This document shows positions 1 through 64,000 of a stretch of DNA of 64,000 nt, one piece after another. The notes beneath the pieces are model-generated. The model saw only the letters and a program-made list of their open reading frames with translations, made no database searches and was not told the origin of the DNA. Made by a program: the position numbers and the translations under genes. Position 1 is the first letter of the stretch. Each line of letters begins with the position of its first letter. The DNA is taken from positions 24,726 through 88,725 of the forward strand of contig JAWCRZ010000002.1 in the NCBI GenBank assembly GCA_038868995.1, given 5' to 3'. Origin of the DNA: Candidatus Woesearchaeota archaeon (GTDB lineage: Archaea; Nanobdellota; Nanobdellia; Woesearchaeales; ARS49).

Positions 1-2
1 GG

Positions 3-146
3 GAGGTTGTTGAGGAAGTGAAAGAGTTCTCAATTGAAGAATTGTATCAGCGTGTTCTTGATGGTGAGTTTGATTTTCTGCATGAGGCATCAGTTATTAT
101 GATGTTGTACCGCGATTGGGAGGCTGGCCGGTTGCGTAATCCTTGA
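3..146 (+). CDS. 3' end of a CDS entering from upstream of the window (C-terminal ~47 aa ...EVVEEVKEFSIEELYQRVLDGEFDFLHEASVIMMLYRDWEAGRLRNP*); product unknown
   Basis: Open frame running from the window edge to a TGA at ~144-146. It converges on and overlaps the 3' end of the minus-strand gene 97..834 by ~50 nt. No recognisable motif. Confidence 0.3.
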   Translation, partial: EVVEEVKEFSIEELYQRVLDGEFDFLHEASVIMMLYRDWEAGRLRNP

Positions 147-834
147 GCACTTCATCGCGTTGAATCCGGTCGTTTGAAAGAACAGGGCTGTTGATGATTA
201 AATTCCATGCAAGCTCTCGTGCTTTTTGCAGTTCCTTGTGGGCGTGCCTGACATTGTGTTCTGCTTCAAAGCTGCTTGCGCCGATAACAAGCTGGGTGAC
301 GTGGTATTTGCCGTTGTCTTTTTCAAGCATCAAATAAAAGGGAATCATTGATTCGTTTCTCCTGCGTGGTATTTTTGGGATGAATTCGCTGTGCTCCATA
401 TCTTTTGGAACAAGGTAATAATGCCCGGTGTCAATGTCAACGACAACGTCTATTCTTCCTTTATATTTTCGGTCAATGAAGTTCTCTATGAGCATGGGAG
501 TTAATCGCTCGACAAGGTTGCGTGGTCCTGTTTTGCTGCATGGCTCAAGTATTCTGTAAAGCAAGCGCACATCTTCAGGAAGTTCTGCGTCGCAGGTGTC
601 GATTTTCATCTTCGCTTTCTGACGAACGCACTCCAATGCCGGCTCGCCGAGATATTGCAGGATTGTTTTTGAAAAACTGAAAAATTCCTCTCCGGAGTGC
701 TCGTATGCAAGCCGTTCAAGCACGCTGCAGGTTTCTTCTGCTTGTCGTGCGGGGGGTGCAGACAATATCCGTTCCATGCATCTTTTGTATGCTTCAGGCA
801 GCTGTGCTGGCTGTACGATGTGGACTTCGACCAT
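97..834 (-). CDS. hypothetical protein, 245 aa, second gene of a two-gene operon
   Basis: Long ORF whose ATG lies 2 nt from the stop of upstream gene 836..1300. No family recognised by eye. Confidence 0.5.
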   Translation of the reverse strand: MVEVHIVQPAQLPEAYKRCMERILSAPPARQAEETCSVLERLAYEHSGEEFFSFSKTILQYLGEPALECVRQKAKMKIDTCDAELPEDVRLLYRILEPCSKTGPRNLVERLTPMLIENFIDRKYKGRIDVVVDIDTGHYYLVPKDMEHSEFIPKIPRRRNESMIPFYLMLEKDNGKYHVTQLVIGASSFEAEHNVRHAHKELQKARELAWNLIINSPVLSNDRIQRDEVLKDYATGQPPNRGTTS

Positions 835-835
835 T

Positions 836-1300
836 TTACACCACCTCTGCCATCATCACTTGGTGCTTGGACGCCAGTGGCATCTCGCTGTCAATAACAA
901 AGGCGTATGCAATGTCGCGGGCTTTGAGCAGTTGTTCATTCGTGTGGTATCTGACCGGTGCCGCGCTTCCGGACATTTTTTTCATTGCATAGGTCATTAC
1001 AAACTCAAATCCTGAAATTCCGACAATGATTCTGGTGACAATGTTGTTCTGAACGCCAATTCCGATGCCGACAAAATGGTTGTATTTCATTGGGTCCTTT
1101 TTCATTTCAGCTTTTGTTTTTCCGGTCAGCAATTCAACAAATTCTGGATGGTCAATGTCTTCAGGAATGGCATACAATTTTCCTTTGTTGACGTCCGCGA
1201 TGAACCTGCCGATTTGTTCTTCGCCTGATCGCTTGGATGTGTAGTCAAGGTCAAATTTTGTCAGCTTTTTGCCGGTAACGTCACGCAACTCGATTGTCAT
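836..1300 (-). CDS. hypothetical protein, 154 aa, first gene of a two-gene operon
   Basis: ORF tightly coupled to 97..834. No recognisable motif. Confidence 0.5.
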   Translation of the reverse strand: MTIELRDVTGKKLTKFDLDYTSKRSGEEQIGRFIADVNKGKLYAIPEDIDHPEFVELLTGKTKAEMKKDPMKYNHFVGIGIGVQNNIVTRIIVGISGFEFVMTYAMKKMSGSAAPVRYHTNEQLLKARDIAYAFVIDSEMPLASKHQVMMAEVV

Positions 1301-1357
1301 TTTTTTATCCCTGAGTGGTAACGAATATACAATTATTTAAAAAACTTACTAATTTTA

Positions 1358-1493
1358 GGTTAAGTCAAGTTTCTGGTGCCGGTTGCTCTGGTCCTCTGGA
1401 CTCATTTTTCTCTCCTCCTCGCAGGTGCGGAGAAGAAAAATGACCTCTGCATAGCGAGGCAGAGCGGCCAGCACCATTAAGTTGGCAGCACCC
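1358..1493 (+). repeat. MITE-like intergenic repeat, copy 1 (reference orientation), ~136 bp
   Basis: Begins ggttaagtcaagtttctggtgc and ends ggccagcaccattaagttggcagcacc (imperfect TIR). Internal palindrome tcatttttctctcctcc...ggagaagaaaaatga. Five more copies occur in the window. Confidence 0.8.
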
Positions 1494-1540
1494 TAATTTT
1501 ATATATTGAAAATTAATAGAATTATGCATTGATAATAGAA

Positions 1541-2812
1541 TTATGCATTGATTATACCGTATCCTATCAGCCGCCATCTTTGCCCTACATTTCTGGACAT
1601 TGTCACCCTTGCGCCTTTGTCAGCGCAGACCGGCTTGCGCAATGCCACTTTTATCAAATTCTTGCCGAGTTCTTTAACAACGCCTACTGTCGCCGCAGAA
1701 TTCACGTTGAGCATGAGCAGTTCTCCCAGCTTTACCGGCTCTACCACTAATTTGTCTTTTGCACCTACAACCCTTTCAAGCAAATGTGTTTCCAGCTGGA
1801 ATTCGTACCAGACCTTTGGTGCATGGCCTTCCAGCACTACCACGCTTCCTGCGAGTTTGTCGCTTTTCACAACGCTGGGGTCAAGGGTTGTCATCGCTGC
1901 TATGCTGCCTCCCGGCACAACTTCTTTCACGCGTTCCCCGCCTGACATGAGAGAAACGACTTTTGTCCTTAACGGCTTCCAGATTTTCTGGTTTTTCTCC
2001 TGAACTTCATATCCTGGAAGTATTTCTATTTCCGCTCCCTCGATAAGCTTTCCCTGCTTCAGGGAACCGCCGAGAATGCCTCCGACCAGTTTGTCCGGAT
2101 ATGTTCCGGGCTTGTTGACGTCAAAGCTTCTTGCCACTAACATTACGGGGTCGGCGTTCACATCGCGATGCGGTGTCTTGAACTTTTCCTGTATTGTCTG
2201 TATGAGAATATCCAGATTAATAGAGTGTATTGCGCTCATTGGGATTATTGGCGCATTCTCGAATTTCGTCCCTTTCAGGAACGCTTTTATCTCGTTATGG
2301 TTTTTCTTTGCCTGTTCTGCTGATACAAGGTCAATCTTGTTCTGCACCACGATAAGGTTGTCAATTCCTACTATTTCAAGCGCCTGCAAATGCTCTCTTG
2401 TCTGTGGCTGGGGGCAGCTTTCTGTTGCGGATATTAGGAGCAATGCACCATCCATTATTGCCGCGCCGCAGAGCATTGTTGCCATCAAGCTTTCGTGGCC
2501 CGGCGCATCAACAAGTGAGACTTTTCTCAGGAATTCCGCTTCGCCGCCACATTTCGGGCATTTTTGCGAGACGCCGTAAGCATCAGAAGCTTCGCATTTT
2601 TTGCACTTGTAAAATGAGACGTCTGCATATCCGAGCCGTATGGTAATGCCTCTTTTTATCTCCTCTGAATGTGTGTCTGTCCATTTGCCAGAAAGTGTTT
2701 GTACAAGGGTTGTCTTGCCGTGGTCCACATGTCCTATCATGCCTATGTTGATTTCCGGCTGTATTTGTGTTTTCGGCGTTTCTTCTGTTTTTGCTTTCTT
2801 TCTGGGAGCCAT
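1541..2812 (-). CDS. eif2g: translation initiation factor aIF2 gamma subunit
   Basis: G1 motif GHVDHGKTTL, DAPGH and NKIDL motifs, the zinc-knuckle CxxC..CxxC insertion typical of a/eIF2-gamma, EF-Tu-like domains II and III. Confidence 0.95.
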   Translation of the reverse strand: MAPRKKAKTEETPKTQIQPEINIGMIGHVDHGKTTLVQTLSGKWTDTHSEEIKRGITIRLGYADVSFYKCKKCEASDAYGVSQKCPKCGGEAEFLRKVSLVDAPGHESLMATMLCGAAIMDGALLLISATESCPQPQTREHLQALEIVGIDNLIVVQNKIDLVSAEQAKKNHNEIKAFLKGTKFENAPIIPMSAIHSINLDILIQTIQEKFKTPHRDVNADPVMLVARSFDVNKPGTYPDKLVGGILGGSLKQGKLIEGAEIEILPGYEVQEKNQKIWKPLRTKVVSLMSGGERVKEVVPGGSIAAMTTLDPSVVKSDKLAGSVVVLEGHAPKVWYEFQLETHLLERVVGAKDKLVVEPVKLGELLMLNVNSAATVGVVKELGKNLIKVALRKPVCADKGARVTMSRNVGQRWRLIGYGIINA

Positions 2813-2845
2813 TATTCGTCGAAATCAAGAAATGGTTTATAAATG

Positions 2846-3367
2846 TTATCTCAGCACGTATGCTCGGCCGTGCATCGTTGTCTCGGCAATTTTTTCCAAT
2901 GCTTCGCGAAGTGCAGCAGGATTTGTTTCTGTCCTGCCTATATATGGAATTTTTTCAAAGCCGATTGTTGATGCGCAGCAAAGTGTGTAATACACGAGCT
3001 GCAGTTCATCTCTTGGTGAAATGTGTTTCGCGTCTTCCGGCTCAGTGAAATGCCCAATGCCAAATCCTGCTATTATTTTCTCCCCTATGCGCTGGTAGCA
3101 TGCGTGCGGAGTGTTGAGAATGTTTGATAAGCGCCTGCGCAGCTTGTTCTCATCAGGATATTTGCTCCATACATCTGCCAATGAGCAGCTCTTGAAAGCG
3201 CTTCCGATATCTATTGTGGCAACATCCGGCTGAGTGTGGATTTCGTAGTAATGCCTTCTTTCATAGCCGGGAATTTCCACAACATTCAGGATTATTTTTT
3301 CAGCCGGCTTTGTCAGGCGCTTAAGCTCTTCCTCTGCACCTTCTACTCTCCAACAGATGTGGCTCAT
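2846..3367 (-). CDS. hypothetical protein, 173 aa, upstream of aIF2-gamma in the same orientation
   Basis: ORF with good coding appearance. It has HxT-like segments (GHFTEPE) but I could not secure a 2H-phosphoesterase or any other assignment. Confidence 0.5.
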   Translation of the reverse strand: MSHICWRVEGAEEELKRLTKPAEKIILNVVEIPGYERRHYYEIHTQPDVATIDIGSAFKSCSLADVWSKYPDENKLRRRLSNILNTPHACYQRIGEKIIAGFGIGHFTEPEDAKHISPRDELQLVYYTLCCASTIGFEKIPYIGRTETNPAALREALEKIAETTMHGRAYVLR

Positions 3368-3416
3368 ATCGGCGAGTTATGTTATTATTTTATTTAAATA
3401 TTTCGAAAATTTACTA

Positions 3417-4853
3417 TTATAAGGTGGTGACTGTCTCCGGTTTTTTTGGCTCCATCTGGAATGTTGTCACCTTGTTTTTTCCCTGTTTTTTCGAGTATCT
3501 TACTCTTCTGTCTGCCGCGTTCATCAGTTCTTCCAGTTTTGTTCCATCCTGCTGCAGAATAGCAACTCCCATGCTAACTGTGACTCTTTCTGGCGCCACT
3601 CCAATGCTTTCCTGCGCTATTGCCTCCCTGAGCGTTTCCGCAAGCGTCACTCCACCAACAGGGCCTGTATTGGGAGCTACTATCATCATTTCCTCGCCGC
3701 CCCACCTGCAGGCAGCGTCGCTCTTTCTTATGTGCTTGCGGGTTATCTCTGCCACTTTCGCGATTACCTTGTCACCCGTCTCCTCTCCGTACTTTTTGTT
3801 GAATGCTCCAAAGTCGTCTATGTCAAACATTATTAAGACAAGGGGTGTTTTTTGGCGGAGCGCAACTGTTATCAGTTCTTGCGCCAATGGGACAAATGCA
3901 TGCCTGTTCAAAAGTCCTGTAAGTGCGTCGTGTGTTGCAAGATGCGATGTTCGCGTTAATGCTATGCGTTGCGCTTTTGCTTCTTTTTGAAGATATTCAA
4001 TTGCTTCCGGCTCGAGCAAATCAGCGTGCTTCAACAGCAAGCTCTGGTAATGCAGGAATTCTTCAGGTGTTGCGATTGTTGTCAAGTCCTTTTCAATGTC
4101 TTGCTTGGTTATTTTTTGGGTAAATATGAGCCATTTTCTTCGCGGCTTTTCATATTTTTCAATGAGCGCTTCAGCCCAGGTTTTCTCTTCGAGCATTGGC
4201 TGGAGACGGTCATAAATCTCTGTTTTTTCCTCAAGTATTGCCTTTTCAAAGCGTCTGGAAGTATCCTTCCATTCAAGCATAAGATGGTCGATGTCAAGTT
4301 GTGTGTCTTTTTTTCTGGTTTCTTCAATGAGGGAGTCAAAGTCCTGTTTCAGCTGGCGCTCGTACTTTATCATTCCCTGGAACAGGCGGATTGCGTCTGC
4401 GAAGTGTTCCAGCACGCTTTCTGCTTTGCCGATTGCATTAAGCTCTTCTTCCTTCTCGCGAAGTATGCCTGCTATTTTTTTTCCTGCCTGTTCTGCCTTG
4501 ATTCCGCCTGCTGCCTGGTCGCGTAGCAGTTCCTCGTATTTGTGCTTTTTTCCTTGTGCAAAATTGTCAAGGGCTTCTTTTTCGGCTGTCACGGATGTGA
4601 AATCCAGGTTGGCAAGCATTTGCCGCACGTGCTGCTCAATCTCATTCAGCAGCAAAAGCACTTTTTGGCGTGCTGCAGGGTCTTCTTTGTTGGCTTGAAG
4701 CGCCTCAACCAGTGCAGCGACTTTTTGTTTGAAAGGATACAGTGCCAGAATTCTTTTTTCAAATGTTTTCAGTACATTTTTTTCTTCCTGCGTGAGTTTC
4801 TGGAACAAGAGCAATGCTGCGTCTGCCATGTTTCCTCTTTTCGGTTGTTTCAA
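3417..4853 (-). CDS. GGDEF-domain protein (diguanylate-cyclase family): N-terminal ~300-aa coiled-coil region plus C-terminal GGDEF domain with GGEEM variant motif and RxxD I-site
   Basis: C-terminal ~165 aa carry DALTGLLNRHAF, FDIDDFGAFNKKYGEETGDKV, RKSDAACRWGGEEMMIVAP and MNAADRRVRYSKKQGKNKV. These match the GGDEF consensus (D.LTGL.NR, DID.FK.IN, RxxD-x3-RxGG[DE]EF, AD.ALY.AK..GRN). Confidence 0.8.
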   Translation of the reverse strand: MKQPKRGNMADAALLLFQKLTQEEKNVLKTFEKRILALYPFKQKVAALVEALQANKEDPAARQKVLLLLNEIEQHVRQMLANLDFTSVTAEKEALDNFAQGKKHKYEELLRDQAAGGIKAEQAGKKIAGILREKEEELNAIGKAESVLEHFADAIRLFQGMIKYERQLKQDFDSLIEETRKKDTQLDIDHLMLEWKDTSRRFEKAILEEKTEIYDRLQPMLEEKTWAEALIEKYEKPRRKWLIFTQKITKQDIEKDLTTIATPEEFLHYQSLLLKHADLLEPEAIEYLQKEAKAQRIALTRTSHLATHDALTGLLNRHAFVPLAQELITVALRQKTPLVLIMFDIDDFGAFNKKYGEETGDKVIAKVAEITRKHIRKSDAACRWGGEEMMIVAPNTGPVGGVTLAETLREAIAQESIGVAPERVTVSMGVAILQQDGTKLEELMNAADRRVRYSKKQGKNKVTTFQMEPKKPETVTTL

Positions 4854-4873
4854 TAAACGGGCAATATAAATCT

Positions 4874-6187
4874 TTACCCTTGCAGCAGCTTTGACACCCA
4901 GTCGATTACCTGGTCAAGTTTCTTTTTGCTGTCTGCATCAGCGTTCAACCTCACGACGTTTTCTGTCTTGCTCAGCCGGAGATTGAACCAGAAATCCTCT
5001 CCGAAGAATGATATTCCATCGACTGTTTCTTTTTTGTATTTTTTGAATGCTTCCTCGACTTTTTTCATGGCTGCCTGCTTGTCTGCCACTTTGTAGTTTA
5101 TTTCTCCTGATATTGAGTATTTCTCAAGCGGCTTTACAAGCTCGCTCATCTTCTTGCCTGATTTTGACAATATGTCCAGCATGAAAAGTGCCGCAACGTC
5201 TCCTGAATCGACAAAATTGAATTTTTTGAAATACCAGTGTCCGCTTAGTTCCCCTCCGAAGTTTGCGTTTTCTTTTTTCATCCGCAATGGTATTTCGGTA
5301 TGCCCCACCATGTTTGGATACGCTTTAATTCCAAATTCCTTCATTTTTTCCCGCACAATTCTGCTCATGTTTGCTGCAAATACCGCTTTGTCGCCTTTTT
5401 TGCACAGATGACGTGCGAAAAGTATGAACGCATGGTCAGACCTTACTCTTCTTCCTTTTTCGTCTATGAAAAATACTCTGTCGCAATCGGCGTCATATGC
5501 TATTCCAATGTCGTATTTTCCGGAAACAACTTGTTTTTGCAGTTCTGCAGTGTTTTCCTCCAGCAATGGGTTTGCAATGTGGTTTGGGAAGCTGCCGTCC
5601 ATCTCGCCGTAAAGGAGCTTGTATTTTATCGGCAGCCCTTTCATCAGTGTCGGCACTACGTGCCCTGCCATTCCATTGCCGCAGTCGATTAGAACTTTTA
5701 ACGGCTTGTATTTTCCATTTACAATTTTTTTCACATATCTTGCGTAATCAGGAAGTATGTTCTTTGCCGTTACTTTTCCTTTTTTCCGTGTGTCAGGGAA
5801 ATGGCATTTGTTCACAAGCTTTTCAATTTGTGGCAGGCCGTTGTGCTCTCCGATTATGTCAACGCCTTTCTTTGCCACTTTGATTCCGTTGTATTCTTTT
5901 GGCAGATGTGATGCTGTTATCATCAAGGCATCGTGCTTAATTGATGCGTAATATATCATTGGAGTGTTGCTGTAGCCCGTGTCTATTACGTCCGCTCCCT
6001 GGTCGGTTATTCCATATACCAATGATTTTTTCAATGGAAGCGAGCTTTTCCTGCAGTCCCTGCCAACCAGTATCTTTTTTGCTTTGAGAAAAATCACCGA
6101 TGCTCGTCCGATTTTATAGGCAAGTTCCTCGTTCAATTCTCCGGGGCACAGTCCTCTGATGTCGTATGCTTTGAAGATACCTGCCAT
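4874..6187 (-). CDS. phosphomannomutase/phosphoglucomutase (alpha-D-phosphohexomutase family)
   Basis: MAGIFKAYDIRG N-terminus, active-site loop TASHLP(KEYNGIK), GEMDG and GGE.SGH motifs. Start trimmed from the 526-aa six-frame ORF to the ATG at 6187, which overlaps the stop of the upstream gene (TAATG). Confidence 0.85.
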   Translation of the reverse strand: MAGIFKAYDIRGLCPGELNEELAYKIGRASVIFLKAKKILVGRDCRKSSLPLKKSLVYGITDQGADVIDTGYSNTPMIYYASIKHDALMITASHLPKEYNGIKVAKKGVDIIGEHNGLPQIEKLVNKCHFPDTRKKGKVTAKNILPDYARYVKKIVNGKYKPLKVLIDCGNGMAGHVVPTLMKGLPIKYKLLYGEMDGSFPNHIANPLLEENTAELQKQVVSGKYDIGIAYDADCDRVFFIDEKGRRVRSDHAFILFARHLCKKGDKAVFAANMSRIVREKMKEFGIKAYPNMVGHTEIPLRMKKENANFGGELSGHWYFKKFNFVDSGDVAALFMLDILSKSGKKMSELVKPLEKYSISGEINYKVADKQAAMKKVEEAFKKYKKETVDGISFFGEDFWFNLRLSKTENVVRLNADADSKKKLDQVIDWVSKLLQG

Positions 6188-6594
6188 TAATGCTCCCTTT
6201 CGCCGAAATGCCTGCACTCGCTGTTCATTATGCCGCTTACTGCGGCGCCTTGCGGGACTTTCTTGTCTGCTGTCAGCAGTACTTTCTTTTTTCCAGCGTG
6301 GGAAATCAGCAGCATTCCCTGGCTTTCCTCTCCTCCGATGAGTTCCGGTTCGATGTTGCAAAGCACCACAACCTGCTTGCCGAGCAGTTCTTCCATTTTG
6401 TACGAGTCGGCAAGGCCCGCAACCACTTGTATGTCCTCGTCCGCTGCTGCGCAATCCACTATGATGATGTATTCTTTCGGGTTTTTTGGATGCGTTTTGA
6501 CTTGTGCTATTGTTCCGACGCGCAACTGCAGTTTTTCAAAGTCCTGATGGGAAATTTTTTTGTAATCGCCGACATCTGTCCGGATTTTCGCCAT
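6187..6594 (-). CDS. tRNA-binding domain protein (Trbp111/CsaA/EMAP-like OB fold)
   Basis: LQLRVGTIAQVKTHPKNPKEYIIIVDCAA..LISHAGKKVLL matches the MetRS C-terminal/Trbp111-type tRNA-binding domain pattern. Confidence 0.65.
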   Translation of the reverse strand: MAKIRTDVGDYKKISHQDFEKLQLRVGTIAQVKTHPKNPKEYIIIVDCAAADEDIQVVAGLADSYKMEELLGKQVVVLCNIEPELIGGEESQGMLLISHAGKKKVLLTADKKVPQGAAVSGIMNSECRHFGEREH

Positions 6595-6651
6595 TGTATC
6601 ACCCTTTCAATTATTTTCTCATTGTGCTGTATAAAAAAGTTTTGCTTGGAT

Positions 6652-6791
6652 GGTGCTGTCAACTAAATGGTGCTGGCCGCTCTGCCTCATCTTCGCAGAG
6701 GTCATTTTTCTCTCCTCCGCATTTGCGAGGAGGAGAGAAAAATGAGTCCGGAGGACCAAAGTGCAGCCAGCACCAGAAACTTGACTTAACC
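6652..6791 (-). repeat. MITE-like intergenic repeat, copy 2 (inverted orientation), full length
   Basis: Reverse complement of copy 1 over ~140 bp, with a perfect internal palindrome tcatttttctctcctcc gca tttgc gaggaggagagaaaaatga. Confidence 0.8.
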
Positions 6792-6827
6792 TGCTTGGAT
6801 AAGTTTTAAATATGGTGTTGCAATAAA

Positions 6828-8117
6828 TTGCTCGCAATGGATAAAAAGAGGTTTTTGTTTGTCAGCGAAGAGGCATTGATTGGGGATTTGGCGTGGCAGG
6901 TGAAAAAGGAGGGCCACCACGTGAAATATTTTATCGGCGAAAAGGCAAGCCGTGACATTTGTGATGGTTTTGTTGACAAGTGTGATGACTGGAAAAAAGA
7001 GATTTCCTGGGCTGACGTGGTTGTTTTTGATGATGTTTTCTACGGCGAGGAAGCTGACAAGCTTAGAAAAGAGGGGAAAGCAGTGGTTGGCGGTTCTGTT
7101 TATACCGACCGTTTGGAAGAGGACCGCGAGTTCGGCCAGCAGGAGCTGAAAAAGGTTGATGTGAATGTTCTACCGCACTGGGACTTTACCGATTTTGACG
7201 AGGCGATAAAGTTTGTTGAGAAAAACCCTGGCAGGTATGTTTTGAAACCTACGTCCAAGTCGGGTGAAAAGGAATTGTTGTTTGTGGGTCAGGAGGAGGA
7301 TGGCAAAGATGTCATCCAGCTTCTTGAGCATTACAAGAAGGCGTGGTCAAAAAAAATTAAGTATTTCCAGATTCAGAAGTATGTTTCCGGCGTTGAGGTT
7401 GCTGTTGGCGCGTTTTTTAATGGCATTGATTTCATCACTCCGATTAATGTCAACTTTGAGCACAAGCGTATGTTTCCAGGCGATATTGGTCCTTCTACCG
7501 GGGAGATGGGAACTTCAATGTACTGGGCGCCCCCAAACAGGATTTTTAGCGAGACGCTTGCAAAGCTTAAACCCGCTCTTCAGCAAGCAGGGTATGTGGG
7601 CTACATAGACCTTAACTGTATAGTGAACAACAAGGGGATTCACCCGTTGGAATTTACGAGCCGTTTCGGCTATCCCACAATAAGTATTCAGATGGAAGGG
7701 ATTGTTTCTCCTTGGGGAGAGTTTTTGCATGCTCTCGCAAACCATAAGCCGTATGATTTGAAGGCGAAAAAGGGATTTCAGGTTGGCATTGTTGTTGCGT
7801 GCCCGCCGTTTCCGTTTTATGACCTTGCCGCGTTCAAGAAGTATGCAGAGGATGCCACTATTCTTTTCAAGAAGCCGGTGTTTGATGGAGTGCGCCTTGG
7901 TGATGTGAAGCTTGTTGAGGGCGACTGGCGTCTTGCCGGCTATTCCGGTTATTGCCTTGTTGTCACCGGTTCGGGCTCTACTATGGAGGAGGCGAGAAAG
8001 CAGGCGTACCAGCGTGTGAAGAATATTATGATTCCGAACATGTTTTACCGCACAGACATCGGCGTGCGCTGGTTTACGGATTCTGACAAATTGCACACGT
8101 GGGGGTATCTTTCATAA
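6828..8117 (+). CDS. PurD-like ATP-grasp enzyme (phosphoribosylamine--glycine ligase family)
   Basis: FEHKRMFPGDIGPSTGEMGTSMYWAPP matches the PurD signature QDHKR..DGD.GPNTGGMGAYSP. Length 429 aa fits. The N-terminus is diverged from the GGREHALAWK consensus. Confidence 0.6.
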   Translation: MLAMDKKRFLFVSEEALIGDLAWQVKKEGHHVKYFIGEKASRDICDGFVDKCDDWKKEISWADVVVFDDVFYGEEADKLRKEGKAVVGGSVYTDRLEEDREFGQQELKKVDVNVLPHWDFTDFDEAIKFVEKNPGRYVLKPTSKSGEKELLFVGQEEDGKDVIQLLEHYKKAWSKKIKYFQIQKYVSGVEVAVGAFFNGIDFITPINVNFEHKRMFPGDIGPSTGEMGTSMYWAPPNRIFSETLAKLKPALQQAGYVGYIDLNCIVNNKGIHPLEFTSRFGYPTISIQMEGIVSPWGEFLHALANHKPYDLKAKKGFQVGIVVACPPFPFYDLAAFKKYAEDATILFKKPVFDGVRLGDVKLVEGDWRLAGYSGYCLVVTGSGSTMEEARKQAYQRVKNIMIPNMFYRTDIGVRWFTDSDKLHTWGYLS

Positions 8118-9007
8118 TGGTCAGTTATACAAGAATGCAGGGAGAGTTGATAAGTTTTGAGACAGCTGACAAGCTGGAGCTTGAGGGGATGCTTTGCGCA
8201 CCAACGCGCTCCAAAACGTGCCTGGTTCACGTGCACGGCATGACTGACAATTTTTTTGGCATCAGCATGGTTGACAACATGATGCACGCTGCTTTCCGAA
8301 ATGAGATGTCTTTTTTCGCGTTTAACAACCGCGGAATGGGCACCATCACGATTTTTCAGAAGCTGAAGGAGCATTTGGTTTTCAGGACGATTGGCACTGC
8401 TTTTGAGAACTTTAAGGACTGCCTTCTTGATATTGATGGCGCGCTGAAGATGCTGCGCGAGCGCGGCTACAGGAATTTTATCCTGTCAGGCCACAGTACT
8501 GGCTGCCAGAAGATTGCTTATTATCAATGGCGCAAGAACAGGAAGTCGGTCAAGGGGCTTATTCTGCTTTCTCCTGCTGATGATTACAACTGGCAGATAA
8601 AGTCGCTGGGCGCGAGAAAGCACAAGGAGACAGTCCAGCTGGCGCGCAAGCTTGTCCGCGCAGGCAGGGGGCGTGAGCTGATGCCTCCTGAGGCAGAACC
8701 GTCTTATTTCAGCGCCAAGCGTTATTATGATTTGTACAGCGGCTCGAGTGTTGAAGCAAAATTGTTCAATTATGAGGGCCCTATGAAGGCGGTGCAGAAG
8801 ATTAAGATTCCTATGCTCGCAGTGCTTGGAGGCAAAGAGGAGTTTGCTGCAATGCCGCCTCGCAGGATGCTGAAGATTCTTGATGGCAAGATGCAGCACC
8901 CTTATTCCCGCACTGTGTTGATAAAGGGAGCTGACCATTGCTTCTGTTTGAAGGAGGAGGAAGCAGAGGCGGCAGTGTCCAAATGGCTTAGAAACCTTCT
9001 CTGGTAG
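8117..9007 (+). CDS. alpha/beta-fold hydrolase
   Basis: Nucleophile elbow GHSTGCQ (GxSxG), with HG and acid/His segments downstream. The ATG at 8117 overlaps the stop of the upstream gene (TAATG). The six-frame ORF began at an alternative GTG at 8099. Confidence 0.65.
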   Translation: MVSYTRMQGELISFETADKLELEGMLCAPTRSKTCLVHVHGMTDNFFGISMVDNMMHAAFRNEMSFFAFNNRGMGTITIFQKLKEHLVFRTIGTAFENFKDCLLDIDGALKMLRERGYRNFILSGHSTGCQKIAYYQWRKNRKSVKGLILLSPADDYNWQIKSLGARKHKETVQLARKLVRAGRGRELMPPEAEPSYFSAKRYYDLYSGSSVEAKLFNYEGPMKAVQKIKIPMLAVLGGKEEFAAMPPRRMLKILDGKMQHPYSRTVLIKGADHCFCLKEEEAEAAVSKWLRNLLW

Positions 9008-9550
9008 TTATTTCCAGCATTGGTAGATGAATGCTGGAGGCATGTTTTCCAGTACAAACTTGTAGGTTGTTTTTTTGAAATGTTTTTTGAGCTGTTTTTC
9101 AAAAATCCTTGAATACTGTATTTGCACAAATGGCCCGTTGAGTTTTTTCTTTGAATTGTTTATGATGCTGCGGACTGTTCGTTCAGGAAGCGTTGTGAGT
9201 GGAAGCGTGCTTATTATGCAATCTGCTTTTTTTATTCCGTATCTGTTAAGAATTTTGTCCGTATGCATGGCATCTCCGTGGATTGCCATCAGCCGGGGGT
9301 CATTGATTTTTTTCAGCTCTGCTGCCAGTGTTTTATTAATCTCTATTGCGTAAAGCTTTGCGTCGGGGTGCATTAATTTGAGTATTTGTCTGGTGACGTT
9401 TCCATGTGCTGCTCCCAACTCAACAATTGTTTTTGCTTTTTTTGCTCCTGCGAGTTCTGCCATTAGCAGGCCGGCTTGCCCGCTCGTTGGTATCATTGTT
9501 GACATTTGTACTGGGTGCTTTACAAACTCGAGTATGAATTTTGCGTTCAT
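9008..9550 (-). CDS. small class I SAM-dependent methyltransferase (COG3963 phospholipid N-methyltransferase-like), paralog A
   Basis: FVKHPVQ..TMIPTSGQAGLLMA N-terminal motif followed by VELGAAHGNVT (SAM motif I) and ...DAKLYAIEIN. Paralogous to 23534..24055. Confidence 0.65.
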   Translation of the reverse strand: MNAKFILEFVKHPVQMSTMIPTSGQAGLLMAELAGAKKAKTIVELGAAHGNVTRQILKLMHPDAKLYAIEINKTLAAELKKINDPRLMAIHGDAMHTDKILNRYGIKKADCIISTLPLTTLPERTVRSIINNSKKKLNGPFVQIQYSRIFEKQLKKHFKKTTYKFVLENMPPAFIYQCWK

Positions 9551-9574
9551 TTCATTTATTTATGTGTAGTGCAT

Positions 9575-10843
9575 TTAATATTTGTTGTTTAAACTTTGCA
9601 GTGGTTGGATTTCTCCAACCAGGAAATATGCTTTCGCCTCTGTTATTTTGACTTTTGCAATTGTTCCCATTGGCAAATCCTGTCTGATTACAATTGGCTT
9701 GTATGCGTAATTTCTTCCCTGTACGCCGTTTTTTACTTTTTCGTCAATAATTATTTCTCCTTGCCAGCCAAGCCATTTTTGGTTCGTATCAAAGGAGATT
9801 TTCTTGTGAAGTTCTGTCAATTTTCTGCTTCTTTCTTTCTTGACATTTCCGTGTATTTGCCCCTGCATTGTTGCTGCTGTTGTTCCAGGCCTTGGTGCAA
9901 AGCGTGCAATGTTTATGATGTCTGGCTTCATCTGTTCCACTAATTTCAGCGTGTCTTCAAACTGCTCTTCTGTCTCAGTCGGATAGCCGACAATGATGTC
10001 CGTGCTTATCGTTATTTCAGGAATTTCCTTTCTCACTGCATTTGCAATTTCAACAAAGGTTTCAACTGTATGCCCCCTTCTCATTGCTTTCAGGACTTCG
10101 TTGTTTCCTGCCTGCACAGGTATGTGCAGGAATTTGAATATTTTTGGGTGTTTCATTATTTCCACAAGTTCGTCGAGATATTTTGGCACGTGCCTCGGGT
10201 TTCCCATGCCAATCCTCACTTTGAAGTCGCCCGGCACTTCAACAATCATCTTCAAGAGCCGCGCCAGGTTTGTCCCTCTGTCAAATCCGTAGCAGCAGGT
10301 GTCCTGTCCTGTTATCCAAATCTCCTTGCAGCCGTCTGCAACACATTTTTCCACTTCCTTCACAATTACATCAGGTGGAAAGCTGAACAGGGGTCCTTTC
10401 ACAAGCCGTGTGCTGCAAAATGCACAAGCATCAAGGCATCCGGAGCTTATCGGCACAATTCCAACAACAGGATTGATTCTTACTCTTGGCAGCAGTAATT
10501 TTACCGGCTTTGCGTGCGTCAGCGCATCTGTTTTCGTGTTCACCAAATTGGAAATGTTGTTAATATGGTGCGTATTAATCAAAATTGCATTTGGGTCAAT
10601 CTGTTTTATCGGCTGGACAATGCTCGGAGTTATGCATCCAGTAATCGCTATTTTCTTGTTTGGATGATTTTTCTTCACCGCTTTAATCTCGTCAAGTGCG
10701 TTTTTGTCTCCTTTTACAGTGCAGATGTTTAAAACAACCATGTCTGCATCTTTTTCTTCAGAAAGTTCTGCAAACTGCCCCTTAATCTGCTCGCCCTCTG
10801 CCATGTTTGCAGAGCAGCCATATGACTTGACGTGGACTTTCAT
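9575..10843 (-). CDS. radical-SAM methylthiotransferase (MiaB/MtaB family; probable archaeal tRNA ms2t6A methylthiotransferase)
   Basis: N-terminal MTTase domain (KSYGCSANMAEGE), radical-SAM cluster SSGCLDACAFCS, C-terminal TRAM-like region. Confidence 0.85.
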   Translation of the reverse strand: MKVHVKSYGCSANMAEGEQIKGQFAELSEEKDADMVVLNICTVKGDKNALDEIKAVKKNHPNKKIAITGCITPSIVQPIKQIDPNAILINTHHINNISNLVNTKTDALTHAKPVKLLLPRVRINPVVGIVPISSGCLDACAFCSTRLVKGPLFSFPPDVIVKEVEKCVADGCKEIWITGQDTCCYGFDRGTNLARLLKMIVEVPGDFKVRIGMGNPRHVPKYLDELVEIMKHPKIFKFLHIPVQAGNNEVLKAMRRGHTVETFVEIANAVRKEIPEITISTDIIVGYPTETEEQFEDTLKLVEQMKPDIINIARFAPRPGTTAATMQGQIHGNVKKERSRKLTELHKKISFDTNQKWLGWQGEIIIDEKVKNGVQGRNYAYKPIVIRQDLPMGTIAKVKITEAKAYFLVGEIQPLQSLNNKY

Positions 10844-10888
10844 GCAAAGAAGTTTCTTATGTCTGCTTTAAAAATATTATCGAGAATT

Positions 10889-11016
10889 GGTGTTTTCAAC
10901 TTAATGGTGCTGGCCGCTCTGCCCAGGCCTTGCCGAAGTCATTTTTCCCTCTCATCTGCATGAGAAAAATGAGTCCAGAGGACCAGAGCAACCGGCACCA
11001 GAAACTTGAGTTAACC
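10889..11016 (-). repeat. MITE-like intergenic repeat, copy 3 (inverted orientation)
   Basis: ggtgttttcaacttaatggtgctggccgctctgcc ... accggcaccagaaacttgagttaacc. Internal hairpin variant tcatttttccctctcat/atgagaaaaatga. Confidence 0.75.
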
Positions 11017-11039
11017 CCATTTTTACGTGGCACACAGCA

Positions 11040-11564
11040 TCAGGCAAGCTCTGAAATTAATTTTGAGGCAAGCGGAGAAGGAATGCCGACAACGCTGGCA
11101 GAGGCGTAATTGCGCATCCTGCGCAAGCGCTGGACAAAATACAACAACTCCCTTGCTGTCAATCCGCCTGACTGCTGGTCAACAATGGAAAGATTAACGC
11201 AGATATGCAACTGCGGCCACTGGTTTGCAGCTTCCATTACTGCATCACAGATATTTGCAATTCCCTCCTGCAAAACAGAGCTTGTCTGGAAAATTTGAAT
11301 GTTTCTCGCTTTCACGAAATCACGCTCTTGACCTGACATTTGGTGGCCACCAAGCAAGATTATGTTGAAATGGCAGAGAGGGCGCAGAAGCTCACCAGTC
11401 GCATCAAAAAGGATGACGCCGGTTTTCCTGTTCGCGAGAAATGAGACGACATCATCTTTTGAGCCGAGCAGTAATTCAGCAGAATCTAATGGAGCCACTT
11501 CGATGTTCGGCATAATTCCCGACTCCTGCAACGGTATGTTAATATCAGGACCAAAATATTTCAT
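11040..11564 (-). CDS. hypothetical protein (~174 aa) downstream of argS
   Basis: ORF with its ATG 1 nt from the argS stop. Weak ureohydrolase-like fragments (LLGGHQMSG, DQQSGGLTARE), but the spacing does not fit the arginase fold, so no assignment. Confidence 0.4.
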   Translation of the reverse strand: MKYFGPDINIPLQESGIMPNIEVAPLDSAELLLGSKDDVVSFLANRKTGVILFDATGELLRPLCHFNIILLGGHQMSGQERDFVKARNIQIFQTSSVLQEGIANICDAVMEAANQWPQLHICVNLSIVDQQSGGLTARELLYFVQRLRRMRNYASASVVGIPSPLASKLISELA

Positions 11565-11565
11565 A

Positions 11566-13239
11566 TCACATCTCGCTTGGAGCTTCAATGCCAAGCAAAC
11601 GCAGACCATTCTCAAGAAGCTGGCGCGATGACTCAATCAAAGTCAGGCGGGCAAGCTGGACATCCTTGTCCTTTTCCTGCGCGCACGGGCACTTGTGATA
11701 AAACTCATTGAAAGCCCTTCCAAACTCTATCAAGTATTGAGCCAGAATATGGGGCTTGTACTGGGCAACAGAATCCTTTATCGCGCACGGAAACTTGGAC
11801 ATCAGCTTAATGACGCGCTGTTCTGACGGGTCCTGCAGCAGGGAAAAATCAGCGTCCTTTGAGGGCTTGCGCTTGACTTTGCGCAATATAGAGGCGGCGC
11901 GTGCGTGCGTGTACATCAAATAAGGACCAGTGTCACCCTCAAAAGAAAGAATACGCTTGATGTCAAACACAACGTCTTTCATCCTGTCATTAAGCAGGTC
12001 GCCGAAAAAAATCGCGCCAACAGCAACCTTTCTGGAAACCTCTTCCTTGTTTTTAAGTTCCGGATTCTTTTCCTCAATTGTTTTTCTTGCAAGCGCAATG
12101 GTTTCAGACAAAACATCCTCCATAAAGACAGTTTTGCCCTCTCGTGTTGACATCTTGCCACCTTCAGAAGTCAGGTACAGGCCATGTGGAACATGAACAA
12201 AATTCTGCTTATGTCCAAGAAGTCGCATTAGGTCAAACAGCTGCCTGAAATGCAATGACTGCTCATGGCCGACAACATACAGAATAGTGTCAAATTTCAG
12301 AACTTCAATTCTGTCAAGCAGGGTTGCCACATCTCGGCTGGCATAAGTAGTGCTTTCATTGCTCTTCTTCAACATCATAGGCATCTCATAACCCTTCAAG
12401 CGAACAATCAAGGCGCCCTTGTCAACCTCTGCAAGGCCTTTTTTCTTTATTAGCTCAATCGCCGCATCAACTTTTGGAGCATAATACGCCTCGCCGTTAT
12501 AGTCGTCAAATTCGACTCCGAGAATCTCATAAATTTTCCTGAACTCGTCCAGAGAATGATGCTTGAACTTGCTCCACAAGGAGAGCGCTTCCTGGTCTCC
12601 CTTTTCCAGCTTCGCAAACCACTCGCGCGCGTAATCAAGAATTTTCTCATTCTTCTCAGCGTGCTCGTTGAACTTGACATACAATTCAACCAAGTGCTTG
12701 ATGGGGCAGATGTCCATCTGCTTCTTGTCGCCCCACTGCAGATAAGCATAGATTAATTTTCCAAACTGAGTGCCCCAGTCGCCCAGATAATTCAGACGGA
12801 TGACTTTGTAGCCAACAAAAGAATGCAGACGGGCAAGCGACTCACCGACAACCGTGCTGCGAAGATGGCCAAAATGCATCGGCTTGCCAATGTTGGGAGA
12901 GGAGTATTCAACCGCGACAACTTTGCCAGCACCCTCATTCGAACTGCCGAACAGCAACTGCCGGTCAAGAATCTCTGAAATAACCGCCTTTGCAACTTTT
13001 GCAGAGTCGAGAAAAAAATTGACATACGGGCCCGTAGCAGTGATTTTTGACACAATGCCGGGCATTGGAATGGACTTTGCAAGAGAATTTGCAATTTCAG
13101 CAGGGCTTTTCTTCATTGATTTTGCCAATTGGAAACATGGAAAAGCATAATCTCCCAAAGACGGGTCTGGAGGGACTTCAAGAACTATGTCACCCTTCAC
13201 CTGCTTTTGCAGCGCCTTGATGATTTCCTTCTCAAACAT
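11566..13239 (-). CDS. argS: arginyl-tRNA synthetase
   Basis: Class I HIGH-type motif SSPNIGKPMHFGHLRS, KMSK-region equivalent GGKMSTREGK, DALRY-type anticodon-binding C-terminus. Start placed at MFEKEII, 14 codons inside the six-frame ORF. Confidence 0.9.
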   Translation of the reverse strand: MFEKEIIKALQKQVKGDIVLEVPPDPSLGDYAFPCFQLAKSMKKSPAEIANSLAKSIPMPGIVSKITATGPYVNFFLDSAKVAKAVISEILDRQLLFGSSNEGAGKVVAVEYSSPNIGKPMHFGHLRSTVVGESLARLHSFVGYKVIRLNYLGDWGTQFGKLIYAYLQWGDKKQMDICPIKHLVELYVKFNEHAEKNEKILDYAREWFAKLEKGDQEALSLWSKFKHHSLDEFRKIYEILGVEFDDYNGEAYYAPKVDAAIELIKKKGLAEVDKGALIVRLKGYEMPMMLKKSNESTTYASRDVATLLDRIEVLKFDTILYVVGHEQSLHFRQLFDLMRLLGHKQNFVHVPHGLYLTSEGGKMSTREGKTVFMEDVLSETIALARKTIEEKNPELKNKEEVSRKVAVGAIFFGDLLNDRMKDVVFDIKRILSFEGDTGPYLMYTHARAASILRKVKRKPSKDADFSLLQDPSEQRVIKLMSKFPCAIKDSVAQYKPHILAQYLIEFGRAFNEFYHKCPCAQEKDKDVQLARLTLIESSRQLLENGLRLLGIEAPSEM

Positions 13240-13448
13240 ACAAAGAATGGATAAACGGCAATTTATAAAAGTTCTGCACAAACGGTTCCATCAAATTAAA
13301 TGACAATGTTGCCGTTGCTCAGGTTCCAGGGACTGATTTTCCCCACGTAAGTTGAGAAGCCTAAGGCAAGCTTGGGCAAAGCGGCTTAGACACAAAACTT
13401 GACAGCACCTGCACAAATGATTTATACTTCAATATATTTTCTGCCGGT

Positions 13449-13766
13449 ATGAACAAAAAAGGCATTCTCTGGCCAAGCATTCTCGCGCTTGTTGGGTTTA
13501 TCTTGTTTGCAGTCATCCTCATCACTCTTTTTTTGGTGCCCCTGATAGTTGTCGGTGCAAACATAATAATCTTGTACTTTTTCTTCCTGCGCATATACAC
13601 AGAAATAACAAAGTACAAAAGAGGCGACATTTACGCATACAGCTTTATCGCAGCGGCACTCATTGTCGTCATTTTCAAGAATTTCCTGCCGCTTTGGTGG
13701 ATAACAACAGTAACAATACTGGCTTTCATAATCGCGCAAATATATATTATGATGAAAAAACGCTAA
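13449..13766 (+). CDS. small integral membrane protein (3 predicted TM helices)
   Basis: 105-aa ORF, strongly hydrophobic, no motif. Confidence 0.5.
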   Translation: MNKKGILWPSILALVGFILFAVILITLFLVPLIVVGANIIILYFFFLRIYTEITKYKRGDIYAYSFIAAALIVVIFKNFLPLWWITTVTILAFIIAQIYIMMKKR

Positions 13767-14098
13767 AACTGCCTTTCAATTTCTTTAAGCGCAGCATCAA
13801 CTCCAAAGAAAACGTTCGAATGCGTTGCCGAGGAAGTAAACGTGCTTCCCTGCGCGACCGCCTCAATCCTTATATCCGGATGGGCAAACGAAATTGACAA
13901 TTTTTCCAGCCCTTTATCTGAGAATTTGCGGGCATAGGTCCCGATTATCTTCTTCAGAACAATCATTGTGGCGTGGTCTATGCCTTCCACGCCATACAGC
14001 TCGATGTTGCCGCCGAGCCGCACTGCATCATCCATAATAAAGACATTAACCAGAATTAAGTTTTTAATTTTTTCCAAAAAGGGATGCCAACCAGTCAT
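13763..14098 (-). CDS. hypothetical protein, 111 aa
   Basis: ORF with plausible coding statistics. Family not recognised. Confidence 0.45.
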   Translation of the reverse strand: MTGWHPFLEKIKNLILVNVFIMDDAVRLGGNIELYGVEGIDHATMIVLKKIIGTYARKFSDKGLEKLSISFAHPDIRIEAVAQGSTFTSSATHSNVFFGVDAALKEIERQF

Positions 14099-14166
14099 TA
14101 CTCTTTAGTAACTTCAACAGCGAAAATCTTTTAAACAGATGACCTATTGCGCATATGGGGGAGATA

Positions 14167-14295
14167 ATGATTAAATGCCAACGATGCGGCACAGCCGTGC
14201 GATCATACAGCCCAATGCGCAAATGGTGCGTTGACTGCAGGCGCGTCATCTCCCTTGAGCAGGCAAAAGAAAGAAAGCTTGCGGCCAAGAATTAA
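14167..14295 (+). CDS. small zinc-ribbon protein (42 aa, CxxC...CxxC)
   Basis: MIKCQRCGTAVRSYSPMRKWCVDCRRVISLEQAKERKLAAKN. Absent from the ORF track because it is shorter than 60 aa. Confidence 0.35.
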   Translation: MIKCQRCGTAVRSYSPMRKWCVDCRRVISLEQAKERKLAAKN

Positions 14296-14410
14296 GAAAA
14301 AATTGCTTCTTGTTCAAATTCGAAAAGCTTCAATTCGCTGACTTTTTTCGGCAACCGAAGCAAAACTCTTCTCTCATCCTCACAATGCCACAAAACAAGG
14401 CAATTCTCGA

Positions 14411-14450
14411 GGTTAAGTCAAGTTTCTGGTGCTGGTTGCTTTGGTGGCTC
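14411..14450 (+). repeat. MITE-like repeat, truncated copy 4 (5' ~40 nt only)
   Basis: ggttaagtcaagtttctggtgctggttgctttggtgg, then diverges. Confidence 0.6.
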
Positions 14451-14645
14451 TGATGCAATTCTTGTGTGGCAAGCCGTATCTGCCTGGCTTTATTCTTACT
14501 GCCTTGAACGCTCTTGCTGCGTTTGTTGGCAGGGCTTTGTCTGGCTGATTTACAGCAACCTGTCGCCAAATTCGTATTTTGCGGAGGTATCGAAATGCCC
14601 TTTCATTTCGAAACTTTTTTAAATCCCCTTCACGTCGGTAGCGCT

Positions 14646-14837
14646 ATGGGTAGAATAAAGACGCAGTTAATCAAACGTCTCACGTTTGAGATTATGAAGC
14701 AGCGTGAAAAACTCTCGCCTCAGTTTGAGGAGAACAAGAAGGTTGTAGCAGAGCTTCTGGGCGGCGCGAGCAAAAAAATCAGGAATAGTGTTGCGGGCTA
14801 CGTGACCCGGTTGATGAAGATAAAGGAAGAATACTAA
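14646..14837 (+). CDS. rps17e: 30S ribosomal protein S17e
   Basis: MGRIKTQLIKRLTFEIMKQ...FEENKKVVAELL...NSVAGYVTRLMK matches the archaeal S17e consensus (MG.IR...IKR.A..L...FE.NKK.V......RN.IAGYVTR). Start moved to the internal ATG. Confidence 0.85.
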   Translation: MGRIKTQLIKRLTFEIMKQREKLSPQFEENKKVVAELLGGASKKIRNSVAGYVTRLMKIKEEY

Positions 14838-14859
14838 GTGACTGCCTTGGGGGTGACTT

Positions 14860-15141
14860 ATGGCAGACGACAACAGTATTTTCATCGGGAACAAGCCGTT
14901 TATGAATTACGTTACAGGCGTTGTCATGCAGTTTACAACACAGCAGGCCTCTGAAGTTATTATAAAAGCGCGTGGGAAATTCATCTCAAGGGCTGTTGAC
15001 GTTGCAGAGGTTGCTTCAAAGCGTTTTCTTGACAATGGCGTTTCAGTGCGGGACATCCGCATAAATTCTGAGGAGTTTACTAACAAGGAAGGCAGGAATG
15101 TGAGGGTTTCCACTATTGAGATTTCCCTTAAGAAATTGTAA
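14860..15141 (+). CDS. albA: DNA/RNA-binding protein Alba
   Basis: IFIGNKPFMNYVTGVVMQF...EVIIKARGKFISRAVDVAEV...RNVRVSTIEISLKK is the classical Alba signature. Confidence 0.9.
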   Translation: MADDNSIFIGNKPFMNYVTGVVMQFTTQQASEVIIKARGKFISRAVDVAEVASKRFLDNGVSVRDIRINSEEFTNKEGRNVRVSTIEISLKKL

Positions 15142-15279
15142 GGTTAAGTCAAGTTTCTAATGCTAACTTGCCGCCTTGGTCCTCTGGACTCATTTTCCCT
15201 CCTCGCAGACTGGAAGAGAGAAAAAATGACCTCGGCAAGGCCTGGGCAGAGTGGCCAGCATTATTAAGTTGACAGCACC
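15142..15279 (+). repeat. MITE-like intergenic repeat, copy 5 (reference orientation), full length
   Basis: ggttaagtcaagtttctaatgc ... ggccagcattattaagttgacagcacc. Hairpin variant ctcattttccctcctcgca/ggaagagagaaaaaatgac. Confidence 0.8.
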
Positions 15280-15350
15280 AAAACATAGCAACTTTTTTAA
15301 ATGAAAAATTGTTCCTATAATCTATGCGGTTATAAAAGGGCTGATTATTA

Positions 15351-17552
15351 GTGGCAAAAGAGGGAGCAAAGAAGTTAGTGTTTGCTGGCTTGATTCTTGT
15401 TATAGCTCTTTCTGTGGTTTTTGTGTGGCAGAATGATGCGCCGAAGTATGTTGTTCTGACAGGTCTTCAGGTGTATGAGCCGGCTGTCTTGGGAATTACG
15501 AATGTTTCTCCAGGTTTTGTACATCAGGCAGCCACGGTTCAGTTGAATGTTACCGGTACTGGTTTTAATTCGAGCGCTGTTTTGTTTTTTTCAAATCCTG
15601 ATATTTCTGTTCTTTCTCTTGTCGTTGTTAATTCCACTCTTGTTGAAGTTAATGTTTCTGTTGCGATTAATGTCTCTCCTGGATTTTATGATGTAACAAT
15701 TAATCAGATAACTGATGAATCAACTTTGCCTGCTGCATTGGAAGTTCTTGAGGGGCCTTTTGATGTTTCAACGCTGACTAATGTAACTCCTGATGATGGT
15801 TATATTAATACAAGTGAGACGTTGAATCTTACGTATAATATTACGACTGCTTCGGGTGTTGATAAGTCAAGTGTGAACGTGATAGGTGGTTGGATTAATA
15901 TTACTAATTTGAACACGTCCAACTGGACTGTTCTGAATATGACGAGTGCTATCGACCCTGAGGGCACGTTTACTGTTCAGTTTGAAGAGCACACGTTCAT
16001 AGAAGAGGGTTATTATTTGGGCGAGATGTATCTTGACTTGGAAGTTGATGGTGAGTATGTCGAGCGGGAGTATTATGTGTATTTTGGTGTTGGTGATATT
16101 ATTATTTTTAGTTTCTGTGGTGATTTCATTATTGAGCCGTTTTTTGGCGAGGAGTGTGACCCGGCCGGCGCTGCATGTGGCATTTGTACGGATAATGGCC
16201 AGCCGTGTGTTCCAGGTGGTGATACTGGTCTTTGTGCCGACCCGTTTGATCCTGATGTTTGCGTGCCTACTGGTGATGTGTGCGACCCGGTTTGTAAGTG
16301 CCAGCCGTTGTGCACTGAGCCGGAGTTTGTTTCATTTGACTGTACTGAGAATGCGCAGTTTGAATGCCCGTTGTCTGTTCCTCCTTTAACGCTTTGTTCG
16401 TTTGGAAATGCTGTTCTGTGTTGCGGTGGAATTGATGCTTTTAGCAACCCGTTCACTCCAAGCTATAATTTTGGCCCGTGCTCTCCGTTTGATGTATTTT
16501 CTGGTGGTTGTGAGACGGCAAGTTTGAACGTTGAGGGTTGTGATGAAACTTGTGTGAAAGTAACTGTGTGTGGTGATGATATTGTTGAGGGTGCCGAGCA
16601 GTGTGACCCTCCTGGTTCTGATTGCACGGCTCCATTTAGTGGCACGTGTGAAATTGATTGTCAGTGCCCTGGAGGCGTAATTGCTGATTCCGTGGGCATT
16701 TCAGCCGGGCAGCCGGAGCCGGAAATAGACCCGAACCTTGTTGTTGTTCTTCCGATTGGAAAGAAGTGTTGTACTGCTTTGCCGACTCCCAGTCCGACGC
16801 CTCCTCCTTTAGTTGGAGGCGGTGGTGGTGGCGGTGGTGGCAGGCCGTGTTATTTTGAAGTTATTGATATTTCTTCCGATGGCAAATCCACCACTATTCA
16901 TTTTGCCTCAAAGCCTAATTGTCCTTTGACAGTCTCGCTTGGCGGGCGTACGTTCAACGTAATAAAGCAGGATATTACGGTTACTGTTCCTTTCTATCCT
17001 GGTCCTAATGTTCCTGTTTTCGTTAATGGAAGGAAAATCGGAGAAACGCCCGAGGTTGTTCCTAAAGTTGAGATTCCCGCGCCTGTTCCAATGCCTGCTG
17101 CTCCTCCGTTCGTGACGCCTCCGAAGAAGGCGTGTCCGGAAGCTGCTTGTGTGCCGTTGCCTTATGGAATGGGGGTCCGTGATGATGTGTTGAGCGTAGC
17201 ATTTGGTGTTGATGTTGTTCCTTGTTCGCAGATTGATGTGACTGTTCTTGATTTGCTGGCATTGGTTGGCGATGCATCTGACAAGGCGCGATACGAACTG
17301 GTTAAAAGGTGCTGTCCGTGCCCGGTGATTGAGTATCCTGCTGCGCCGTGTCCGGCTTCGCGGTGTGAAAAAACTCTGAGCGGTGAACTTGGAGTTCGTG
17401 ATAGCTTGCTTAGTGCCCTGCATGGTGTGGCTGTTGTGCCGTGTTCTGTTATCGACATTTATGCTCTTGATTTGCTGGCATTGACTGGTGACGCTTCTGA
17501 CAAGGCTCGTTATCAGGCTGTAAATGCTTGCTGTCCGAAGCCCTGTCCGTAG
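15351..17552 (+). CDS. secreted/surface cysteine-rich glycoprotein (733 aa): N-terminal TM/signal, IPT/TIG-like domain, extremely N-glycosylation-sequon-dense region, Myxococcus-type Cys-rich repeat modules, Gly9 run, C-terminal tandem ~65-aa Cys repeats
   Basis: GTG start. Hydrophobic N-terminus. ITNVSPGF..VQLNVTGTGFNSS..VEVNVSV..NVSPGFYDVTI (IPT/TIG pattern). About 14 N-x-S/T sequons within ~150 aa. EECDPAGAACGICTDNGQPC and EQCDPPGSDCTAPFSGTCEIDC (TIGR02232-like). PTPSPTPPP linker plus GGGGGGGGG. Two C-terminal repeats ...VRDD/SLLSxxxGVxVVPCSxIDxxxLDLLALxGDASDKARY. Confidence 0.75.
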   Translation: MAKEGAKKLVFAGLILVIALSVVFVWQNDAPKYVVLTGLQVYEPAVLGITNVSPGFVHQAATVQLNVTGTGFNSSAVLFFSNPDISVLSLVVVNSTLVEVNVSVAINVSPGFYDVTINQITDESTLPAALEVLEGPFDVSTLTNVTPDDGYINTSETLNLTYNITTASGVDKSSVNVIGGWINITNLNTSNWTVLNMTSAIDPEGTFTVQFEEHTFIEEGYYLGEMYLDLEVDGEYVEREYYVYFGVGDIIIFSFCGDFIIEPFFGEECDPAGAACGICTDNGQPCVPGGDTGLCADPFDPDVCVPTGDVCDPVCKCQPLCTEPEFVSFDCTENAQFECPLSVPPLTLCSFGNAVLCCGGIDAFSNPFTPSYNFGPCSPFDVFSGGCETASLNVEGCDETCVKVTVCGDDIVEGAEQCDPPGSDCTAPFSGTCEIDCQCPGGVIADSVGISAGQPEPEIDPNLVVVLPIGKKCCTALPTPSPTPPPLVGGGGGGGGGRPCYFEVIDISSDGKSTTIHFASKPNCPLTVSLGGRTFNVIKQDITVTVPFYPGPNVPVFVNGRKIGETPEVVPKVEIPAPVPMPAAPPFVTPPKKACPEAACVPLPYGMGVRDDVLSVAFGVDVVPCSQIDVTVLDLLALVGDASDKARYELVKRCCPCPVIEYPAAPCPASRCEKTLSGELGVRDSLLSALHGVAVVPCSVIDIYALDLLALTGDASDKARYQAVNACCPKPCP

Positions 17553-17603
17553 AAAAGTTTAAATACTTCAACCCATTTTATAGCCACATAAAGGTGGTAA
17601 CAA

Positions 17604-18497
17604 ATGCTGAAATTGGAGCTTTCTGATGTTGTAAGAAAGGCAGCGATGGGCTTAGGTCTTGGAGTGCTCTTTTCTCAGGTAGACCCACAAGCGGTTGCCG
17701 CGCCTTCGGCTACTCATTCTCAGGACAGCGAAAAGCAGGATGAAAAGAAGCCTTACAAGAACAAGATAACTTACGAGCAAGCTAAGAAAGGTAGCAAAAA
17801 GACAAAGCGCGATTATATTATTGGAAAGATGTACGAGATGGGCATTCTGTATCACAAAGACCATTGCCCTGATGGTCATGTGGGTGACGTGTTTGATTTT
17901 GATGATAAATCTGATAAGAAAAGATTAGAGAAAAGGTTGGATGAAGAGTTAAAGTTTAATCCAGCATTATATAAGGCTGGTTTTGAAGAAGCGCGCGAGA
18001 GCAAATTAGCGTATCATTGCCGGGATCCTCCTGGCCAAAATGAAAGACTGCCATTTATCGTATTCTATTTGGAAGAAATATTTCCAGCAAAAGGCGAGGC
18101 AACTTCAGAAGATGAAATCACAAGCCGGCTAAGATATCTTAAGGCCAGTACTGAATATTTCAATACGGCAATATTTTTCGGGAAAAAGATGCCGCTTGCA
18201 AATGCCAGTATGAAGTTTCGGAGAGATACTGTGGGTTCTCTCTATGCCGGTTATGCACAACTTTCTAAGATAATTGACAATACGGATAAAGTGTCGGATG
18301 CTACAAGGCAGGATGTGCTGGAAAGATACTTGCACAATTATTACAACTGCATGAGGTGCTTTGAAATCAGAGAAGATGAAACGGTGCAAGAATTCGTAAA
18401 GCATGTTGTTGATAATATTAATTCAGGCATGAGGCAGCTCGGTTATGTTCACAAGTACGATGAAATAAAAAAAGAGTGGTCTTTGGAAAAAGAATAA
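17604..18497 (+). CDS. hypothetical (probably secreted) protein, 297 aa
   Basis: Strong SD-like aaggtggt 8 nt upstream. N-terminal hydrophobic segment AAMGLGLGVLF...AVAAPSA. Lys/Glu-rich. No family recognised. Confidence 0.6.
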   Translation: MLKLELSDVVRKAAMGLGLGVLFSQVDPQAVAAPSATHSQDSEKQDEKKPYKNKITYEQAKKGSKKTKRDYIIGKMYEMGILYHKDHCPDGHVGDVFDFDDKSDKKRLEKRLDEELKFNPALYKAGFEEARESKLAYHCRDPPGQNERLPFIVFYLEEIFPAKGEATSEDEITSRLRYLKASTEYFNTAIFFGKKMPLANASMKFRRDTVGSLYAGYAQLSKIIDNTDKVSDATRQDVLERYLHNYYNCMRCFEIREDETVQEFVKHVVDNINSGMRQLGYVHKYDEIKKEWSLEKE

Positions 18498-18546
18498 TGT
18501 TTAAATAGTAGTCTTTCTGATTTCCCTCTTAAAAGAGGGAATTTTG

Positions 18547-21500
18547 ATGAATCGCTTAATAAGTGGGCTTTCAGTTTTATTGGTTATAGCCCTTGGACTG
18601 AACGTCTTTCTTTACGAAGCCAGGGCTCAAGCGTCTCAATCACCTGTTGGTTATGAGAGGTATATTCCGGCCGTTTCTGCTCTTTGCCCCACTGTGGTTA
18701 TGGAGTGTGCCAAGGACAAGCCAGGCGTAAAGTCCGAGGAAATCAAGAAGCTGAAGCTTCTTGAGCTTATAAAGACTGGCAAGATGGCTCCAGGAACCGG
18801 TGGCACTTTGCTTGAAAAAGACATTCCTACCGATACTTTGGAATGTGATGATCCTAAGTGGGAAGAGTGGTGTAAATCAGGGCAAGCGAGCGCGACGGCA
18901 AATACTTTATGTGAAAAGCGCAAGGAGTGCTGTGGTGTCTGCCTGAAGAAACCAGAAGCAGTATTTTCTCCGCTGATCCGACAGGAATTCCTGAAGAAAG
19001 TGAAACCTGGTGCCACAATGCTGCAAGAGGATATTCCTGGTGACAAGCTCGCATGCGATGATAAGCGCTGGGGTGATTTATGCAAGCCAGGCAGTTATAC
19101 GTCAGCATATCTGTGCCAGTTGCTGGAAAGGTGTTGTATGCCCGCTGTTTGTACGAAAGAGCCTCCAGGTGTCCAATCTAAAGATATCAAAGATAGGCTG
19201 ATGACTGAAAAAGGAATTAAGCCTGGAATGACAGTGCCTGCTGCCGACGTACCAAGCGATATTCTGACATGCGCTGATAAAAAATGGGATGAATGGTGTA
19301 AGAATCCAGAGGATCCTTTGTGTAAAAAGCGAAGCGAATGTTGTGTTGACTGCATCAAAAATCCTGATGGTGTGATGTCTCCTGAAATATCAAAAGTTCA
19401 GTTTGAGGCGCGTCCATTCGGAACAGTGCCTGCTTCTACCGCAGCGCGTAAAATTCTTTTATGTGATGCTCCTGAGTGGGGTCCATTGTGTAATCCCAAT
19501 AATCAGAAATACGACAAGGATAACCCTCTTACGAAACTTCTTTGTCCTGCAAAAGAAAGATGTTGTCCGCTAACAGTAGAACCAGCCAAACAGCCAGGTG
19601 GGCTACCAAAGCCTTCGTTGGATGAAGAATGGAGTTGTGTATCTGTTGATAGAGCTGGCGAGAAAGGAGCTGGCAAGGAAAAATTAGTCATTAAACACAA
19701 AAATATACCTTTGGGAGCTGGGCAATATTTAGAAATGGAGCCTACGTGCGATTCTGCAAAACAGACACGCGACGCTTTGAGCAAAACTCCAGTATTTGGT
19801 TTTGCTGAAGCTGCGAACATTGCCAGATTGCTTGGTGAGATTGACGTTGCAATTGCCAAATGCTGCCCAGTGCAAACATGTCCTCCTACAGCGCAGGAAA
19901 AGCTTCCTAACGGCGCTCCGAATCCGTGCATGGATGCGAAGAAACGTGTGCCGATTGTGCATTTCGAGTTCGGCGGTAAGAAAAAGCTGAATCCTTGCTG
20001 TGACCCCCAGACGTGTATGCCACAGGTTGGTGTTTGCGGCTGTTGCAGCATGGATGCCAAGGGAAACCCTACTGGCACGTTCCTGCAGGGAAGGCATGCA
20101 AGTGGTCTTGTTGATATATTTGACCAGAACGGGAACATGGTTGGCAAGACAGATTGTTGTCCCGGCTCTGCTTGTCGCATTACTTTTACAACAATTTCTG
20201 AAAAAGCGTGCGTGAGAAACAAGTGTATTTGTGATATAGACAGCTTCCAGATTACCGGGCCGCCAATTCAAAGACCTATTCCAGGTGGGTTTATTATACA
20301 TGCATTTCAAGGTGTGCCTGTGAGGGATGTTTCAGACCAATTCTATGGAAGAAACATGTGGGGTTTGGCTCGTCCCAACAAGGCTGCTACGTGCAATGAT
20401 CAGGTCGCGTATGATCCGTTTGTAACAAAGAAAAATTGGAAGGAGGCTGTTGCCGCTTGCAATCCTTCTCCTCCAGGCGTGCAGCCGTGTCCACCTTGGA
20501 TTGCAGCCTTGTTCCCTAAGCTGTGCGGTCTTCCTGTTGGTCCTGGTCCTGATGTAAATCCAACCTCTGTGCCTGAGAATGGTCACTCAGTTGTAATCGT
20601 TGACTATCCTCCGCCTATCGAGGGCCCAACAAGCACTACCACGCAGACTTTTGGCAACGTGCAGCAGGTGAATGTTGCTCCGCCGTTGAACAATAAGGTT
20701 GCGTGTGCTGTTGCTGTTGGTCCTGGCAGGATTTCTGTTGCTCCTGAAGTGCAAGCACCTGCTGGTTGTACTCCTGTTATGTCTTTCTCGTGCTCTGGAG
20801 ACCAATTGCAGGCTGGTCTTATGGTTCCTGCTGATGTTATGGTGACTGGCGCGTATGTTGTGAAAAATGGCCGGTCAAGTCCGGTGCCAGTAAGCCATAC
20901 TTCTGGTCCTACCTGCGGCAGTATTTCATTGACCGATATTCGTTCCAATCAGATTGCGAATGCTGCGCCGTCTTCTTATAGTCCTGAGAAATTCACTCCG
21001 ATTGTAAGGCGTGAGCGTGCTATCACGCACGCTGATGTTGACAAGTCTCTGTCTACAGAGGGTGCAGACATAATTAAGATTGAATTGTTGGAGCCTTCTG
21101 ATGTTACAGTTACAATTGATAATGTTGACCGCGTGTTGCCTGCTCCGGAAAACCCGAGCTTGCGCTTGTTCAAGCCATTCAAGGTTTTATTCGCGCCTGA
21201 ATACAAGAATGGTATTCAGGTAACTGGCAAGTTGAACGTGCCGTTGTACATTGACCGTTCTTCTGTTGGCTTGTATGCTTTGGCGGGTGATTCTTGGTTC
21301 CCGATTCTTACTGGTCGTGAGGATAATTCGTATGTTGCAATTATTAATGATTTGAGGCCTTATATGACTGATAATCAGGTAACTTTTGCTTGGATGGGTG
21401 CGCATTGCCCAACCTGCCCTTCTGAAAAGCTTGAGTTGGTCTATGATGGTGGCGGCAGTGTGGCTGTTGTGTTTGTTCATGGTCTCACAAATGACAGGAC

Positions 21501-22617
21501 TCGCTTCCAGCCGGTTATTGACAGGGCGATTGTGACTAAAGCGCCGTATAAGCTTTACACTTTCAGTTATCAGTTTGATAAGTCTGTGGAGAGTGTTGCG
21601 CAGGAGTTTGCACGCCAGCTTAATGTGAATAGTGCTGAATGGTCTCGTGCGTATATCGTGTCTCATTCTGTTGGTGGTCCTTTGTCCCAGCTTGCTGTTA
21701 ATCACGCGCGCAATAATGGTTATTCTGTTGCTGGCAAGGTGCGTAAGCTTATTATGGCTGGTCAGCCGGGATTGGGTAGCCCTATTGCTGTTTACTTGAA
21801 GCTTTTGTCATGGCTCCCCACACAGAATAGCATTGCTACGCTTTTCGGCACTGATACGCCTTTCTATAGTTTGGCTGTTAATGGCTTGCAGGTAAATCAG
21901 AATCCTGGCACTGAGCCGGTAGTTATTGTGGGTACAAAGGAATTATTGCTCACTCAGGCTGATTTTGTTGAGGCGAATGATGGTGTTGTAGCTGGTACGA
22001 GCGCTGCACGCGTTCACAATCGTGATTTGAGCGCTGAACGGTGCAGCAATTATTTTGAGGTTTATGAAAATCATCTTGAGCTTATCTGGGCGCCTGGCAG
22101 TGTGTGGACTGTGTGGCACGTTATTGCTGAGGATGTTGCCACTCCTGATGCTCGTGTTGTTGAAGTTCAGGACGTTAGCCTTGGCGTTGTTGACTGCAAG
22201 CAGGGCGATGTTATCGTTTTGTGCGGAGAGCGGGTTTCGCAGGAGGCAGCGTTTGATGCTACTATGTGCAAGTGTGGCAATGGTGTTTGTGGCGTTGGTG
22301 AGAATTCTGATAATTGTCCTGCTGATTGTCCGACCGAGTACGCGTTCCTCTACTTGTGCAGGCTTTCGCCGTATGTTGTTTATCCTCTGCTTGTTATCTT
22401 CCTGCTCATCACGTCATTGTTTTCCTATAATGCAATCAAGCGTCATGAGCGCTCGAAGAACCTTACCAAGTTGTTCGTAATTGCGTTTGTGTTGCTTGGC
22501 CTTGTTGGATTGGCGAATTTAATCTGTGGTGTGCCGATGGTTATGGCTTACGTGATTAGCGGTTTCAGCATTATTCTTTTAATTCTGGCGCGCGCGCATG
22601 GCAGGCCCATTTATTAG
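18547..22617 (+). CDS. giant surface protein (~1356 aa): signal peptide, 4x tandem novel Cys module, central region, lipase-like alpha/beta-hydrolase domain, CGNGxCGxGE..CPxDC module, C-terminal 3-4 TM helices
   Basis: Signal MNRLISGLSVLLVIALGLNVFLYEARAQA. Repeats LECDDPKWEEWC / LACDDKRWGDLC / LTCADKKWDEWC / LLCDAPEWGPLC, each followed by LC...CC..C. VAVVFVHGLTNDRT...YIVSHSVGGPLSQ (HG oxyanion element plus GxSxG-like HSVGG). CKCGNGVCGVGENSDNCPADCP. Hydrophobic C-terminus. Confidence 0.8.
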   Translation: MNRLISGLSVLLVIALGLNVFLYEARAQASQSPVGYERYIPAVSALCPTVVMECAKDKPGVKSEEIKKLKLLELIKTGKMAPGTGGTLLEKDIPTDTLECDDPKWEEWCKSGQASATANTLCEKRKECCGVCLKKPEAVFSPLIRQEFLKKVKPGATMLQEDIPGDKLACDDKRWGDLCKPGSYTSAYLCQLLERCCMPAVCTKEPPGVQSKDIKDRLMTEKGIKPGMTVPAADVPSDILTCADKKWDEWCKNPEDPLCKKRSECCVDCIKNPDGVMSPEISKVQFEARPFGTVPASTAARKILLCDAPEWGPLCNPNNQKYDKDNPLTKLLCPAKERCCPLTVEPAKQPGGLPKPSLDEEWSCVSVDRAGEKGAGKEKLVIKHKNIPLGAGQYLEMEPTCDSAKQTRDALSKTPVFGFAEAANIARLLGEIDVAIAKCCPVQTCPPTAQEKLPNGAPNPCMDAKKRVPIVHFEFGGKKKLNPCCDPQTCMPQVGVCGCCSMDAKGNPTGTFLQGRHASGLVDIFDQNGNMVGKTDCCPGSACRITFTTISEKACVRNKCICDIDSFQITGPPIQRPIPGGFIIHAFQGVPVRDVSDQFYGRNMWGLARPNKAATCNDQVAYDPFVTKKNWKEAVAACNPSPPGVQPCPPWIAALFPKLCGLPVGPGPDVNPTSVPENGHSVVIVDYPPPIEGPTSTTTQTFGNVQQVNVAPPLNNKVACAVAVGPGRISVAPEVQAPAGCTPVMSFSCSGDQLQAGLMVPADVMVTGAYVVKNGRSSPVPVSHTSGPTCGSISLTDIRSNQIANAAPSSYSPEKFTPIVRRERAITHADVDKSLSTEGADIIKIELLEPSDVTVTIDNVDRVLPAPENPSLRLFKPFKVLFAPEYKNGIQVTGKLNVPLYIDRSSVGLYALAGDSWFPILTGREDNSYVAIINDLRPYMTDNQVTFAWMGAHCPTCPSEKLELVYDGGGSVAVVFVHGLTNDRTRFQPVIDRAIVTKAPYKLYTFSYQFDKSVESVAQEFARQLNVNSAEWSRAYIVSHSVGGPLSQLAVNHARNNGYSVAGKVRKLIMAGQPGLGSPIAVYLKLLSWLPTQNSIATLFGTDTPFYSLAVNGLQVNQNPGTEPVVIVGTKELLLTQADFVEANDGVVAGTSAARVHNRDLSAERCSNYFEVYENHLELIWAPGSVWTVWHVIAEDVATPDARVVEVQDVSLGVVDCKQGDVIVLCGERVSQEAAFDATMCKCGNGVCGVGENSDNCPADCPTEYAFLYLCRLSPYVVYPLLVIFLLITSLFSYNAIKRHERSKNLTKLFVIAFVLLGLVGLANLICGVPMVMAYVISGFSIILLILARAHGRPIY

Positions 22618-23130
22618 TCTCGTCGATTTTTAATAGAAATCTTTTTAAATATTAAACTTTTATAATTATACCGAAAGGGGAGATGAGGGTGAAGGTTCAT
22701 AGAGGTGTGGCGTGGTTATCCCTAAGACAGGTCAGACTGAGCCCGTAGTTTAATCTCTGCAGCTTTCTCTATTGTCTCTGGAGACTGGCCTTTTGTTTTG
22801 CTCCAATGAAAAGTGGAGCTTAATTTGTTCTGCGCCAGGCAGGCCTGCTGGCTCGCATAAAAAATCCCATGGCTCAGCAGTTGTGTGATGAATACAAGAA
22901 ATGTTGCCCTTGGCCAGCATTCCTGCTCCACCTATAGACATATTCAAGTCGTATTCTGTTGAGGAAAGCTGGAAATGTGACAGAACAACAGGGTGATTAA
23001 ACAAAAAGTGCCTGACTCTGCTAACCTTGGAAAGTCAAAAGAGAGCACGCATGACTGCAATTCAGCAGAAAATGCGCGGTCAGGCACAGAAAAGTGTTGA
23101 TGAAGAGATTAAACGCCTTGCAAAAGCTCT

Positions 23131-23502
23131 TTAAAATCCAAAATACGCGTCAAGCGAATAGGCGCCTGCTCCCAAAAGCGCCAGTGCAAGGGCAACAATG
23201 GCGAGAATGAACGGGTATTCATATCCGAATTTTTCCTTGCCGATAAAGACGTCGTTCCATTTGAATTTGTGGAAGTAGAGCGCGCCGAGCATGTTTACAA
23301 AGAGTGCAAGTCCTGCAATCTGCGTTAAAAATCCAAGCAGGATTCCAAGCCCGCCGAAAAATTCTGCAATTGCAACAAGCGGGCTTAAAAAGCCGGTTGT
23401 TTCTTTCATTCCCATAGGGTTCTTTATTTTCGGCCAGCCGTGCATTATGAATATGATGCCAAGCCCGATTCTGAGCAGTAACAATGCAAAATCCTCGTAC
23501 AT
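23131..23502 (-). CDS. DoxX-family membrane protein, paralog A
   Basis: LLLRIGLGIIFIMHGWPKI... with 4 TM helices, typical DoxX. Confidence 0.75.
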   Translation of the reverse strand: MYEDFALLLLRIGLGIIFIMHGWPKIKNPMGMKETTGFLSPLVAIAEFFGGLGILLGFLTQIAGLALFVNMLGALYFHKFKWNDVFIGKEKFGYEYPFILAIVALALALLGAGAYSLDAYFGF

Positions 23503-23533
23503 AATTATCTGAAAATTAGGTGAATATTAAAAT

Positions 23534-24055
23534 TTATCGCAGCACATATACGATTGCCGGAGGCACATTCCTCACAGCTATTTTCCTGCTGATGTGCTTA
23601 AAGTGCCTTTTTAGATATGGCTCTCCGAGGGGTGTGTAATGGAATTGCACGTATGCGTGTTTCATTACTTTTTTGACTTCCTTCAATATCTTGACGTGTG
23701 CTTTCTCCGGCAACCCTATAAGTGGCAGCCCGCTGGTGATGTAATCCGCTTTATCGACATGTTTTGACAAATGCTGTGCATCTGCATGGATGACATGCAG
23801 CCTCTTGTCATCCCATTTTTTCAACTCATCGCAGAATTCCTTGCATATTTCAAGCGCGGTTAATTTAGCGTCAGGCCTCATTTTCCTCAATATCTCCTTC
23901 GTTATCGCCCCTGTTCCAGGTCCGAGTTCAACAATGTGCTTTGCTTTCTTGAAATTAATCGGGGCGACCATTGCTTTTACTAAAGCAGGGCTGCTTGGCA
24001 GTATTGCTCCTGTGCGGACAGGATTCTTGAGGAATTGCTTTAGGAAGTTTATCAT
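23534..24055 (-). CDS. small class I SAM-dependent methyltransferase (COG3963-like), paralog B
   Basis: FLKNPVRTGAILPSSPALVKAMV (COG3963 N-terminal motif), VELGPGTGAIT (motif I), DAKLTALEI. Same architecture as 9008..9550. Confidence 0.7.
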   Translation of the reverse strand: MINFLKQFLKNPVRTGAILPSSPALVKAMVAPINFKKAKHIVELGPGTGAITKEILRKMRPDAKLTALEICKEFCDELKKWDDKRLHVIHADAQHLSKHVDKADYITSGLPLIGLPEKAHVKILKEVKKVMKHAYVQFHYTPLGEPYLKRHFKHISRKIAVRNVPPAIVYVLR

Positions 24056-24111
24056 ATTCTTCGGTAAAAGACCAAAGTTTTTAAACCCTTGCAGGAAAAA
24101 TTATTAATAAA

Positions 24112-24226
24112 GGGCGTGTAGTCTAGTGGATAGGACGTTGGGCTTCGGTCAGCAGCTGCTATGAAGGCCTCTGAGCAATCTGTTGCAGGATACCCAAAAA
24201 CCGGGGTTCAAATCCTCGCACGCCCG
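24112..24226 (+). tRNA. tRNA-Arg (anticodon UCG) with a 43-nt intron (24149..24191) at the canonical 37/38 position; CCA not encoded
   Basis: Manual cloverleaf. Acceptor GGGCGTG/CACGCCC. D-arm GTCT-AGTGGATA-GGAC. Anticodon stem TTGGG/CCCAA, loop CTTCGG|intron|A. T-arm CGGGG-TTCAAAT-CCTCG. Discriminator G, followed by a T-run. Confidence 0.7.
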
Positions 24227-24722
24227 TTTTATTCTGAGAATTTGTAGATTTTATCGTGGTGGTCGAATTCGTAAAAAATTATCTTGTCTTCTGTCTGGAT
24301 ATGTTTGAATATCAGAACGAATGGTCTGTTAATGTGCATTCTTTTGAAGTGTTAGAGGGGGTTCGTAAGTTTTTGTAACGATTAACATCTGCGCAGGTTA
24401 GAATTTCTTGAATTTTGCTTATGAGAATCTCGTATGTTTTTCTATTCTTCCTGCATAATGTTTTTACTTTTTTCGGCACCATTTTTTCGACGGAAAACAA
24501 ATTCAGGTCTTAATTCCGGTTCCATATGCTCTCTTTTGTATATGGTTACCACGAGTGTGATTGCTTCTGCCTTGTTTTTTAATTTATGCTGTGCTTTGAC
24601 GCTGATTCTTAGGCGCATTAGTTTTAATCGCTTGCATAGGGGGAGAAGCGATGCTGTGGAGATATTTTCAACACGCTATATTACCCAAAAGCTTAAAGTA
24701 GCTGATAATCTATCACTCCGGT

Positions 24723-25103
24723 ATGAACAAGCAAGCTCTGGGGCTGTTAATGCTTCGCATCGGATTGGGCGGTGTCTTTTTATGGTTTGGCACGGATAAG
24801 TTTATTCATCCTGATATCTGGGTGAATTATATTCCTCAGTGGTTTCCGATGCCGGTCTCAACCGCAATATTTATCTTCTTGCTCGGTATTGCAGAGTCTA
24901 TTATGGGTGCCGCGGTATTGGCGGGCTTTTTCACGCGCGCTGCAGCAACTACGGCAGCATTGATGCTCATCCCGATCATAATTTCATTGGGTTATAACGA
25001 GATTGGCATCCGTGATTTCGGCTTGTTTATGCTCGCCGTGGGAATAGTTTTCCTTGGCGCGGGCGAATTCAGTGTTGATAAATTGCGAGGTGGTAAATTA
25101 TGA
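24723..25103 (+). CDS. DoxX-family membrane protein, paralog B
   Basis: LLMLRIGLGGVFLWFGTDKF... with 4 TM helices. Divergent from paralog A across the tRNA locus. Confidence 0.75.
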   Translation: MNKQALGLLMLRIGLGGVFLWFGTDKFIHPDIWVNYIPQWFPMPVSTAIFIFLLGIAESIMGAAVLAGFFTRAAATTAALMLIPIIISLGYNEIGIRDFGLFMLAVGIVFLGAGEFSVDKLRGGKL

Positions 25104-25534
25104 AAAAACTGTTTGTATTGATTGCCTTGCTGGCAATATTGGTTGCGTGCGCTCCAGAGCAGCCGGTGCAGCCGCAGGTGCAGGTTGAGCCGCAGGCGCA
25201 GTTCAGGGTTAATCCGCCTGAACAAAAAGTTGAGGCAGTCGAGCCGCCTGCAAGGGTTGGAACAGCGCCTTCAGAGCCAAAGACGGTGAATGTTGACATT
25301 GTGAACTTTGCGTATGTTCCTGCTTCAGTGAAAATCAGGGTTGGCGACACTGTGACGTGGAAACAGGTTGACCGGATTAAGCACACCGTGACCATCGTTT
25401 CAGGTCCTGAATCGTTTGATTCCGGTCTTTTATCAGCCGGTCAGACGTTCAGCCATACTTTCACAAAGCCGGGAACGTATGTTTATAAGTGCACGCCTCA
25501 TCCGAGAATGACTGGCGAGATTGTTGTAGAATAA
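25100..25534 (+). CDS. cupredoxin (plastocyanin/halocyanin-like type-1 blue copper protein), lipoprotein-type signal
   Basis: Lipobox LAILVAC. Copper-ligand spacing ...IKHTVT...YKCTPHPRMTGEIVV (His ... Cys-x2-His-x2-Met). ATGA overlap with the upstream DoxX gene. Confidence 0.75.
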   Translation: MKKLFVLIALLAILVACAPEQPVQPQVQVEPQAQFRVNPPEQKVEAVEPPARVGTAPSEPKTVNVDIVNFAYVPASVKIRVGDTVTWKQVDRIKHTVTIVSGPESFDSGLLSAGQTFSHTFTKPGTYVYKCTPHPRMTGEIVVE

Positions 25535-25565
25535 TTTTTATATTCTTTTTTTTTCTCTTTCTATT

Positions 25566-26006
25566 ATGGCATTCCACATTTCTCGCTGGCGTTATTGGTG
25601 GGCGTATCTTGTTGTTATTTTGCTTGTGCTGTATGCCATCTGGCTTACTGACCGTGCTGCCGATGTTGCTTCCTGGATTGTTGGCTCTGTTGCATTTGTT
25701 TTGTTTGTAATTATGGAGGTAATGATAAGACGCCGGCGTGTAATTATTAATGATGCGGTTGAAATAATCAGCGGGAATGTGCGCACGCGTGTTGATTTCA
25801 AAAAAATTGCCGGGGTTTCAGTGCAGCAGTCGGTTCTGCAGAATCTTTTGCGATATGGCACTGTAATCATCAAGCTGCCTGGAGAGGAGATTGTTCTTGC
25901 CGGCTTTGCAGAGCCGAACAGGATTAAGAGGCAGGTTGACAGCCATTTGCATGTAGTGCACGAAAAGCATCCGCATTATTCGCAAAAACCGCGTGTCGGG
26001 CCGTGA
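25566..26006 (+). CDS. membrane-anchored bacterial-PH-domain protein (bPH_2/YdbS-like)
   Basis: Two N-terminal TM helices followed by a ~80-aa segment with the bPH_2 pattern (...VEIISGNVRTRVDFKKIAGVSVQQSVLQNLLRYGTVII...). Confidence 0.55.
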   Translation: MAFHISRWRYWWAYLVVILLVLYAIWLTDRAADVASWIVGSVAFVLFVIMEVMIRRRRVIINDAVEIISGNVRTRVDFKKIAGVSVQQSVLQNLLRYGTVIIKLPGEEIVLAGFAEPNRIKRQVDSHLHVVHEKHPHYSQKPRVGP

Positions 26007-26175
26007 TTGTTTCTCATTGTTTGCGAAAAATTCTCTGTAGCACTGTTCTTTTCTTTTTAAATTTCTTTGCGCGCATAATCTCAAATTTTGGAAACTTTGT
26101 GGAACATTTCCGAAAATTATTCCGGGAATAAAAGTACTTACTTTTTCATTATTGTAAGTACTCTTTTCATTATCT

Positions 26176-26787
26176 TTGACATCCCTCGCCATTAATGGAA
26201 ATGCTTTTAAAAATTTCCATCTATTTCTTGTCAAGTTGTGCAAAAAGATTGTGGAAAATAGAGTAACGAATATAATGGTTGTGTTCTGTGCTTTGATTGT
26301 TGTTATTGGCATTGTTCTCGTTTTGTTTTACAAGGGTAATATTACGGGCTTTCCAGTTGTCGAAGGGGATGTTTCTTCAATAGCTGCTTCTGGGATTACT
26401 GAGTTGGGCGTTATTGTCAATAATGCACTGCTGGATGCTGGAATGAATTATTCCGGAACCCTGCTGTTGTGATTACTGATGCCGGCGTGCCTTTGATTGA
26501 GTTTAATTTTGACTTTGATACAGGCGTGTTGAAGCTGGGTCAGGTTGTTGTCAAGGAATAGGCGCGCTGGCTGTTGCAGCATTCCAGGTTCAAAGACCTT
26601 CTACATAGAGCAGAATTTTATGGACGCTGTTTGCGTTCGTGATGTTGAGACAAGCACGGTTGGTGCATTGTCTGATGATTGCTCTTCTCCTCTTGAATTT
26701 GTTCTTTTGTGCGATGGCTCAACCATTGATGGTTATTATTGTGTTCCTGATGGTGAGAAATTTGTTGTTGGCGGCTTGATAATTTGA
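26176..26787 (+). pseudogene. probable frameshifted remnant of a small secreted/Cys-containing protein gene
   Basis: Three consecutive short ORF pieces in different frames (26176..26472, ~26462..26560, 26545..26787) with no intervening gene. The first piece has a hydrophobic N-terminus, the last is Cys/Asp-rich. Confidence 0.3.
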
Positions 26788-26792
26788 AAACT

Positions 26793-27599
26793 TTAGTGTC
26801 TGCTTATGTGCGATACGTTTACAGTTATTTCTTTTTCTCCGTTTTCTATTTTTCTTATGTTTTCAGGATTATAGAAAACAAGAAAATCAATATTGTCCAT
26901 TGAATAATTGTTTTTGTAGCTCTTGATGCTGACCGATTTGCGTGCGTGTTGTGCCATCATTTCACGCAAACTATAAATGCTGAAGGCCACCATATCACGC
27001 GCCCATGCTTCTTCTCTTGTGTGTGGAATTACTCTGTTGCGCTTGTGGTGCTGGTATACTTCCGAGAGAACGCGGACTGCACGTCCCTCATCGTAGTGCT
27101 CTGTGAGTGCTGGTGCAACGTGCTGCAACCAGTAATCGTGTTCTGTTGCAAATTCGAGCGTATGCGACTTGATTGTTGCAGTCACGCTTTTTTTTATTGT
27201 ATCAACATCAATATGTGTTGTCTGGTAGCTTACTGGTTTGATTTTGATGGCTCCCATGCGCGGCGTGTATTTTCTGCCTATGTAAGATGCGGCGCGTGAA
27301 AGCTCGTCTGGAATGGTTATTTTGGTCAAATCTTTTGCTGCATAGAATCCTGGAAAATTTGTTTCCTGATCTTTTGATTGTGCTGTCTTGCCACTGATTA
27401 GCACTTCAGGCCCATAATCAGTTTGGGAAACCGTTATGACGCATTCTTTTGCATTTCCCAAAAGCCGGTCAACCAGCTGCTCGTCCAGCCATCCGTTAAG
27501 GTGCAGTTGTGCTGCGATGACTTCAAGCGGTATTGGTTTTTGGAGTTTTTGTACGACTCGTACTGGCATTCTTTTCCTGAGTCCTTCGAGCGTTTCCAT
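26793..27599 (-). CDS. hypothetical protein, 268 aa
   Basis: ORF with coding appearance. No motif recognised. Confidence 0.5.
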   Translation of the reverse strand: METLEGLRKRMPVRVVQKLQKPIPLEVIAAQLHLNGWLDEQLVDRLLGNAKECVITVSQTDYGPEVLISGKTAQSKDQETNFPGFYAAKDLTKITIPDELSRAASYIGRKYTPRMGAIKIKPVSYQTTHIDVDTIKKSVTATIKSHTLEFATEHDYWLQHVAPALTEHYDEGRAVRVLSEVYQHHKRNRVIPHTREEAWARDMVAFSIYSLREMMAQHARKSVSIKSYKNNYSMDNIDFLVFYNPENIRKIENGEKEITVNVSHISRH

Positions 27600-27655
27600 G
27601 AAGGTGTAATTGCATTTGTCATATATAAACTTTTTGAAATTTTAATGACTTTGTA

Positions 27656-28276
27656 GTGACAACTAAACTATTATTTTCTATATCGAAACAAACCAAAATA
27701 TTAATAAACTGCCATCCACCGACTATTCAAATGCACAAAAAGAGGACTCATCATTACAAATCTCCAATAAAAGAATCCATAAAATTCCCATTTCGCGCAA
27801 TGCGCAGAATCTGGATGTATTACTGGAATTTTATACCAATACTCGGTTGGATTTTTCTTGGTAAATACACCATGGATGTCATTAATTCAAAGCACGAGCT
27901 TCCAAAATGGAAGATTGACTGGAAGCGTGGCTTTCTGTTTGCGCTTGCCTCTGCTGCCTGGTCCGTTGTCATTTATGTTCTTGGCTACTTGGACTACGGC
28001 TGGATTCCGGCGCTTTACATCAGTTTCAACCTGCCTGTTATGCTTGCCGCGTACGCATTAAGCGATGATGTCACGGACGCTTACAATATTATTGGCTCTA
28101 CAAAACTTATCCTGAGAAACTTCAAGTTGTTCCTGCTTCTCTGGTGGCGTGTTATCGTGACAATTTTGTTCTATATTGTCTGCACGATTCCAATAGTAAC
28201 TGCGATTGTCACTATTCCAGCCGCTTATTTCACTAACTGGTATCTGATTGCTCGTTTTTTAGAGGAAGCGCGTTGA
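27656..28276 (+). CDS. integral membrane protein (4-5 TM), hypothetical
   Basis: Hydrophobic ORF. The true start may be an internal ATG (MRRIWMYYWNF...). Confidence 0.5.
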   Translation: MTTKLLFSISKQTKILINCHPPTIQMHKKRTHHYKSPIKESIKFPFRAMRRIWMYYWNFIPILGWIFLGKYTMDVINSKHELPKWKIDWKRGFLFALASAAWSVVIYVLGYLDYGWIPALYISFNLPVMLAAYALSDDVTDAYNIIGSTKLILRNFKLFLLLWWRVIVTILFYIVCTIPIVTAIVTIPAAYFTNWYLIARFLEEAR

Positions 28277-28450
28277 TTTATTACATAAAATCTGTAAAAG
28301 TTTGTCTTTTGTTTTAATTGGAAAAATTGGTTTTGTCGTGGCAATTGCATTACCTTCTTATCTCCAGAATCCGAAAATTTACTGATTTCTATATGTTTAT
28401 CTGGTAAGATGGCAATTCTTAAATTTAACGGAAGGTTAAAATAACATAAA

Positions 28451-29014
28451 ATGGTGCCAAGATTGATGAAATCAATCATTATGCTTCACGGCTTGCCAGG
28501 AACTGGAAAGTCCTTTATCGCTCAGAAGATTGCATCTTATTTTGATAATTCTGTTGTTCTGAAGACCGTACATTTTCGCGAGAATCTTGCAGATTCCTCT
28601 GCGGCGCGTTTTGACGAGACAAGGCCTGAAACTCGTGAGGAGAAGGACAGGACTTATCGGCAGTTGGTGGAATCAGCCCGGCAAGCGCTGGCTGCTGGAA
28701 AGGTGCCGGTTCTTGATGCAACGTTTCATAAGAAGTACAGGCGTGAATGGGTTTACGGGCTTGCTAAAGAGACGGGTGCCAATCTTGCCGTAATTTCTGT
28801 TGATTGCAATGCAGATGTTGTATTTGAGCGCTTGAAACGGCGTGAAGCGCAAATGAACGAGGATGCTTTCCTGAAATCGCGGGAGGCTTTTGAGATTATG
28901 AAACGGCAAGCCGAGCCTTTGGGAGAGGAAGTTGTGAATATCATGCGTATAAACACAGCACACTATGTTGATTTTAAGGAGTTGGTCGCATGGCTGAAGA
29001 ATATTTTATTGTGA
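28451..29014 (+). CDS. P-loop kinase (AAA_33 / polynucleotide-kinase-like nucleotide kinase family)
   Basis: Walker A LHGLPGTGKSF, Walker B-like VLDATF, about 185 aa. Family-level call only. Confidence 0.6.
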   Translation: MVPRLMKSIIMLHGLPGTGKSFIAQKIASYFDNSVVLKTVHFRENLADSSAARFDETRPETREEKDRTYRQLVESARQALAAGKVPVLDATFHKKYRREWVYGLAKETGANLAVISVDCNADVVFERLKRREAQMNEDAFLKSREAFEIMKRQAEPLGEEVVNIMRINTAHYVDFKELVAWLKNILL

Positions 29015-29697
29015 GCTTTGATTTTGATGGTGTTCTGGCGCAGGGTTATAAAGTTAAAATGAAATATGCAAAGGAGTGGTTTGGTGTTGATTTGTCGCTT
29101 GACCAGACAAAGAAGAAAGGTCTTGAGGGTCTTATGAAGAATCTTGGCAAGAATATAAAGTACAGGGACCTTATGGACCCATTGAATGAGCATCACATAA
29201 TGGAATACGAGGTTCCAGCAGGTTGCATTGACGCATTGTCCCAGCTTTATTCGCAAAATTACAGGTTTGTTGTGATTAGTTCACGGAATGATCACAATTA
29301 TCCATACGCTCTTAAGTTTATTAAAGAAAAGTTTGGAGGATTAATCAAATATGGTCACTATACAAGAAATGAGCCGAAAGGCAGGTTTGTTAAGCGTCTG
29401 AAGCCTCGTGTTCACGTCGATGATGATATTAGCAAGCTTATTGAACTTTTTGAATGCCCTGTGGAACTTGTTTATTTTCGCCAGCCAGAAAATTCTGGTC
29501 AAGAAATTCCTGCCTTACATAAAAACAGGATTTGGCAAGCAGAATCCTTTGCCGATGTTAAAGTAATTGTTGAACGCATTAAATATTTGCATTCAGCAAT
29601 TTGCAGGAAAGAAAATATTCAGAATAAGTGGACCAATGTTGAAAGAATCTTTAAAGTTCTGCATTCATTATCTCCGAGCGAAATCAATGAACTTTGA
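28990..29697 (+). CDS. HAD-superfamily phosphatase (5'(3')-deoxyribonucleotidase NT5C-like)
   Basis: HAD motif I FDFDGVLAQG (DxDG[VT]), motif II SSR, C-terminal VHVDDD (motif IV). Overlaps the kinase gene by 25 nt. Confidence 0.6.
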   Translation: MAEEYFIVSFDFDGVLAQGYKVKMKYAKEWFGVDLSLDQTKKKGLEGLMKNLGKNIKYRDLMDPLNEHHIMEYEVPAGCIDALSQLYSQNYRFVVISSRNDHNYPYALKFIKEKFGGLIKYGHYTRNEPKGRFVKRLKPRVHVDDDISKLIELFECPVELVYFRQPENSGQEIPALHKNRIWQAESFADVKVIVERIKYLHSAICRKENIQNKWTNVERIFKVLHSLSPSEINEL

Positions 29698-29766
29698 AAA
29701 AAGCATAATTTGTCTTGTCAGCATAAACCTTTTATACCGTGCTTTGTAATTTCTTAAAAACAACTC

Positions 29767-29840
29767 GGGGTTGTGATCTAACTTGGTTATGATGCATGGT
29801 TTGGGACCATGTCGTCCCGGTTCAAATCCGGGCAGCCCCA
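29767..29840 (+). tRNA. tRNA-Pro (anticodon UGG), intron-less; CCA not encoded
   Basis: Acceptor GGGGTTG/CAGCCCC (one G-U). D-arm ATC-...GG...-GAT. Anticodon stem CATGG/CCATG with loop TTTGGGA. T-arm CCCGG-TTCAAAT-CCGGG. Discriminator A. Confidence 0.85.
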
Positions 29841-30188
29841 TTTGTAAATGTCGGAGGCCCTTGCATGTAACAGTTCGGGGATTTGAACCTTGGTTCATGT
29901 CGGAAAGTTGAAAGAGTGATATTATGTTACTTCGGCTTTCCGAGCAACTTGAGAACTTGTAGTATCGTGATATAATTTTGAGCGAGTTCTCAAGTAATCC
30001 AAGCGCCATATTGCCCATTTTTCAGGTTTTGTCAAGTGTTTTTGGTTGCGTTGGAAAGTTCAAGCGACCCGCCATTCTTTTCTCTTGCTATGGAATAAAA
30101 TTGAACCTTGCAAAGTGAGACCCGCAGTGAACTATTCAATATTTGGTTGGAAATATTTATATACAGTATGATTAATATTTTGTTAAAA

Positions 30189-30947
30189 ATGAGGGGATTC
30201 GTATTGCTGGTGGCGTTGTTGTTTTTGCCTGTTGTTCACGCGCAGGTCTATCCGCCCTGCAATTATGATTCTGACTGCGAGTCGGGTTATTACTGTATTA
30301 ATAATCAGTGCAGGGAGCCCTGCCAGAGCGATGATGATTGTGATTCTCCTGCTACCTGCCAGCCGGATGGTTATTGCGGAGCTAATTTTATTGAGTGTGG
30401 CAATGGTGATATTGATCCCCCTGAAGAGTGTGATGACGGCAATAATGATGATGGCGACGGCTGTTCTGCCAATTGCATTAGGGAAAAAGACAGTGCTTTT
30501 GTCTTGTTTGACCTCGCTCAGGTTCATAACTTGTTTTTCATCAAGGTTATGGATTTGTTGCATATTGTTAAGGATGCTTTGTTCCAGTTGGAGGTTAAGA
30601 TTGTTGCCATTCAGCTCGCAAGCAATCCGTGCAATGAGCAACCGGTTATTTTCTGGTTCCCTTCCGGTTCTGGTCCTGGGCATAATCCGTATGGCAAGCT
30701 GAATGAGATTGACTGGATTATTAAATCTTTTATTCACACAATGGAGGGCGGCTTGTCAGCTAATGCGAACATGTGGAATGGCATTAGCAGTTCTGAGATT
30801 GATGCTGCTAAAGACATGCTTGCGCTTGCTGATGCTGCTATTGCCGAAGGGAATTTCCGTGAGGCATTTGAGTGCAAGTGTCTTGCTTTGAAGAAGATTA
30901 ACAACATTGAGGACACGACTGTTTCGTGCAATGGTGCTGAGGTTTGA
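30189..30947 (+). CDS. secreted cysteine-rich protein with Myxococcus-type Cys-rich repeat (TIGR02232-like)
   Basis: Signal MRGFVLLVALLFLPVVHA. CNYDSDCESGYYCINNQCREPCQSDDDCDSPATCQPDGYCG. IECGNGDIDPPEECDDGNNDDGDGCSANC. Confidence 0.65.
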   Translation: MRGFVLLVALLFLPVVHAQVYPPCNYDSDCESGYYCINNQCREPCQSDDDCDSPATCQPDGYCGANFIECGNGDIDPPEECDDGNNDDGDGCSANCIREKDSAFVLFDLAQVHNLFFIKVMDLLHIVKDALFQLEVKIVAIQLASNPCNEQPVIFWFPSGSGPGHNPYGKLNEIDWIIKSFIHTMEGGLSANANMWNGISSSEIDAAKDMLALADAAIAEGNFREAFECKCLALKKINNIEDTTVSCNGAEV

Positions 30948-30957
30948 GGTGATAATT

Positions 30958-32274
30958 ATGAAATGGTTGTTTTTTTTGTTGGTGTTGAGCGTTGGTGTCA
31001 GCGCGGTTGTTAATGGTAATGATTTGCCAGTGAATCTTAATAAGATTGAATGCTCTCAATGGATTACGGGAACTACAGGGCTGAATCCTAATTATCTTCA
31101 GTATTTCTTGGAGAAGCGTCTTATTTTGTTTGGCAGTGAAGATTTAATTTTCCCTATTATAAATGCTGTTGCGTGTGACGCCACTGTCAACAGGCATTTT
31201 TTCGAGGTTAATGGTATTTTTGCAAATTGTGGTCCTGTTGAGGAGGGAAGTACGTATTTCCCTGATAACCCTTGCGCGTGTACTTTGACGAGTTCTTTGT
31301 CCCTTGAAGGCAACGATCCCAATTTGCTTGTCCATTTGACCAAGGAGGACAGGGAGATTATTCTTCCTAATGCTTGGGCTAGATTAAAAGTCGCGATGGA
31401 TTGCCTTATTGAAAATTATTCGCCTGAAGACGATGAGCCGGTGATTGTTGGTTCTGCCACTTGGTTTAATGATGTAAAGCCCTGTTATGTGAGTGCTATT
31501 AATATCTTGGGAATGTTGGAGAATATTTACAGCCGTACTCCTGAAGCGTTTTTCCTTGTGCAGAAATTGCAGGAGCTTGAGGTCGAGCTGATGCACAAGC
31601 TTGCTTTAGAGGACCAGAAGGCCAAGGCTGCTTGGATAGTTCTTCCGAACACATGCAATGTGTTTCCCATCAATGCTCATACTTCCGAAGGCATTTTGAA
31701 GAAGAACATATTCCTGAGTCCTAATGCGGCTATGACTTTCTGGAATGCTGTTTGGGGAAACTGTGGAGGAATAGGAAATTCTTTTGTTCAGTCGCAGATG
31801 GAGTGTTTTGAGCAGCATAAGATTGATATTTTGAATAATGCTTTGAAAGTTGTCTGCGACCCGCTTGATGGAGAAGAAGGTGATATTGAGGAAGTGTTCT
31901 TTTTGAGCCCGTTATTGTTAGGCAATTGTAATAACGCTGTAACAGACATGGAATGCCGGTGCAAGGATGCCTTTATCTCAGCCGCGTTGAATATTGACCA
32001 GTGCTTTAGTGATGGCGACTGTCCTGGTGGTGGTATAGATACAGATGCTGCAAGCTTGAACAGTATTAACACTTTGCAAAGTAATGGCTGCTTGCAATGC
32101 CTGGAAAGAAGTAATGCGCACGGTGGTGGTACGACATTTACTGGTTCTGGAAGTAGCGACTCGCCTACCGGCGCTTTTGCTTTTAGAGCTTCTGGGAATG
32201 GCGGCGCTTTTGCTTTGGTCTTGGCTGCTGCGTTGTTGTTTGCAGCATTGTTATTCATTTTGAGAAAGCGCTGA
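30958..32274 (+). CDS. secreted protein with C-terminal TM anchor and basic tail (439 aa)
   Basis: SD-like gaggtga upstream of the ATG. Signal MKWLFFLLVLSVGVSA. Many Cys residues. C-terminus ...GNGGAFALVLAAALLFAALLFILRKR (a PGF-CTERM/archaeosortase-like tripartite tail). Confidence 0.65.
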   Translation: MKWLFFLLVLSVGVSAVVNGNDLPVNLNKIECSQWITGTTGLNPNYLQYFLEKRLILFGSEDLIFPIINAVACDATVNRHFFEVNGIFANCGPVEEGSTYFPDNPCACTLTSSLSLEGNDPNLLVHLTKEDREIILPNAWARLKVAMDCLIENYSPEDDEPVIVGSATWFNDVKPCYVSAINILGMLENIYSRTPEAFFLVQKLQELEVELMHKLALEDQKAKAAWIVLPNTCNVFPINAHTSEGILKKNIFLSPNAAMTFWNAVWGNCGGIGNSFVQSQMECFEQHKIDILNNALKVVCDPLDGEEGDIEEVFFLSPLLLGNCNNAVTDMECRCKDAFISAALNIDQCFSDGDCPGGGIDTDAASLNSINTLQSNGCLQCLERSNAHGGGTTFTGSGSSDSPTGAFAFRASGNGGAFALVLAAALLFAALLFILRKR

Positions 32275-35200
32275 TTTTCTTTTTTCAAGTTCTTTTTTCA
32301 GTTCTTCATTTTTGATTTTATCGCACAGTTCTATCCAATCTTCGTATAATGCATGAATTAATGGTTCATCTATTTGTTTTAGAAGGTTTTCCGCTTCTTG
32401 GTATAATTCCATTGCTTTTTGATAATCTTTGGTGTGCACGTATGTTCTTCCCAGTCCAAAACGCGCGGTTCCTCTTAGCTCTGTATGCCTTAATCTGTCG
32501 GCTATTTTTATGGCTTTTTCTGCTGCTTGTTTTGCTTGTAGGATTTCTCCTTTTTTAATCAGTGCATCGGCAAGATTGTTGTAAGCCAGTCCTAAAATGT
32601 AGCTGTCTCCGAGTGGTTCTGATAAAGCAATGGCTTCTTGTATTGTTTTTATTTTTTCTTCTCCTTTGAATTCCATTCCTGCGTTTACTTTGATAAGGCT
32701 TTCCAAATATTTGTTGCCTGTTTTTTTTGCAAGCACAACACCTGCTTCGTAATGAGGTTTTGACTTTTCTAAATCATTCAAATAAAGTAAAAAGGAGTTT
32801 ACGTGTAGTTTCAGCTGCAATTCATCTTTCAAACTTTCTGGCAGTTCATTTGAAATCTGAAATCCTGCTTCAAATGCTTGCAGTGCTTTTTGGTTTTTTC
32901 TTAAGCGTTGGTACGCAAGTCCTTTCGCGTTTTGCGCCAGCCCGTATATGTATTTGTGTTGTGTTGTCGGTGTTGTTATTTTGTTTATTCTTTGTTCAAG
33001 TTTTTCTCCATATGTTAATCCTGTTTTGTTTTGTTGGTTGTCCGTGAACCATTTTTGCGCTTTCCAGAGGTATTCTGTTGCTTTGTCGTCGTCATCTCCG
33101 TGTTCGTAGTCCCATGCGAGTGCTGTCAGTTGGTCTTCTCCGTCTCCGTATAGTTTTTTTCTGCTGTCGCCTATTTTTGTATGCGCCCGCGCCCTTGGTA
33201 TCGGCCTTATTGCTGTTTCGTATATTGCGTTTTTGACAAGGTTGTGCTTGAATTCTATTGTTCCGTTGTGTGTTCTTAGAAAGTCGGCTTTTTCCAGCGC
33301 GTGTATTGCATGGTCGATTTCTCCTTGTGCTTTGCCGAGTGCTTCTTCAAGCAGTCGTTTTGGGAATGTTTCTCCGAACATGCACGCTGCGTACTGCAGC
33401 ACTTCCTGTTGTTCCGGCTCTTTGATTTGTCTGTACCTTTCGAGCACGAGTTTTTCTATGCTGTCAGGTATGGTTATCTCGGCTGTTTTTATGAGCGTGC
33501 CGTTTTGTATGAACTGGTTGTTTAGGAGGTAGTTTACCACTTCTTCTATGTACAGCGGTATTCCTTTGCTTTGCTGGAGGACGAACCGGGCGAGTTTCTC
33601 GTCCGGGACTGCATTAATAAGGTGTTCTGTGAGTTGTGTTGTGCCTTGTTCGCTGAGTTCTCCGAGTTCTATTTTTTCCCCTGTTAGTATCTGTTCCGCT
33701 ATTTCCCTGAATTCTTTGTCTTTTGTTTTTTCTCTTGGCCTGTAGTTGGTGAGAATTCGCGCTTGCGGTAGTTGTTCGTGGAGCCATTGTATTGTTTGCA
33801 AGCTTTTTTCGTCTGCCCAGTGTATGTCGTTGAATATGAGCAAACTTTTTTCCTGTCCGATTAGCTCCAGCAGGAGTTTTCTCCTGGCTTCTTCGAGTTG
33901 TTTTCCTGTCTGGACTGGTTTTTCATAGCTGAGTCCGAGCCAGTGGTGGGCTATTCTTCTGTTTTCTTCATCTGTTATTTTTTCAAGTTTTTTTCTTGTT
34001 TCCGGGTCTGCTGTTGTTATGCCTAAAGCGTTTCTTACAAGGTCCTGGAGCAGGTATTCTGGAGTGTCTTTTGCCTGTTGTGCTGCTGATGCTCTGTAGA
34101 CGTTTTTGTTGATGTTTTGTATGTAGATTTCTTCTGTTTTTTTGGTCAGCTCTGTTTTTCCGTATCCCGCGTCTGCTATGATGTGCGCTATTTTTGATTC
34201 CTGGTTGATTATTTCTGTTAGTTTTTTTATCTCATTATCTCTGCCTACGAGCGTCTTCTTGGTTGCCCGTTTGGTTAGCCCTTTCGCCGGCTTTATTGGC
34301 CTGTAGACAGCTACCGGCTCTTCTATGCCTTTGAAGGGCATTTTGCCGATGTATTCCGCTCCTTCCGGTATTGTCATCAGCACCTGTTCATCGTCATCTA
34401 TTGCTTTTTTCATGAGCCGCGCTGCAAGGTTGACGTGATTGCCAAGCATTGTGAACGTTCTTCTTTGCCTTGTGCCTAGTGGCCCGACGTATACTTCACC
34501 GTGTGCCACTCCGATTCTGGGGCTTTTGTATTCGAGTTCTGCTTCTTCCAATAGTTCTTTTAGGTGTTCGTTTTGCCTTAGCCATTTGTCGAGCTGTACT
34601 GCTGTTTCTCTTGCTGCTTCGTAATGCTCGTGTTTTTCTCCTGCGTAGTCCACCCTGCTTCTGAAGCGCGCTATGAAGACCGTGCGGTACAGCTTGTCAA
34701 TTTCTCCGTTGAATTGTTTTTCAAGCTCTCTTAGTGTTTCAAAGTGTGTTTGGTATGCCTCGGTCAGTTTTTGCGGGTCTTCTTCGTGGTGTCTTGCCAA
34801 GCTCCTTAGCGTTGGGAGGTATCCGAACATGAGTGTTGCGTGTTCCATGCCTCCTGTTGTTTGGGTGAAGATTATTTCTCTTGTAAGTGGCGGGAAGAAT
34901 CCAAGCAGGTGCTTTATGCGAGCTTCGAGTTTTGGTATTTGTTCTTCATACCATTTTTTGTTTTCCGGGTGTTGTAGTGGCTGCGGTTGTTTTGTCGTTA
35001 CGCAAACGGGTGCTTCTTGGCTCAACTCGTATGTGTGTTCTGCAACCCGTCTGAATTGCAAAGACGGATCTTCAATGATTTGTCTCGTTGTTTCGTCAAT
35101 CCAGATTTTTCCCGGCTTTGATTCCTCCTCAAGTTTGTATGCGTGCTCCAGCGCTGGCCCTCCTACGACGTTTATTCTGCGCTGTCCGTCTTCCACCACG

Positions 35201-35628
35201 CCTGAGAATATGGTTCCTGTTGCCATGCCTTGCCTCACGCTGAGCTTTATTTCTTTCTTGTTGGCTGTTTCTTCCGGCAGGGCGAGTATTTCGCGCGCTA
35301 TTTCAGCCGCTCCATAGACCGCATTTGTGGGGTTTTTGAATACCGCCACTCCCGCGTCACCCTCGTAATACTTTATTGTACCTTCATATTGGTTTTCGAG
35401 CAGGTCGAAGATTGTGTATATCTCTCCTATTCTGTTTGTCCATGCGTCTGTCGCCATTTTTCCTTCCTGTAGTTTTCTTTGAGTTATTTCTGTGAATCCT
35501 TTGAGGTCGCTTTTCCAGACGGTTCTTTTGTTTACTCTTGCAGGTTCGTCTATGTCTTTTGGAAGGAAGCTTTCAAGGTAGCGTGCATTCCGAAGTAGTT
35601 TTTCATATTTTTGTTGGATGTCTTCCAT
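32251..35628 (-). CDS. multidomain signalling protein: tandem class-III nucleotidyl (adenylate/guanylate) cyclase homology domains, STAND/AAA+ P-loop NTPase and TPR repeats (1125 aa)
   Basis: Cyclase domain 1: DLKGFTEIT...YEGDAGVAVF...VRQGMATGTIFSGVV...INVVGGPALEHAYKLEEESKPGKIWIDETT. Cyclase domain 2: PRIGVAHGEVYVGPLGTRQRRTFTMLGNHVNLAARLMKKA...VLMTIPE. Walker A IIADAGYGKTELTKK. C-terminal TPR-like helices (LAYNNLADALIKKGEILQAKQAAEKAI...). Confidence 0.75.
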   Translation of the reverse strand: MEDIQQKYEKLLRNARYLESFLPKDIDEPARVNKRTVWKSDLKGFTEITQRKLQEGKMATDAWTNRIGEIYTIFDLLENQYEGTIKYYEGDAGVAVFKNPTNAVYGAAEIAREILALPEETANKKEIKLSVRQGMATGTIFSGVVEDGQRRINVVGGPALEHAYKLEEESKPGKIWIDETTRQIIEDPSLQFRRVAEHTYELSQEAPVCVTTKQPQPLQHPENKKWYEEQIPKLEARIKHLLGFFPPLTREIIFTQTTGGMEHATLMFGYLPTLRSLARHHEEDPQKLTEAYQTHFETLRELEKQFNGEIDKLYRTVFIARFRSRVDYAGEKHEHYEAARETAVQLDKWLRQNEHLKELLEEAELEYKSPRIGVAHGEVYVGPLGTRQRRTFTMLGNHVNLAARLMKKAIDDDEQVLMTIPEGAEYIGKMPFKGIEEPVAVYRPIKPAKGLTKRATKKTLVGRDNEIKKLTEIINQESKIAHIIADAGYGKTELTKKTEEIYIQNINKNVYRASAAQQAKDTPEYLLQDLVRNALGITTADPETRKKLEKITDEENRRIAHHWLGLSYEKPVQTGKQLEEARRKLLLELIGQEKSLLIFNDIHWADEKSLQTIQWLHEQLPQARILTNYRPREKTKDKEFREIAEQILTGEKIELGELSEQGTTQLTEHLINAVPDEKLARFVLQQSKGIPLYIEEVVNYLLNNQFIQNGTLIKTAEITIPDSIEKLVLERYRQIKEPEQQEVLQYAACMFGETFPKRLLEEALGKAQGEIDHAIHALEKADFLRTHNGTIEFKHNLVKNAIYETAIRPIPRARAHTKIGDSRKKLYGDGEDQLTALAWDYEHGDDDDKATEYLWKAQKWFTDNQQNKTGLTYGEKLEQRINKITTPTTQHKYIYGLAQNAKGLAYQRLRKNQKALQAFEAGFQISNELPESLKDELQLKLHVNSFLLYLNDLEKSKPHYEAGVVLAKKTGNKYLESLIKVNAGMEFKGEEKIKTIQEAIALSEPLGDSYILGLAYNNLADALIKKGEILQAKQAAEKAIKIADRLRHTELRGTARFGLGRTYVHTKDYQKAMELYQEAENLLKQIDEPLIHALYEDWIELCDKIKNEELKKELEKRKSALSQNE

Positions 35629-35846
35629 ATAATTGTTGTACGGTGATTTTCATTTATTAAACTTTCTTAATTTATCCCTGTAAAGTGGTTAAAATTCTCA
35701 GTGTATTTTGCGCGCTATTCAGGTTATACTGACTGTGTTTTGTCGTTGTTGCTGGTTCAATTATGAGGCAGTCGATATGCCGTTAACCGGTGATGGCGCA
35801 ACCACAAATTTAGCAGGCGGTAAGTATTTTTTTTAATTGAATAATC

Positions 35847-36209
35847 CTATTCGTCAGGCACGCACATATCTGTCTCTGGATTAAAAACTCCGCAGACCTT
35901 GTCAAGTTGTCCTCTTCGCGTGCAGAGCGGGGTTTTGACTGCTGTTTCCTCATCTCCCTTGATGCCGCACAGGAATTTGCCCATTACTGTCACGCAAACG
36001 CAGTCCTGCGGCTTGAGCACGTTGTTTTCCAGTATGCACCTTACCTGTCCGGTTGTGCAGGCGGGGTCAATGCAGTAGCCCTGTTTGTAGACAAATCCTT
36101 CAGGGCAGCCGTTGATGATTTGCGCTCCTGTCATCTGCCGGATGGTGATTATTGCAAGAATGCCCACAAGTATGACTGCTGCCAGTATCACCCCTTTTTC
36201 AATGTTCAT
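35847..36209 (-). CDS. small secreted cysteine-rich protein (120 aa, 12 Cys)
   Basis: N-terminal TM/signal ILAAVILVGILAIITI. Cys spacing NGCPEGF..YCIDPAC..RCIL...DCVC...LCG...LCT...VCG...MCVPDE. Confidence 0.5.
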   Translation of the reverse strand: MNIEKGVILAAVILVGILAIITIRQMTGAQIINGCPEGFVYKQGYCIDPACTTGQVRCILENNVLKPQDCVCVTVMGKFLCGIKGDEETAVKTPLCTRRGQLDKVCGVFNPETDMCVPDE

Positions 36210-36296
36210 GCGTGTTTCAAATAGTGCGTGCTTGATAAAGCTTGCTGTCGAAAACTATTTAAAAGAAGTTGTATTAAGCTGGCTTAAAGAGGAGAT

Positions 36297-36521
36297 ATGC
36301 ACCCGCAAACTGCCAACCATCATACCAATTTGTTGTGGTTATTTTTTGGGCTTATCTTCTGCGCGTTGTTTTTGGTGTTTTCCTTGCCTAAGGGAATTCA
36401 GGTTGCCCCTACCGGGGCAGTTGTTTCTATGCCTGCCGCATCACAGTTTTCTTCCTTGTTCGGTGGGTTTGGCATTGCCTTGATACTGATTGCTTTTGCC
36501 GTCCTGTGCAGGAAACGTTGA
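36297..36521 (+). CDS. small membrane protein (74 aa; 2 TM) ending in ...AFAVLCRKR
   Basis: ORF upstream of proS. Its C-terminal TM plus basic tail resembles the anchors of the large secreted proteins. Confidence 0.4.
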   Translation: MHPQTANHHTNLLWLFFGLIFCALFLVFSLPKGIQVAPTGAVVSMPAASQFSSLFGGFGIALILIAFAVLCRKR

Positions 36522-36557
36522 GCAATCTTTATAAACTGCCTCTCGTCATTTTCTTCT

Positions 36558-38006
36558 ATGAAAAAGGATGAGACTCATGGAATTACCGTGAAAAAGTCGG
36601 AAGACATTTCTGAATGGTATACTCAAGTAATTCAAAAAGCAGAGCTTGCCGAATACACTGGCGTCTCCGGCTGTATGATTTACCGGCCGAGGGTTTATGC
36701 TGTTTGGGAGAAGCTTCAATCATTTTTTGATGCTGAGATTAAGAAACTGGGCGTGAAAAACTCTTACTTCCCTCTTTTAATTCCTGAGTCATTGCTCAAC
36801 CGTGAGGCAGAACATGTTGAGGGCTTTGCTCCTGAAGTGGCTTGGGTGACGCATGGAGGGCATACAAAGCTGGCAGAGCGTCTTGCAATCCGTCCCACAT
36901 CAGAAACAATCATGTATGAAGCTTATGCAAAGTGGGTGAGGAGTTATCGCGACCTGCCGATGAAGCTCAACCAGTGGAACAATGTTGTTCGCTGGGAGTT
37001 TAAGCATCCTATACCTTTCCTGAGAGGCAGGGAATTTCTTTGGCAGGAGGGCCATACCATTTTTGCCGATAAGGCGTCTGCAGAGAAGGAAGTTCTTGAT
37101 ATTCTTGAGCTTTACCGTCGTGTTTTTGAGGAAATGCTCGCAGTGCCTGTAATAAAGGGCATCAAGAGTGATAATGAGAAGTTTGCCGGTGCTGATTACA
37201 CGACATCTGTTGAAACAATGGCGCCGAGCGGCAAGGCAGTGCAGGCAGCTACCAGTCATCATCTGGGCCAGCGTTTTGCCAATAGTTTCGGCATTTCATT
37301 TCTTGATGAGAAGGGTGAGAAGGCATTGCCTTATCAGAACAGCTGGGGCTTTTCGACAAGAAGCATTGGCGCGATGATTTTGTTCCATGGAGACGACAGG
37401 GGCTTGGTGATTCCTCCAAGAGTTGCTCCTGTGCACGTGGTTATTGTTCCAATTATGTTTGATGACAGCAAGGAAAAAGTTATCGCAAAATGCCACGAGG
37501 TTGCGAAACATTTGAGAAATGCTGGAATAATTGTCGAAGTTGATGACCGTGACAATTATACTCCCGGCTGGAAGTTCAATGAGCACGAGTTGAAAGGCGT
37601 CTGCATCCGTATAGAGATTGGCCCCAAAGACCTTGAAAGGAATCAGGTGGTCATGGTTAGAAGGGACACCGGCAGGAAGGATTTTATCAAGATTGCCGAC
37701 CTTGCTTTTGTTGTTCCAAAAGAGCTTGAAAGAATGCAGCAGGACTTGTTTGACAAGGCAAAAAAGTTTCTTGATGATAACACCGTTCACGCCAAAACGT
37801 GGAAGGACTTTGAGAAAGGCGTTGCTGAAAGAAAGCTTATTTACGCTCCTTGGTGCTGTACTGCAGAGTGCGCCGAGAAAATCAAGGCAGAGACGGAGGG
37901 CGTTAAGTGCCTTAATCTTCCATTCAGCGAGAAAAAGCCGTTTGCGAAGTGCATCAAATGCGAAAAGCCGGCCAAGAATGTAGCCATCTTTGCTAAATCT
38001 TACTGA
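36558..38006 (+). CDS. proS: prolyl-tRNA synthetase, archaeal/eukaryotic type
   Basis: Class II motifs (FRxE-like REFLWQEGHT, GRF/ RDTGR regions). Archaeal-type C-terminal zinc-binding domain (CCTAEC...CIKCEK). About 480 aa. Confidence 0.92.
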   Translation: MKKDETHGITVKKSEDISEWYTQVIQKAELAEYTGVSGCMIYRPRVYAVWEKLQSFFDAEIKKLGVKNSYFPLLIPESLLNREAEHVEGFAPEVAWVTHGGHTKLAERLAIRPTSETIMYEAYAKWVRSYRDLPMKLNQWNNVVRWEFKHPIPFLRGREFLWQEGHTIFADKASAEKEVLDILELYRRVFEEMLAVPVIKGIKSDNEKFAGADYTTSVETMAPSGKAVQAATSHHLGQRFANSFGISFLDEKGEKALPYQNSWGFSTRSIGAMILFHGDDRGLVIPPRVAPVHVVIVPIMFDDSKEKVIAKCHEVAKHLRNAGIIVEVDDRDNYTPGWKFNEHELKGVCIRIEIGPKDLERNQVVMVRRDTGRKDFIKIADLAFVVPKELERMQQDLFDKAKKFLDDNTVHAKTWKDFEKGVAERKLIYAPWCCTAECAEKIKAETEGVKCLNLPFSEKKPFAKCIKCEKPAKNVAIFAKSY

Positions 38007-38007
38007 T

Positions 38008-38703
38008 ATGTTGAAAGCAGATATGCATATGCACGCCATTGGCGATCCTGAAGATACTTTTATAACTCACAGTCCTGAGCAGCTTATTGATTACGCTGCC
38101 AGTCATTCTTTTGATGTTCTTTCCATTTCATGCCACGGTAAAGTTTTGTATGATGAAAAGCTTGCCGGTTATGCCTTAAAGAAGGGAATCCTGCTTATTC
38201 CAGGAGCGGAGGCATTTATTGATGGTAAGCACGTTTTAATCTACAACATTTCTCAGCGTGAACTTGATTCTCTCAAAACATTTGGTGATTTGCGCGCTTT
38301 GAGGAAAAAGAGAAAAGACGTACTTGTTATTGCTCCTCATCCTTATTATCCTATGGCAAGTTGTCTGCACGACAAGCTTGTTGAAAACATTGACTTGTTC
38401 GACGCCATAGAAATCTCTCATATGTATTTTTGGTTTTTTGACTTTAACAGGAAAGCGGTAAAAATCGCAAAAAAGTACGGCAGGCCGTTGGTTGCTTTGT
38501 CGGATACGCATTACTTGTGGATGTTTGGCAGAAACTATACTTTGGTTGATTCAAAGAAGGATGTTAAAAGCTATATTTCTGCCATTAGGCAGGGCAAGGT
38601 TTTGCCTGTTCACAAGCCATTGTCTTTTGTTATGTTTGTAAGGGAGCTTCTCTGGATTGCTCATAGCGTGCTTTGCAATTTATTTCACACCACTTCGAAG
38701 TAA
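38008..38703 (+). CDS. PHP-domain metal-dependent phosphoesterase
   Basis: N-terminal ADMHMHAIGD (the HxH of the PHP fold), a further His/Asp-rich segment (SDTHY). Start set at the ATG 1 nt after the proS stop. Confidence 0.65.
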   Translation: MLKADMHMHAIGDPEDTFITHSPEQLIDYAASHSFDVLSISCHGKVLYDEKLAGYALKKGILLIPGAEAFIDGKHVLIYNISQRELDSLKTFGDLRALRKKRKDVLVIAPHPYYPMASCLHDKLVENIDLFDAIEISHMYFWFFDFNRKAVKIAKKYGRPLVALSDTHYLWMFGRNYTLVDSKKDVKSYISAIRQGKVLPVHKPLSFVMFVRELLWIAHSVLCNLFHTTSK

Positions 38704-38717
38704 TCGCATAGTTTTTC

Positions 38718-39230
38718 ATGCAAAAGGGATATTTCAATGTTATGCGCTTGGTATTTTTGCAAATATGCTTGTTGCTGCTCGTGGCTTGCAGCACGACTTC
38801 CAGTCGTCCAATCATTGCGGACATCATTAATGTTGAAGGAATGCCTGTTGGTGTCGCTTCTTTATATGAGGAGCGTGGAGGGTTGGCATTATATATGTCA
38901 GTTCAAACTCTATCTCCTGGTGTTCACGCTTTGCACATCCACGATTCTGGCGTTTGTGAGCCGCCTGATTTCATAACTGCCGGCGCGCATTACAATCCTT
39001 TCAACAAAGAGCACGGTTTTGATAATCCAAAGGGCGCTCATGCCGGCGACCTTCCGAATTTTGAGGTCGGCTCTTCAGGAGGCGCGCACGTTGAGCTTTT
39101 TGTTCAGAATTTGTACCTTTCGCAAGTTATCGGACGTTCGTTAATAATTCACGCAGACCCTGATGATTACGTCACAGACCCTTCAGGCAACAGCGGTGCG
39201 AGGATTGCGTGTGCTGTGTTGAAGCGATAA
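38718..39230 (+). CDS. sodC: Cu/Zn superoxide dismutase, lipoprotein-type signal
   Basis: HALHIHDSGVCEPPDF.AG.HYNP (Cu-binding His cluster), GAHAGDLPN, IIHADPDDYVTDPSGNSGARIACAVL (conserved C-terminus with disulfide Cys). Lipobox LLLVACS. Confidence 0.85.
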   Translation: MQKGYFNVMRLVFLQICLLLLVACSTTSSRPIIADIINVEGMPVGVASLYEERGGLALYMSVQTLSPGVHALHIHDSGVCEPPDFITAGAHYNPFNKEHGFDNPKGAHAGDLPNFEVGSSGGAHVELFVQNLYLSQVIGRSLIIHADPDDYVTDPSGNSGARIACAVLKR

Positions 39231-39292
39231 ATTTATATACTCCCCATATAGAATGAGCGTCAAGAGGTCAGAGATTCTCGAGGGGTTTATTC

Positions 39293-39931
39293 ATGGAAAA
39301 TGATATGAAAGTGCAGAAAGGAACAACTACAGTCGGCATTATGTGCCGTGATGGGGTTGTTCTGGCAGCAGACAAAAGGGCAACAGCCGGCTTTGTTGTA
39401 AACAAGCGTACGCAGAAGATTCACAAGATTACTGACAATATGGCTGTTACGATGGCTGGTTTGGTATCGGATGCTCAATTATTGGTCAAGCTTATCCGTG
39501 CCGAGGTTAAGTTGAAGGACTTGTCTACATTAAGAACAAGCACGGTTAAGGAAACGGCAAACCTGCTCGCTGGAATGCTCTATATGAATTTGAGAAAAAT
39601 GTCAATGGTGCCTGGCATTGTGAGTTTCCTGCTTGGCGGTTATGACCACGAGGGCCACCATTTGTGGGATTTGGGCATTGATGGCAGCACGACTGAGGTT
39701 GAGGATTATGTTTCTGATGGTTCTGGAAGCATTTTTGCGTTGGGCGTTTTGGAAGCCCTGTACAAGAAGGGAATGTCTGTTGAGGAAGGCGTCAAGCTGG
39801 CAGTGAAGGCGATTGGCGCGGCATTGCAGCGTGACGTGAACACCGGCAACGGTATTGACGTTGTTGTGATTGACAGCAAGGGCGTCAGGACTGTTCTGGA
39901 GAAGGATTTGAACATCAAGATTGAAGTGTAA
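39293..39931 (+). CDS. psmB: proteasome subunit beta
   Basis: Propeptide followed by TTTVGIMCRDGVVLAADKRATAG (active-site Thr1 motif), ~210 aa. Confidence 0.9.
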   Translation: MENDMKVQKGTTTVGIMCRDGVVLAADKRATAGFVVNKRTQKIHKITDNMAVTMAGLVSDAQLLVKLIRAEVKLKDLSTLRTSTVKETANLLAGMLYMNLRKMSMVPGIVSFLLGGYDHEGHHLWDLGIDGSTTEVEDYVSDGSGSIFALGVLEALYKKGMSVEEGVKLAVKAIGAALQRDVNTGNGIDVVVIDSKGVRTVLEKDLNIKIEV

Positions 39932-40033
39932 GCCCGTAGGGCGTTCTCGTATGAAGGAGGAAATAAGGTATAACTGCTTTGATGCCGCAGGCAAAGGCGT
40001 GCGTGCAAAGTTTGGGTTGATTTCCTTGCATTT

Positions 40034-41971
40034 GTGAGGGAACCCAATTCGGCATTGGACAGAATACCAAAATCAACTATGGCAGAGATTGTAAAAGAAA
40101 TAATGAAGTTTTTGCCTGCTGACAAGGTCAGCGACGTGGCATTTGAAGGTGCCAACATTGTCCTTTACACAAAGAATAAGGATTTCTTTTTGGATAATGA
40201 GGGTCTTATCAAGCAGGTTGTTAATGAATTCAAGAAAAGAGTAGAGTTAAGGCCTGACCCGTCTATCACAATGTCGCAGGAAAAGGCTGAGAAGGAAATC
40301 AAGAAATTGATGCCTGAGGATGCTGGAATTTCCCAGATTCTTTTTGACCCTGACCGTTCGATTGTGATTATTGAAGCTGAAAAGCCCGGGCTTGCCATTG
40401 GCAAGCAGGGTTCTTTGCTGAAGGAAATTCGTGAAAAGATTTTTTGGATTCCAATTATCAGGAGAACTCCTGCACTGCGTTCTCAATTAATTGAAAACAT
40501 CCGTGCAGTTCTTTTTGAGCATTCTGATTATCGCAGGAAGTTCCTTGACAAGGTGGGCCATCGTGTTTATGACGGCTGGATGCGTGAGAAGAAGAATGAG
40601 TGGATTAGGGTTACTCATCTTGGCGCTGCAAGGCAGGTTGGCAGGAGCTGTATTTTTCTGCAGACGCCCGAGTCAAGAATCCTGCTGGATTGTGGAATAA
40701 ACGTTGCTGCAGAGGGTCCTGAGGAATATCCTTTGCTTGACGCTCCTGAGTTTAACATCCAGCAGTTGGACGCTATTGTTCTTTCCCACGCCCATGTCGA
40801 CCATTCCGGCTTTATTCCTTATCTTTACAAGATGGGCTTCAGGGGCCCTGTTTACTGCACTGAGCCGACAAGGGACGAGGCCGCTTTGTTGATGCTTGAT
40901 ATGGTCAAGATTATGAAGTCGGAGAACAAGGAGCCGATTTATGATGCTGAGGATGTCAAGCAGTTTGTTTTGCACTGCATTACTTTGAACTGGGAGGAGG
41001 TTTCTGACATTACTCCTGATGTCCGCCTAACGTTGTACCCTGCTGGGCATATTTTGGGCAGTTCAATGGCACACTTGCATATTGGCAACGGTTTGCACAA
41101 TCTTCTTTACACGGGTGATTTGAAGTATGGCAAGACGCCTTTGCTTGACCCTGCAGCAACTATTTTCCCACGTCTTGAAACGGTTATTATGGAAGGGACG
41201 TATGGAGGCAAGACGGATATCGGCATTCCTTCGCACGAGGCAGACGCCTTGTTGTGCAATTACATCAAGGAAACCTTGAAACGTGGCGGTAAAGTACTTA
41301 TGCCTGTGCTTGGTACTGGAAAGGCGCAGGACCTGATGGTCATGATTGAGGGGATGGTGCGTAGGGGCGAGCTTGACCCAATTCCTGTTTATATTGATGG
41401 TATGGTTTGGGACATTACTTGCATTCACACTGCCTATCCAGAGTACTTGAACGCAAATCTGAGAAAGCTTATCTTTCATAAGGACCAAAACCCGTTTCTG
41501 AATCCGATTTTCAAGCGCGTTGGAAGCGCCAAGGAGAGGATGCAGGTGATAGAGGAGACTGGTCCTGCCGTTATTATGGCTACTTCCGGCATGATGGTTG
41601 GCGGTCCTTCTGTTGAATATTTGAAACATCTTGCTGATAATCCGAAGAACAGCTTGATTTTTTCTTGTTATCTTGGTGAAGGCACGCTTGGCCGCAGAAT
41701 CTTTGGCGGCGAGAGGGAGCTTATTTTCAAAAAGGGTGTCGGCCAGGAGGTTGTTACTATTAAGATGGAAGTGGTTAAGGTTGCCGTGTCAGACCATTCT
41801 GACAGGAAGCAGTTGATGAATTTTGTCTTCAAGTGCCAGCCGCGTCCGAAGAAAGTGATTGTGCAACACGGTGAAAGCACAAAAGTGCTTGACCTTGCCT
41901 CCGCCATCCACAAGCTGGGAAGAATTGAAACAGCAGCGCCCAAGAACCTGGAAACAGTGCGCATCAAGTAA
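40034..41971 (+). CDS. aCPSF1/FttA: KH-domain beta-CASP metallo-beta-lactamase ribonuclease
   Basis: Two N-terminal KH-like segments (IGKQGSLLKEIREKI), MBL motif HAHVDHSG, beta-CASP motifs, C-terminal HGE. The real ATG is probably MAEIVKE at ~40079; the six-frame ORF starts at a GTG. Confidence 0.9.
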   Translation: MREPNSALDRIPKSTMAEIVKEIMKFLPADKVSDVAFEGANIVLYTKNKDFFLDNEGLIKQVVNEFKKRVELRPDPSITMSQEKAEKEIKKLMPEDAGISQILFDPDRSIVIIEAEKPGLAIGKQGSLLKEIREKIFWIPIIRRTPALRSQLIENIRAVLFEHSDYRRKFLDKVGHRVYDGWMREKKNEWIRVTHLGAARQVGRSCIFLQTPESRILLDCGINVAAEGPEEYPLLDAPEFNIQQLDAIVLSHAHVDHSGFIPYLYKMGFRGPVYCTEPTRDEAALLMLDMVKIMKSENKEPIYDAEDVKQFVLHCITLNWEEVSDITPDVRLTLYPAGHILGSSMAHLHIGNGLHNLLYTGDLKYGKTPLLDPAATIFPRLETVIMEGTYGGKTDIGIPSHEADALLCNYIKETLKRGGKVLMPVLGTGKAQDLMVMIEGMVRRGELDPIPVYIDGMVWDITCIHTAYPEYLNANLRKLIFHKDQNPFLNPIFKRVGSAKERMQVIEETGPAVIMATSGMMVGGPSVEYLKHLADNPKNSLIFSCYLGEGTLGRRIFGGERELIFKKGVGQEVVTIKMEVVKVAVSDHSDRKQLMNFVFKCQPRPKKVIVQHGESTKVLDLASAIHKLGRIETAAPKNLETVRIK

Positions 41972-42003
41972 TGTTTTTATATCGCCAATTTCCCGTTAAT
42001 ATC

Positions 42004-42978
42004 GTGAAAGCGCTTGTTACGGGCATTGCTGGGCAGGACGGGAGCTATCTGGCTGAATTTTTGCTGCAGAAGGGCTATCAGGTTTTTGGCTTCAAACGCC
42101 ATGAGGATAATCTTGCCAATATTGGGCATATTAAAAGGAAAATAGTGCTTATTGACGGCGACCTTGCAAATGCCAAAGATGTTTTCAAAGCTGTTGAGCA
42201 GTCCATGCCGGATGAGGTTTATAATCTTGCTGCCATTTCCCATGTTGTGAAAGCCGCTTCTGCAAAAAATCTGTATGATGTTAATGTTGGCGGCGTCAGA
42301 TACATTATTGAAGCCGTCAAAAAGTTGAAGCCTGATGCAAAACTCTTTCAGGCATCTTCTGCCAAGATGTTCGGTGGCAGCACCATTTGCCCCCAGAATG
42401 AGCAAACGCCTTTCTCACCAGTCAGCGAATATGCAAAATCAAAAGTTGAAGCGCATAAATTAATTGTGCAGGCAAGAAATGATGGTTTGTTTGCCTCATG
42501 TGGCATTCTTTATAATCATGAAAGTCCGCGCAGGACGGTTGATTTTGTGTCGAGAAAAATCTCAAGCACGGTTGCACGCATTGCAAAAGGTGAAAAACTT
42601 ATCTTGAAACTTGGAAACCTGAACGCAGTCAATGACTGGGGTTTTGCCGGCGATTACGTTAAAGCCATGCATCTTATTCTCCAGCAGGAAAAGCCTGATG
42701 ATTTTATTATAGGCACCGGCGAGAGGCATACTGTCCGTGATTTTGTCAATGAAGCATTTGCTTTTGTTGGAAAGACGATTGAATGGCGCGGCACGGGAGT
42801 TGATGAGAAGGGATATGCGGATGGAAAGCTTCTTGTGGAAGTCGACCCGCAGTTTTTGCGCCCGGCTGACACAACTCCGTCTGTTGCGGATTTCTCAAAA
42901 ATTAAAAAAGCCGGCTGGAAGCCGGAAGTTTCTTTCAGTCAGCTGGTTAAGATGATGGTTTCTGCCGATTTGAGATGA
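42004..42978 (+). CDS. gmd: GDP-mannose 4,6-dehydratase
   Basis: KALVTGIAGQDGSYLAEFLLQKGYQVFG (Rossmann GxxGxxG), YAKSK catalytic motif equivalent, about 325 aa. A GTG at ~42004 gives the canonical N-terminus. An alternative ATG at 41971 overlaps the aCPSF1 stop. Confidence 0.88.
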   Translation: MKALVTGIAGQDGSYLAEFLLQKGYQVFGFKRHEDNLANIGHIKRKIVLIDGDLANAKDVFKAVEQSMPDEVYNLAAISHVVKAASAKNLYDVNVGGVRYIIEAVKKLKPDAKLFQASSAKMFGGSTICPQNEQTPFSPVSEYAKSKVEAHKLIVQARNDGLFASCGILYNHESPRRTVDFVSRKISSTVARIAKGEKLILKLGNLNAVNDWGFAGDYVKAMHLILQQEKPDDFIIGTGERHTVRDFVNEAFAFVGKTIEWRGTGVDEKGYADGKLLVEVDPQFLRPADTTPSVADFSKIKKAGWKPEVSFSQLVKMMVSADLR

Positions 42979-43870
42979 ATTCTTTAACTCGCTGATTGAA
43001 TTCTTCCTGTGTCACGCGTGTTTTTTCCGCTCTCAGGTCTATGCTTGCCAGCAGTTTTGGAAGCGAAATCGGGTCTCGTGCAATTTGACTTAGCAGGATG
43101 TTGGCAAGTGCCAGAACAAACAAATAAAATGGATAATGCTTGTATGCAAATCTGATAAAGTTTTTGTATTCGATTATTTTTGTGCTTCGTGAGTTTTTTA
43201 ATTTGTTGATGGTGTATGAACCAATGTGCTTTATGGCGACAGCTGGGTCGTATATTACCTTATAGCCGGCTTTTTTGATGCGCACAAACAAGTCGGTGTC
43301 TTCATACCAGAATGGCGACTGTTTTTCATCATACAATCCAATCCTGTCTGCAACTGTGCGCCTTATGACTATGCAGGCGCCGCTTGTCATATCAACATAT
43401 TGTTTTTTGTTCTCGTCTTCCACGCTTTTTTTCACGCTTCCCTGCCAGCGCGGTACAAAGTATGTGCCGGTTTCTTCAATGCTTCCGTCCGGCCGGAAAC
43501 ATTTCATTCCAGCGACTGCCGCTGTTCTGTCCGCTTCCAAATCAGCTACAAGTTTGCCAAGCCATTGTTTCTGGTTTTCTGGAATGATGACGTCGTTGCT
43601 GAAATACACGATGTAGTCAGGTTTTTCCTTTATTGCGTGGAAAACTCCTGTGTTCATTCCTTTTGGAAAGCCCAGGTTTCTCTTAAGCACAATAAATGGA
43701 ACGTTGAATTTTTTTATTTTTTCAACCGAATCGTCTGTTGAGCCGTTGTCTACAACTGTCAGTTTGTAGTTCTTGTATGCGGTATTCCTTATCAGTGTGT
43801 GCAGGCAGTTTTCAATTATCTCGCCGCCGTTAAAATTTATTACCACAATGGAAACAAGCGGTTCTTTCAT
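42947..43870 (-). CDS. family 2 glycosyltransferase (GT-A fold)
   Basis: VSIVVINFNGGEII..C, DNGSTD, and a DxD-type segment. About 300 aa. Confidence 0.8.
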   Translation of the reverse strand: MKEPLVSIVVINFNGGEIIENCLHTLIRNTAYKNYKLTVVDNGSTDDSVEKIKKFNVPFIVLKRNLGFPKGMNTGVFHAIKEKPDYIVYFSNDVIIPENQKQWLGKLVADLEADRTAAVAGMKCFRPDGSIEETGTYFVPRWQGSVKKSVEDENKKQYVDMTSGACIVIRRTVADRIGLYDEKQSPFWYEDTDLFVRIKKAGYKVIYDPAVAIKHIGSYTINKLKNSRSTKIIEYKNFIRFAYKHYPFYLFVLALANILLSQIARDPISLPKLLASIDLRAEKTRVTQEEFNQRVKEFISNRQKPSS

Positions 43871-45165
43871 TCTACATATCCTAACGCTTCCAGCTGTTCT
43901 CTGAGTTCTGGAGGGACCGTCACTTGCGTTCCGTTGCTTGTTGTTTGATTGACCCAGTCGTTGTAAATGGTTGAGAGTGCTGTTGCAAGGTTCTGTTGCT
44001 CCCTGAAGATGTTGTTTTGTTCTCCGGGGTCTTTTGTGAGGTTGAAGAGGTATTGGTAATGTCGCGCCCAGTAGTATTTAACGTCTGTTGTCTGTATTGC
44101 ATACGGAACTGGTTTTCCGTGGTCGCGCTCGCTTATTGCGTATTTTTGTCCTTCTGCGAGTGATTTTCCTTCAAATGTTTCCGGCTTTTTCAACCTCACC
44201 ATGTTTAGAAGAGTTGGAGCGATGTCAATGCTCATTGCAAGTTTTTTACTTACTCCTGGCTTTAATCCCGGTGCAGCTATTATTAAAGGCACGTGCAGGA
44301 GTTCGTTGTATAGCGTGTGTGAGTGCCAGCCGACTTGTCCGTGTTCTCCGAATTCCTCTCCGTGGTCTGATGTTATTACAATAATAGTCCTGTTGTATCT
44401 TCCGATTTCTTTCAATTGTTCTATAAACCATTTCATTGTTCTGTCAACTGATAATATTTCAGCGTCATATGTGGCTATGATGTGCTGCAAATCCTCTTGT
44501 GTGATGTTGTGCTTTTTGTTGTTTATTTTTTTTAGAAGCTCTACTGATATGTTTGTTCCAAGGGTGCCTGTGTAGTTTTTTTCTATTTCCTTCAAAAGTG
44601 CGGGGTCTGGAGTGTATGGGTGGTGTATTTCGTATGTGTGGAGAAAAAGAAACACAGGTCCGTGTGTTTCATTGAGCCATTCCAATCCCTGCTCTGCTAT
44701 CTGCCTGAATGTATCGTTTTTGAACTCTGCAAACACGTCAAAGCCCCTGTCAAAGCCGTATTTTGCTGACATCTGCCCGCTTCCTGTAAAGCCGGCAGTT
44801 GCATACTTCTCCCTTCTGAGTATTTCCGGCAGGGGAAGGTAGTCCTTTGCGTAGCTTGTGTTTCGTGAATTGAAGCTTTGGTGGTGGGAAGGTATGGCTG
44901 ACGTTAGGATTGATGCGTGTGCTGCCTGTGTTGATGGCGCTTGTGAAATTACATTGGTGAACAGTATTCCTTCTGATGCAAGTTTGCAGATGTTTTCAGT
45001 AATGTCAACTTCATATTTGTCGTAGCCGTTGCATGTTAAATGGTCTCCCCTGAAAGTGTCTATTGAGATTAGTATTATGCTGCAGTCAGGGCAGGCGTAA
45101 TCTGCCAAATCGCCTGTTGGCGTGCATGCTGCAAGCAAAATAAAAAGTAAAACTATTTTTTTCAT
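43867..45165 (-). CDS. sulfatase-like hydrolase/transferase (alkaline-phosphatase superfamily), lipoprotein signal; canonical C/S-x-P-x-R FGly motif degenerate
   Basis: Lipobox ILLAACTPTG. ISIDTFRGDH (metal-ligand Asp), ITSDHGEEFGEHG. Nucleophile region ISQAPSTQAAHAS instead of C-T-P-S-R. Confidence 0.75.
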   Translation of the reverse strand: MKKIVLLFILLAACTPTGDLADYACPDCSIILISIDTFRGDHLTCNGYDKYEVDITENICKLASEGILFTNVISQAPSTQAAHASILTSAIPSHHQSFNSRNTSYAKDYLPLPEILRREKYATAGFTGSGQMSAKYGFDRGFDVFAEFKNDTFRQIAEQGLEWLNETHGPVFLFLHTYEIHHPYTPDPALLKEIEKNYTGTLGTNISVELLKKINNKKHNITQEDLQHIIATYDAEILSVDRTMKWFIEQLKEIGRYNRTIIVITSDHGEEFGEHGQVGWHSHTLYNELLHVPLIIAAPGLKPGVSKKLAMSIDIAPTLLNMVRLKKPETFEGKSLAEGQKYAISERDHGKPVPYAIQTTDVKYYWARHYQYLFNLTKDPGEQNNIFREQQNLATALSTIYNDWVNQTTSNGTQVTVPPELREQLEALGYVE

Positions 45166-46430
45166 ATAACATATCCCAAACTTCTGAGCCGTTCGTCTGC
45201 TTCTGACTGCACGGCGCGTTGTTCATCGTTGAGTTTGGTGGTGTTCATCCAGTTGTCGCTTATCCATTTCTTTAATCTGTCAAGCATTGGCTCTTTCTCC
45301 GGGTGTTTTGGATTGTTTTTCTGCTCGTAGGGGTCTGTTGAAATGTCAAAGAATTGTTGCCTGCGCTCAGGCAGATAAATCAAATGGTAGTTTTGCGACA
45401 GCATTGCGTATTCCTGCAGGTCTGTTTTGTTCTTCTGGCGGTAGTATGATCTGCTGATGATGTCGCCTGTTTGGTATTGCTTGTTCTGCACGATGTTGAA
45501 AATGCTTTGTGTTGGCGTGTTTTCTTTGATGCGCTGTGGTTTTATGTTTGGTCCTCTGATGACATAGGGTACGTGGAGAACTTCTGTGTACAGCGTTAGC
45601 GCGTGCCCTATTCTTCCGTGTTCAAGGAACTCTTCTCCGTGGTCTGCGGTTATGATGAGCAGAGTTTTGCTTTTCAGCCCGAGTTCGTCAAGTACGCCAA
45701 CAAGCTCGCCAACGTATTTGTCTGTATAGTAGATTTCAGCGTCGTAGAGTGCTTTGATGCAGTCGAGCTCGCGTTTTGTTATGTTTTTCATGTTGGTGAT
45801 TTCTTTTATGTCCATGGTGTTGTATATTCTGCCGCAGGTTTCCTTTGAATACCCGAACATCTCCTCGTATTCAGGCAGGGGGTTGTAGTTGAAGTGTGGG
45901 TCAAAATAGTGCACCCAGAGGAAGAATTTTTTTTCTGAGTTGTTTTTCAGCCAGTTGATTACCTGCTTGTTTAGGATGTGCGAAGTTACCGATGACCTGT
46001 TCTTCCCTATATTTGTGAAACTTTCGAATCCTTTCCAGTCAGGCGCAACAAGCCCGTGATGGTCTGTGAATGCGGCGGTTGTATAGCCTGCATCCCGCAG
46101 TTCTTCTGCCGCATGGCGTGTGGTGTTGTAGAATGAATGCAGTTCCTCCATCTCCGTGTTTGAAATGACTTTGCCTGTAAGTATTGCGCGCAGTGCGAAT
46201 GGAGTGTAGGATGCCTGGCTGATTGCTTTTTCAAAAAGCACTCCTTCTTCAGCTATTTTGCAGATGTTTGGCGCCGTGTTTTTTGTGTATCCATAGCACT
46301 GCAAGTGGTCTGCCCTTACTGTGTCTATTGTGATTAGCAGTATGTTGCAACCAGGGCATGAGTATTCTGTTTCAGGAACTTGTATGCAGCCGGCGAGAAA
46401 AATTAGTGAAAGAATGATTGCCCGCTTCAT
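45162..46430 (-). CDS. sulfatase-like hydrolase/transferase (alkaline-phosphatase superfamily), lipoprotein signal; paralog of the upstream gene
   Basis: Lipobox IFLAGCIQV. ITIDTVRADH, ITADHGEEFLEHG. Nucleophile region SQASYTPFALRAILTG. Confidence 0.75.
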   Translation of the reverse strand: MKRAIILSLIFLAGCIQVPETEYSCPGCNILLITIDTVRADHLQCYGYTKNTAPNICKIAEEGVLFEKAISQASYTPFALRAILTGKVISNTEMEELHSFYNTTRHAAEELRDAGYTTAAFTDHHGLVAPDWKGFESFTNIGKNRSSVTSHILNKQVINWLKNNSEKKFFLWVHYFDPHFNYNPLPEYEEMFGYSKETCGRIYNTMDIKEITNMKNITKRELDCIKALYDAEIYYTDKYVGELVGVLDELGLKSKTLLIITADHGEEFLEHGRIGHALTLYTEVLHVPYVIRGPNIKPQRIKENTPTQSIFNIVQNKQYQTGDIISRSYYRQKNKTDLQEYAMLSQNYHLIYLPERRQQFFDISTDPYEQKNNPKHPEKEPMLDRLKKWISDNWMNTTKLNDEQRAVQSEADERLRSLGYVI

Positions 46431-48277
46431 ATTAAGCTTTCACCGTCCATGTTTTGAGGCACTGGTGCATCGATGAGTTTCAATACGGTGGGCGCAATGT
46501 CTTTCTGTTCAGGTTTTTCTTTTGTTATTTTGAAGTTTGTAAACAAGATTCCAGGGACAAATGAAGAGTCTATCAAATGGTCTGCTTTCCAGTGCTTGTC
46601 GTTGTCAAATATTGTCTCCTTTGTCAGCCCGCCTATTGCGGTCTGCCACGATGTTCTGTACCCTGGATTGTATCCGATTATGATATCTGGCCCTTCGGGT
46701 GTCTGGTTGCCGGAGTACAGGTCTCTGCTGGTGTAAAGCTTGTAAATGACTTTCCTTCCTTCGTCTGTCAGGTTGGCCAGTTTCTCAATCAGCTCGTTTT
46801 CAATTTCTTCCTTGTCTTCGACAATGCCGTATTTTTCCCTGTCTTTTACGTTTAAATAAATGCTGTTGAATCCCAGGGCGTATGCTTTTGTTTTGCTCCA
46901 GTCAACGTATTTGAATAATCCTCCGTCGTCTTCCGGTTCCTGTTTCAGAGTCATGAATCCGTTGTCCACAAGCCATCTGTTTATGCTGACTGCTCTTTGG
47001 AATGAGCTGAATCCATGGTCTGAAACAATAATCAGCGGAGCATCTCCAATCTGCTCAAGCACTTTTCCCAAAAACGCGTCTTTTTTTACGTAGTATTTTT
47101 CGATTTCCGGATGTATTTTCAGTGTTTTGTTGAACGCATTTTCCTCCCAGAACATGTGTTGGAGGCGGTCTGAGCTGTCAAACACGAATGCGAACACTCC
47201 GCCTTTTTTTTTGAACCGTTCGAATTCCGCCCAGAACATTTTTTCCCTTTCTTCTTCCAGCTGCCATATCTGCTCGAGGAATGCCTTGTCGTCTATTTTC
47301 TTGTCATTTAGCGCTCCTGTGTCTTCTGCGATTCCCAACGTATAGTATAATCCTATCTGGCGTGCCAGCTCTGCCGAGTATTCATTCGGATGGGAGATAT
47401 GGTGGAGCGGATTTTCCGGGTCTATCTGCACTGCTGTCAAATACATCTTAAACGGCTGAGTGCTTATAAGGTATGCTTTTGCTATGCCATATGCATTGTT
47501 CATGAATCCAATTTTGAATTTTATCTGCATCCATTGGCTCCATCCGCCTTCTGGCACTTCGTATGTCTTGCCTTGCAAGGCAAGCATGGCTTTTTCTCCC
47601 TTTATTGTTATCTGTAGTGGCGCTTTGATGTCTGTAAGCTTGTCTCCCTGTCTTTTGCGCGGCCCGTATATTTCTGTCTGGATTGCGTCTCCATTTAATG
47701 TTACCTTGATATTTTTCTCCGGACCTTTTGAATTCTCCACTTCCTCTGAAGTGTAATAAGTGTAGCCGCTCAGCAATCCCCTTACGTCCGGAACTCCCAA
47801 TCCTGACAGCAAATGCCCTTCAATTTTTTCAGGAGGGAATGTTACAGGCCATCTGAGCACGCTTGTTGGGATTTTCTGCCTGCTGCTTGTTCTCCAGAAC
47901 GGGTCTGCCGTGACTATTGACTCATACGCAGTCGCGCCAAGATGCGTTGTGGTTGCTTTTGACATTGCGAGAGACGGCAGGTATGTTGCAGGGTCTCGGT
48001 TGATAAAGTCAAATATGTTGTGCTTGCCTGGATTGCTTCCTGTCGCTATTGTTGTCCACGCGACCGGGCTGTGCGGAGGCATTGATGTCTGCAGTTGTTT
48101 GAATGTTCCAGCGTCTCTCAGTTTCGCGAAATTCGGAAGTTTGCCTTCATTCATTAATCTTTCAAGCGCTCGCGGATCTGCGCCGTCAATGCCGATGATA
48201 AGTGCTTTTTTCTGTGCCTGCTCCATTGTGCATCCGCCCAGCAGTATGATAATGACGAGAATTGTTCGTTTTTGCAA
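46427..48277 (-). CDS. type I phosphodiesterase / nucleotide pyrophosphatase family protein (PF01663-like alkaline-phosphatase superfamily), lipoprotein signal
   Basis: Lipobox ILLGGCTMEQ. LIIGIDGADPRALERL...LQTSMPPHSPVAWTTIATGSNPGKHNIF and VSDHGF motifs. Confidence 0.75.
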   Translation of the reverse strand: MQKRTILVIIILLGGCTMEQAQKKALIIGIDGADPRALERLMNEGKLPNFAKLRDAGTFKQLQTSMPPHSPVAWTTIATGSNPGKHNIFDFINRDPATYLPSLAMSKATTTHLGATAYESIVTADPFWRTSSRQKIPTSVLRWPVTFPPEKIEGHLLSGLGVPDVRGLLSGYTYYTSEEVENSKGPEKNIKVTLNGDAIQTEIYGPRKRQGDKLTDIKAPLQITIKGEKAMLALQGKTYEVPEGGWSQWMQIKFKIGFMNNAYGIAKAYLISTQPFKMYLTAVQIDPENPLHHISHPNEYSAELARQIGLYYTLGIAEDTGALNDKKIDDKAFLEQIWQLEEEREKMFWAEFERFKKKGGVFAFVFDSSDRLQHMFWEENAFNKTLKIHPEIEKYYVKKDAFLGKVLEQIGDAPLIIVSDHGFSSFQRAVSINRWLVDNGFMTLKQEPEDDGGLFKYVDWSKTKAYALGFNSIYLNVKDREKYGIVEDKEEIENELIEKLANLTDEGRKVIYKLYTSRDLYSGNQTPEGPDIIIGYNPGYRTSWQTAIGGLTKETIFDNDKHWKADHLIDSSFVPGILFTNFKITKEKPEQKDIAPTVLKLIDAPVPQNMDGESLI

Positions 48278-48289
48278 TATTAATACCTC

Positions 48290-48493
48290 CTATTCCTTGC
48301 TGAAGATGGCGTTCCACGCTTTTTTTAGCGGCTTGATGAGCCATCGTGAAAAAAATGCGCCAATGGCTCCTAACAGCATCAAAATGAAGGGCCATATGCT
48401 GCCTGCCACCGCGCTTCCTGTTCCGGGGTCTATATAAGCTGTTGCTGAGTTTGCCCCAATTATAATGCCCAATGCCCAAATTCCCCTTTTCAT
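48290..48493 (-). CDS. small membrane protein (67 aa, 2 TM)
   Basis: Hydrophobic ORF between cysN and the phosphodiesterase gene. Confidence 0.4.
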   Translation of the reverse strand: MKRGIWALGIIIGANSATAYIDPGTGSAVAGSIWPFILMLLGAIGAFFSRWLIKPLKKAWNAIFSKE

Positions 48494-48532
48494 GAAAGTG
48501 CAATTATCTTCTGCTTATATATAGCTTTTGCC

Positions 48533-49759
48533 TTAGAATGCCTTTGTTACTATTCCGCCAGCAACAACTTCATTATTTTTGACAATTACAAACCTGCCGA
48601 GTTCTGGTATGTCTGTGAAGTGCGTGACGCACAGTGGAGTGTCTGTCTGTATTAAAACCTCTCCGACTTCTGTCTCCTTAAGTTCTTCAGCGTCCTGTTG
48701 CAGCACTTCCATTGTTGATGATTCGTAGCGGGCTGCTATGTTGTCAATTTTGCACGGCATTTCCTGTGTTGAGCACCTGAGAATTAGCTGGTCGCCTTTT
48801 TTGAAACTGCCTGTCATCCAGAAAAGTGTTGCGTGGAACGTGTTTGTCACGAAAGGTCTTTCTGCTTCGTGTGCGATGATGTTTCCCCTTTCAATTTGGA
48901 ACAAGTCCTTGAGCGTAACTGTGATGCATTCTCCTGCTTTTGCTTCTTTTTTTTCTCCTTCAAACACTTTTATTGCTGATATGCTTGTTTTTTTATTCTG
49001 CGGGAGTACAACTATTTCATCTCCCTGCGCGATTTTTCCTGATTCCACTCTTCCCGCGAGCAGTCGCTCTCCGAAGTAATAAATATCCTGTACTGGGTAT
49101 GCGAGCGGCTTTTCTTCGTCATCCTTCTGTTTTTCTATCATGTCGAGGGCGTCAAGCACTGATGGTCCTTCATACCACGGCATTGTTTCAGTGTATTCTG
49201 CCACAAAATCGCCTTTTTTCGCACTGATTGGAATGACGTGCATCGGCACAATGCTGATTCCTGATAAAAACTGCAGTACGTCTTTTTTTATCTTTTCAAA
49301 CTTCTGCTTGTTGTAGTGTTCCAAATCCATTTTGTTGATTACAACAATAACGTCTTTTATTCCAAGCATTCCAAGAATTACGGCGTGCCTTTTTGTCTGG
49401 ACTTCAACTCCTCTGCTCGCATCTACGATGAGCACTGCCGCATCTGCCTGTGCTGCTCCTGTTATCATGTTCTTGATGAACTCGACGTGCCCCGGCGCGT
49501 CAATTATGACATATCTTCTTTTGTTCGTCCTGAAGAATATTTGCGCGGTATCAATGGTCATTTCCTGCTCTCTTTCTTCCTGCAAATGGTCTATCAGGAA
49601 CGCGAACTCAATTTCTTTTCCAAGCTCTTGCGATGCTTTCTTGATTTCTTCAAGTTTGGCGTCCGGCAGTGAGCCGGTATCGTATAGAAGCCTTCCTGTG
49701 AAAGTTGACTTTCCGTGGTCAACCATTCCAACAATGACTATTTTCAGCGTGTCGTCCAT
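48533..49759 (-). CDS. cysN: sulfate adenylyltransferase subunit 1 (CysN; EF-Tu-like GTPase), no APS-kinase fusion
   Basis: VGMVDHGKSTFTGRLLYDTG, LIDHLQEEREQEMTIDTA, IIDAPGHVEFIKNMITGAAQADAAVLIVDA, NKMD. About 408 aa. Confidence 0.85.
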   Translation of the reverse strand: MDDTLKIVIVGMVDHGKSTFTGRLLYDTGSLPDAKLEEIKKASQELGKEIEFAFLIDHLQEEREQEMTIDTAQIFFRTNKRRYVIIDAPGHVEFIKNMITGAAQADAAVLIVDASRGVEVQTKRHAVILGMLGIKDVIVVINKMDLEHYNKQKFEKIKKDVLQFLSGISIVPMHVIPISAKKGDFVAEYTETMPWYEGPSVLDALDMIEKQKDDEEKPLAYPVQDIYYFGERLLAGRVESGKIAQGDEIVVLPQNKKTSISAIKVFEGEKKEAKAGECITVTLKDLFQIERGNIIAHEAERPFVTNTFHATLFWMTGSFKKGDQLILRCSTQEMPCKIDNIAARYESSTMEVLQQDAEELKETEVGEVLIQTDTPLCVTHFTDIPELGRFVIVKNNEVVAGGIVTKAF

Positions 49760-50562
49760 TACATATACCCCAGTGACCTTAATTTTTGCATCGCGTAAGC
49801 TTTTTCTTTGTCCTGCGACCTGCCTGCCCGTTCAGGAGTCTTGCTTGTTCTTATTTCCTCTATTATTTTTTCTACGGTGTCAGCGTTGCTTTCAATTGGG
49901 ACTGTTATCGGCATGCAGCCCAAGCTTCTGTATCTTTTGCCGTCTTTTGCGAAGTAAAGTGAGTTGATTGGAATGTTTTCCCGCTTGATGTATTCCCAGA
50001 TGTCAAGCTCTGTCCAGTGCAGAAGCGGATGAATGCGTACGTGCTCATCTTCTTCTGTTTTTGACTTGTACTGGTCCCACATTTCTGTTGGCTGGTTTTT
50101 GTAGTCCCAGGTAAATTCTGTATTTCTTGGAGAAAACACTCTTTCTTTTGCCCTGATTCCGTGCTCGTCTCTTCTTATTCCGACAAAGAGTGCTTTGAAT
50201 TTGTGTTTAGCTATCGCCTGCTTGAGCGCGACAGTCTTTAATTCATGGCAGCAAGTTAGCGCGTCGTGAGTTGCGTAGCCGACTCCTCTCGCCAGAGCTT
50301 CCTCATTTTTGCTTATTATCAAAGTCAGTCCCCATTCTTTTGCCCAGTGGTCCCTGAATGCGTACATTTCCGGGAACTTGAATGTTGTGTCGATGTGCAT
50401 TACCGGAAATGGCAGTCTTCCTAAGAATGCTTTTCTCGCAAGCCACAAAAGTGTTGTTGAATCTTTTCCGATGCTCCAAAGAAGTCCAAGATGCTTGAAC
50501 TGGTAATATGCTTCCCTGATTATGTGGATGCTTTGGTTTTCAAGCTTGTCTAAATGGTCCAT
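49759..50562 (-). CDS. cysD: sulfate adenylyltransferase subunit 2 (CysD; PAPS-reductase-like ATP pyrophosphatase fold)
   Basis: LDKLENQSIHIIREAY, SIGKDSTTLLWLARKAF, PFPVMHIDTTFKFPEMYAFRD. Start moved to the internal MDHLDKL (~50562). The six-frame start at 50661 would leave only 1 nt to the divergent GT4 start. Confidence 0.8.
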   Translation of the reverse strand: MDHLDKLENQSIHIIREAYYQFKHLGLLWSIGKDSTTLLWLARKAFLGRLPFPVMHIDTTFKFPEMYAFRDHWAKEWGLTLIISKNEEALARGVGYATHDALTCCHELKTVALKQAIAKHKFKALFVGIRRDEHGIRAKERVFSPRNTEFTWDYKNQPTEMWDQYKSKTEEDEHVRIHPLLHWTELDIWEYIKRENIPINSLYFAKDGKRYRSLGCMPITVPIESNADTVEKIIEEIRTSKTPERAGRSQDKEKAYAMQKLRSLGYM

Positions 50563-50662
50563 TTCAGCCCCTTTCAGGCCTTTAAATCCTGAGGGCCTTT
50601 TTAAATACTTAGATACTGTACGACAATAATCTTTTATAATGTCCACGTGAATTTTTTCCATT
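50563..50662. promoter_or_regulatory. inferred divergent promoter region between cysD and the GT4 gene
   Basis: Pure inference from gene geometry after correcting the cysD start. No motif verified. Confidence 0.25.
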
Positions 50663-51775
50663 ATGCGGGTGGTTGTTGTTGGTCCGGTGTCGCCTTGTAG
50701 AGGTGGAATTTCATACTACACTACCGAGCTGTGCAGGCTTCTTGCAAAAAAGCACCGGGTTGTTGCGTACAGTATGGAGCGCTTATACACGAGTTTATTA
50801 TTTAGGCTGCTTTTCAGGGGCAACAATGTTTTTGACAGCAGCAAGCAGGTGGTTGACAGCGGTGTTGAAACTAAAAGAATAATTTCAGTTAATCCTTTCA
50901 GCTGGCTCAAGGCCGCTGTTAAAATCAGGCGGTTAAAGCCCGATGTTGTTATTGTCACCTGGATTGAGCCGTATATGGCGCCGCTTGCGAAAACGCTTGA
51001 GTGGTTTCTGCCCAAAAGCGCCAGGCTTGTTTTTATCTGCCATAATGTTCTTCCGCACGAGCCTCGCTTGTTCTCAAGACAGCTGGCCGGATTAAGTTTT
51101 AAAAATGTTGACGGGTTCATAACTCACGCTGAGAGCGAGACAAAGAGACTGCTTGAGCTTTGCCCCGGAGCGAGTTATGTTCAGGCTTATCTGCCTGCTT
51201 ACACCTTGGTTAGTGGTGGTGGTTCTATTAGAAAAGAGCTGGGTTTGCGCGGTAATGTCCTTTTGTTTTTTGGCTATGTTCGGCCTTACAAGGGCCTGCG
51301 TTATTTGCTTAAGGCGCTTCCAATTGTTCTCGAGAAAGTTGACCTTGACTTGCTTGTTGTAGGCGAGTTCTGGGAGGATAAGGGCGAATACCTGGACATT
51401 ATCAGGGTGCTTGGCGTTGAAGACCGCGTCAAGATTGTTGACCGTTATGTTCCAAATGAGGATATTGGTCGTTATTTTGCCGATGCTGATGTCGCCGTAT
51501 TGCCTTACGAGTCTGGCAGTCAGTCAGCTGTCGTGCAGGTGGCGTACGCTCACGACACTCCTGTTATCGCGTCAAGAACCGGTGGGCTCGCTGACAATGT
51601 TGTTGACGGCAAAACCGGCTTCCTTGTGGAGCCGAAAAACGAGAAGGCACTTGCCGATGCCATAATAAGGTTCTATATTCAGAAAAAACGAAAGGAGTTT
51701 GTAAAAAACATTAAAAAAATCAGGCAAAAATTCAGTTGGGCTGAGTATATGCGCCGGCTTGAGAGCTTATTCTAA
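50663..51775 (+). CDS. GT4-family glycosyltransferase (GT-B fold)
   Basis: C-terminal ...VLPYESGSQSAVVQVAYAHDTPVIASRTGGLAD.V.DGKTGFLV matches the GT4 E-x7-E region. Confidence 0.8.
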   Translation: MRVVVVGPVSPCRGGISYYTTELCRLLAKKHRVVAYSMERLYTSLLFRLLFRGNNVFDSSKQVVDSGVETKRIISVNPFSWLKAAVKIRRLKPDVVIVTWIEPYMAPLAKTLEWFLPKSARLVFICHNVLPHEPRLFSRQLAGLSFKNVDGFITHAESETKRLLELCPGASYVQAYLPAYTLVSGGGSIRKELGLRGNVLLFFGYVRPYKGLRYLLKALPIVLEKVDLDLLVVGEFWEDKGEYLDIIRVLGVEDRVKIVDRYVPNEDIGRYFADADVAVLPYESGSQSAVVQVAYAHDTPVIASRTGGLADNVVDGKTGFLVEPKNEKALADAIIRFYIQKKRKEFVKNIKKIRQKFSWAEYMRRLESLF

Positions 51776-52831
51776 TATTTTCTTGTATTTCTGGATTTGC
51801 TTTTTTATGTCGTGGTTTTTTTCAAAGTATGCCCTGCACTTGTGTGAGAGTTTCCGCCAGTTTTTTCGCACGCTTTTGATGTCCTGTAGCAGCTGTTCAA
51901 AAGTGTGGGAATGGAAGCCAAGTCCGTAACGGCAGATGGTTTCGTCCACGTCTGTATGCAGGGAGATTACTGGCGTCCCGGCGCGCCATGCCTCGACATA
52001 CACGTTGCCAAATCCCTCTTCCTTGGAGAGCGATATGAGCGCAATTGCCTTTGAGTAATACTCGTGCATTTTTTCGTTTGGAACAAATGGCAGGACTTTC
52101 ATATTGCTCGGCACTGGTTTTTCGTAAGGGCATATCAGCACAAATTTTTCTTCTGGCATTAATTCCGCCAGTTTCACAAAAAGGTCAGGTTGTTTTAATG
52201 CGTTGTTTCTTCCTACGAATAGGAAAAATTCCCTTTTGTTCTTCTTTAATGGTTTGCTGCTTTTGCCGATGTGGATTATTGTTGTTTTTGCGTGCGTTCT
52301 TGGAGGAGTGCGCTTCAGCTGGTCGTTGGAAATCGCCACTATTTTGTCTGCCAGCTGCATGCTTGCCCTGTCGAATATCACCCAGCGCAGGAATGAAACC
52401 GGCTTCCACAGCATTCGTGCGGGTGTTCCAGGGACAACATAGAGGTATTTCTTCGAGTGTTTTTTGCAGAATAATGCTGTTGTCAGGCGTATTTCCCCAA
52501 GTGCTGCGCGATGTATGTAAATGTTTGCGTTGATTTCCCTGAGTTTTTTCCATAGTTTCAGATGGTATTTTAAAATCTGCGCAGGCCTTGTTTTGTACTG
52601 CACAAATCTATTTACAGGTATCCACTGCATTGTCCATACTGTGATGTTGTGTTTCCTGAATTTTTTTTCCTCATCCGCCTCCACGAGCATATGCACGTCG
52701 TAGTTTTTGTCTTTTGCAATCTCGACTGCTTCCTCATGAATTGCTGTTTCTGCTCCGGCATAGGGGTGTGGATATTTTTTATCAAACATTTTGTAGCCGA
52801 AGTGATTTATATAGCAGATTTTAACCGGCAT
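51767..52831 (-). CDS. GT4-like glycosyltransferase (GT-B fold)
   Basis: EGFGNVYVEAWRAGTPVISLH..DETI..YGLGF matches the GT4 C-terminal domain pattern. Confidence 0.7.
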   Translation of the reverse strand: MPVKICYINHFGYKMFDKKYPHPYAGAETAIHEEAVEIAKDKNYDVHMLVEADEEKKFRKHNITVWTMQWIPVNRFVQYKTRPAQILKYHLKLWKKLREINANIYIHRAALGEIRLTTALFCKKHSKKYLYVVPGTPARMLWKPVSFLRWVIFDRASMQLADKIVAISNDQLKRTPPRTHAKTTIIHIGKSSKPLKKNKREFFLFVGRNNALKQPDLFVKLAELMPEEKFVLICPYEKPVPSNMKVLPFVPNEKMHEYYSKAIALISLSKEEGFGNVYVEAWRAGTPVISLHTDVDETICRYGLGFHSHTFEQLLQDIKSVRKNWRKLSHKCRAYFEKNHDIKKQIQKYKKILE

Positions 52832-53168
52832 TCTTCAATCTCCTTAGCCATATGATATTTATCAAAACAAAGGATATGAGCGCTTCGACGATTGCGAAAG
52901 TTACTGCATTTATTGGCAGCGAAAGCAGAAGTGCAGCATACCATCCGATGGAAGTTATTGCCATTCCAATGGCGAAATTGATTGCGTGCGCTTCTGCTCT
53001 TGTGTATTTCTGTCTGCCTATGTGCTGGACTGCAAGGTAGCCGGTTAGGTAAATTATGAATACTGCCCCGCCGAACAAAAATGAGTCCTTGGTTTCCAGC
53101 CGTCGCATAAGTAGCAGGCTTATTAGTATGCATGCAATGAACGCGTCAACCCATCTTCTAACAGTCAT
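52821..53168 (-). CDS. small 4-TM membrane protein (GtrA-like size and topology; unassigned)
   Basis: 115-aa hydrophobic ORF overlapping its neighbours by a few codons. Confidence 0.4.
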   Translation of the reverse strand: MTVRRWVDAFIACILISLLLMRRLETKDSFLFGGAVFIIYLTGYLAVQHIGRQKYTRAEAHAINFAIGMAITSIGWYAALLLSLPINAVTFAIVEALISFVLINIIWLRRLKNAG

Positions 53169-54699
53169 AGCGCAACAACTCCATTCTGTCCTGCTGTGCT
53201 ATTCTGGTTATGCAGGTGCTGTTGAATTTTCCCGTGTCTCCGCGCTGGCTTTTCTCACCGAGGTATATGTACAATGGCCCTGGGTACTGGTCCATTAAGT
53301 CTCCAATTCTTCCAAAAGAGTCGGCTGTCCAGTAGCGCGTCCATTGCATGAGAGTCCAGTTTCCGTGGCCGAACAATCCAGGGGCGATGATTTTTCGTTT
53401 GCTGTACGCCACCAATAACGGCGCGTCTTCCACCATGTTGGATATTATGCTCGCGTTTTCTTCTGTTATTTCCGGAATGCCTGTTATGAACACGTATTCT
53501 TCAGGGCTTATGTGGTGGCGGCTGTCTCTTATTGCCGGCACTATTATTGTGCCCATAGAGAGCACGATTAGGGCAATCATCGCATATGCCGTCTTGCGGT
53601 GCTCTGCCAGAAGGTCTGCAAGCGCTGCTCCTGCCAAAATCACCATCATTATGTCAAGATATACGATAAACCTGTTGTAAAAGACCAAACGGAAATAGAC
53701 GATTATTGCGCTTATGAGCCACCAGGCGAATGGAATTCCAAACTCGCGCTTTCTAAGTAGTGTGAAAAAACCCATCAATGCCAGCGGCAGGTATGCCAAA
53801 CTGGCAAATTCGTATGTGAACAGGTCCATGAACGCTCCTGAGCCGACTGCTGTTGTAAAGCCGGCAGCCTGGTCTGCAATTAGTGCTTTGAAAGCAGTGA
53901 CGTAATACAGCAATCCTAGCCCAAGTATTGCCGCTCCTGAAACTGTGTGCATGAAAAGAAGCTTTTTGTCGTTTTTAAGGGAAATGTTTACGGTGTACAG
54001 AAGGTAGCAGAGCCCGAAAAGAAGGAAGGTTGGCTGGTGAACGCCGCAGAGCACAATTCCTGCAATGCTGCCGAGGATATATTGCTTTCGTGCAATTAAT
54101 GTGAATGCCGTTAGCATTAAAATGAGGGCAAGGACATTTTTGAAAAAGAGCGCGTGAAAGACGACAAACTGCGCATAGGAGAGCGCGTAGAAAAAAACGG
54201 CAAGGATTGCCGCATTTCTGTTGAAAAATGTCTTTGTGAAAGTGTATATTGCTCCTCCAAGCATCATCTGCAGCAATATGTAGAAATAAACAACCAGCGC
54301 GATTGTGCTTGTGCCTGTCGCTTTGAAGAAGTTTGTTATCGTGAAAAGTCCTGGTGGAGACCATTTTGCAAACCATTCATCCACGTCTCCAGCAGAATAT
54401 TGCTCTATTGCTGCTGTATAGAATCCTGCGTCAAAGCCAAGAGGCAGGCCGTTGTCCCAGTATGGCGCAATTCTTGTTGCAAGGATGAGCAGAATTCCTA
54501 CAATAAGCAGCCATGCTGGCAGCTGCGCCTTTTTTTCGGTTTTTTCCTTCCGCACGGCATATATTATCGCGATAATCAGTGCAAAAATTTCAAAATGGAG
54601 CGTGTACCTTGTGAAAACCCTGAAGCTTGCCAGCGTGACAAGGATAAGGTACACGGTTAAAAGCTGCCAAGATGTCTGCCTGAAAAGTCGCCCCCACAT
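53158..54699 (-). CDS. polytopic membrane protein (~513 aa, >=10 TM); candidate GT-C-type glycosyltransferase/polymerase
   Basis: Hydrophobicity pattern only. No AglB WWDYG motif. Confidence 0.5.
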   Translation of the reverse strand: MWGRLFRQTSWQLLTVYLILVTLASFRVFTRYTLHFEIFALIIAIIYAVRKEKTEKKAQLPAWLLIVGILLILATRIAPYWDNGLPLGFDAGFYTAAIEQYSAGDVDEWFAKWSPPGLFTITNFFKATGTSTIALVVYFYILLQMMLGGAIYTFTKTFFNRNAAILAVFFYALSYAQFVVFHALFFKNVLALILMLTAFTLIARKQYILGSIAGIVLCGVHQPTFLLFGLCYLLYTVNISLKNDKKLLFMHTVSGAAILGLGLLYYVTAFKALIADQAAGFTTAVGSGAFMDLFTYEFASLAYLPLALMGFFTLLRKREFGIPFAWWLISAIIVYFRLVFYNRFIVYLDIMMVILAGAALADLLAEHRKTAYAMIALIVLSMGTIIVPAIRDSRHHISPEEYVFITGIPEITEENASIISNMVEDAPLLVAYSKRKIIAPGLFGHGNWTLMQWTRYWTADSFGRIGDLMDQYPGPLYIYLGEKSQRGDTGKFNSTCITRIAQQDRMELLRYDC

Positions 54700-54754
54700 G
54701 TCGTCTGCCGTACAGATATGTATTTAAATAAATTTGTAGCCGTAAAAATAGAGG

Positions 54755-56047
54755 GTGGAAATGTCATTTTTAAGCAGGATACTGGGATTTCTTGGAATGG
54801 ACAGCGATTTGCACAGACAGCTGGTGCGGAATACTGTTTTTCTCATTGGTTCTGAAGCAGTCATCAAAATAATTGTTGCTGTGCTTGCTATTTTTATCGC
54901 GCGCCATCTTGGCACTTTGGGCTATGGCGAGTTGCAGTTTGCCATTGCTTTTGCAGCGATGTTCCAGTTTGCGCTTGACCTTGGCTTTAATGGCCTGATG
55001 GTGCGCGAGATTGCCGCTGACTACCGGAGCGCTCGGAAATATGCTGAGAATGTGCTGACTTTGCGCATCATTCTGGCATTGTTGTGCTATGCTGTTCTTG
55101 CCATGCTTGTGTTTTTTATCAACAAGCCGCTGGAAATAAAGTGGCTTGTTCTTCTTGCAGGGGTGCAGCTTGTGTTTATTACATTGATGGATTTCTGCTC
55201 TGCTTTGTTCCAGGCGTTTGACAAGGTTTACCTCCGCGCTGCGATGCGGCTGCTTTATCACGTCGTGCTTGTTTCGGCGTGCTTGTATGTTTTCTTGTCA
55301 AAGGGAGGTGTGCAACAGTTTATGTACGCGTATGTGTTGAGTGCGTGTGTTGCATTTCTTGTTGCTTTTTTTGTCGCACAGGCGAAATTCACGCGCTTTG
55401 TGCTCGGCTTTGATTTTGGTTTTTGGAAAAAAATATTTGTGGAAATGCTTCCTTTTGCCTCCATTGCAATTCTTGCAACAATGTACAACCGTGTTGACAT
55501 GGTGATGCTTTCCTTTATGAAAGGTGAGGAGGCGGTTGGAATTTATGCTGCTGCGTTTAATGTCTATTCAGCTTTTCAGCTGATGCCTGTGCTGGCGATT
55601 ACTGCAGGTTATGCGTCGCTTGCGCGTTTGTTCAGGTATGGTTCGCAGGGGTTCAGGCACCTTGTGCGGCAATATTTCTGGTGGCTGCTGTGTGCTGGAG
55701 TTGCCGGAGCTGTGCTGTTGTTTTTAATTGCCAATCCTCTTGTGCGGCTTGTGTACGGGGAGGTGTTTGCCGCATCCGGCGCAGTGTTGCAGGTGTTTGG
55801 CATATGCCTGTTGACGGGCACGCTGATTTATTTCCTGTCGACTTATTGCATTATCTCGCGTATGCAGAAAAAGTATGTGCGAATTCTTTTTATGGCATTG
55901 CTGCTGAATATCTGCCTGAATTATGTTCTGATTGGGAAGTTCAGTTATCTTGGAGCAGTTGTTGCCACGTTTGTTGCACAGCTTTACCAGGTTGTTATGC
56001 TTATCGCAGTAAGTTATTTTTCCGGGCAGCGGGTGTGGGCGCGATGA
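54755..56047 (+). CDS. oligosaccharide flippase (Wzx-like, MOP superfamily, polysaccharide biosynthesis protein family)
   Basis: About 430 aa with 12-14 TM helices. N-terminal ...LVRNTVFLIGSEAVIKIIVAVLAIFIARHLGTLGYGELQFA matches the PF01943 pattern. Confidence 0.75.
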   Translation: MEMSFLSRILGFLGMDSDLHRQLVRNTVFLIGSEAVIKIIVAVLAIFIARHLGTLGYGELQFAIAFAAMFQFALDLGFNGLMVREIAADYRSARKYAENVLTLRIILALLCYAVLAMLVFFINKPLEIKWLVLLAGVQLVFITLMDFCSALFQAFDKVYLRAAMRLLYHVVLVSACLYVFLSKGGVQQFMYAYVLSACVAFLVAFFVAQAKFTRFVLGFDFGFWKKIFVEMLPFASIAILATMYNRVDMVMLSFMKGEEAVGIYAAAFNVYSAFQLMPVLAITAGYASLARLFRYGSQGFRHLVRQYFWWLLCAGVAGAVLLFLIANPLVRLVYGEVFAASGAVLQVFGICLLTGTLIYFLSTYCIISRMQKKYVRILFMALLLNICLNYVLIGKFSYLGAVVATFVAQLYQVVMLIAVSYFSGQRVWAR

Positions 56048-57114
56048 GAATTGCAATTATTGCTGATGTGCTTGACAGGAATAATGCTGGCATCAGCCAG
56101 TACGCGCGACAGCTCATCATGCATCTGAAAAGGTGGCATGAGCTGACTGTTGTTCACGTGAAAAAATCAGATGACCCTGTATTTGAAGGCACTCGCGAGA
56201 TTATCGTGCCGCGCTTTTTCTCGTCTCCAAGCCTGCTCCGGCTTTTTGTCAACCTGTTCCTTCGCAATCTTGACGTCGACATTATTCACCATCCTTCAAC
56301 GTTGGGCGCTTTTGCCCTGCCGATGCGCCAGAAGCTTGTCCAGACGGTTTTTGACGTGATTCCTTTGAAGCTTCCAAAGACGCGCACTTGGTGGAATGGA
56401 TTTCTGTATCGGTTTCTGGCAAAGCCGTCTATCAGGAATGCTGATGCAATCATAACCATAAGCAATAACTCTAAAAAAGATATTTGTGAGATGCTGCATG
56501 TTCCGGAGGAAAAAATCTTCATTACGCCCCTTGCATCTATGTATTCCGTTCCAACACGTGCGGATGTTGAGAAAGTTCAAAAGCGCCATGGCATCTCTTA
56601 TCCTTATTTTATTTATGTGGGCACGTTTGAGCCACGTAAAAATATAGTGCGGATGCTTGATGCGTTTGCGCTGTCAGGGCTGCCTCACCATTTTCTGCTT
56701 GTTGGCAGCCGTGGATGGAAGGATGAGCATGTTTTCCGGAAGGCGGCAGGCATGAAAAACGTGCACGTTTTGTCAGGTGTTCCAAACGAGGACTTGCCCG
56801 CTTTGTATGCCGGCGCTGCCGCATTGGTGTACGTTTCGTTGTACGAAGGCTTTGGCCTGCCTGTTGTCGAGGCGATGTCTTGCGGCTGTCCGGTTATTTC
56901 CAGCTGTACGTCAAGCTTGCCGGAAGTTGGGGGCTCTGCTGCATTGTACGTCGACCCGTATCACGTTGGCTGCATTGCCCGTGCAATGAAGATGGCGGTG
57001 AAAAGACGGGCGGTGCTTTCAAAAAAGGGCCAGCGCCAGGCGAAAAAGTTTTCTTGGGAGCGCACGGCACGGCTGACTGAGCAGGTATATCGTTCGCTTT
57101 ATAGAAATCAATAA
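56044..57114 (+). CDS. GT4-family glycosyltransferase
   Basis: MRIAIIAD..., C-terminal LVYVSLYEGFGLPVVEAMSCGCPVISS.TSSLPEVGG. ATGA overlap with the flippase stop. The six-frame ORF was over-extended by 121 codons. Confidence 0.8.
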   Translation: MRIAIIADVLDRNNAGISQYARQLIMHLKRWHELTVVHVKKSDDPVFEGTREIIVPRFFSSPSLLRLFVNLFLRNLDVDIIHHPSTLGAFALPMRQKLVQTVFDVIPLKLPKTRTWWNGFLYRFLAKPSIRNADAIITISNNSKKDICEMLHVPEEKIFITPLASMYSVPTRADVEKVQKRHGISYPYFIYVGTFEPRKNIVRMLDAFALSGLPHHFLLVGSRGWKDEHVFRKAAGMKNVHVLSGVPNEDLPALYAGAAALVYVSLYEGFGLPVVEAMSCGCPVISSCTSSLPEVGGSAALYVDPYHVGCIARAMKMAVKRRAVLSKKGQRQAKKFSWERTARLTEQVYRSLYRNQ

Positions 57115-57130
57115 AAAAGGGTGGTTCTTC

Positions 57131-57550
57131 ATGTGCAGCATGAAGGCATCAGAATTGCTTGAATATTTGGGCGTTTCTTTTGTGGTTGTTCTGATTGTAG
57201 CTGCACTGAGTTTTCTGTTCAAAAGCGTGAACAATTACTTTCTGACGCGCATGGGTGGTATTCTGATAAAGATAGCGGCGGTGATTTTGGGGATTATGTT
57301 GTTGGTATGGCTTTCAGAGCTGGCACACTCTCGTGCCAAAACAGTGGCAAAATTCATTTTTTTGAAACGGCTGCTTTCGAGCGTTTGGAGCAGGCGCGTG
57401 CTGGTTGTCTGCTGGGGCGCGGTGTGCGGCGCCGGCATTTTCATATATTTCTATCCTCTAATTGCCTCATTCAGCTGGCTGACTTGGTTTTTTGCTGCTC
57501 TGCTTGTGATGTCTTTTGTTGCTTTGCAGTTGCCATTGAAAACGACTTGA
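57131..57550 (+). CDS. small membrane protein (139 aa, 4 TM)
   Basis: Hydrophobic ORF. Its 3' end overlaps the convergent GT-C gene by ~80 nt. Confidence 0.4.
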   Translation: MCSMKASELLEYLGVSFVVVLIVAALSFLFKSVNNYFLTRMGGILIKIAAVILGIMLLVWLSELAHSRAKTVAKFIFLKRLLSSVWSRRVLVVCWGAVCGAGIFIYFYPLIASFSWLTWFFAALLVMSFVALQLPLKTT

Positions 57551-58877
57551 TGGTCATTCCCCTAAATTTTTTTTCTGACTCGACTGGCAGGTATTTGTGA
57601 AGTGTTTTGGAAAGAGTGCCGTCGTCCTGCGCGTGGCTTGAGATTAGCCATATGGTTGTCTGGTTTTCAACAATTTTAGGCACTTCTTCAATGGTTTTTT
57701 TTATGTCAACTATTGGAATATGCTCTGCTTCAATTGTGAAGTATGTCTTGAACGGGTATGATGCGTATCCCCTGTCGTAAATGATTTTCTCTCCTTGGTT
57801 GAATCTTGCTTCAACGTATTCTGCCGCGTCTCTCCATTGGTCTTTTGTGTAAGCGTAGTGCGCCTGTAGTGGTGTGATGCTCAGAAGTATGGCTGCGATG
57901 ACAATAAGTGTTTTCTGAATTCTTGCAAGATATGAAAATCCTCCTCCGGCAAGAAGGTATAATGGCAGGAGCGCAGGCGTGATGTATCTTTCGTGGAAGA
58001 ATGGCCTGTAATATGACAAGATAAATGGAGCTGCTGTCGAGAAAAACAGCCAGGCAACGACAAGGTGTTTTTTGTTGTCGCCTTCGCGGATATATCTGAG
58101 CGTGAGGTAGCCGATGAGCAGTATTCCGATGATTCCGCCTGCCCATTTGGTTATTATGCTGTGCAGCTGGCTTGGCGCAGGCACTCCCAGCCAGAAGTTG
58201 TAAGTGCTTATTTTGGTGAAAGTGCGCTCGAAGTAAGGCAGCCACGGTACAAATAAAATGCCTGCAACAACCTGTGCCCCGATGATTTCCTTGATAAGTT
58301 GTATTTTTTTCCTGAAATTGATGATTGCAAAAAGTGTTTGCGGTGCAATGAAAAAAATCGCATAATAATGTGTGTACAATGCCGGAACTGTCGAGGCAAC
58401 ATACCAGATTAGTTTTTCCCTTTCCGGCTTTTTTAGCCATAAAACAAATGCGTAGTATGAAAGGCAGACGAAGAATACGAAGAAGACGTATGGCCTTGCT
58501 TCTTGCGATGCCCAGATGTGTTTTGCTGACAGTGATAAAAGAAGTGTGGAAAAAAGCGCGCTTTGCACTGAAAACAGTTCTTTTGCAAGAAGGAAAAATA
58601 TTGGCAGCGTTGCAACACCCATAATCGCTGAAAGTATTCTTGCATGCTCCGGCGTGTTGAACGCTTTCATCCAGAAATGCCACAACAGGTGTGACATAGG
58701 CGGCTGCTGGTCGATGTGCATCCAGCGTATTAGCTGGTCCAGTGATGGCTGGTTTGCTATGAACAGCTGTGCTGCCTCATCAAGCCAGATGCTTTGCGTG
58801 AAAAGGTTGTGGAATCTCAGGACGCCTCCCGCGATTATGATTATTGCAAGTATGCTGATTGCGGCGTTTTTTTTCAT
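57471..58877 (-). CDS. GT-C fold membrane glycosyltransferase (PMT/ArnT, GT39/GT83-like)
   Basis: MKKNAAISILAIIIIAGGVLRFHNLFTQSIWLDEAAQ (typical ArnT/PMT N-terminus with the first-loop DE motif), 468 aa polytopic. Start trimmed by 116 codons to the ATG overlapping the upstream stop. Confidence 0.7.
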   Translation of the reverse strand: MKKNAAISILAIIIIAGGVLRFHNLFTQSIWLDEAAQLFIANQPSLDQLIRWMHIDQQPPMSHLLWHFWMKAFNTPEHARILSAIMGVATLPIFFLLAKELFSVQSALFSTLLLSLSAKHIWASQEARPYVFFVFFVCLSYYAFVLWLKKPEREKLIWYVASTVPALYTHYYAIFFIAPQTLFAIINFRKKIQLIKEIIGAQVVAGILFVPWLPYFERTFTKISTYNFWLGVPAPSQLHSIITKWAGGIIGILLIGYLTLRYIREGDNKKHLVVAWLFFSTAAPFILSYYRPFFHERYITPALLPLYLLAGGGFSYLARIQKTLIVIAAILLSITPLQAHYAYTKDQWRDAAEYVEARFNQGEKIIYDRGYASYPFKTYFTIEAEHIPIVDIKKTIEEVPKIVENQTTIWLISSHAQDDGTLSKTLHKYLPVESEKKFRGMTIKSFSMATAKQQKTSQAEQQKTKSAS

Positions 58878-59200
58878 TTTTGGTAGGCGTATGCGCCAAT
58901 GTATAGAAGCGCGATCGCGGCAAATTGTGCGCTGGGGTAAATGTAGAATCCAAGAACACTTGCAAAGAGGTTGGGCAGAGGCAGGAGTGCGAGGCTGAGC
59001 AGGATTGCAACTGCAATCCGCTGGATTATGTCTGCTTCTTTCAGGAGGAATATGCTGAGCGCGTAGCCGGGCAGGAACAGGTATGCAAATCCGAGCACGC
59101 TGAACCTGAATGCTTCCCAGAGGGTGAAGTTGGTGAGAGAGAGGAGCAGGGTAATTCCTGCTATAATTCCTGCAATGGTGAGTGCTGTTCGCGTGTTCAT
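58874..59200 (-). CDS. small membrane protein (108 aa, 3-4 TM)
   Basis: ORF between two GT-C genes with start/stop overlaps on both sides. Confidence 0.45.
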   Translation of the reverse strand: MNTRTALTIAGIIAGITLLLSLTNFTLWEAFRFSVLGFAYLFLPGYALSIFLLKEADIIQRIAVAILLSLALLPLPNLFASVLGFYIYPSAQFAAIALLYIGAYAYQK

Positions 59201-60795
59201 GTTTGCACCGCCTTGTATAGTCCATTCATTACGTTGCTGGTAAAGTTAAGCTCAAGCCCGCAGGTTGCATTGGTGTATTCCTGCAGGACGTCTGCCGGGG
59301 GTATTTTGGAGCCGGGCACCACGTACACTGGGATGCCTTTCTTGTGCACGCCGCAGAGCATCGATGCAAATGTTTGTGCGTCAAATGGTTTTGACTGCGG
59401 GCTTGCATACGCGGTCATGTTTCTGGTTGGATAAACCCATTTGCCCCAGTAATCCCCAAAGATGAGCGCTTCCGGCTCTGTGACTTTGGCGACTTCTGCC
59501 GGTATTCTTGAAAAGGCGTGTGTTGAGCTGTAGTTGGTGAGCATTCCTTCCTGGGGGTGGAAGAGTATGCTGATGTTGATGACGGCCAGCATAACGAGGA
59601 ATCCCGTCCTGAGAACTCTGTTCCTGAGTGCGAGCGCGTTGAACGTGCAGAGCAGTATTGCAAGTACATACCATCCCATCCAGTATCGCACAAATGATGA
59701 GTGTATGATTGGGATTGGCTTGTCGGATCCGTGGAATCTTCCGCCGCCGAAATAGGCGACTGCCAGAAGCAGGTATGCTGCAAGGAATATGAGGAAGTGC
59801 TTGTGTTTTTTGAGAGCGTCGCGGTATGCGTGGAATGCGATGGCGATGCCGGGGAGCGCGAGAATCCAGAATGGAACGAAGAATCTGAAAATGTAGCGCG
59901 AGGCGCTTTCCCTTATTCGTTCCGGAATGAGCTGGTTTGGAAGAATGTATGCCCTTATCTTGTGTTTCATTTTCTCCCAGAATGTCTCTTTGTGCTCTCC
60001 AACCAATGACATATAGCTTACGTTGAGCGGGTTGCCAAGTATTTTTGCGTTGAAGATTAGCACGGGCGTAAAGAATATGAGCATTATGCAGCCCACTGTC
60101 AGGAATTTGTGGGTTCTTTTCCAGTGTGATGGCTTGGTTATGAAGACAAGCGCAAGTGGCAGCGTTATAAACAACAGGAATTCATAGCGCATCAGTATTG
60201 TTGCCCCAAAGAATATGCCCATCAGTATGTACTGGGGCCATTTGTCTTCCTGAAGCGCTTTCAGCAGATAATAGCTTCCTCCGATGAAAAGTGCAAGCGC
60301 CGGTACGTTGTTGTACATCACTGTACTAAAATACCAGAACGGTGCTGTGAAGAATAGCATTATTGCGCTTATGTATGCGTATTCTTCATTTATTATTTCG
60401 CGGGCAATAAGATAAATAAATAATACTGTAAGAACTCCGAAAATGCTGGTGATGAAGAACATGCTGTTTGGAATAAGCCGTTCAAATAGTCCATAGGTTG
60501 CAGGCATTCCGATAAATCCGGCAGGATATACAGTGCTGTTAACATTTCGCGAGTGCCGAGGTCCGACTCCACCAAAGGTGAGGTCGTTGAGCTGCTCTTC
60601 AAAAGTGAGCAGATAGGTATTCGCGTAGAGTTTGCTGAAGAAGATGTTTGCTGTTTCGTCAGGAGCTCTCCAGTATGGCGGCAAGAAATTGCCGTAGGCG
60701 TAGGTTATAAAGAAAAGTAGCGCGATGGCAAGAAGCATTATCTCTTGCCAGTTCCAATTCAGTTTTTGTATGCTTTTAGTGTTTGTTGTGCGCAT
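59197..60795 (-). CDS. GT-C fold membrane glycosyltransferase (PMT/ArnT-like), 532 aa
   Basis: N-terminal TM followed by a loop with the PDE motif (YWRAPDETANIFF), more than 10 TM helices, then a C-terminal soluble region. Confidence 0.65.
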   Translation of the reverse strand: MRTTNTKSIQKLNWNWQEIMLLAIALLFFITYAYGNFLPPYWRAPDETANIFFSKLYANTYLLTFEEQLNDLTFGGVGPRHSRNVNSTVYPAGFIGMPATYGLFERLIPNSMFFITSIFGVLTVLFIYLIAREIINEEYAYISAIMLFFTAPFWYFSTVMYNNVPALALFIGGSYYLLKALQEDKWPQYILMGIFFGATILMRYEFLLFITLPLALVFITKPSHWKRTHKFLTVGCIMLIFFTPVLIFNAKILGNPLNVSYMSLVGEHKETFWEKMKHKIRAYILPNQLIPERIRESASRYIFRFFVPFWILALPGIAIAFHAYRDALKKHKHFLIFLAAYLLLAVAYFGGGRFHGSDKPIPIIHSSFVRYWMGWYVLAILLCTFNALALRNRVLRTGFLVMLAVINISILFHPQEGMLTNYSSTHAFSRIPAEVAKVTEPEALIFGDYWGKWVYPTRNMTAYASPQSKPFDAQTFASMLCGVHKKGIPVYVVPGSKIPPADVLQEYTNATCGLELNFTSNVMNGLYKAVQT

Positions 60796-61835
60796 TTTTT
60801 CCAGGTGAATTTTCGCGCTTGTTTGAGTCCTTTTGCACGCATAGTTTTTCGTAATTGTTTGTCTGTGAGCACAGCAATGATTCCATTCCTAAGCTCTTCT
60901 ATGTTTCCTTCCGGCAGCAGAAGCGCCGCGTTACCGGTTATTTCTGGTATGCTTGACGTGTTGTACGCTATTGTCGGGCAGCCGCACGCCATTGCTTCAA
61001 GCACTGGAAGTCCGAATCCCTCGTAGCTTGATGGCAGGACAAATGCGTCTGCTATGCTGTAGAATGCCGGCAAATCTTCTTCTGGAATGGTTGGAATTCT
61101 AATCACTCGAGCGTTCAAATTCAGTTTTCTTATGAGGTTTTCGTGCTTTCTTGCATATGCCGGATACGCATTGCCTGCTTTCAATATGCAGTGTTCTGGG
61201 AATTTCTCTTTTATTTGCGCGAATGCACCGAGCAGTTGTGCGTAATTCTTTCTCGGTTCTTCGCTTGAAATGTGAAGTATGAATTTTTTGTCAGGCAAAT
61301 AATATTTTTCTTTTAGCATCTTGCATTCTTTTTTGGTTGCAGGTCTGAACTGTTTGTCAACTCCCAAAGGGATGACTGTTATTTTTTCCGGTCTGATGCG
61401 CAGGTGATTGATAAGGTCTTTTTTTGTGTTTTCAGAGTCAGCAAGTATGTGTCGTGCTTGTTTTATCCCTGAATAAAGAAATTGCTGTTGCAGCCATTCA
61501 GTAAGGTTGCGTGGTAATATGCGCCTGACTATGTCGTGGCATGTTATTATTTTGGGATGCAGGCGTGCATATGAGAAGTCCTGCATGCTTATGTGGTATA
61601 CATCATACTTTTTTGGGATGTGTTTTATTGCCGCCAGATTGAACGCGAATCTCCGCTTGAATGGCGCTCTGACTGATATTTCAGTCATTCCATTGCGTGT
61701 GTGACATTCTATTTTGCTTTTTTCAAAATTTAGATAATAATAATCAATGCTGTTCTTCAGATGCATAAAGAGGTTGTGTGCGTATTTGCCCACGCCTGTG
61801 TATTGCGGCGCTGGATTGATTAAAGCTATTTTCAT
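60759..61835 (-). CDS. GT4-family glycosyltransferase
   Basis: MKIALINPAPQYTGVGKYAHNL..., C-terminal FVLPSSYEGFGLPVLEAMACGCPTIAYNTSSIPEITG. Confidence 0.8.
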   Translation of the reverse strand: MKIALINPAPQYTGVGKYAHNLFMHLKNSIDYYYLNFEKSKIECHTRNGMTEISVRAPFKRRFAFNLAAIKHIPKKYDVYHISMQDFSYARLHPKIITCHDIVRRILPRNLTEWLQQQFLYSGIKQARHILADSENTKKDLINHLRIRPEKITVIPLGVDKQFRPATKKECKMLKEKYYLPDKKFILHISSEEPRKNYAQLLGAFAQIKEKFPEHCILKAGNAYPAYARKHENLIRKLNLNARVIRIPTIPEEDLPAFYSIADAFVLPSSYEGFGLPVLEAMACGCPTIAYNTSSIPEITGNAALLLPEGNIEELRNGIIAVLTDKQLRKTMRAKGLKQARKFTWKKCAQQTLKAYKN

Positions 61836-62770
61836 CTGTACTCCATTTTCTTGATGCGGTAGAGCGCCTCCTCAGATACTGTCCTGTTTGCATCTATGGT
61901 ATCTGCAAGCAGTGCAAGCATGATGAGCTGGAACCCTACAATCAGAAATACTGCTGCAGCTATTAATGACTGTATGTGCGCTCCTTGTTCGCCATTCAGC
62001 CAGAATGCAAGATATCTTAGTGAGAAGAAGAAGCCGGGCAGTGATACAAGAATTCCTGCAATCAGGAATACTTTAAGTGGCTTGTAGCGCACGTAGCTTC
62101 TTAGCAGCATGCTTCCCGCGCGTTTTGCGTAACTCCATATGTTTGAGATTAACCGCGAGCTTCCTCCTGTTCTTTTTCTGAATGTGCAGTTTGTCTGGAC
62201 TATGCGAAGCCGCTTGTCAACTGCCTGTATTATTGTCTCTTGCACGTACGTGTAGCTTCCCCTGACTGTAATGCGCAGTGCTGCTTCTCTTGAGAATGCC
62301 CTGAAGCCGGATTGAGCATCTTTGACTGGAAAGCCCGAGACAAGGCGTGTGACAAATGTGGCAATTATGTTGCCGTATTTCTTTCCAAATGGCATATGTT
62401 TGAGTGATAGCACGTTCCTGTTTGTGAGAACAATGTCTGCCCATTTTTCCGCGATTGGCTTTATGACTTTTGGTATTTCCGCGCTGTCATATTGCCCGTC
62501 GCCGTCTATATTTACTACGATGTCCGCGCCGTGTTTCAAGCAGAAATTTAAGCCGTGCTGAAATGTCTGTGCAAGTCCCTGGCGTGTTGGATGCGATAGT
62601 ACGTACGCGCCTGATTCCTTGGCGCGTTGTGCTGTCTTGTCCGTGCTGCCGTCATTGATGACGACTGCTGTTATGCTTTCAATGCCGGGTATGCTGCGCG
62701 GTATTGTTCTTATGACTTGTGCAATAGTTTGTTCTTCGTTATGTGCAGGAATCATGACAAAAAGCCGCAT
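61832..62770 (-). CDS. GT2 polyprenyl/dolichyl-phosphate beta-glycosyltransferase (DPM1/AglD-like) with C-terminal TM segment
   Basis: MRLFVMIPAHNEEQTI, VINDGSTDKT, VNIDGDGQYD (DxD), QSGFRAF, C-terminal hydrophobic helices. Start trimmed by 50 codons. Confidence 0.8.
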   Translation of the reverse strand: MRLFVMIPAHNEEQTIAQVIRTIPRSIPGIESITAVVINDGSTDKTAQRAKESGAYVLSHPTRQGLAQTFQHGLNFCLKHGADIVVNIDGDGQYDSAEIPKVIKPIAEKWADIVLTNRNVLSLKHMPFGKKYGNIIATFVTRLVSGFPVKDAQSGFRAFSREAALRITVRGSYTYVQETIIQAVDKRLRIVQTNCTFRKRTGGSSRLISNIWSYAKRAGSMLLRSYVRYKPLKVFLIAGILVSLPGFFFSLRYLAFWLNGEQGAHIQSLIAAAVFLIVGFQLIMLALLADTIDANRTVSEEALYRIKKMEYR

Positions 62771-62901
62771 AAAGCACCCCGTTTTTTGCTCCCTCAAATC
62801 ACTTATTAAATATTTCGCGAGACCACTATAGAGATACAACTGTACTACCCAAAAATTTAAAAAGGGGGTGAGTATTGTGATGGCAAAAAGGGCTGAACAG
62901 C

Positions 62902-63906
62902 ATGTTTTCAAAAGGGGCATTGAAAAAATACGGCATAAGTATTCTGTTAACGCTTATTATAATCGGCATTGTGTTTCTCATCGGGCCTGCTGCCGCGTTG
63001 ATTCTCTCAATCGATGGCTTGCCTGTTTCGGTCACCGCTCCTGGCTCGTTTATGTTCTTCCTGAATTTTGATATTGGCTCTGGTGAGTTGATTCCGGGCG
63101 GCTTTACAGTCAATATGAATGGCAATACGTGCGAGTTTGACAATGATGCCAACCCGATTGGCGGCTCGTTGTGCCCTCAGATTAACTGTGAGGTTGTGAA
63201 CAAGGGTTCTTCATCATTTGGCATCTTTAATGCGAACGGATTCTTTGACGGCTATGGGTATGGCTATGGCTACAGGTATGGTTATGGTTATGAGAATGGA
63301 GAATTGAGATACAAATGTACGATTACGTTGCCGTGTGGGCTGCAGGGCACTGGATTGACCTTGTCGTTCAGCACTGAGGTTGATGGCATGACGTTCACCT
63401 CTCCGTCGCATTCATTGGCTCTCATCCCCCAGTCGTGCGGAGGAACGTCAGGCGGTGGTGGCGGTGGTGGTCAGGGCTATTGCTGTGAGCCGGTTGTTAA
63501 TTTTGCAAAGTGGCGCTGTTGTCAGAAGGCCTACATTGCGAGAATCCAGTGCTGCGCTCAGCCTCAGCATCCTGACTGTTCAAGATACTGCAAGTTGATG
63601 GAATGTATCAAGCCTTATACCATGGACCCGATTGTTGGAAGATGTGTTCTTGGTTCTCAAAATGAGCCGGGCTTTGGCAATCTTGGTCAGGATAGTGAAG
63701 TAAAATCTACTCCGCAGGATGGTTTTGCAGGCACGGGCCAGTCAACCCAGATGGGTGGCGAGGGAACTGGTGGCTTTGGAGCTGGTTCTCAAGGCGGTTC
63801 TGCCGGCGGTCCTTCGGGCGGTATGAGCTGGGCTACAATCCTTGCAATTATTCTTGTCTTGCTTGGTCTTGGTTTGCTCGCGTGGCTTCTGTCAAGAAGA
63901 AGCTGA
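62902..63906 (+). CDS. secreted surface protein with (GY)n repeat, Gly7-9 run, Cys-rich segment and C-terminal TM plus basic tail (334 aa)
   Basis: N-terminal TM/signal ISILLTLIIIGIVFLIGPAAA. GYGYGYGYRYGYGYENG. GGGGGGGQGYCCEPV...CC.K...CCAQPQHPDCSRYCKLMEC. C-terminus ...WATILAIILVLLGLGLLAWLLSRRS. Confidence 0.65.
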   Translation: MFSKGALKKYGISILLTLIIIGIVFLIGPAAALILSIDGLPVSVTAPGSFMFFLNFDIGSGELIPGGFTVNMNGNTCEFDNDANPIGGSLCPQINCEVVNKGSSSFGIFNANGFFDGYGYGYGYRYGYGYENGELRYKCTITLPCGLQGTGLTLSFSTEVDGMTFTSPSHSLALIPQSCGGTSGGGGGGGQGYCCEPVVNFAKWRCCQKAYIARIQCCAQPQHPDCSRYCKLMECIKPYTMDPIVGRCVLGSQNEPGFGNLGQDSEVKSTPQDGFAGTGQSTQMGGEGTGGFGAGSQGGSAGGPSGGMSWATILAIILVLLGLGLLAWLLSRRS

Positions 63907-63914
63907 TTTTTTAG

Positions 63915-64000
63915 GGTTAAGTCAACTCTCTGGTGCTGGCCGCGCTGCCTCGACGTTGTCGAGGTGACTTTTCTCTCCCCGCACTTGCAAGGGGGAGAAG
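63915..64000 (-). repeat. MITE-like intergenic repeat, copy 6 (inverted orientation), truncated by the window edge
   Basis: ggttaagtcaactctctggtgctggccgcgctgcctc... aligns to copy 2. The internal hairpin arms carry compensatory changes (ttttctctcccc / gggggagaag). Confidence 0.7.

Follow-up and report, generated by a model that had tools for sequence, protein, structure and literature searches.

A repeated unit of about 135 bp occurs several times within the 64-kb stretch of DNA analysed here (the window), and the question it raises is what kind of sequence this is and how it came to be spread between the genes of a DPANN archaeon. An earlier sequence-only reading had left two options, a non-autonomous transposable element or a structured RNA or terminator module that had been spread by transposition. 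The first of these is favoured here, with a probability of about 0.9 that the repeats are MITEs. The six copies that had been reported are all present at their reported positions, both in the sequence itself and with an nhmmer profile built from the four full copies (c1, c2, c3 and c5; E = 1e-39 to 2.5e-41), and they do lie in both orientations. To these can be added a decayed seventh copy (c7) that had been missed, the remaining two being a 36-nt fragment (c4) and a copy cut by the end of the window (c6).

Table 1. Copies of the repeat in the window, with the parts of copy c1, profile support, flanking 9-mers and gene setting
Feature	Positions	Strand	Extent	Profile support	Flanking sequence	Gene setting
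c1	1358..1492	+	full length, 135 nt	nhmmer E 4.5e-41; CM 142 bits	CTAATTTTA, left 1349..1357, right 1493-1501, identical 9/9	48 nt beyond aIF2-gamma stop
c1 left arm (TIR + inner stem)	1358-1390					
c1 P2, small hairpin	1391-1401					
c1 P3, long central hairpin	1402-1443					
c1 P4, hairpin	1444-1459					
c1 right arm	1460-1492					
c2	6652..6791	-	full length, 140 nt	nhmmer E 2.5e-41	TGCTTGGAT, 6643..6651 and 6792-6800, identical 9/9	between divergent promoters of a tRNA-binding-domain gene (6187-6594, -) and a purD-like gene (6837-8117, +)
c3	10889..11016	-	full length, 128 nt	nhmmer E 1.2e-39; CM 138 bits	B-side flank 10880-10888, TCGAGAATT	between arginase-like ORF stop (11040, 24 nt away) and MtaB/MiaB-like gene start (10843)
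c4	14411..14446	+	fragment, first 36 nt of A end only	nhmmer E 2e-6	left flank 14402-14410, AATTCTCGA	
c5	15142..15279	+	full length, 138 nt	nhmmer E 8.7e-41	AAATTGTAA vs AAAACATAG	begins directly after Alba stop codon
c6	63915..64000	-	cut by window end	nhmmer E 9.3e-11; CM 34.8 bits		8 nt beyond stop of gene 62902-63906
c7	13284..13409	+	decayed full-length copy	nhmmer E 3.9e-6; CM E 0.017	13275-13283 TGCACAAAC; 13410-13418 TGCACAAAT; 8/9	between divergent promoters of ArgRS and the 13449+ ORF

The copies are clustered: 6/7 fall before 15.3 kb, after which there is none until 63.9 kb. Their number had been called very dense, and whilst the count holds, now at 7 per 64 kb (~109 per Mb), the density is not without precedent, as 105 MITEs/Mb are already on record for a woesearchaeal genome (PMC11602168). 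Individual copies show some irregularities, the apex of the central hairpin being rearranged in c3 and the visible terminus of c6, GGTTAAGTCAAC, being A-end-like though it belongs to the B side. Reading 14411-14558 as a longer form of c4 was considered and rejected because this sequence does not fold (z +0.7), so c4 stays a fragment.

The ends are imperfect inverted repeats and there is a 17-bp central hairpin, as had been described, with the hairpin perfect in c2. In every intact copy the ends of ~22 nt pair with each other, the outer stem having 17/17 canonical pairs in c1 and 16/17 in c2, c3 and c5. Target-site duplications had been proposed as a check of mobility, and they are found with a fixed length of 9 bp at c1, c2 and c7, while the flanks of c5 show no duplication, which counts against the MITE reading. 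For c3 and c4 the situation is more complex, the left flank of c4 is the reverse complement of the B-side flank of c3, and this 9-mer has no other occurrence in the window; the two look like halves of the duplication of one insertion, which may have been split by recombination or inversion. Identity between copies is also mosaic, c1 and c3 being 98% identical over the A half and 81% over the B half, and c3 and c5 74% and 89% respectively. From the split duplication and this mosaic it is concluded that the copies have recombined with each other. Recombination of this kind, occurring later than insertion, would give rise to the split duplication, the mosaic identity and the one truncated copy, and at least one copy is decaying.

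A related Woesearchaeote contig (L007), in which aIF2-gamma is 88% identical and gene order is conserved, allows two of the sites to be compared. Its c2 site holds no element, the conserved flanks ATATTTAAAACTT and AAACTTTTTTATA enclosing exactly one 9-mer, CTTAAGACA, and the filled site is longer by precisely one element and 9 bp. At the c3 site, of which only the MtaB side is alignable, one target 9-mer (AATTCTCGG) is found beside the conserved MtaB promoter. The insertion polymorphism that had been proposed as a check in related genomes is therefore present as a filled and an empty c2 site, in a comparison that is between species. Searches with aIF2-gamma, Alba and the tRNA-binding protein place the organism itself in one sequencing run only (SRR27730035). 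A Logan contig of 5.3 kb over the region terminates within c1 and c2, as contigs are expected to do at a repeat, and MITE copies thus explain assembly breaks in this organism.

The same observations bear on whether these are repeats of the palindrome type that a single-strand (HUH) transposase mobilises, either REP/REPIN or PATEs derived from IS200/IS605. Repeats of those kinds make no target duplication and have subterminal hairpins, not terminal inverted repeats. The strong hairpin potential on both strands and the intergenic location of the window copies would suit such an origin, but their inverted repeats are terminal, the 9-bp duplications at three sites are of unrelated sequence and the filled c2 site exceeds its L007 counterpart by precisely one element and one duplication, hence movement by an HUH transposase is very improbable.

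The setting of the copies is less uniform than had been thought. A position right after a stop codon is true of c5 and c6, and roughly of c1, but not of c2, c7 or c3; the last had been placed after the MtaB stop codon, when it is in fact upstream of the start of the MtaB-like gene and the nearby stop codon belongs to the arginase-like ORF. In relation to read-through transcription two copies are forward (c3, c5), two are reverse (c1, c6) and two sit between divergent promoters (c2, c7). Housekeeping genes, including aIF2-gamma, ArgRS, S17e, Alba and purD, flank the copies and their order is conserved in relatives. At one inter-promoter site three different inserts are found in three lineages, and such gaps are flagged as insertion hot spots.

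Repeats that in some cases directly follow stop codons, are imperfect palindromes and fall in this size range could also be the integron attC sites that close gene cassettes at their 3' ends, and the attC core GTTRRRY is matched by GTTAAGT in the A end. Integrons are on record in archaeal MAGs. However, attC sites share one orientation, lie at cassette 3' ends in an array beside intI and have no target duplication, whereas the window copies occur in both orientations, two of them between divergent promoters, have as neighbours housekeeping genes in conserved order and carry 9-bp duplications, with no integrase found among ~48 ORFs. It is hardly credible that they are attC sites.

The full copies, at 128-140 nt, have no coding capacity. 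That no copy encodes a protein had been claimed before and is upheld, no ORF being conserved and the copies differing by indels of 2, 4 and 10 nt, which exclude a shared reading frame. Pfam scans of ~48 window ORFs gave no transposase, and tblastn with E. coli InsAB' gave no match in the window or any of the fetched loci. An ORF-bearing (autonomous) element with ends GGTTAAGTCAAG.../GGTGCTGYCAAC... was not found in the window or in ~1.2-1.29 Mb of fetched loci, so within this small sample the suggested transposase gene with matching terminal inverted repeats does not appear. A fuzzy search with both termini (<=5 mismatches) over 1.29 Mb returned only the window copies and chance metagenome matches. 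The lack of a conserved ORF and of a transposase nearby, along with the 9-bp duplications and the empty c2 site in L007, bears out the option of a non-autonomous transposable element.

We infer that the elements are mobilised in trans, by a DDE-type transposase encoded elsewhere, putatively of the IS1 family. It would bind the terminal inverted repeats of ~22-24 bp (GGTTAAGTCAAGTTTCTGGTGC and GGTGCTGYCAACTWAATGGTGC) and cut the target with a 9-bp stagger, the repair of which would leave the 9-bp direct duplication.

The family appears to be restricted in its distribution. Exact 22-mer scans found nothing in the GTDB representative genomes or in IMG/VR, nor did blastn against plasmid and phage collections. 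A scan of JGI metagenomes gave five near-identical contigs that were taken as chance matches, the one inspected (L003) having the 22-mer with one substitution and homology ending there. A second Woesearchaeote (L010) has three diverged relatives with the same fold in 18 kb, which have flanking direct repeats of 10 and 16 nt as opposed to the 9 nt of the window, a difference that counts against the MITE reading. A core-only nhmmer profile that included these relatives found no members among the other fetched loci, and when the core sequences were aligned with MAFFT the central hairpin fell out of register.

All intact copies fold as the same four-way junction (z -4 to -8), with the RNA fold of c1 at -65.1 kcal/mol (z -5.4) and that of c2 at z -7.8, and two L010 elements outside the model-building set adopt the same fold independently (z -4.9 and -5.9). 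The pairs were counted on an alignment fitted to the structure. Canonical pairs make up 91.8% of the pair cells and 18/45 pairs have two-sided changes, neither value being reached in any of 500 shuffles, with slid partners giving 36-51%. Compensatory changes preserve the junction, in the diverged L010 relatives as well. An example is found in c5, where GG>AA on the left arm is matched by CC>TT on the right. In most copies a T5 tract is also present, whichever of the two strands is considered.

A structured RNA or a terminator/insulator module that was spread by transposition and is kept by host selection in 3' UTRs or in tight gaps between genes could be expected to have this common junction, its independent recurrence in L010, the high proportion of canonical and two-sided pairs and the T tract. 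Yet the orientation of the copies is mixed, the tract is shorter, at T4 or T3, in c5, c6 and the copies of L010, the fold is lost in c7 (z -0.7) and it is equally good with DNA parameters. Rfam gave no match at gathering thresholds, and when E values up to 5 were admitted, positions 1-16000 gave a chance miRNA match of 21 bits as the sole hit. The compensatory changes, counted as they are on an alignment fitted to the structure, may be explained otherwise, as template switching can yield them in quasi-palindromes without selection. The absence of orientation bias, the copies between divergent promoters and the one copy that is decaying neutrally argue against a role for the host, and the RNA or terminator option of the sequence-only reading is thus an unlikely one. 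The four-way junction is not evidence of host function; it belongs to the element family, in which it is maintained by selection acting on the element or else by the correction of quasi-palindromes through template switching.

Returning to the MITEs, the point of insertion may not be random. At the promoter-facing junctions of the window (7/7) the 9-bp duplication is immediately followed by a BRE/TATA-like AAC/AAG-TTTTTTAAAT motif, and a diverged relative in L010 occupies exactly this point next to the orthologous purD promoter. It is possible, if rather doubtful, that the element targets the upstream edge of archaeal promoters, and/or that the four-way-junction core is a selected structural module. 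A selected core would fit a DNA junction that is recognised in transposition, or an RNA or DNA insulator between packed transcription units. If true, a DPANN archaeon would harbour a promoter-targeting MITE, with a loose parallel in those transposons of eukaryotes that target promoters.

As to which transposase might be involved, elements of the IS1 family (ISfinder), amongst them E. coli IS1A and an ISAba3-like element, have target duplications of 8-9 bp and GGnnnTG ends. The 9-bp duplication is within this range and the terminus GGTGCTG fits the pattern. When compared with the ends of IS1A taken from the E. coli record, the B end GGTGCTGCCAACTTAATG matches IRL at 15/16 bases (p<2e-4, 0/5000 shuffles reaching the score), a match that requires a shift of 3 nt from the tip, and the block common to the B end and the IS1 left repeat is TGCTGCCAACTTA[A/C]TG. 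The A end (GGTTAAG...) scores at chance against the IS1 ends, and chance scores were also obtained with the ends of IS903, IS26, IS10 and IS50. A published IS1-family repeat begins with the same GGTG.TGT, its overall local-alignment score against most copy ends is no better than chance, and the same paper has an example of an 8-bp IS1-family duplication (PMC6382973). The window family differs in that no IS1-type transposase was found here and in that its host is a DPANN archaeon. As it draws on the resemblance of one terminus and on duplications of 8-9 bp, an IS1-family origin is put forward as a lead and not as a result. Both this origin and promoter-edge insertion are testable with a complete genome.

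The repeats are selfish DNA of an ordinary and well-documented sort, here in the tiny genome of a DPANN archaeon, and the known workings of MITEs are unchanged by them. What the window adds is a clean case, at sequence level, of transposition that is recent, in genomes whose mobile elements were known mostly from automated censuses; archaeal MITEs are covered by a 2024 census (PMC11602168). Amongst known repeats, the window family is like the Correia/NEMIS, ERIC, RUP and BOX elements in being short and intergenic, with inverted-repeat ends and transcripts that would fold stably. It has no sequence relationship to them, and differs in that effects at the RNA level have been shown experimentally for those elements, whilst the window elements are known from DNA alone. 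From the prokaryotic MITEs, of which SM1-SM4 of Sulfolobus are examples, it is set apart by an interior that is a three-hairpin junction and not a simple foldback, by the lack of a match in the collections searched and by a parent insertion sequence that was not found. It shares with them a size of ~130 bp, terminal inverted repeats, a target duplication of fixed length and no ORF, as well as an intergenic, multicopy and lineage-restricted occurrence in both orientations and the potential to form long hairpins, and the target duplication of MITEAba12 is likewise 9 bp (PMC6382973).

The repeats described in the sequence-only reading were borne out on reading the sequence, with repeat detection recovering both direct and inverted families. 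An nhmmer profile of the full copies c1, c2, c3 and c5 returned these four at E values of 1e-39 to 2.5e-41, c6, which is cut at the window end, at 9e-11 and the 36-nt fragment c4 at 2e-6. The same profile found a seventh, decayed copy, c7, at approximately 13289-13409 (E 3.9e-6), with refined limits given in the table. All seven, c4 and c7 included, were confirmed with a covariance model, and six of the seven are in the window's first 15.3 kb. Copies are called forward when they start with GGTTAAGTCAAGTTTCTGGTGC (A end) and finish with ...GCACCATTAAGTTGRCAGCACC (B end), and their gene context was taken from ORF lists and Pfam. The earlier statement that copies usually lie right after a stop codon holds for c5, c6 and, at a greater distance, c1, but not for c2 and c7, nor for c3, which had been placed past the MtaB gene and is instead upstream of its start.

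Copies of the repeat in the window
Copy	Position	Orientation	Gene context
c1	1358-1492	forward on +	48 nt past aIF2-gamma stop, ahead of the start of the following gene
c2	6652-6791	forward on -	between divergent gene starts
c3	10889-11016	forward on -	upstream of the start of a MtaB/MiaB-like gene
c4	14411-14446	forward on +	fragment
c5	15142-15279	forward on +	starts immediately past Alba stop
c6	63915-64000	forward on -	starts 8 nt past a stop
c7	13284-13409	forward on +	between divergent gene starts

Target-site duplications, suggested earlier as a check on mobility, were read in the flanks of c1 (CTAATTTTA on the left, CTAATTTTA on the right), c2 (TGCTTGGAT left, TGCTTGGAT right) and c7 (TGCACAAAC left, TGCACAAAT right), with no duplication at the flanks of c5. 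On the window reverse strand the c2 site reads ATATTTAAAACTT-ATCCAAGCA-(140-nt element)-ATCCAAGCA-AAACTTTTTTATA, and in L007, a contig of a related Woesearchaeote, the site is empty (ATATTTAAAACTT-CTTAAGACA-AAACTTTTTTATA), with exactly one 9-mer and flanks as in the window. The 9-bp duplications at c1, c2 and c7 and this empty site support the earlier suggestion of a non-autonomous transposable element.

At c3 the window has (element)-AATTCTCGA-TAATATTTTTAAAG...ATGAAAGTCCACG and L007 has AATTCTCGG-TAATCTTTAAAAAC...ATGAAAGTACACG, the target being single and only the MtaB-side flank being alignable between both genomes. The two flanks of c3 differ from each other, and its B-side flank, reverse-complemented, is the left flank of c4, 3.4 kb apart, with the common 9-mer occurring nowhere else in the window. 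This is what recombination between two inverted copies, then deletion in c4, would produce. A-half and B-half identities are 98% and 81% for c1 with c3, and 74% and 89% for c3 with c5, a mosaic that again points to exchange between copies.

About 300 nt left of c4 (14099-14401) hold stops in all three minus-strand frames, an unusual length in a genome this compact; the stretch may be left over from the rearrangement that divided the duplication between c3 and c4. Beside c3, an arginase-family ORF of 198 aa (11040-11636, -) overlaps the end of the ArgRS ORF and covers only positions 150-256 of the 280 in the profile, and may be truncated or frameshifted. At 1517-1554, 24 nt from c1, a 19-nt tandem duplication (TAGAATTATGCATTGATAA / TAGAATTATGCATTGATTA, 18/19) covers the final codons and stop of aIF2-gamma, much as 10- and 16-nt direct repeats flanking relatives of the element in a second Woesearchaeote, L010, include the stop of the upstream gene; it may mark where an element was excised, or may reflect replication slippage.

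At each of the seven junctions with a gene start downstream, a BRE/TATA-like motif lies directly past the 9-nt duplication (TAAGTTTTTTAAAT, AAACTTTTTTATAC, AAGTTTTAAATATG, TAATATTTTTAAAG, CAACTTTTTTAAATG, GAACTTTTATAAATTG and GATTTATACTTC), and next to the orthologous purD promoter a relative in L010 sits at exactly the same point. Because the intergenic gaps are tiny, only c1 and c3 had space for insertion elsewhere; survivorship explains most of the pattern, with promoter targeting by the element a hypothesis. In the related contig L011 the same purD-promoter point, orthologous to the c2 site, holds an unrelated insert of ~300 nt (L011 3740-4045). Its GC-rich core of ~120 nt forms a strong fold (-68 kcal/mol for 160 nt) and matches another locus, L010 17078-17193, at 74% identity (E 3.5e-13). 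Rfam gave no match for the insert and the window has no homologue of it; it may represent a small RNA not yet described, or a further mobile element.

Intact copies all adopt one four-way junction, as RNA or single-stranded DNA: the two arms pair as a long closing stem, and the other branches are a hairpin of 4 bp (GTCC-TCT-GGAC), a long central one (TCATTTTTCTCTCC...GGAGAGAAAAATGA) and a third hairpin. Fold z-scores are mostly -4 to -8; c5 is weaker, at -1.6 (forward strand) and -3.8 (reverse strand) as RNA and -2.4 as DNA. The covariance model detected three diverged relatives within 18 kb of L010 (aIF2-gamma 81% identical) and no elements in L007, L008 and L011, which are closer relatives, over about 20 kb of each. 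Two L010 elements folded alone give the same junction (z -4.9 and -5.9) despite differing stem sequences. In L010, 2563-2700 and 13527-13660 keep the three-hairpin core and lack the terminal 22-mers of the window family. The direct repeats at their flanks measure 16 nt (AAATTCTTGAAGTGAA) and 10 nt or more (CTGAATACGT) instead of 9 nt.

A structured RNA or terminator module was the other option offered by the sequence-only reading. In the forward rows of the model alignment, a few mutually related sequences fitted to the structure, canonical pairs fill 91.8% of pair cells (36-51% with slid partners), 18 of 45 pairs have double-sided changes (for example, in c5, GG to AA in the left arm and CC to TT in the right), and the observed percent paired, double-sided changes and covariation score were reached by 0/500 shuffles, the extra pair types by 6/500. 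Intrastrand template switching can yield compensatory-looking changes in quasi-palindromes. Read-through transcription would meet two copies in forward and two in reverse orientation, and two others sit between divergent promoters; the T5 tract, a potential archaeal terminator, is down to T3-T4 in c5, c6 and the L010 copies; the fold of c7 has gone (z -0.7), and the element is without any Rfam match. A host function is thus argued against, and the fold is taken to belong to the element family itself.

The aIF2-gamma protein shares 78-88% identity with MAG homologues labelled Woesearchaeota, Nanoarchaeota or Nanoarchaeia, some matching records carrying other taxon labels, apparently through automated submission, and gene order around it is kept in L007 and L011. 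The exact aIF2-gamma, Alba and tRNA-binding proteins were seen in one public run only, SRR27730035, and a 5.3-kb Logan contig over the copy region ends within c1 and c2, as expected of a short-read assembler at a repeat.

About 48 ORFs along the window were scanned with Pfam and comprise housekeeping genes, signalling proteins and a cluster for glycosylation, with neither a transposase nor an integrase. A 478-aa protein (3417-4853, -) scores strongly for the GGDEF diguanylate-cyclase domain (126 bits, E 1e-36), and its conserved counterparts in L007, L008 and L011 are 59-74% identical; cyclic-di-GMP signalling domains are uncommon in archaea. In a 1125-aa protein (32251-35628, -), TPR repeats and an AAA_16 (STAND-like) ATPase accompany an adenylate/guanylate cyclase domain, an unusual signalling architecture for a small DPANN genome. 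A 115-nt tRNA found by Rfam (24112-24226, +; 55.6 bits), not reported by ARAGORN, is presumably an intron-containing archaeal tRNA. Within a 733-aa ORF without a Pfam match (15351-17552), a 115-nt direct repeat (17204-17318 / 17423-17537, 71% identity) is probably an internal repeat of a surface protein.

A search for both termini with up to 5 mismatches over 1.29 Mb returned MITE copies only, and no relatives were found by exact-pattern scans of GTDB representatives, JGI metagenomes and IMG/VR or by blastn against plasmids and phages. IS1 duplicates 8-9 bp of its target. Taking the IS1A ends from the E. coli chromosome (GGTGATGCTGCCAACTTACTGAT and GGTAATGACTCCAACTTATTGAT), the c1 B end (GGTGCTGCCAACTTAATGGTGCTG) has in common with the left repeat the block TGCTGCCAACTTA[A/C]TG, at 15/16, a score reached by 0/5000 shuffles. 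The A end scored at chance level against IS1 ends, as did the MITE ends against those of IS903, IS26, IS10 and IS50. The IS1-family repeat of an ISAba3-like element, GGTGGTGTTTCAAAAAGTATGCTG (PMC6382973), has a GGTG.TGT start and TGCTG at positions 20-24 in common with the MITE B end, but with most copy ends its local-alignment score does not exceed chance (p 0.02 to 0.46). In Nanobdellota a 2026 survey (PMC13343696) reports every one of the 27 ISEScan insertion-sequence families. Judged from one end only, a link of the MITE to IS1 would have slightly less than an even chance of being correct, and the IS1-like terminus and the promoter-edge position are two leads.

The element fails as an attC site and as a REP/PATE element, and fits no Rfam family. 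A full-text literature search found no paper combining 'Woesearchaeota' with 'miniature inverted-repeat', and the family is undescribed in the text of the DPANN and MITE papers PMC11602168 and PMC13343696. The copies had been called very dense for an archaeal genome, yet a 2024 census of 8220 archaeal genomes places the top archaeal MITE densities in DPANN, with a Woesearchaeal genome at 105 per Mb (PMC11602168), against a local density of about 109 per Mb in the window. All testable features of MITEs are found here, an identified partner excepted, and the repeats are a genuine MITE family, of an already known type.

Follow-up and report, generated by a model that had tools for sequence, protein, structure and literature searches.

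DPANN archaea depend on cell-cell contact, and their surface molecules are almost all annotated as 'hypothetical proteins'. Among Nanoarchaeota, surface proteins are the fastest-diversifying class (PMC6142677). A hypothetical protein of 733 aa, encoded in the 64,000-nucleotide stretch of a Candidatus Woesearchaeota MAG that we analysed (the window), raises the question of what such a molecule is built from and what would hold it at the cell surface.

A first-pass annotation, made by reading the sequence, had placed this gene at the start of a co-directional trio directly after a MITE copy. Both the reading frame and this arrangement hold: the trio encodes proteins of 733, 297 and 1357 aa and is conserved in a second contig, and the upstream MITE-like repeat has four more copies in the window (1358-1496, 6651-6761, 10867-11016 and 63911-63977; five-copy alignment A8). 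The locus is organized as follows.

About 15145-15301 (-): MITE-like palindromic repeat of ~150 nt, intergenic, with Alba on one side and the target gene on the other (repeats I1, I2 and D1)
15351-17552 (+): target gene, GTG start, 733 aa, hypothetical protein of the Candidatus Woesearchaeota MAG
17604-18497 (+): exported protein, 297 aa, fold unknown, conserved together with the C-terminal module of the target (alignment A9)
18544-22617 (+): 1357-aa Cys-rich membrane 'platform' protein with an N-terminal signal and three C-terminal transmembrane (TM) helices

The 733-aa product is 100% identical to the NCBI protein 'MAG: hypothetical protein QW165_00930 [Candidatus Woesearchaeota archaeon]'. 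Our literature search returned no paper describing the family, and one preprint that mentions DUF4215. As a type, the protein is ordinary for DPANN archaea, and its C-terminal tail is uncharacterised; residues 499-733 had been left in the first-pass annotation as an unnamed 'C-terminal part'. The strings quoted there are all present, namely NVSPGF (residues 51-56), VTGTGF (67-72), VEVNVSV (98-104), GEECDPAGAAC (266-276), AEQCDPPGSDC (415-425), PTPSPTPPP (478-486) and G9 (489-497). The protein can be divided into the following parts.

15372-15428 (+): N-terminal hydrophobic segment, residues 8-26, hydropathy 2.1-2.6 in 19-residue windows, N-in/C-out
15480-15752 (+): head domain D1, residues 44-134, supported as an IPT/TIG-type (E-set) Ig-like domain, 6 sequons, dN/dS 0.31
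15753-16100 (+): head domain D2, residues 135-250, family-specific beta-sandwich, 8 sequons
16101-16775 (+): Cys-rich region, residues 251-475, 28 Cys, no sequons, 38% ortholog identity, dN/dS 0.31
16116-16187 (+): module A, residues 256-279, degenerate CGDx..GEECDP read from the sequence, no HMM match
16569-16667 (+): module B, residues 407-439, CGDDIVEGAEQCDPP...C..C, divergent repeat of TIGR02232/DUF4215 type
16776-16844 (+): flexible linker read from the sequence, residues 476-498, PTPSPTPPP plus Gly9
16845-17075 (+): small beta domain, residues 499-575, 87-89% ortholog identity, dN/dS 0.07
17076-17129 (+): Pro-rich linker read from the sequence, residues 576-593
17130-17330 (+): six-Cys repeat 1, residues 594-660 (nucleotide repeat D2; alignments A3 and A5)
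17331-17549 (+): six-Cys repeat 2, residues 661-733, on the same basis, ending in CCPKPCP, dN/dS 0.09

The N-terminal hydrophobic run of 18-19 residues (residues 8-26) has MAKEGAKK (net +2) on its N-terminal side and QNDAPK (net 0) on its C-terminal side, and is predicted to be either the h-region of a Sec signal peptide or a signal anchor. By the positive-inside rule, these flanking charges put the sequon-rich region probably outside the cell and not in the cytoplasm. Because the h-region is long and the best A-x-A-like site, itself not a clean cleavage site, is directly followed by Pro, the protein could stay anchored at its N-terminus with the C-terminal module distal. We rejected a class III (pilin-type) signal peptide, as the sequence ahead of the h-region shows no [KR][GA]-hydrophobic cleavage motif. 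At the other end the protein stops at ...NACCPKPCP with no hydrophobic segment, and has neither a C-terminal TM helix nor a PGF-CTERM-type sorting signal. With its positively flanked hydrophobic N-terminus, 14 sequons and 42 Cys in all, the protein fits the earlier description as an exported, sequon-rich and Cys-rich surface protein.

All 14 N-x-S/T sequons (residues 51, 66, 73, 94, 101, 107, 144, 153, 159, 163, 183, 188, 191 and 196) lie within the part, residues ~50-200, where about that number had been noted, and there are none past residue 198. Composition-preserving shuffles gave 3.7 ± 1.8 sequons over the full length and 3.9 ± 1.7 over residues 40-215, or ~3.8 expected, and none of 5000 shuffles reached 14. 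The density in the head, 8 per 100 aa, is ~23-fold the mean of 0.35 per 100 aa in 42 other long ORFs of the window. Furthermore, nine sequon columns are kept in at least six of nine family heads. These sites are presumably N-glycosylated and would then cover the head with a glycan coat. The window holds a cluster of glycan-synthesis and sulfation genes; no AglB gene lies within it, and the N-glycosylation machinery is therefore assumed.

The IPT/TIG-like domain that had been proposed for the head did not emerge from direct comparison, but is supported for D1 through intermediates. Pfam TIG (PF01833) matched residues 40-253 alone at E=3 and 8.3 bits, below its gathering score of 20.9 bits, and did not match the full-length protein at E<=1; its clan relative Qn_am_d_aIII (PF09099) scored 16.5-18.7 bits, short of its cutoff of 22, alongside a sub-threshold match of CoaZ_rpt to D1. 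However, the family profile (A2) matches 15 stretches of P0011 at E=1e-52, and P0011 is positive for both TIG (E=2.3e-38) and Qn_am_d_aIII (E=1.2e-37). A family HMM restricted to D1 finds P0011 residues 1043-1126 and 1138-1222, which correspond to the stretches that Pfam calls TIG (1047-1134) and Qn_am_d_aIII (1139-1213), respectively. Thus, D1 can be considered IPT/TIG-type by transitive homology. Like the IPT/TIG and Qn_am_d_aIII domains of giant bacterial and archaeal surface proteins, D1 is ~90 aa long and follows the pattern I-x-x-[VI]-S-P...Q...L-x-[VL]-x-G-x-x-F...[FY]-D-V-x-[VI]; unlike them, it is a single copy and not part of an array (the IPT/TIG-type proteins matched by the family profile bear 5-46 such repeats each), scores below both Pfam thresholds and carries six sequons in ~90 residues. 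A D2 profile found nothing among the TIG-repeat proteins. AF2 predicted strands throughout residues 45-133, but with pLDDT <50, whereas D2 was all beta with block-mean pLDDT of 62-88 over residues 141-250 and was the sole confident part of the full-length model. The AF2 models are weak, being built on alignments of 3-4 sequences; the mean pLDDT of the full-length model is 39, and the Foldseek matches to it are generic (Ig-like, E-set and filamin; best E=2.7e-4) and support no more than 'Ig-like'.

The Cys-rich region, for which AF2 gave no confident fold, had been said to contain two modules resembling the TIGR02232 repeat. Their relatedness to this repeat is borne out, although the window protein itself has no direct match: neither the full-length sequence nor the isolated modules matched TIGR02232 at E<=10 (cutoff 20.8 bits), and DUF4215 (PF13948) gave E=1.4 and 9.8 bits, below its cutoff of 27 bits. 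The core motif CGDDIVEGAEQCDPP at residues 407-421 conforms to the CGxGxxxxGExCD core. In the ortholog P0002, the two copies form a tandem pair, and this segment scanned alone exceeds the TIGR02232 cutoff (24.7 bits, E=1.5e-5), while full-length P0002 stays below it (12.9 bits). Profile positions 410-490 match multi-repeat TIGR02232/DUF4215 proteins at E=1e-9 to 1e-21; six of the nine matches tested are TIGR02232 proteins above the cutoff, and P0034 is DUF4215-positive (E=3.3e-10). These results support a relationship of the CGDxIVExxEQCDP modules to the TIGR02232/DUF4215 repeat, judged from sequence. With the TIGR02232 'cysteine-rich acidic repeat' (formerly Myxococcus cysteine-rich repeat) and DUF4215 the modules have the core CG[DN]G-x-[IV]-[ED]-x-x-E-[EQ]-CD in common. 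They differ in being a CDPP and not a CDDGN variant, in aligning over only about the first 16 of the 38 model positions, and in that the window protein has, instead of a tandem array of the ~38-aa repeat, two degenerate copies ~130 residues apart that fail the model. The other protein for which the repeat had been reported (30189-30947) does match TIGR02232 (34.9 bits, E=9.5e-9); in a direct BLASTP comparison, the similarity of module B to the TIGR02232-positive protein at 30108-30947 is not significant (E=0.07).

The C-terminal third evolves under stronger constraint than the rest, with dN of 0.05-0.09 against 0.21-0.32 in head and stalk, and dN/dS of 0.07-0.09 against 0.13-0.31 upstream. AF2 predicts beta strands with low confidence for the small beta domain, and a beta-hairpin plus three helices in the six-Cys repeat, with pLDDT of about 70 for the module; at the protein level, repeats 1 and 2 share 58% identity. 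Foldseek with the module model returned nothing at E<1 from PDB and BFVD (solved and viral structures), and a sequence profile search of PDB was empty. At E<=10, a Pfam scan of residues 498-733 gave sub-threshold DUF5529 and a 14-residue match to the H3TH region of 5'-3' exonuclease, also sub-threshold; Foldseek lent no support to a helix-hairpin-helix or DNA-binding assignment, which we rejected. A dockerin was likewise rejected, there being no calcium-binding F-hand/EF-hand loop motif, no Pfam Dockerin_1 match in the same scan and no dockerin in Foldseek. Homology of the six-Cys repeats to the four N-terminal Cys repeats of the 1357-aa protein was given a probability of 1% by hhalign and was rejected too.

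In an exhaustive profile search of 1.84 billion representatives, the six-Cys repeat module recurred only in P0041. (A word-indexed search with residues 498-733 returned nothing, the query itself included, which reflects a limit of the index and is not a negative.) P0041 carries the module, but not the small beta domain, behind an unrelated sequon-rich FG-GAP head, and its signal peptide is of the classic, cleavable kind (..ASLSAHA/LTN). P0041 is encoded near homologs of both downstream proteins of the window, with two small opposite-strand genes between: at this locus (L004), the 297-aa protein has a homolog of 27% identity (E=2e-31) and the 1357-aa protein one of 51% identity over 946 aa, compared with 64% and 75% identity, respectively, at L001. 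The 297-aa protein matched no family among the Pfam and NCBIfam profiles. The 1357-aa protein contains, in addition to its four Cys repeats, a CxCGNGVC..CPADC motif, a single sequon and a putative alpha/beta-hydrolase domain at about residues 965-1100 with an SHSVGG motif. No further loci turned up when genome and metagenome contigs were scanned with the platform protein and with the C-terminal module, and a word-indexed query of the platform's hydrolase region yielded P0157 alone, from a contig of 1.9 kb. Taxonomically, the cassette is thus still known from three loci, and the argument from its conservation rests on two independent lineages, window/L001 and L004. Residues 499-733 stand out as the best conserved and least usual part of the protein and probably carry its functional link to the two downstream genes.

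Relatives of the head suggest which end of the protein faces outward. Each genome has several paralogs that bear the head, among them tandem copies that are each equipped with a TM anchor. Paralogs P0003, P0004 and P0010 have the same head, Cys-rich part and Gly run, followed at the C-terminus by a TM helix and a basic tail, which argues that the head is the distal end; equivalent Pro/Gly-run linkers are found in these three and in P0008, P0009 and P0041. At a locus syntenic with the window (L006; ArgRS, S17e, Alba ... DoxX, methyltransferase, cupredoxin, bPH_2), a single protein of 2313 aa, P0009, combines the D1-D2 head (residues 193-441) with a stretch (residues 1838-2285) that matches 927-1347 of the 1357-aa protein (E=2e-18), including SHSVGG, CxCGNxVC..CPxDC and the TM helices. 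The head and the hydrolase-plus-transmembrane end of the platform (C-terminal 420 aa) are therefore fused in one protein. Since P0009 lacks the C-terminal repeat module, this fusion ties the head to the platform and not the module to the platform.

These relatives bear on two other explanations. The missing C-terminal TM helix and known sorting signal, along with the small, disulfide-rich C-terminal modules, would suit a soluble protein released freely from the cell, for instance a toxin or a scavenging/binding factor, whose active part would be the Cys-rich C-terminus and whose neighbours would be accessory or immunity factors. We regard this as very improbable, considering that the fusion in P0009 to a membrane-embedded platform points to cell association, that a long Pro/Gly stalk is typical of tethered proteins, and that searches of Pfam, NCBIfam and PDB sequences, and Foldseek on the target, gave no similarity to toxin, enzyme or defence families. 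Alternatively, an uncleaved signal anchor, as the N-terminal features described above would allow, could leave the glycosylated Ig-like domains near the membrane and make the six-Cys repeats a distal ligand-binding tip, for example of an adhesin directed at the surface of a host or partner cell, with neighbours that are linked by co-regulation only. The strongest purifying selection falls on the C-terminal module, as expected for binding of a conserved ligand, and a module with no structural relative could have a new binding activity. This arrangement nevertheless seems unlikely: P0041 has the same module after a short cleavable signal and would be released unless held by its C-terminus; the paralogs that share this head have their anchor at the C-terminus; where the head is the exposed end, one usually finds it glycan-shielded and fast-evolving and the tail free of sequons; and it would be left unexplained why the 297-aa and 1357-aa genes are conserved alongside the module although the head has been swapped.

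We therefore lean, with somewhat better than even confidence, towards an exported modular surface glycoprotein of Woesearchaeota (DPANN) whose head is docked on a membrane platform through the C-terminal module. The 733-aa protein would be exported in a Sec-dependent manner, possibly with cleavage of its signal peptide. Its two N-terminal Ig-like domains, one IPT/TIG-type and one family-specific, would form an exposed, fast-evolving tip, followed by a disulfide-rich stalk with divergent TIGR02232-type CGDxxxExxEQCDP repeats. A Pro/Gly linker would then lead to the sequon-free conserved module of a small beta domain and two ~70-aa six-Cys repeats, which probably stands in for the C-terminal TM anchor of the paralogs and may dock non-covalently onto the two downstream products, mainly the 1357-aa membrane protein.

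More tentatively, and as a possibility we would not bet on, the six-Cys pair could be a new docking domain through which one glycosylated head can be exchanged for another (IPT/TIG-type in the window, FG-GAP in P0041) on a conserved membrane platform made of the 1357-aa putative serine hydrolase and the accessory 297-aa protein. The split form in the window and the fused form in P0009 would then be two versions of one surface-display system, which may vary the surface that contacts a host or partner. The locus thus offers a testable hypothesis, comprising a fast-evolving glycan-coated tip, a Cys-rich stalk, a head-swapped module and a membrane platform. If docking is true, it adds a new protein-protein interaction domain and shows that surface specificities are exchanged inside a 'surface-protein island' of conserved synteny; failing confirmation, what is left is one more lineage-specific archaeal surface glycoprotein.

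Among known systems, candidate DPANN S-layer proteins resemble the 733-aa protein in their general features, and the link to S-layer proteins is by analogy only. They have an N-terminal signal or TM segment and many N-x-S/T sites on Ig-like beta-sandwiches, occur with or without a C-terminal TM helix, and are lineage-restricted and annotated as hypothetical; the 733-aa protein differs in having just two Ig-like domains, a TIGR02232-type stalk and an orphan six-Cys module. In Sulfolobales, the canopy protein SlaA is held non-covalently by the membrane-anchored stalk protein SlaB, which is encoded beside it. The window cassette likewise has adjacent co-directional genes, with a presumably glycosylated subunit that lacks a C-terminal TM helix beside a membrane-anchored partner, and non-covalent anchoring is proposed here too. 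The 733-aa protein might accordingly be imagined as the outer lattice subunit of a two-component S-layer, a SlaA-like canopy on the 1357-aa protein as SlaB-like anchoring stalk. Its sequon-rich Ig-like domains, the N-terminal signal or anchor with no TM helix at the C-terminus, the conserved pairing with an adjoining co-directional gene for C-terminal TM helices, and the same general features in described DPANN candidates would all agree with this. We nonetheless judge it quite unlikely, since several head paralogs per genome, TM anchors of their own and the 2313-aa fusion better suit accessory surface proteins, the family comprises no more than a handful of sequences out of billions and so is very rare, and Cys-rich stalk and linkers, not lattice-type Ig arrays, make up two thirds of the protein. 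SlaA/SlaB have no sequence or fold relationship with the window proteins, and the putative alpha/beta-hydrolase domain and three TM helices of the platform, as well as the 297-aa third gene, set the cassette apart. For the docked module that we favour, the closest functional analogy, and no more than that, may be the cohesin-dockerin pair of cellulosomes. The six Cys per repeat, the lack of a dockerin/EF-hand calcium-loop motif and of any structural match distinguish the two, but in both a duplicated small C-terminal module sits behind a Pro-rich linker, and one module is found under unrelated N-terminal heads that, as proposed here, would be plugged onto a cell-bound scaffold.

The ORF at 15351-17552(+), as called in the first-pass annotation, encodes 733 residues from a GTG start codon; the encoded protein shows 100% identity to NCBI 'MAG: hypothetical protein QW165_00930 [Candidatus Woesearchaeota archaeon]'. 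Archaeal housekeeping genes around it (ArgRS, ribosomal protein S17e and Alba upstream; aIF2-gamma, FttA and ProRS elsewhere in the window) indicate that the organism is a DPANN archaeon. The N-terminal MAKEGAKK leads into a hydrophobic stretch of 18-19 residues (residues 8-26), and all 42 Cys lie within residues 256-732.

Layout of the 733-aa target protein
Residues 44-134: D1, first head domain
Residues 135-250: D2, second head domain
Residues 255-276: first Cys-rich module, FCGDFIIEPFFGEECDPAGAAC
Residues 406-439: second Cys-rich module, VCGDDIVEGAEQCDPPGSDC...C.DC.C
Residues 478-497: linker, PTPSPTPPP-LV-G9
Residues 499-575: small beta domain
Residues 594-660 and 661-733: repeats 1 and 2, 58% identical to each other

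Direct family scans of the head gave only sub-threshold matches to Pfam TIG (E=3; 8.3 bits, cutoff 20.9), Qn_am_d_aIII (E=0.0023-0.011; 16.5-18.7 bits, cutoff 22) and NCBIfam CoaZ_rpt_PGGG (E=0.0016; 18.5 bits, cutoff 30). An exhaustive search with a profile built from the target and its full-length ortholog P0002 matched 426 proteins at E<=1e-3, most of them giant proteins in which profile positions ~40-145 were matched repeatedly (5-46 stretches). One of these, P0011, has strong TIG (E=2.3e-38) and Qn_am_d_aIII (E=1.2e-37) matches, and a family HMM of D1 alone aligns with the very stretches that Pfam so names; by this transitive homology, D1 is predicted to be an IPT/TIG-type E-set domain. 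Thus, the IPT/TIG-like head proposed earlier is supported through intermediates such as P0011, but not by a direct Pfam TIG match. The HMM of D2 matched none of the TIG-repeat proteins from this search, so D2 is family-specific. In the full-length AF2 model D2 is all-beta and the sole confident part (block-mean pLDDT 62-88 over residues 141-250), and Foldseek with this model returned only generic Ig-like, filamin and E-set matches.

The unusual sequon density noted at first pass was borne out. All 14 N-x-S/T sequons of the target fall inside residues 51-196 and none in residues 199-733, whereas shuffling gave 3.7 +/- 1.8 for the whole protein and 3.9 +/- 1.7 for residues 40-215, with 14 reached in 0 of 5000 shuffles. 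The head carries 8 sequons per 100 aa versus a mean of 0.35 in 42 other long window ORFs, and the extracellular 1357-aa neighbour has a single one in 1357 residues. Across nine aligned family heads (about 38-65% identity to the target), nine columns carry a sequon in six or more sequences, and this retention argues that the sites are selected rather than a by-product of composition. No AglB gene was found within the 64-kb window, and a gene cluster for glycan synthesis and sulfur activation/sulfation, which suggests sulfated surface glycans, occupies its 42-63 kb part.

Components of the cluster at 42947-63906
Two Sulfatase-family proteins, themselves sequon-rich (10 and 6 sequons)
One Phosphodiest-family protein
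CysN-like and CysD-like (PAPS_reduct) genes
Three GT1, one GT2 and two tandem PMT_2 GT-C glycosyltransferases

Neither Cys-rich module matched TIGR02232, even alone at E<=10, and DUF4215 reached only E=1.4; the copies are degenerate, not tandem, and align to the first half of the TIGR02232 model only. In P0002, a tandem pair occupies the position of the second module, and this segment by itself passes TIGR02232 (24.7 bits vs 20.8 cutoff, E=1.5e-5; full-length P0002, 12.9 bits only). Furthermore, profile positions 410-490 matched 'CGDGxxxxGEQCDPP' multi-repeat proteins with E down to 1e-21; of nine profile matches tested, six score above the TIGR02232 cutoff, and one match is positive for DUF4215. 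The resemblance noted at first pass therefore reflects true homology to the TIGR02232/DUF4215 repeat. The same repeat in the 30108-30947(+) protein, also reported earlier, is a true match (E=9.5e-9), next to weak DUF7107 and Dumpy-DPY matches. Together with 30907-32274(+) (455 aa, 18 Cys; ending in a Gly/Ser-rich stretch, a C-terminal TM helix and an RKR tail) it forms another pair of Cys-rich secreted proteins.

The C-terminal third, left unanalysed at first pass, is the most conserved part of the target, as compared with its ortholog below, where dN/dS ratios are only rough because dS is near saturation.

Target versus ortholog
Head (D1, D2): identity 55-64%, dN 0.21-0.30, dN/dS 0.13-0.31
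Cys-rich region: identity 38-52%, dN 0.32, dN/dS 0.31
Beta domain and repeats: identity 82-89%, dN 0.05-0.09, dN/dS 0.07-0.09

Each repeat has six Cys in the pattern C-x4-C...C...CC-x-C and is modelled as a beta-hairpin plus three helices (AF2 of both repeats, pLDDT 70). This two-repeat model had no Foldseek match at E<1 in PDB and BFVD, and sequence profiles of the module matched nothing among PDB sequences. Among 1.84 billion representatives, the module was found in just one more, P0041 (E=5.6e-19), in which an unrelated, sequon-rich FG-GAP head is followed by a G7 run, a Pro-rich linker and the repeat module; P0041 begins with a classic cleavable signal peptide.

The close family is tiny. 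Several relatives match the target head only; beyond it they have another kind of Cys-rich part, then a Gly run and Pro-rich sequence. In P0003, P0004 and P0010 the C-terminus is a TM helix plus basic tail, so their head must be membrane-distal. That the target is instead an N-terminally anchored adhesin with the C-terminal module as its tip seems unlikely. Tandem paralogs of ~490-510 aa with the same sequon-rich head and a C-terminal TM anchor (L002 1515-4528, L003 277-3342) show that the head family has duplicated and diversified locally.

The co-directional trio of 733-, 297- and 1357-aa genes, already noted at first pass, is conserved in the ortholog contig L001. There a fourth co-directional gene (7710-12581; >1964 aa, running off the contig) encodes a D1-D2 head copy (30% identity) and a CGD..CD repeat; no counterpart follows 22617 in the window. 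Just downstream of P0041, contig L004 encodes homologs of the 297-aa (27% identity, E=2e-31) and 1357-aa (51% identity over 946 aa) proteins. The gene directly preceding P0041 (1409-4420) encodes a Beta_helix/NosD protein of ~1000 aa that is very rich in N-x-S/T sites, lacks a C-terminal TM helix and is a further candidate head protein of this surface system.

The 1357-aa protein (18544-22617(+); 63 Cys, 1 sequon) has a signal sequence, four N-terminal Cys repeats of ~70 aa, a CKCGNGVCGVGENSDNCPADC motif and three C-terminal TM helices. Its alpha/beta-hydrolase signal is weak but consistent (PGAP1, DUF7379 and Lipase_3 at E ~0.1; PDB 7x2p 'putative lipase', E=0.003-0.006), its homolog P0157 (31% identity) has precomputed PF07819 and PF24096 matches, and an SHSVGG motif is invariant in the putative serine-hydrolase domain (PGAP1/DUF7379-like). 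A SlaA/SlaB-like S-layer pair formed by the target and this protein is, in our estimate, quite improbable. In the syntenic locus L006 (ArgRS, S17e, Alba, variable segment, DoxX, methyltransferase, cupredoxin, bPH_2), the variable segment encodes P0009 (2313 aa), with a D1-D2 head at residues 193-441; residues 1838-2285 are homologous to 927-1347 of the 1357-aa protein (E=2e-18), covering SHSVGG, the CxCGNxVC..CPxDC motif and the TM helices. P0009 thus unites the two window proteins in a Rosetta-stone-type fusion.

Most economically, the target would be an exported, 'head-on-stalk' surface protein, N-glycosylated as predicted from its sequons, whose C-terminal module would dock onto the membrane platform encoded next to it, perhaps together with the 297-aa protein, and so take the place of a TM anchor. 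We infer docking, from few sequences, because the module is conserved and sequon-free, is kept through the head swap in P0041, and is accompanied by the partner genes in each of the two independent lineages, and because the P0041 signal peptide is cleavable and P0009 fuses head and platform; that this fusion lacks the C-terminal repeat module limits the inference. A freely secreted factor is very hard to credit.

Between flanks shared by 13763-26006, L006 and L005 (ArgRS, S17e, Alba; DoxX(-), RrnaAD-type methyltransferase(-), DoxX, cupredoxin, bPH_2), the surface-protein genes vary among related genomes: the trio in the window, the 2313-aa fusion in L006, where an unrelated block including toxin-antitoxin genes separates Alba from P0009, and a platform-like partial gene in L005. 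The slot after Alba looks like a replaceable surface-protein island.

Elsewhere, an intergenic repeat of ~150 nt, palindromic within each unit (GGTGCTGGCCGC...GAGAAAAATGAGTCCAGAGGACC...) occurs in five copies in both orientations (mean column identity 68%); no Rfam family matches it at gathering threshold, and it could be a MITE-like or structured intergenic element.

Copies of the ~150-nt repeat and other window features
1358-1496, 6651-6761, 10867-11016, 15145-15301, 63911-63977: repeat copies
3417-4853(-): 478-aa protein strongly matching the GGDEF diguanylate-cyclase domain (E=1e-36), which is apparently uncommon in archaea
24112-24226(+): Rfam tRNA match, whose 115 nt for a 71-position model suggest an intron-containing archaeal tRNA gene
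32251-35628(-): 1125-aa cytoplasmic-looking protein, judged by eye to resemble a large multidomain regulator whose C-terminal repeats are TPR-like

We found no description in the literature of the six-Cys C-terminal repeat module, of its association with the 297-/1357-aa cassette, or of split versus fused alternatives at a syntenic 'surface-protein island'. As a sequon-rich, Ig-like, lineage-specific surface protein, the target is ordinary, being of the kind expected in DPANN archaea, and surface proteins are the fastest-diversifying class in Nanoarchaeota (PMC6142677).

What the first reader, a model, noticed from the sequence alone, without database searches (positions are those of the whole stretch)
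18547..22617. 1356-aa membrane-anchored giant with a lipase-like alpha/beta-hydrolase domain embedded in a Cys-rich surface protein
After the signal peptide and four Cys modules the protein runs about 600 aa without recognisable domains. Next comes a segment VAVVFVHGLTNDRT...YIVSHSVGGPLSQ...GQPGLGSP, at about nt 21430-21800. It has the HG oxyanion-hole element and a GxSxG-like nucleophile elbow (HSVGG), as in PGAP1/LCAT/lipase-class-2 hydrolases. After it come a CGNGVCGVGENSDNCPADCP module and 3-4 C-terminal TM helices. Such a large Cys-rich extracellular scaffold carrying a catalytic esterase/lipase-like domain is unusual. It may act on host or partner cell lipids, or on glycan acyl groups, which would fit a symbiotic or episymbiotic lifestyle. 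That last idea is speculative.
Basis: partly seen in the sequence, partly recalled or inferred. Interest (0 to 1): 0.65.

Follow-up and report, generated by a model that had tools for sequence, protein, structure and literature searches.

The report
Lipase-like hydrolase anchoring DPANN surface giants
This 1,356-residue archaeal (Woesearchaeota) surface protein carries a probably active lipase/esterase-type enzyme next to its membrane anchor, and the same enzyme-plus-anchor unit ends hundreds of otherwise unrelated giant surface proteins in these tiny archaea, so it is probably a core part of how their cell surface works.

Summary
Window 18547..22617 (+) encodes a 1,356-aa protein. From the N-terminus it has a conserved signal peptide, four ~70-aa Cys modules, about 460 aa with no family hit, and then a C-terminal unit of ~550 aa that is conserved across a family. 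The unit consists of an all-beta module, an alpha/beta-hydrolase, a short linker, a CxCGNGxCGxGExxxNCPxDC Cys knot and a conserved 3-TM domain.

The hydrolase reading is supported:
- The AF2 core has pLDDT 84-97.
- 279-420 PDB fold matches at E<=1e-3 are all alpha/beta hydrolases, with bacterial lipases at the top.
- A family profile hits lipase BlEst2 at E=8e-13.
- HG, H-S1041-x-G-G, D1145 and H1176 are 91-100% conserved in 107 members from different 50%-identity clusters.

The window protein itself fails every curated Pfam/NCBIfam threshold. NCBI already names it "alpha/beta hydrolase".

The unit ends at least 226 protein clusters of 500-7,600 aa. Every named source is Woesearchaeota or Nanoarchaeota. 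The N-terminal parts vary (FG-GAP, beta-helix, lamin-tail, LamG).

The substrate is unknown. I consider a membrane-proximal ester hydrolase acting at the cell's own surface most likely, and action on a host envelope the main rival. This is a new variant of a known kind, of moderate interest.

The parts
18547..22617 (+). Whole gene: 1,356 codons plus a TAG stop. It encodes a secreted, C-terminally membrane-anchored surface protein.
   Evidence: ORF list and translation. It is 100% identical to NCBI 'MAG: alpha/beta hydrolase [Candidatus Woesearchaeota archaeon]' from Met52 onward.
18547..18627 (+). Signal peptide, aa 1-27, with an A-R-A | Q cleavage-type motif. The database gene calls omit it.
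   Evidence: Hydropathy maximum of 2.47. The hydrophobic N-terminus is conserved in L001 upstream of the called start, with a GTG start. Cleavage is inferred from the AxA motif and was not tested.
18706..19569 (+). Four tandem ~70-aa Cys modules (aa 54-341). They are specific to this lineage and evolve fast.
   Evidence: MAFFT alignment of M1-M4 shows conserved C...W...C...LC...CC. The modules are found only in P0001 and P0002. Identity is 65% to L001 and 24% to P0003.
19570..20943 (+). A second Cys-rich stretch (aa 342-563) and a Pro/beta-rich stretch (aa 564-799). No family could be assigned.
   Evidence: No Pfam or NCBIfam hit. Shared only with the nearest relatives P0002-P0004.
20944..21363 (+). 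All-beta module directly upstream of the hydrolase (aa 800-939). It is the first part of the conserved cassette.
   Evidence: phmmer finds it directly upstream of the hydrolase in 40 or more family members. AF2 predicts strands only, with pLDDT ~90.
21364..22131 (+). Alpha/beta-hydrolase (lipase/esterase-type) domain, aa 940-1195. It includes the conserved C954-x-x-C957 and C1166.
   Evidence: AF2 core pLDDT 84-97. Foldseek gives 279 and 420 PDB hits at E<=1e-3, all alpha/beta hydrolases. The A1 profile hits BlEst2 6wpx at E=7.9e-13. 226 cluster relatives. Identity is 89% to L001 and 77% to P0003.
21478..21483 (+). His978-Gly979, the oxyanion-hole 'HG' element after the first core strand.
   Evidence: His is 91% and Gly 99% conserved in 107 members.
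21661..21678 (+). Nucleophile elbow S-H-S1041-V-G-G. The Ser1041 codon is at 21667-21669.
   Evidence: Conservation: His 99%, Ser 97%, Gly 100%, Gly 93%. The motif lies at the strand-turn-helix junction in both models. It aligns with the SYSKGG elbow of BlEst2.
21979..21981 (+). Asp1145, the putative catalytic acid, in the N-D-G-V-V motif.
   Evidence: Asp is 100% and the following Gly 98% conserved. It sits in the loop after the seventh core strand. It aligns with ENDGAVT of BlEst2.
22072..22074 (+). His1176, the putative catalytic base.
   Evidence: 100% conserved. It sits in the loop after the last core strand and before the terminal helix.
22132..22266 (+). Linker, aa 1196-1240, with conserved G1205, C1217 and G1227.
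   Evidence: Conservation. Poorly modelled, pLDDT 43-61.
22267..22332 (+). Cys knot CKCGNGVCGVGENSDNCPADCP, aa 1241-1262.
   Evidence: The five Cys, one Glu and one Asp are 96-100% conserved. The motif is present in 107 of 151 relatives about 11 aa after the domain. The same motif occurs on its own in unrelated lineages.
22333..22614 (+). Conserved 3-TM domain, aa 1263-1356. TM1 is 1267-1299, TM2 is 1305-1327 and TM3 is 1332-1351. The basic K-R-H-E-R loop is predicted to be cytoplasmic.
   Evidence: Hydropathy. AF2 helices with pLDDT 76-91. Sequence-level conservation with E down to 1e-18. 96 of 151 relatives match a knot+3TM profile. Conserved positions are C1271, P-W, H-E-R, C1327 and a terminal His.

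Best explanation
The gene encodes a secreted surface protein of a Woesearchaeota (DPANN) archaeon.

Shown:
- The C-terminal ~550 aa form a conserved cassette: an all-beta module, a lipase/esterase-type alpha/beta-hydrolase, a short linker, a Cys knot and a 3-TM domain.
- The catalytic Ser1041-Asp1145-His1176 triad and the HG oxyanion element are preserved across the whole family.
- The hydrolase is the slowest-evolving part of the protein.
- The same cassette ends hundreds of otherwise unrelated large proteins in the lineage. Their N-terminal parts are adhesin-type modules that diverge quickly.

Inferred:
- Topology. The signal peptide exports the N-terminus. TM1 runs from outside to inside, and the basic KRHER loop is cytoplasmic. 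The hydrolase therefore sits outside the cell, only ~70 residues (linker plus knot) from the cell's own membrane.
- Activity. It is an active serine ester hydrolase.
- Site of action. I think it most likely works at or just above the cell's own membrane surface, on an ester-linked acyl group of a membrane-embedded or envelope-bound substrate. Candidates are an acquired ester lipid, a glycolipid, or an acylated glycan or protein. The logic resembles PGAP1, where a lipase-like domain sits on a TM domain and deacylates a membrane-embedded glycolipid.
- Role of the N-terminus. The long variable part reaches outward for binding.

The enzyme identity and the architecture are well supported. The substrate and the site of action are guesses.
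For: Fold:
- Two AF2 models give mean pLDDT 81 and 83, with the core at 84-97.
- Foldseek against PDB gives 279 and 420 matches at E<=1e-3. All are alpha/beta hydrolases, led by Lipk107, BlEst2, the Proteus, Pseudomonas and Acinetobacter lipases, and thioesterase domains.

Sequence:
- The family profile hits BlEst2 at E=7.9e-13, 7x2p 'putative lipase' at 1.4e-6 and family I lipases at ~1e-3.
- 22 of 28 members hit Pfam DUF676, DUF7379 and Abhydrolase_6, and 16 of 28 hit PGAP1.

Catalytic residues in 107 members:
- HG 91% and 99%.
- H-S-x-G-G 99%, 97%, 100% and 93%.
- Asp 100%; His 100%.
- They occur in the canonical order: after strand 5, after strand 7 and after strand 8.

Purifying selection: identity to P0003 is 77% in the hydrolase, against 24-35% in the distal regions.

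Cassette:
- 137 of 151 relatives have at least one C-terminal TM, and 107 of 151 have the knot.
- 96 of 151 match the knot+3TM profile.
- 40 or more share the upstream module.

Variable N-termini contain FG-GAP, LTD and beta-helix/NosD domains, and LamG or parallel beta-helix by source names.

Lineage:
- All named sources are Woesearchaeota or Nanoarchaeota.
- The 'Methanosarcinales' labels are refuted by 90-95% nucleotide identity to Woesearchaeota/Nanoarchaeia MAGs.

PGAP1 precedent for a lipase-like domain working on top of a TM domain: PMC10761859.
Against: - The window protein itself passes no curated threshold: PGAP1 13 bits against 24.3, DUF7379 13.1 against 33.
- Triad geometry could not be measured, because model coordinates are not exposed.
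- The linker and knot, which set the distance to the membrane, are poorly modelled, with pLDDT 43-61.
- No solved structure matches the whole cassette, and PGAP1 is not among the top 50 fold hits. The PGAP1 analogy is therefore one of logic only.
- Archaeal membrane lipids are ether-linked (established knowledge), so an obvious ester-lipid substrate in the cell's own membrane is not guaranteed.
- Fold neighbours also include thioesterases, so acyl-transfer or thioester chemistry is not excluded.
- There are no expression, activity or localisation data.
Confidence: 0.6

Rival explanations
1. The enzyme has the same identity, but its target is the host or partner cell. The adhesin-like N-terminus docks on another cell. 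The hydrolase then attacks that cell's ester lipids (a bacterial partner), or deacylates its envelope glycans or S-layer glycoproteins, to gain access or to scavenge lipids.
For: The variable, fast-diverging N-terminal adhesin modules suggest partner-specific binding. The closest characterised relatives are secreted bacterial lipases and esterases. DPANN archaea depend on hosts for lipids (PMC11035636, listed; abstract only read).
Against: In nearly all members the hydrolase is the membrane-proximal module, only ~70 residues from TM1 and behind up to 7,000 aa of ectodomain. This is a poor position for reaching another cell unless the membranes are tightly apposed. Known DPANN hosts are archaea with ether lipids (established knowledge). 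Nothing in the neighbourhood points to host attack.
Confidence: 0.25
2. Cis-acting maturation module. The hydrolase acts on its own polypeptide or anchor. It might act as a peptidase or esterase that sheds the giant ectodomain, or as a transacylase that links the protein covalently to a lipid or envelope polymer. This would explain why it always travels with the anchor.
For: There is strict physical linkage of hydrolase, knot and TM domain across very different N-termini. Cys residues are conserved at the membrane interface, at C1271 and C1327. Fold neighbours include thioesterase and acyl-transfer domains. BlEst2 undergoes C-terminal propeptide processing, according to its PDB titles.
Against: Sequence neighbours are lipases and esterases, not alpha/beta-fold peptidases. 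No conserved cleavage-site-like motif was identified. There is no precedent that I know of.
Confidence: 0.1
3. Catalytically dead scaffold. The alpha/beta fold serves only as a rigid base or binding domain.
For: The window protein is a divergent member, with S-H-S-V-G-G instead of [AG]-H-S-[LM]-G-G, and it fails the Pfam thresholds.
Against: Ser, Asp, His and HG are all retained in the window protein and are 91-100% conserved in the family. Pseudoenzymes normally lose these residues.
Confidence: 0.04
4. Assembly or gene-calling artefact, in which a chimeric contig fuses a surface protein with a hydrolase.
For: The source is a metagenome-assembled genome. Database gene calls differ at the start.
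Against: The same continuous ORF with the same neighbours is present in an independent JGI metagenome. The same architecture occurs in more than 150 clusters and in 24 species-representative genomes.
Confidence: 0.01

Closest known systems
BlEst2, Bacillus licheniformis lipase/esterase (PDB 6wpx propeptide form, 6wpy mature form)
   Same: It is the best sequence match among solved structures: profile E=7.9e-13 over ~190 residues. The match covers the HG strand, the Ser elbow (SYSKGG against [AG]HS[LM]GG), the helical cap and the N-D-G acid motif. It is also among the top fold matches, with TM 0.61-0.67 normalised to the target. Like this family, it has an additional non-catalytic domain C-terminal to the hydrolase.
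   Different: BlEst2 is a soluble secreted bacterial enzyme of ~490 aa. It has no giant N-terminal region, no Cys knot and no TM domain. Identity in the structural alignment is only ~18%. The window's C-terminal linker could not be modelled, so equivalence with the BlEst2 C-terminal domains is untested.
PGAP1 / Bst1, GPI inositol deacylase (Pfam PF07819; structure paper PMC10761859)
   Same: In both, a lipase-like serine hydrolase domain faces the non-cytoplasmic side and is fused to a TM domain. PGAP1 deacylates a membrane-embedded glycolipid (abstract). 16 of 28 family members hit the PGAP1 Pfam model at E down to 1.2e-6. The window protein hits it weakly, at E=0.09.
   Different: PGAP1 has 10 TM helices that form the lipid cavity. 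Here there are 3 TM helices with no detected similarity. PGAP1 is not among the top 50 fold hits. The window protein is below the Pfam threshold. PGAP1 is a eukaryotic ER enzyme, and GPI anchors of that type are not known in these archaea. The resemblance is one of logic, not membership.
Bacterial family I 'true' lipases (Pseudomonas, Burkholderia, Proteus, Acinetobacter LipA; Bacillus LipA)
   Same: They give profile hits at E ~1e-3 over the N-terminal half (1qge, 1cvl, 1tah, 1ys1, 9g8u) and are top fold matches (4hs9, 6jd9, 1ex9, 9g8u). The [AG]-H-S-x-G-G elbow matches the A-H-S-M-G-G and G-H-S-x-G-G elbows of these lipases (from my own knowledge of the Arpigny and Jaeger classification; not tested here).
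   Different: These lipases are small, soluble and secreted enzymes. Some need a foldase or Ca2+. Identity is 12-16%, and the C-terminal half, including Asp and His, did not align at sequence level.
Pfam DUF676 (putative serine esterase) and DUF7379
   Same: These are the most frequent specific Pfam hits of family members: 22 of 28 each, with best E of 1.4e-8 and 8.1e-8.
   Different: Both are domains of unknown function defined on other proteins. The window protein scores 13.1 bits against a 33-bit cut-off for DUF7379 and does not hit DUF676. Neither model covers the beta module, knot or TM domain.
Giant multi-domain surface proteins of other DPANN archaea (for example the SPEARE proteins of Nanohaloarchaeota; from my own knowledge, not checked here)
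   Same: They share the concept of very large DPANN cell-surface proteins that combine adhesion-type modules with an enzymatic domain and are thought to mediate host interaction.
   Different: The domains are different (serine protease and restriction-endonuclease-like, as I recall), and so are the lineage and the anchoring. No homology was tested.

Membership tests
Alpha/beta-hydrolase fold superfamily (serine hydrolases) | A central mostly parallel beta-sheet flanked by helices, recognisable by structure comparison | tested here: met
   AF2 core pLDDT 84-97. Foldseek gives 279 and 420 PDB matches at E<=1e-3, all alpha/beta hydrolases.
Alpha/beta-hydrolase fold superfamily (serine hydrolases) | Nucleophile elbow Sm-x-Ser-x-Sm-Sm at the strand-turn-helix junction after core strand 5 | tested here: met
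   S-H-S1041-V-G-G lies at the strand (aa 1034-1040) to helix (aa 1043-1056) junction. Ser is 97% and Gly 100% conserved.
Alpha/beta-hydrolase fold superfamily (serine hydrolases) | Acid after strand 7 and His after strand 8, giving the sequence order Ser-Asp-His | tested here: met
   D1145 and H1176 are each 100% conserved in 107 members. Their positions relative to the predicted strands are canonical.
Alpha/beta-hydrolase fold superfamily (serine hydrolases) | Triad geometry: Ser-His and His-Asp within hydrogen-bond distance | not testable with these tools
   Model coordinates are not exposed to the script environment.
Alpha/beta-hydrolase fold superfamily (serine hydrolases) | Oxyanion-hole element (HG type) after core strand 3 | tested here: met
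   H978-G979. His is 91% and Gly 99% conserved.
Alpha/beta-hydrolase fold superfamily (serine hydrolases) | Hydrolytic activity | not testable with these tools
   This needs a biochemical assay.
Pfam PGAP1 (PF07819) / GPI inositol deacylase | Score at or above the Pfam gathering threshold | tested here: not met
   13.0 bits against 24.3 for the window protein. 16 of 28 relatives hit at E<=0.01, with a best E of 1.2e-6.
Pfam PGAP1 (PF07819) / GPI inositol deacylase | A 10-TM domain forming the acyl-chain cavity under the lipase-like domain (PMC10761859) | tested here: not met
   There are only three TM helices. PGAP1 structures are absent from the top 50 fold matches of the cassette model.
Pfam DUF676 (PF05057) / DUF7379 (PF24096) | Score at or above the Pfam gathering threshold | tested here: not met
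   For the window protein, DUF7379 scores 13.1 bits against 33 and DUF676 is not listed. Relatives hit each family in 22 of 28 cases, so the family borders these models while this member is too divergent.
   The window protein has no hit. Only 2 of 28 (best E 0.0036) and 1 of 28 relatives hit these models.
BlEst2-like / family I bacterial lipases | Significant sequence similarity across the catalytic domain, including elbow and acid motif | tested here: met
   The family profile hits 6wpx at E=7.9e-13, aligning HG, the elbow, the cap and N-D-G. The window protein alone hits only 7x2p, at E=0.006.
BlEst2-like / family I bacterial lipases | Lipolytic substrate range and interfacial lid behaviour | not testable with these tools
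   A helical cap insertion between strands 6 and 7 is predicted, but its function is unknown.
The DPANN 'beta module - hydrolase - Cys knot - 3-TM' cassette family (defined here) | All four conserved parts present in order at the C-terminus of a signal-peptide-bearing protein | tested here: met
   The window protein has all four parts. It is a divergent member, with 27-45% identity to most others.

The most novel reading that the evidence does not exclude
The cassette is a DPANN-specific, membrane-integrated lipid- or glycolipid-processing machine. The 3-TM domain and the knot present a membrane-embedded acylated substrate to the lipase-like domain, as in PGAP1. Fusion to hypervariable adhesins couples partner contact with remodelling or uptake of acquired lipids. 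This would be a missing piece in how lipid-auxotrophic Woesearchaeota/Nanoarchaeota obtain or tailor their membranes.
Probability: 0.2. Interest if true: 0.8.

Novelty: new variant of a known kind. Interest (0 to 1): 0.55.

Why it matters
Woesearchaeota and Nanoarchaeota are abundant, uncultivated archaea with small genomes. How they interact with partners and where their membrane lipids come from are open questions.

This analysis gives one conserved, probably catalytic module that sits at the base of hundreds of otherwise unrelated giant surface proteins in the lineage. Its residues are easy to target: Ser1041, Asp1145 and His1176. The module could be used in three ways:
- as a sequence marker for finding the lineage's surface and adhesin repertoire in metagenomes;
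- as a target for activity-based probes (fluorophosphonates) in enrichments;
- as a defined ~460-aa ectodomain for expression and substrate screening.

If it proves to be only a generic esterase, the practical outcome is an improved annotation. That would include the correct start codon with the signal peptide, the domain boundaries, and a candidate new family model that covers members current Pfam models miss.

Tried and rejected
- The same scan with the window domain alone found nothing.
- A 4-sequence sub-alignment worked, but it is biased towards members with the exact CGNGVCGE motif. The taxonomic range it gives is therefore a lower bound.
- The word-index homology searches were weak. They returned 2 hits for the full protein and 11 for the profile, and most of the 11 were generic hydrolases. 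The exhaustive search was the informative one.
- A query of the Asp/His half alone against PDB sequences gave only chance hits. Asp1145 is therefore tied to a solved lipase only through the BlEst2 profile alignment, and His1176 only through conservation and topology.
- Operon and partner idea: the two upstream genes (733 aa and 297 aa) are syntenic only in the 76% relative. They are not found next to other family members, apart from one weak hit in L020. I rejected them as conserved partners.
- There is no paralogue of the domain elsewhere in the window.
- 'Methanosarcinales' as a second host lineage was rejected, because those loci are 90-95% identical at nucleotide level to Woesearchaeota/Nanoarchaeia MAGs.
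- The sigma-70 promoter and terminator scan gave counts at the shuffle expectation, and it is not applicable to archaea in any case.
- Literature searches found no description of this cassette. The library is incomplete, so this is only weak evidence of novelty.

Full report

Yes. The + strand carries one uninterrupted ORF from ATG 18547 (with an in-frame TTG at 18544) to TAG 22615-22617, giving 1,356 aa.
- The product is identical to an NCBI protein named 'MAG: alpha/beta hydrolase [Candidatus Woesearchaeota archaeon]'. It is 76% identical to a JGI metagenome protein.
- Both database calls start at Met52.
- In the relative's contig, the upstream 48 codons encode the same hydrophobic N-terminus behind a GTG start: VNRLISGLSFLLIIVLGLNFVLYEAKAQ.
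- An intron-sized tRNA hit at 24112-24226, which ARAGORN does not call, fits an archaeal genome.

**2. Anatomy of the protein**

- aa 1-27 are a signal-peptide-like segment ending in A-R-A | Q.
- aa 54-341 are four tandem ~70-aa modules that align with each other (C-x8-C-x9-17-C-x5-CC).
- aa 342-799 are Cys-rich and then Pro-rich, with no family hit.
- aa 800-939 are an all-beta module.
- aa 940-1195 are the putative hydrolase.
- aa 1196-1240 are a linker.
- aa 1241-1262 are the motif CKCGNGVCGVGENSDNCPADCP.
- aa 1263-1356 hold three TM helices.
- The loop after TM1 (KRHERSK) is basic. With an exported N-terminus, this fits an outside-to-inside TM1 and places the hydrolase outside the cell. 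This topology is an inference.

**3. Is it an alpha/beta hydrolase?**

On its own, the window protein gives only sub-threshold signals, but they agree with each other:
- PGAP1 at E=0.09, DUF7379 at 0.092 and Lipase_3 at 0.26.
- Lysophospholipase L2 at 0.27.
- PDB 7x2p 'putative lipase' at 0.006.

An exhaustive phmmer search with aa 935-1232 against 1.84 billion cluster representatives found 226 relatives, 189 of them at E<=1e-10.

I aligned 107 relatives that match over nearly the whole domain length. Conservation is as follows:
- His978-Gly979: 91% and 99%.
- His1040-Ser1041-x-Gly1043-Gly1044: 99%, 97%, 100% and 93%.
- Asp1145 100%, with Gly1146 at 98%.
- His1176 100%.

A 28-sequence profile (A1) hits solved lipases:
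- BlEst2 6wpx at E=7.9e-13. The alignment pairs the HG strand, the Ser elbow, the helical cap and the N-D-G acid motif.
- 7x2p at 1.4e-6.
- Burkholderia and Pseudomonas family I lipases at ~1e-3.

Individually, 22 of 28 members hit Pfam DUF676, DUF7379 and Abhydrolase_6, and 16 of 28 hit PGAP1.

AF2 with this alignment gives mean pLDDT 81, with 84-97 over the core. Foldseek against PDB returns 279 hits at E<=1e-3. All are alpha/beta hydrolases, led by Lipk107, BlEst2 and the Proteus and Pseudomonas lipases, followed by thioesterase domains.

In the models, Ser1041 sits at the strand-turn-helix elbow. Asp1145 is in the loop after the next-to-last core strand. His1176 is in the loop after the last core strand. 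This is the canonical order. I could not measure distances, because coordinates are not exposed.

**4. The wider finding: a conserved C-terminal cassette**

Among the 151 listed relatives:
- the domain is nearly always near the C-terminus of a large protein of 500-7,646 aa;
- 107 have a CG[ND]GxC motif about 11 residues after the domain;
- 137 have at least one TM helix after it.

The TM region is conserved in sequence, so it is more than a generic anchor.
- The window's aa 1262-1356 match 20 relatives at E down to 1e-18.
- A knot+3TM profile matches 96 of 151 relatives.
- Its conserved non-hydrophobic positions are C1271, P-W, the H-E-R loop, C1327 in the TM2-TM3 turn, and a terminal His.

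The module upstream (aa 800-939) is found directly before the hydrolase in 40 or more relatives.

A model of aa 800-1356 (alignment A3) has mean pLDDT 82.6. It shows a confident all-beta module, the alpha/beta core and three TM helices. The linker and knot are poorly modelled. A fold search of this model matches only the alpha/beta core. No solved structure shares the arrangement, and PGAP1 is not in the top 50.

**5. What varies**

- N-terminal regions of relatives contain FG-GAP repeats, lamin-tail domains and right-handed beta-helix/NosD domains. Source names also give LamG-like and parallel beta-helix.
- The four Cys modules of the window protein occur only in its closest relative.
- Identity to the third-closest relative, P0003, rises from 24-35% in the distal regions to 41% in the beta module, 77% in the hydrolase, 82% in the knot and 54% in the TM domain. 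The enzyme is the most constrained part, and the outward-facing parts diverge fastest.

**6. Who has it**

- Every source name is Woesearchaeota or Nanoarchaeota.
- A scan of GTDB species-representative genomes found 24 loci with the hydrolase domain (22 complete, 2 cut by a contig end). All are labelled Nanoarchaeota, Woesearchaeota or Nanoarchaeia, apart from eight with 'uncultured Methanosarcinales' TPA labels.
- Two of those eight could be checked, and they are 95% and ~90% identical at nucleotide level to Woesearchaeota and Nanoarchaeia MAGs. I do not trust the Methanosarcinales labels.
- That scan was seeded on the exact knot motif, so the range is a lower bound.
- Some MAGs carry two paralogues (L002/L003 and L007/L008). 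The window has only one copy.
- The knot motif alone also occurs in Myxococcales, Chloroflexota, Saccharibacteria, Micrarchaeota and Iainarchaeum proteins without the hydrolase. It is an independent, mobile module.

**7. Context**

- The gene follows two secreted or unknown genes (733 aa and 297 aa), in the same order in the 76% relative. This block lies beside housekeeping genes, including arginyl-tRNA synthetase and a radical-SAM/TRAM enzyme.
- These neighbours are not found beside other family members. I do not treat them as functional partners.

**8. How it most likely works**

Shown: an intact, strongly conserved serine-hydrolase active site of the lipase/esterase neighbourhood, fixed next to a conserved TM domain at the base of variable adhesin-like ectodomains.

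Inferred:
- The domain is extracytoplasmic and active.
- It is only ~70 residues from TM1, and the TM domain co-evolves with it. I therefore favour action at the cell's own membrane or envelope surface, on an ester-linked acyl group.
- This is analogous in logic to PGAP1, whose lipase-like domain sits on a TM domain and deacylates a membrane-embedded glycolipid (PMC10761859).

Two things weaken it: the membrane-proximal position, and the ether nature of archaeal lipids (established knowledge). It is not excluded, especially for bacterial partners or acylated glycans. A cis-acting processing or anchoring role is a minor rival. A dead scaffold and an assembly artefact are very unlikely.

**9. 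Comparison with the known, and novelty**

- The domain belongs to the alpha/beta-hydrolase superfamily. All testable defining features are met.
- It sits between BlEst2/family I lipases and the DUF676/DUF7379/PGAP1 Pfam models.
- The window protein is not a member of PGAP1, DUF7379, Lipase_2 or LCAT by their own thresholds.
- NCBI already labels it generically as an alpha/beta hydrolase, so the bare enzyme call is not new.
- I found no description of the four-part cassette, or of its recurrence across at least 226 clusters of DPANN surface giants, in the searchable literature. Current family models do not capture it.
- I rate it a new variant of a known kind, with interest 0.55.

Noticed in passing
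window 24112-24226 (+): Rfam calls a tRNA here (55.6 bits) that spans 115 nt, and ARAGORN does not report it. It is probably an intron-containing archaeal tRNA gene.
   Followed up: no
window 15351-17552 (+): A 733-aa secreted Cys-rich protein lies two genes upstream of the giant. It has CGDxxxExxExCDP-type motifs, a run of nine Gly, and a duplicated ~75-aa C-terminal unit (…GVRDxxLSxxxGVxVVPCSxID…LDLLALxGDASDKARY…CCP). It is conserved and syntenic in the 76% relative. It has only weak family hits (CoaZ PGGG repeat at E=0.0016).
   Followed up: partly
window 17604-18497 (+): A 297-aa protein with no family hit lies between the two Cys-rich genes. It is conserved in L001. There is one weak hit (E=1e-4) to an ORF directly downstream of a family gene in L020.
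   Followed up: partly
L001 13964-15784 (+): In the relative's contig, the giant is followed by a further ORF of more than 600 aa that is related to the 733-aa upstream protein (E=1e-16). The window has unrelated minus-strand genes at that position (a DoxX-like protein and a methyltransferase).
   Followed up: no
L019 3-17009 and L021 3-17024 (Woesearchaeota MAGs): A single ORF of more than 5,660 aa runs off both ends of each 17-kb locus. The hydrolase cassette is in the middle (aa ~2,663-3,019), followed by TM helices and more than 2,600 further residues. NCBI calls part of one of them 'SpoIIE family protein phosphatase' (P0009, 5,821 aa). In this subfamily the cassette may link a giant ectodomain to a giant cytoplasmic, possibly signalling, part.
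   Followed up: no
L029 6537-10460 (Polyangiaceae MAG): A 1,308-aa ORF is made of about 50 tandem ~21-aa units that match the Cys-knot portion of the family profile. The knot motif therefore exists as a stand-alone repeat outside archaea.
   Followed up: no
window 32251-35628 (-): A 1,124-aa protein combines an adenylate/guanylate cyclase domain, an AAA_16 (STAND-type) ATPase and TPR repeats.
   Followed up: no
L004, L005, L006, L009, L011, L014, L017, L022: These GTDB-representative contigs are labelled 'uncultured Methanosarcinales archaeon' (TPA assemblies). L011 is 95% identical at nucleotide level to a Woesearchaeota MAG, and L017 is ~90% identical to a Nanoarchaeia MAG. The taxonomic labels of these records look wrong.
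   Followed up: partly
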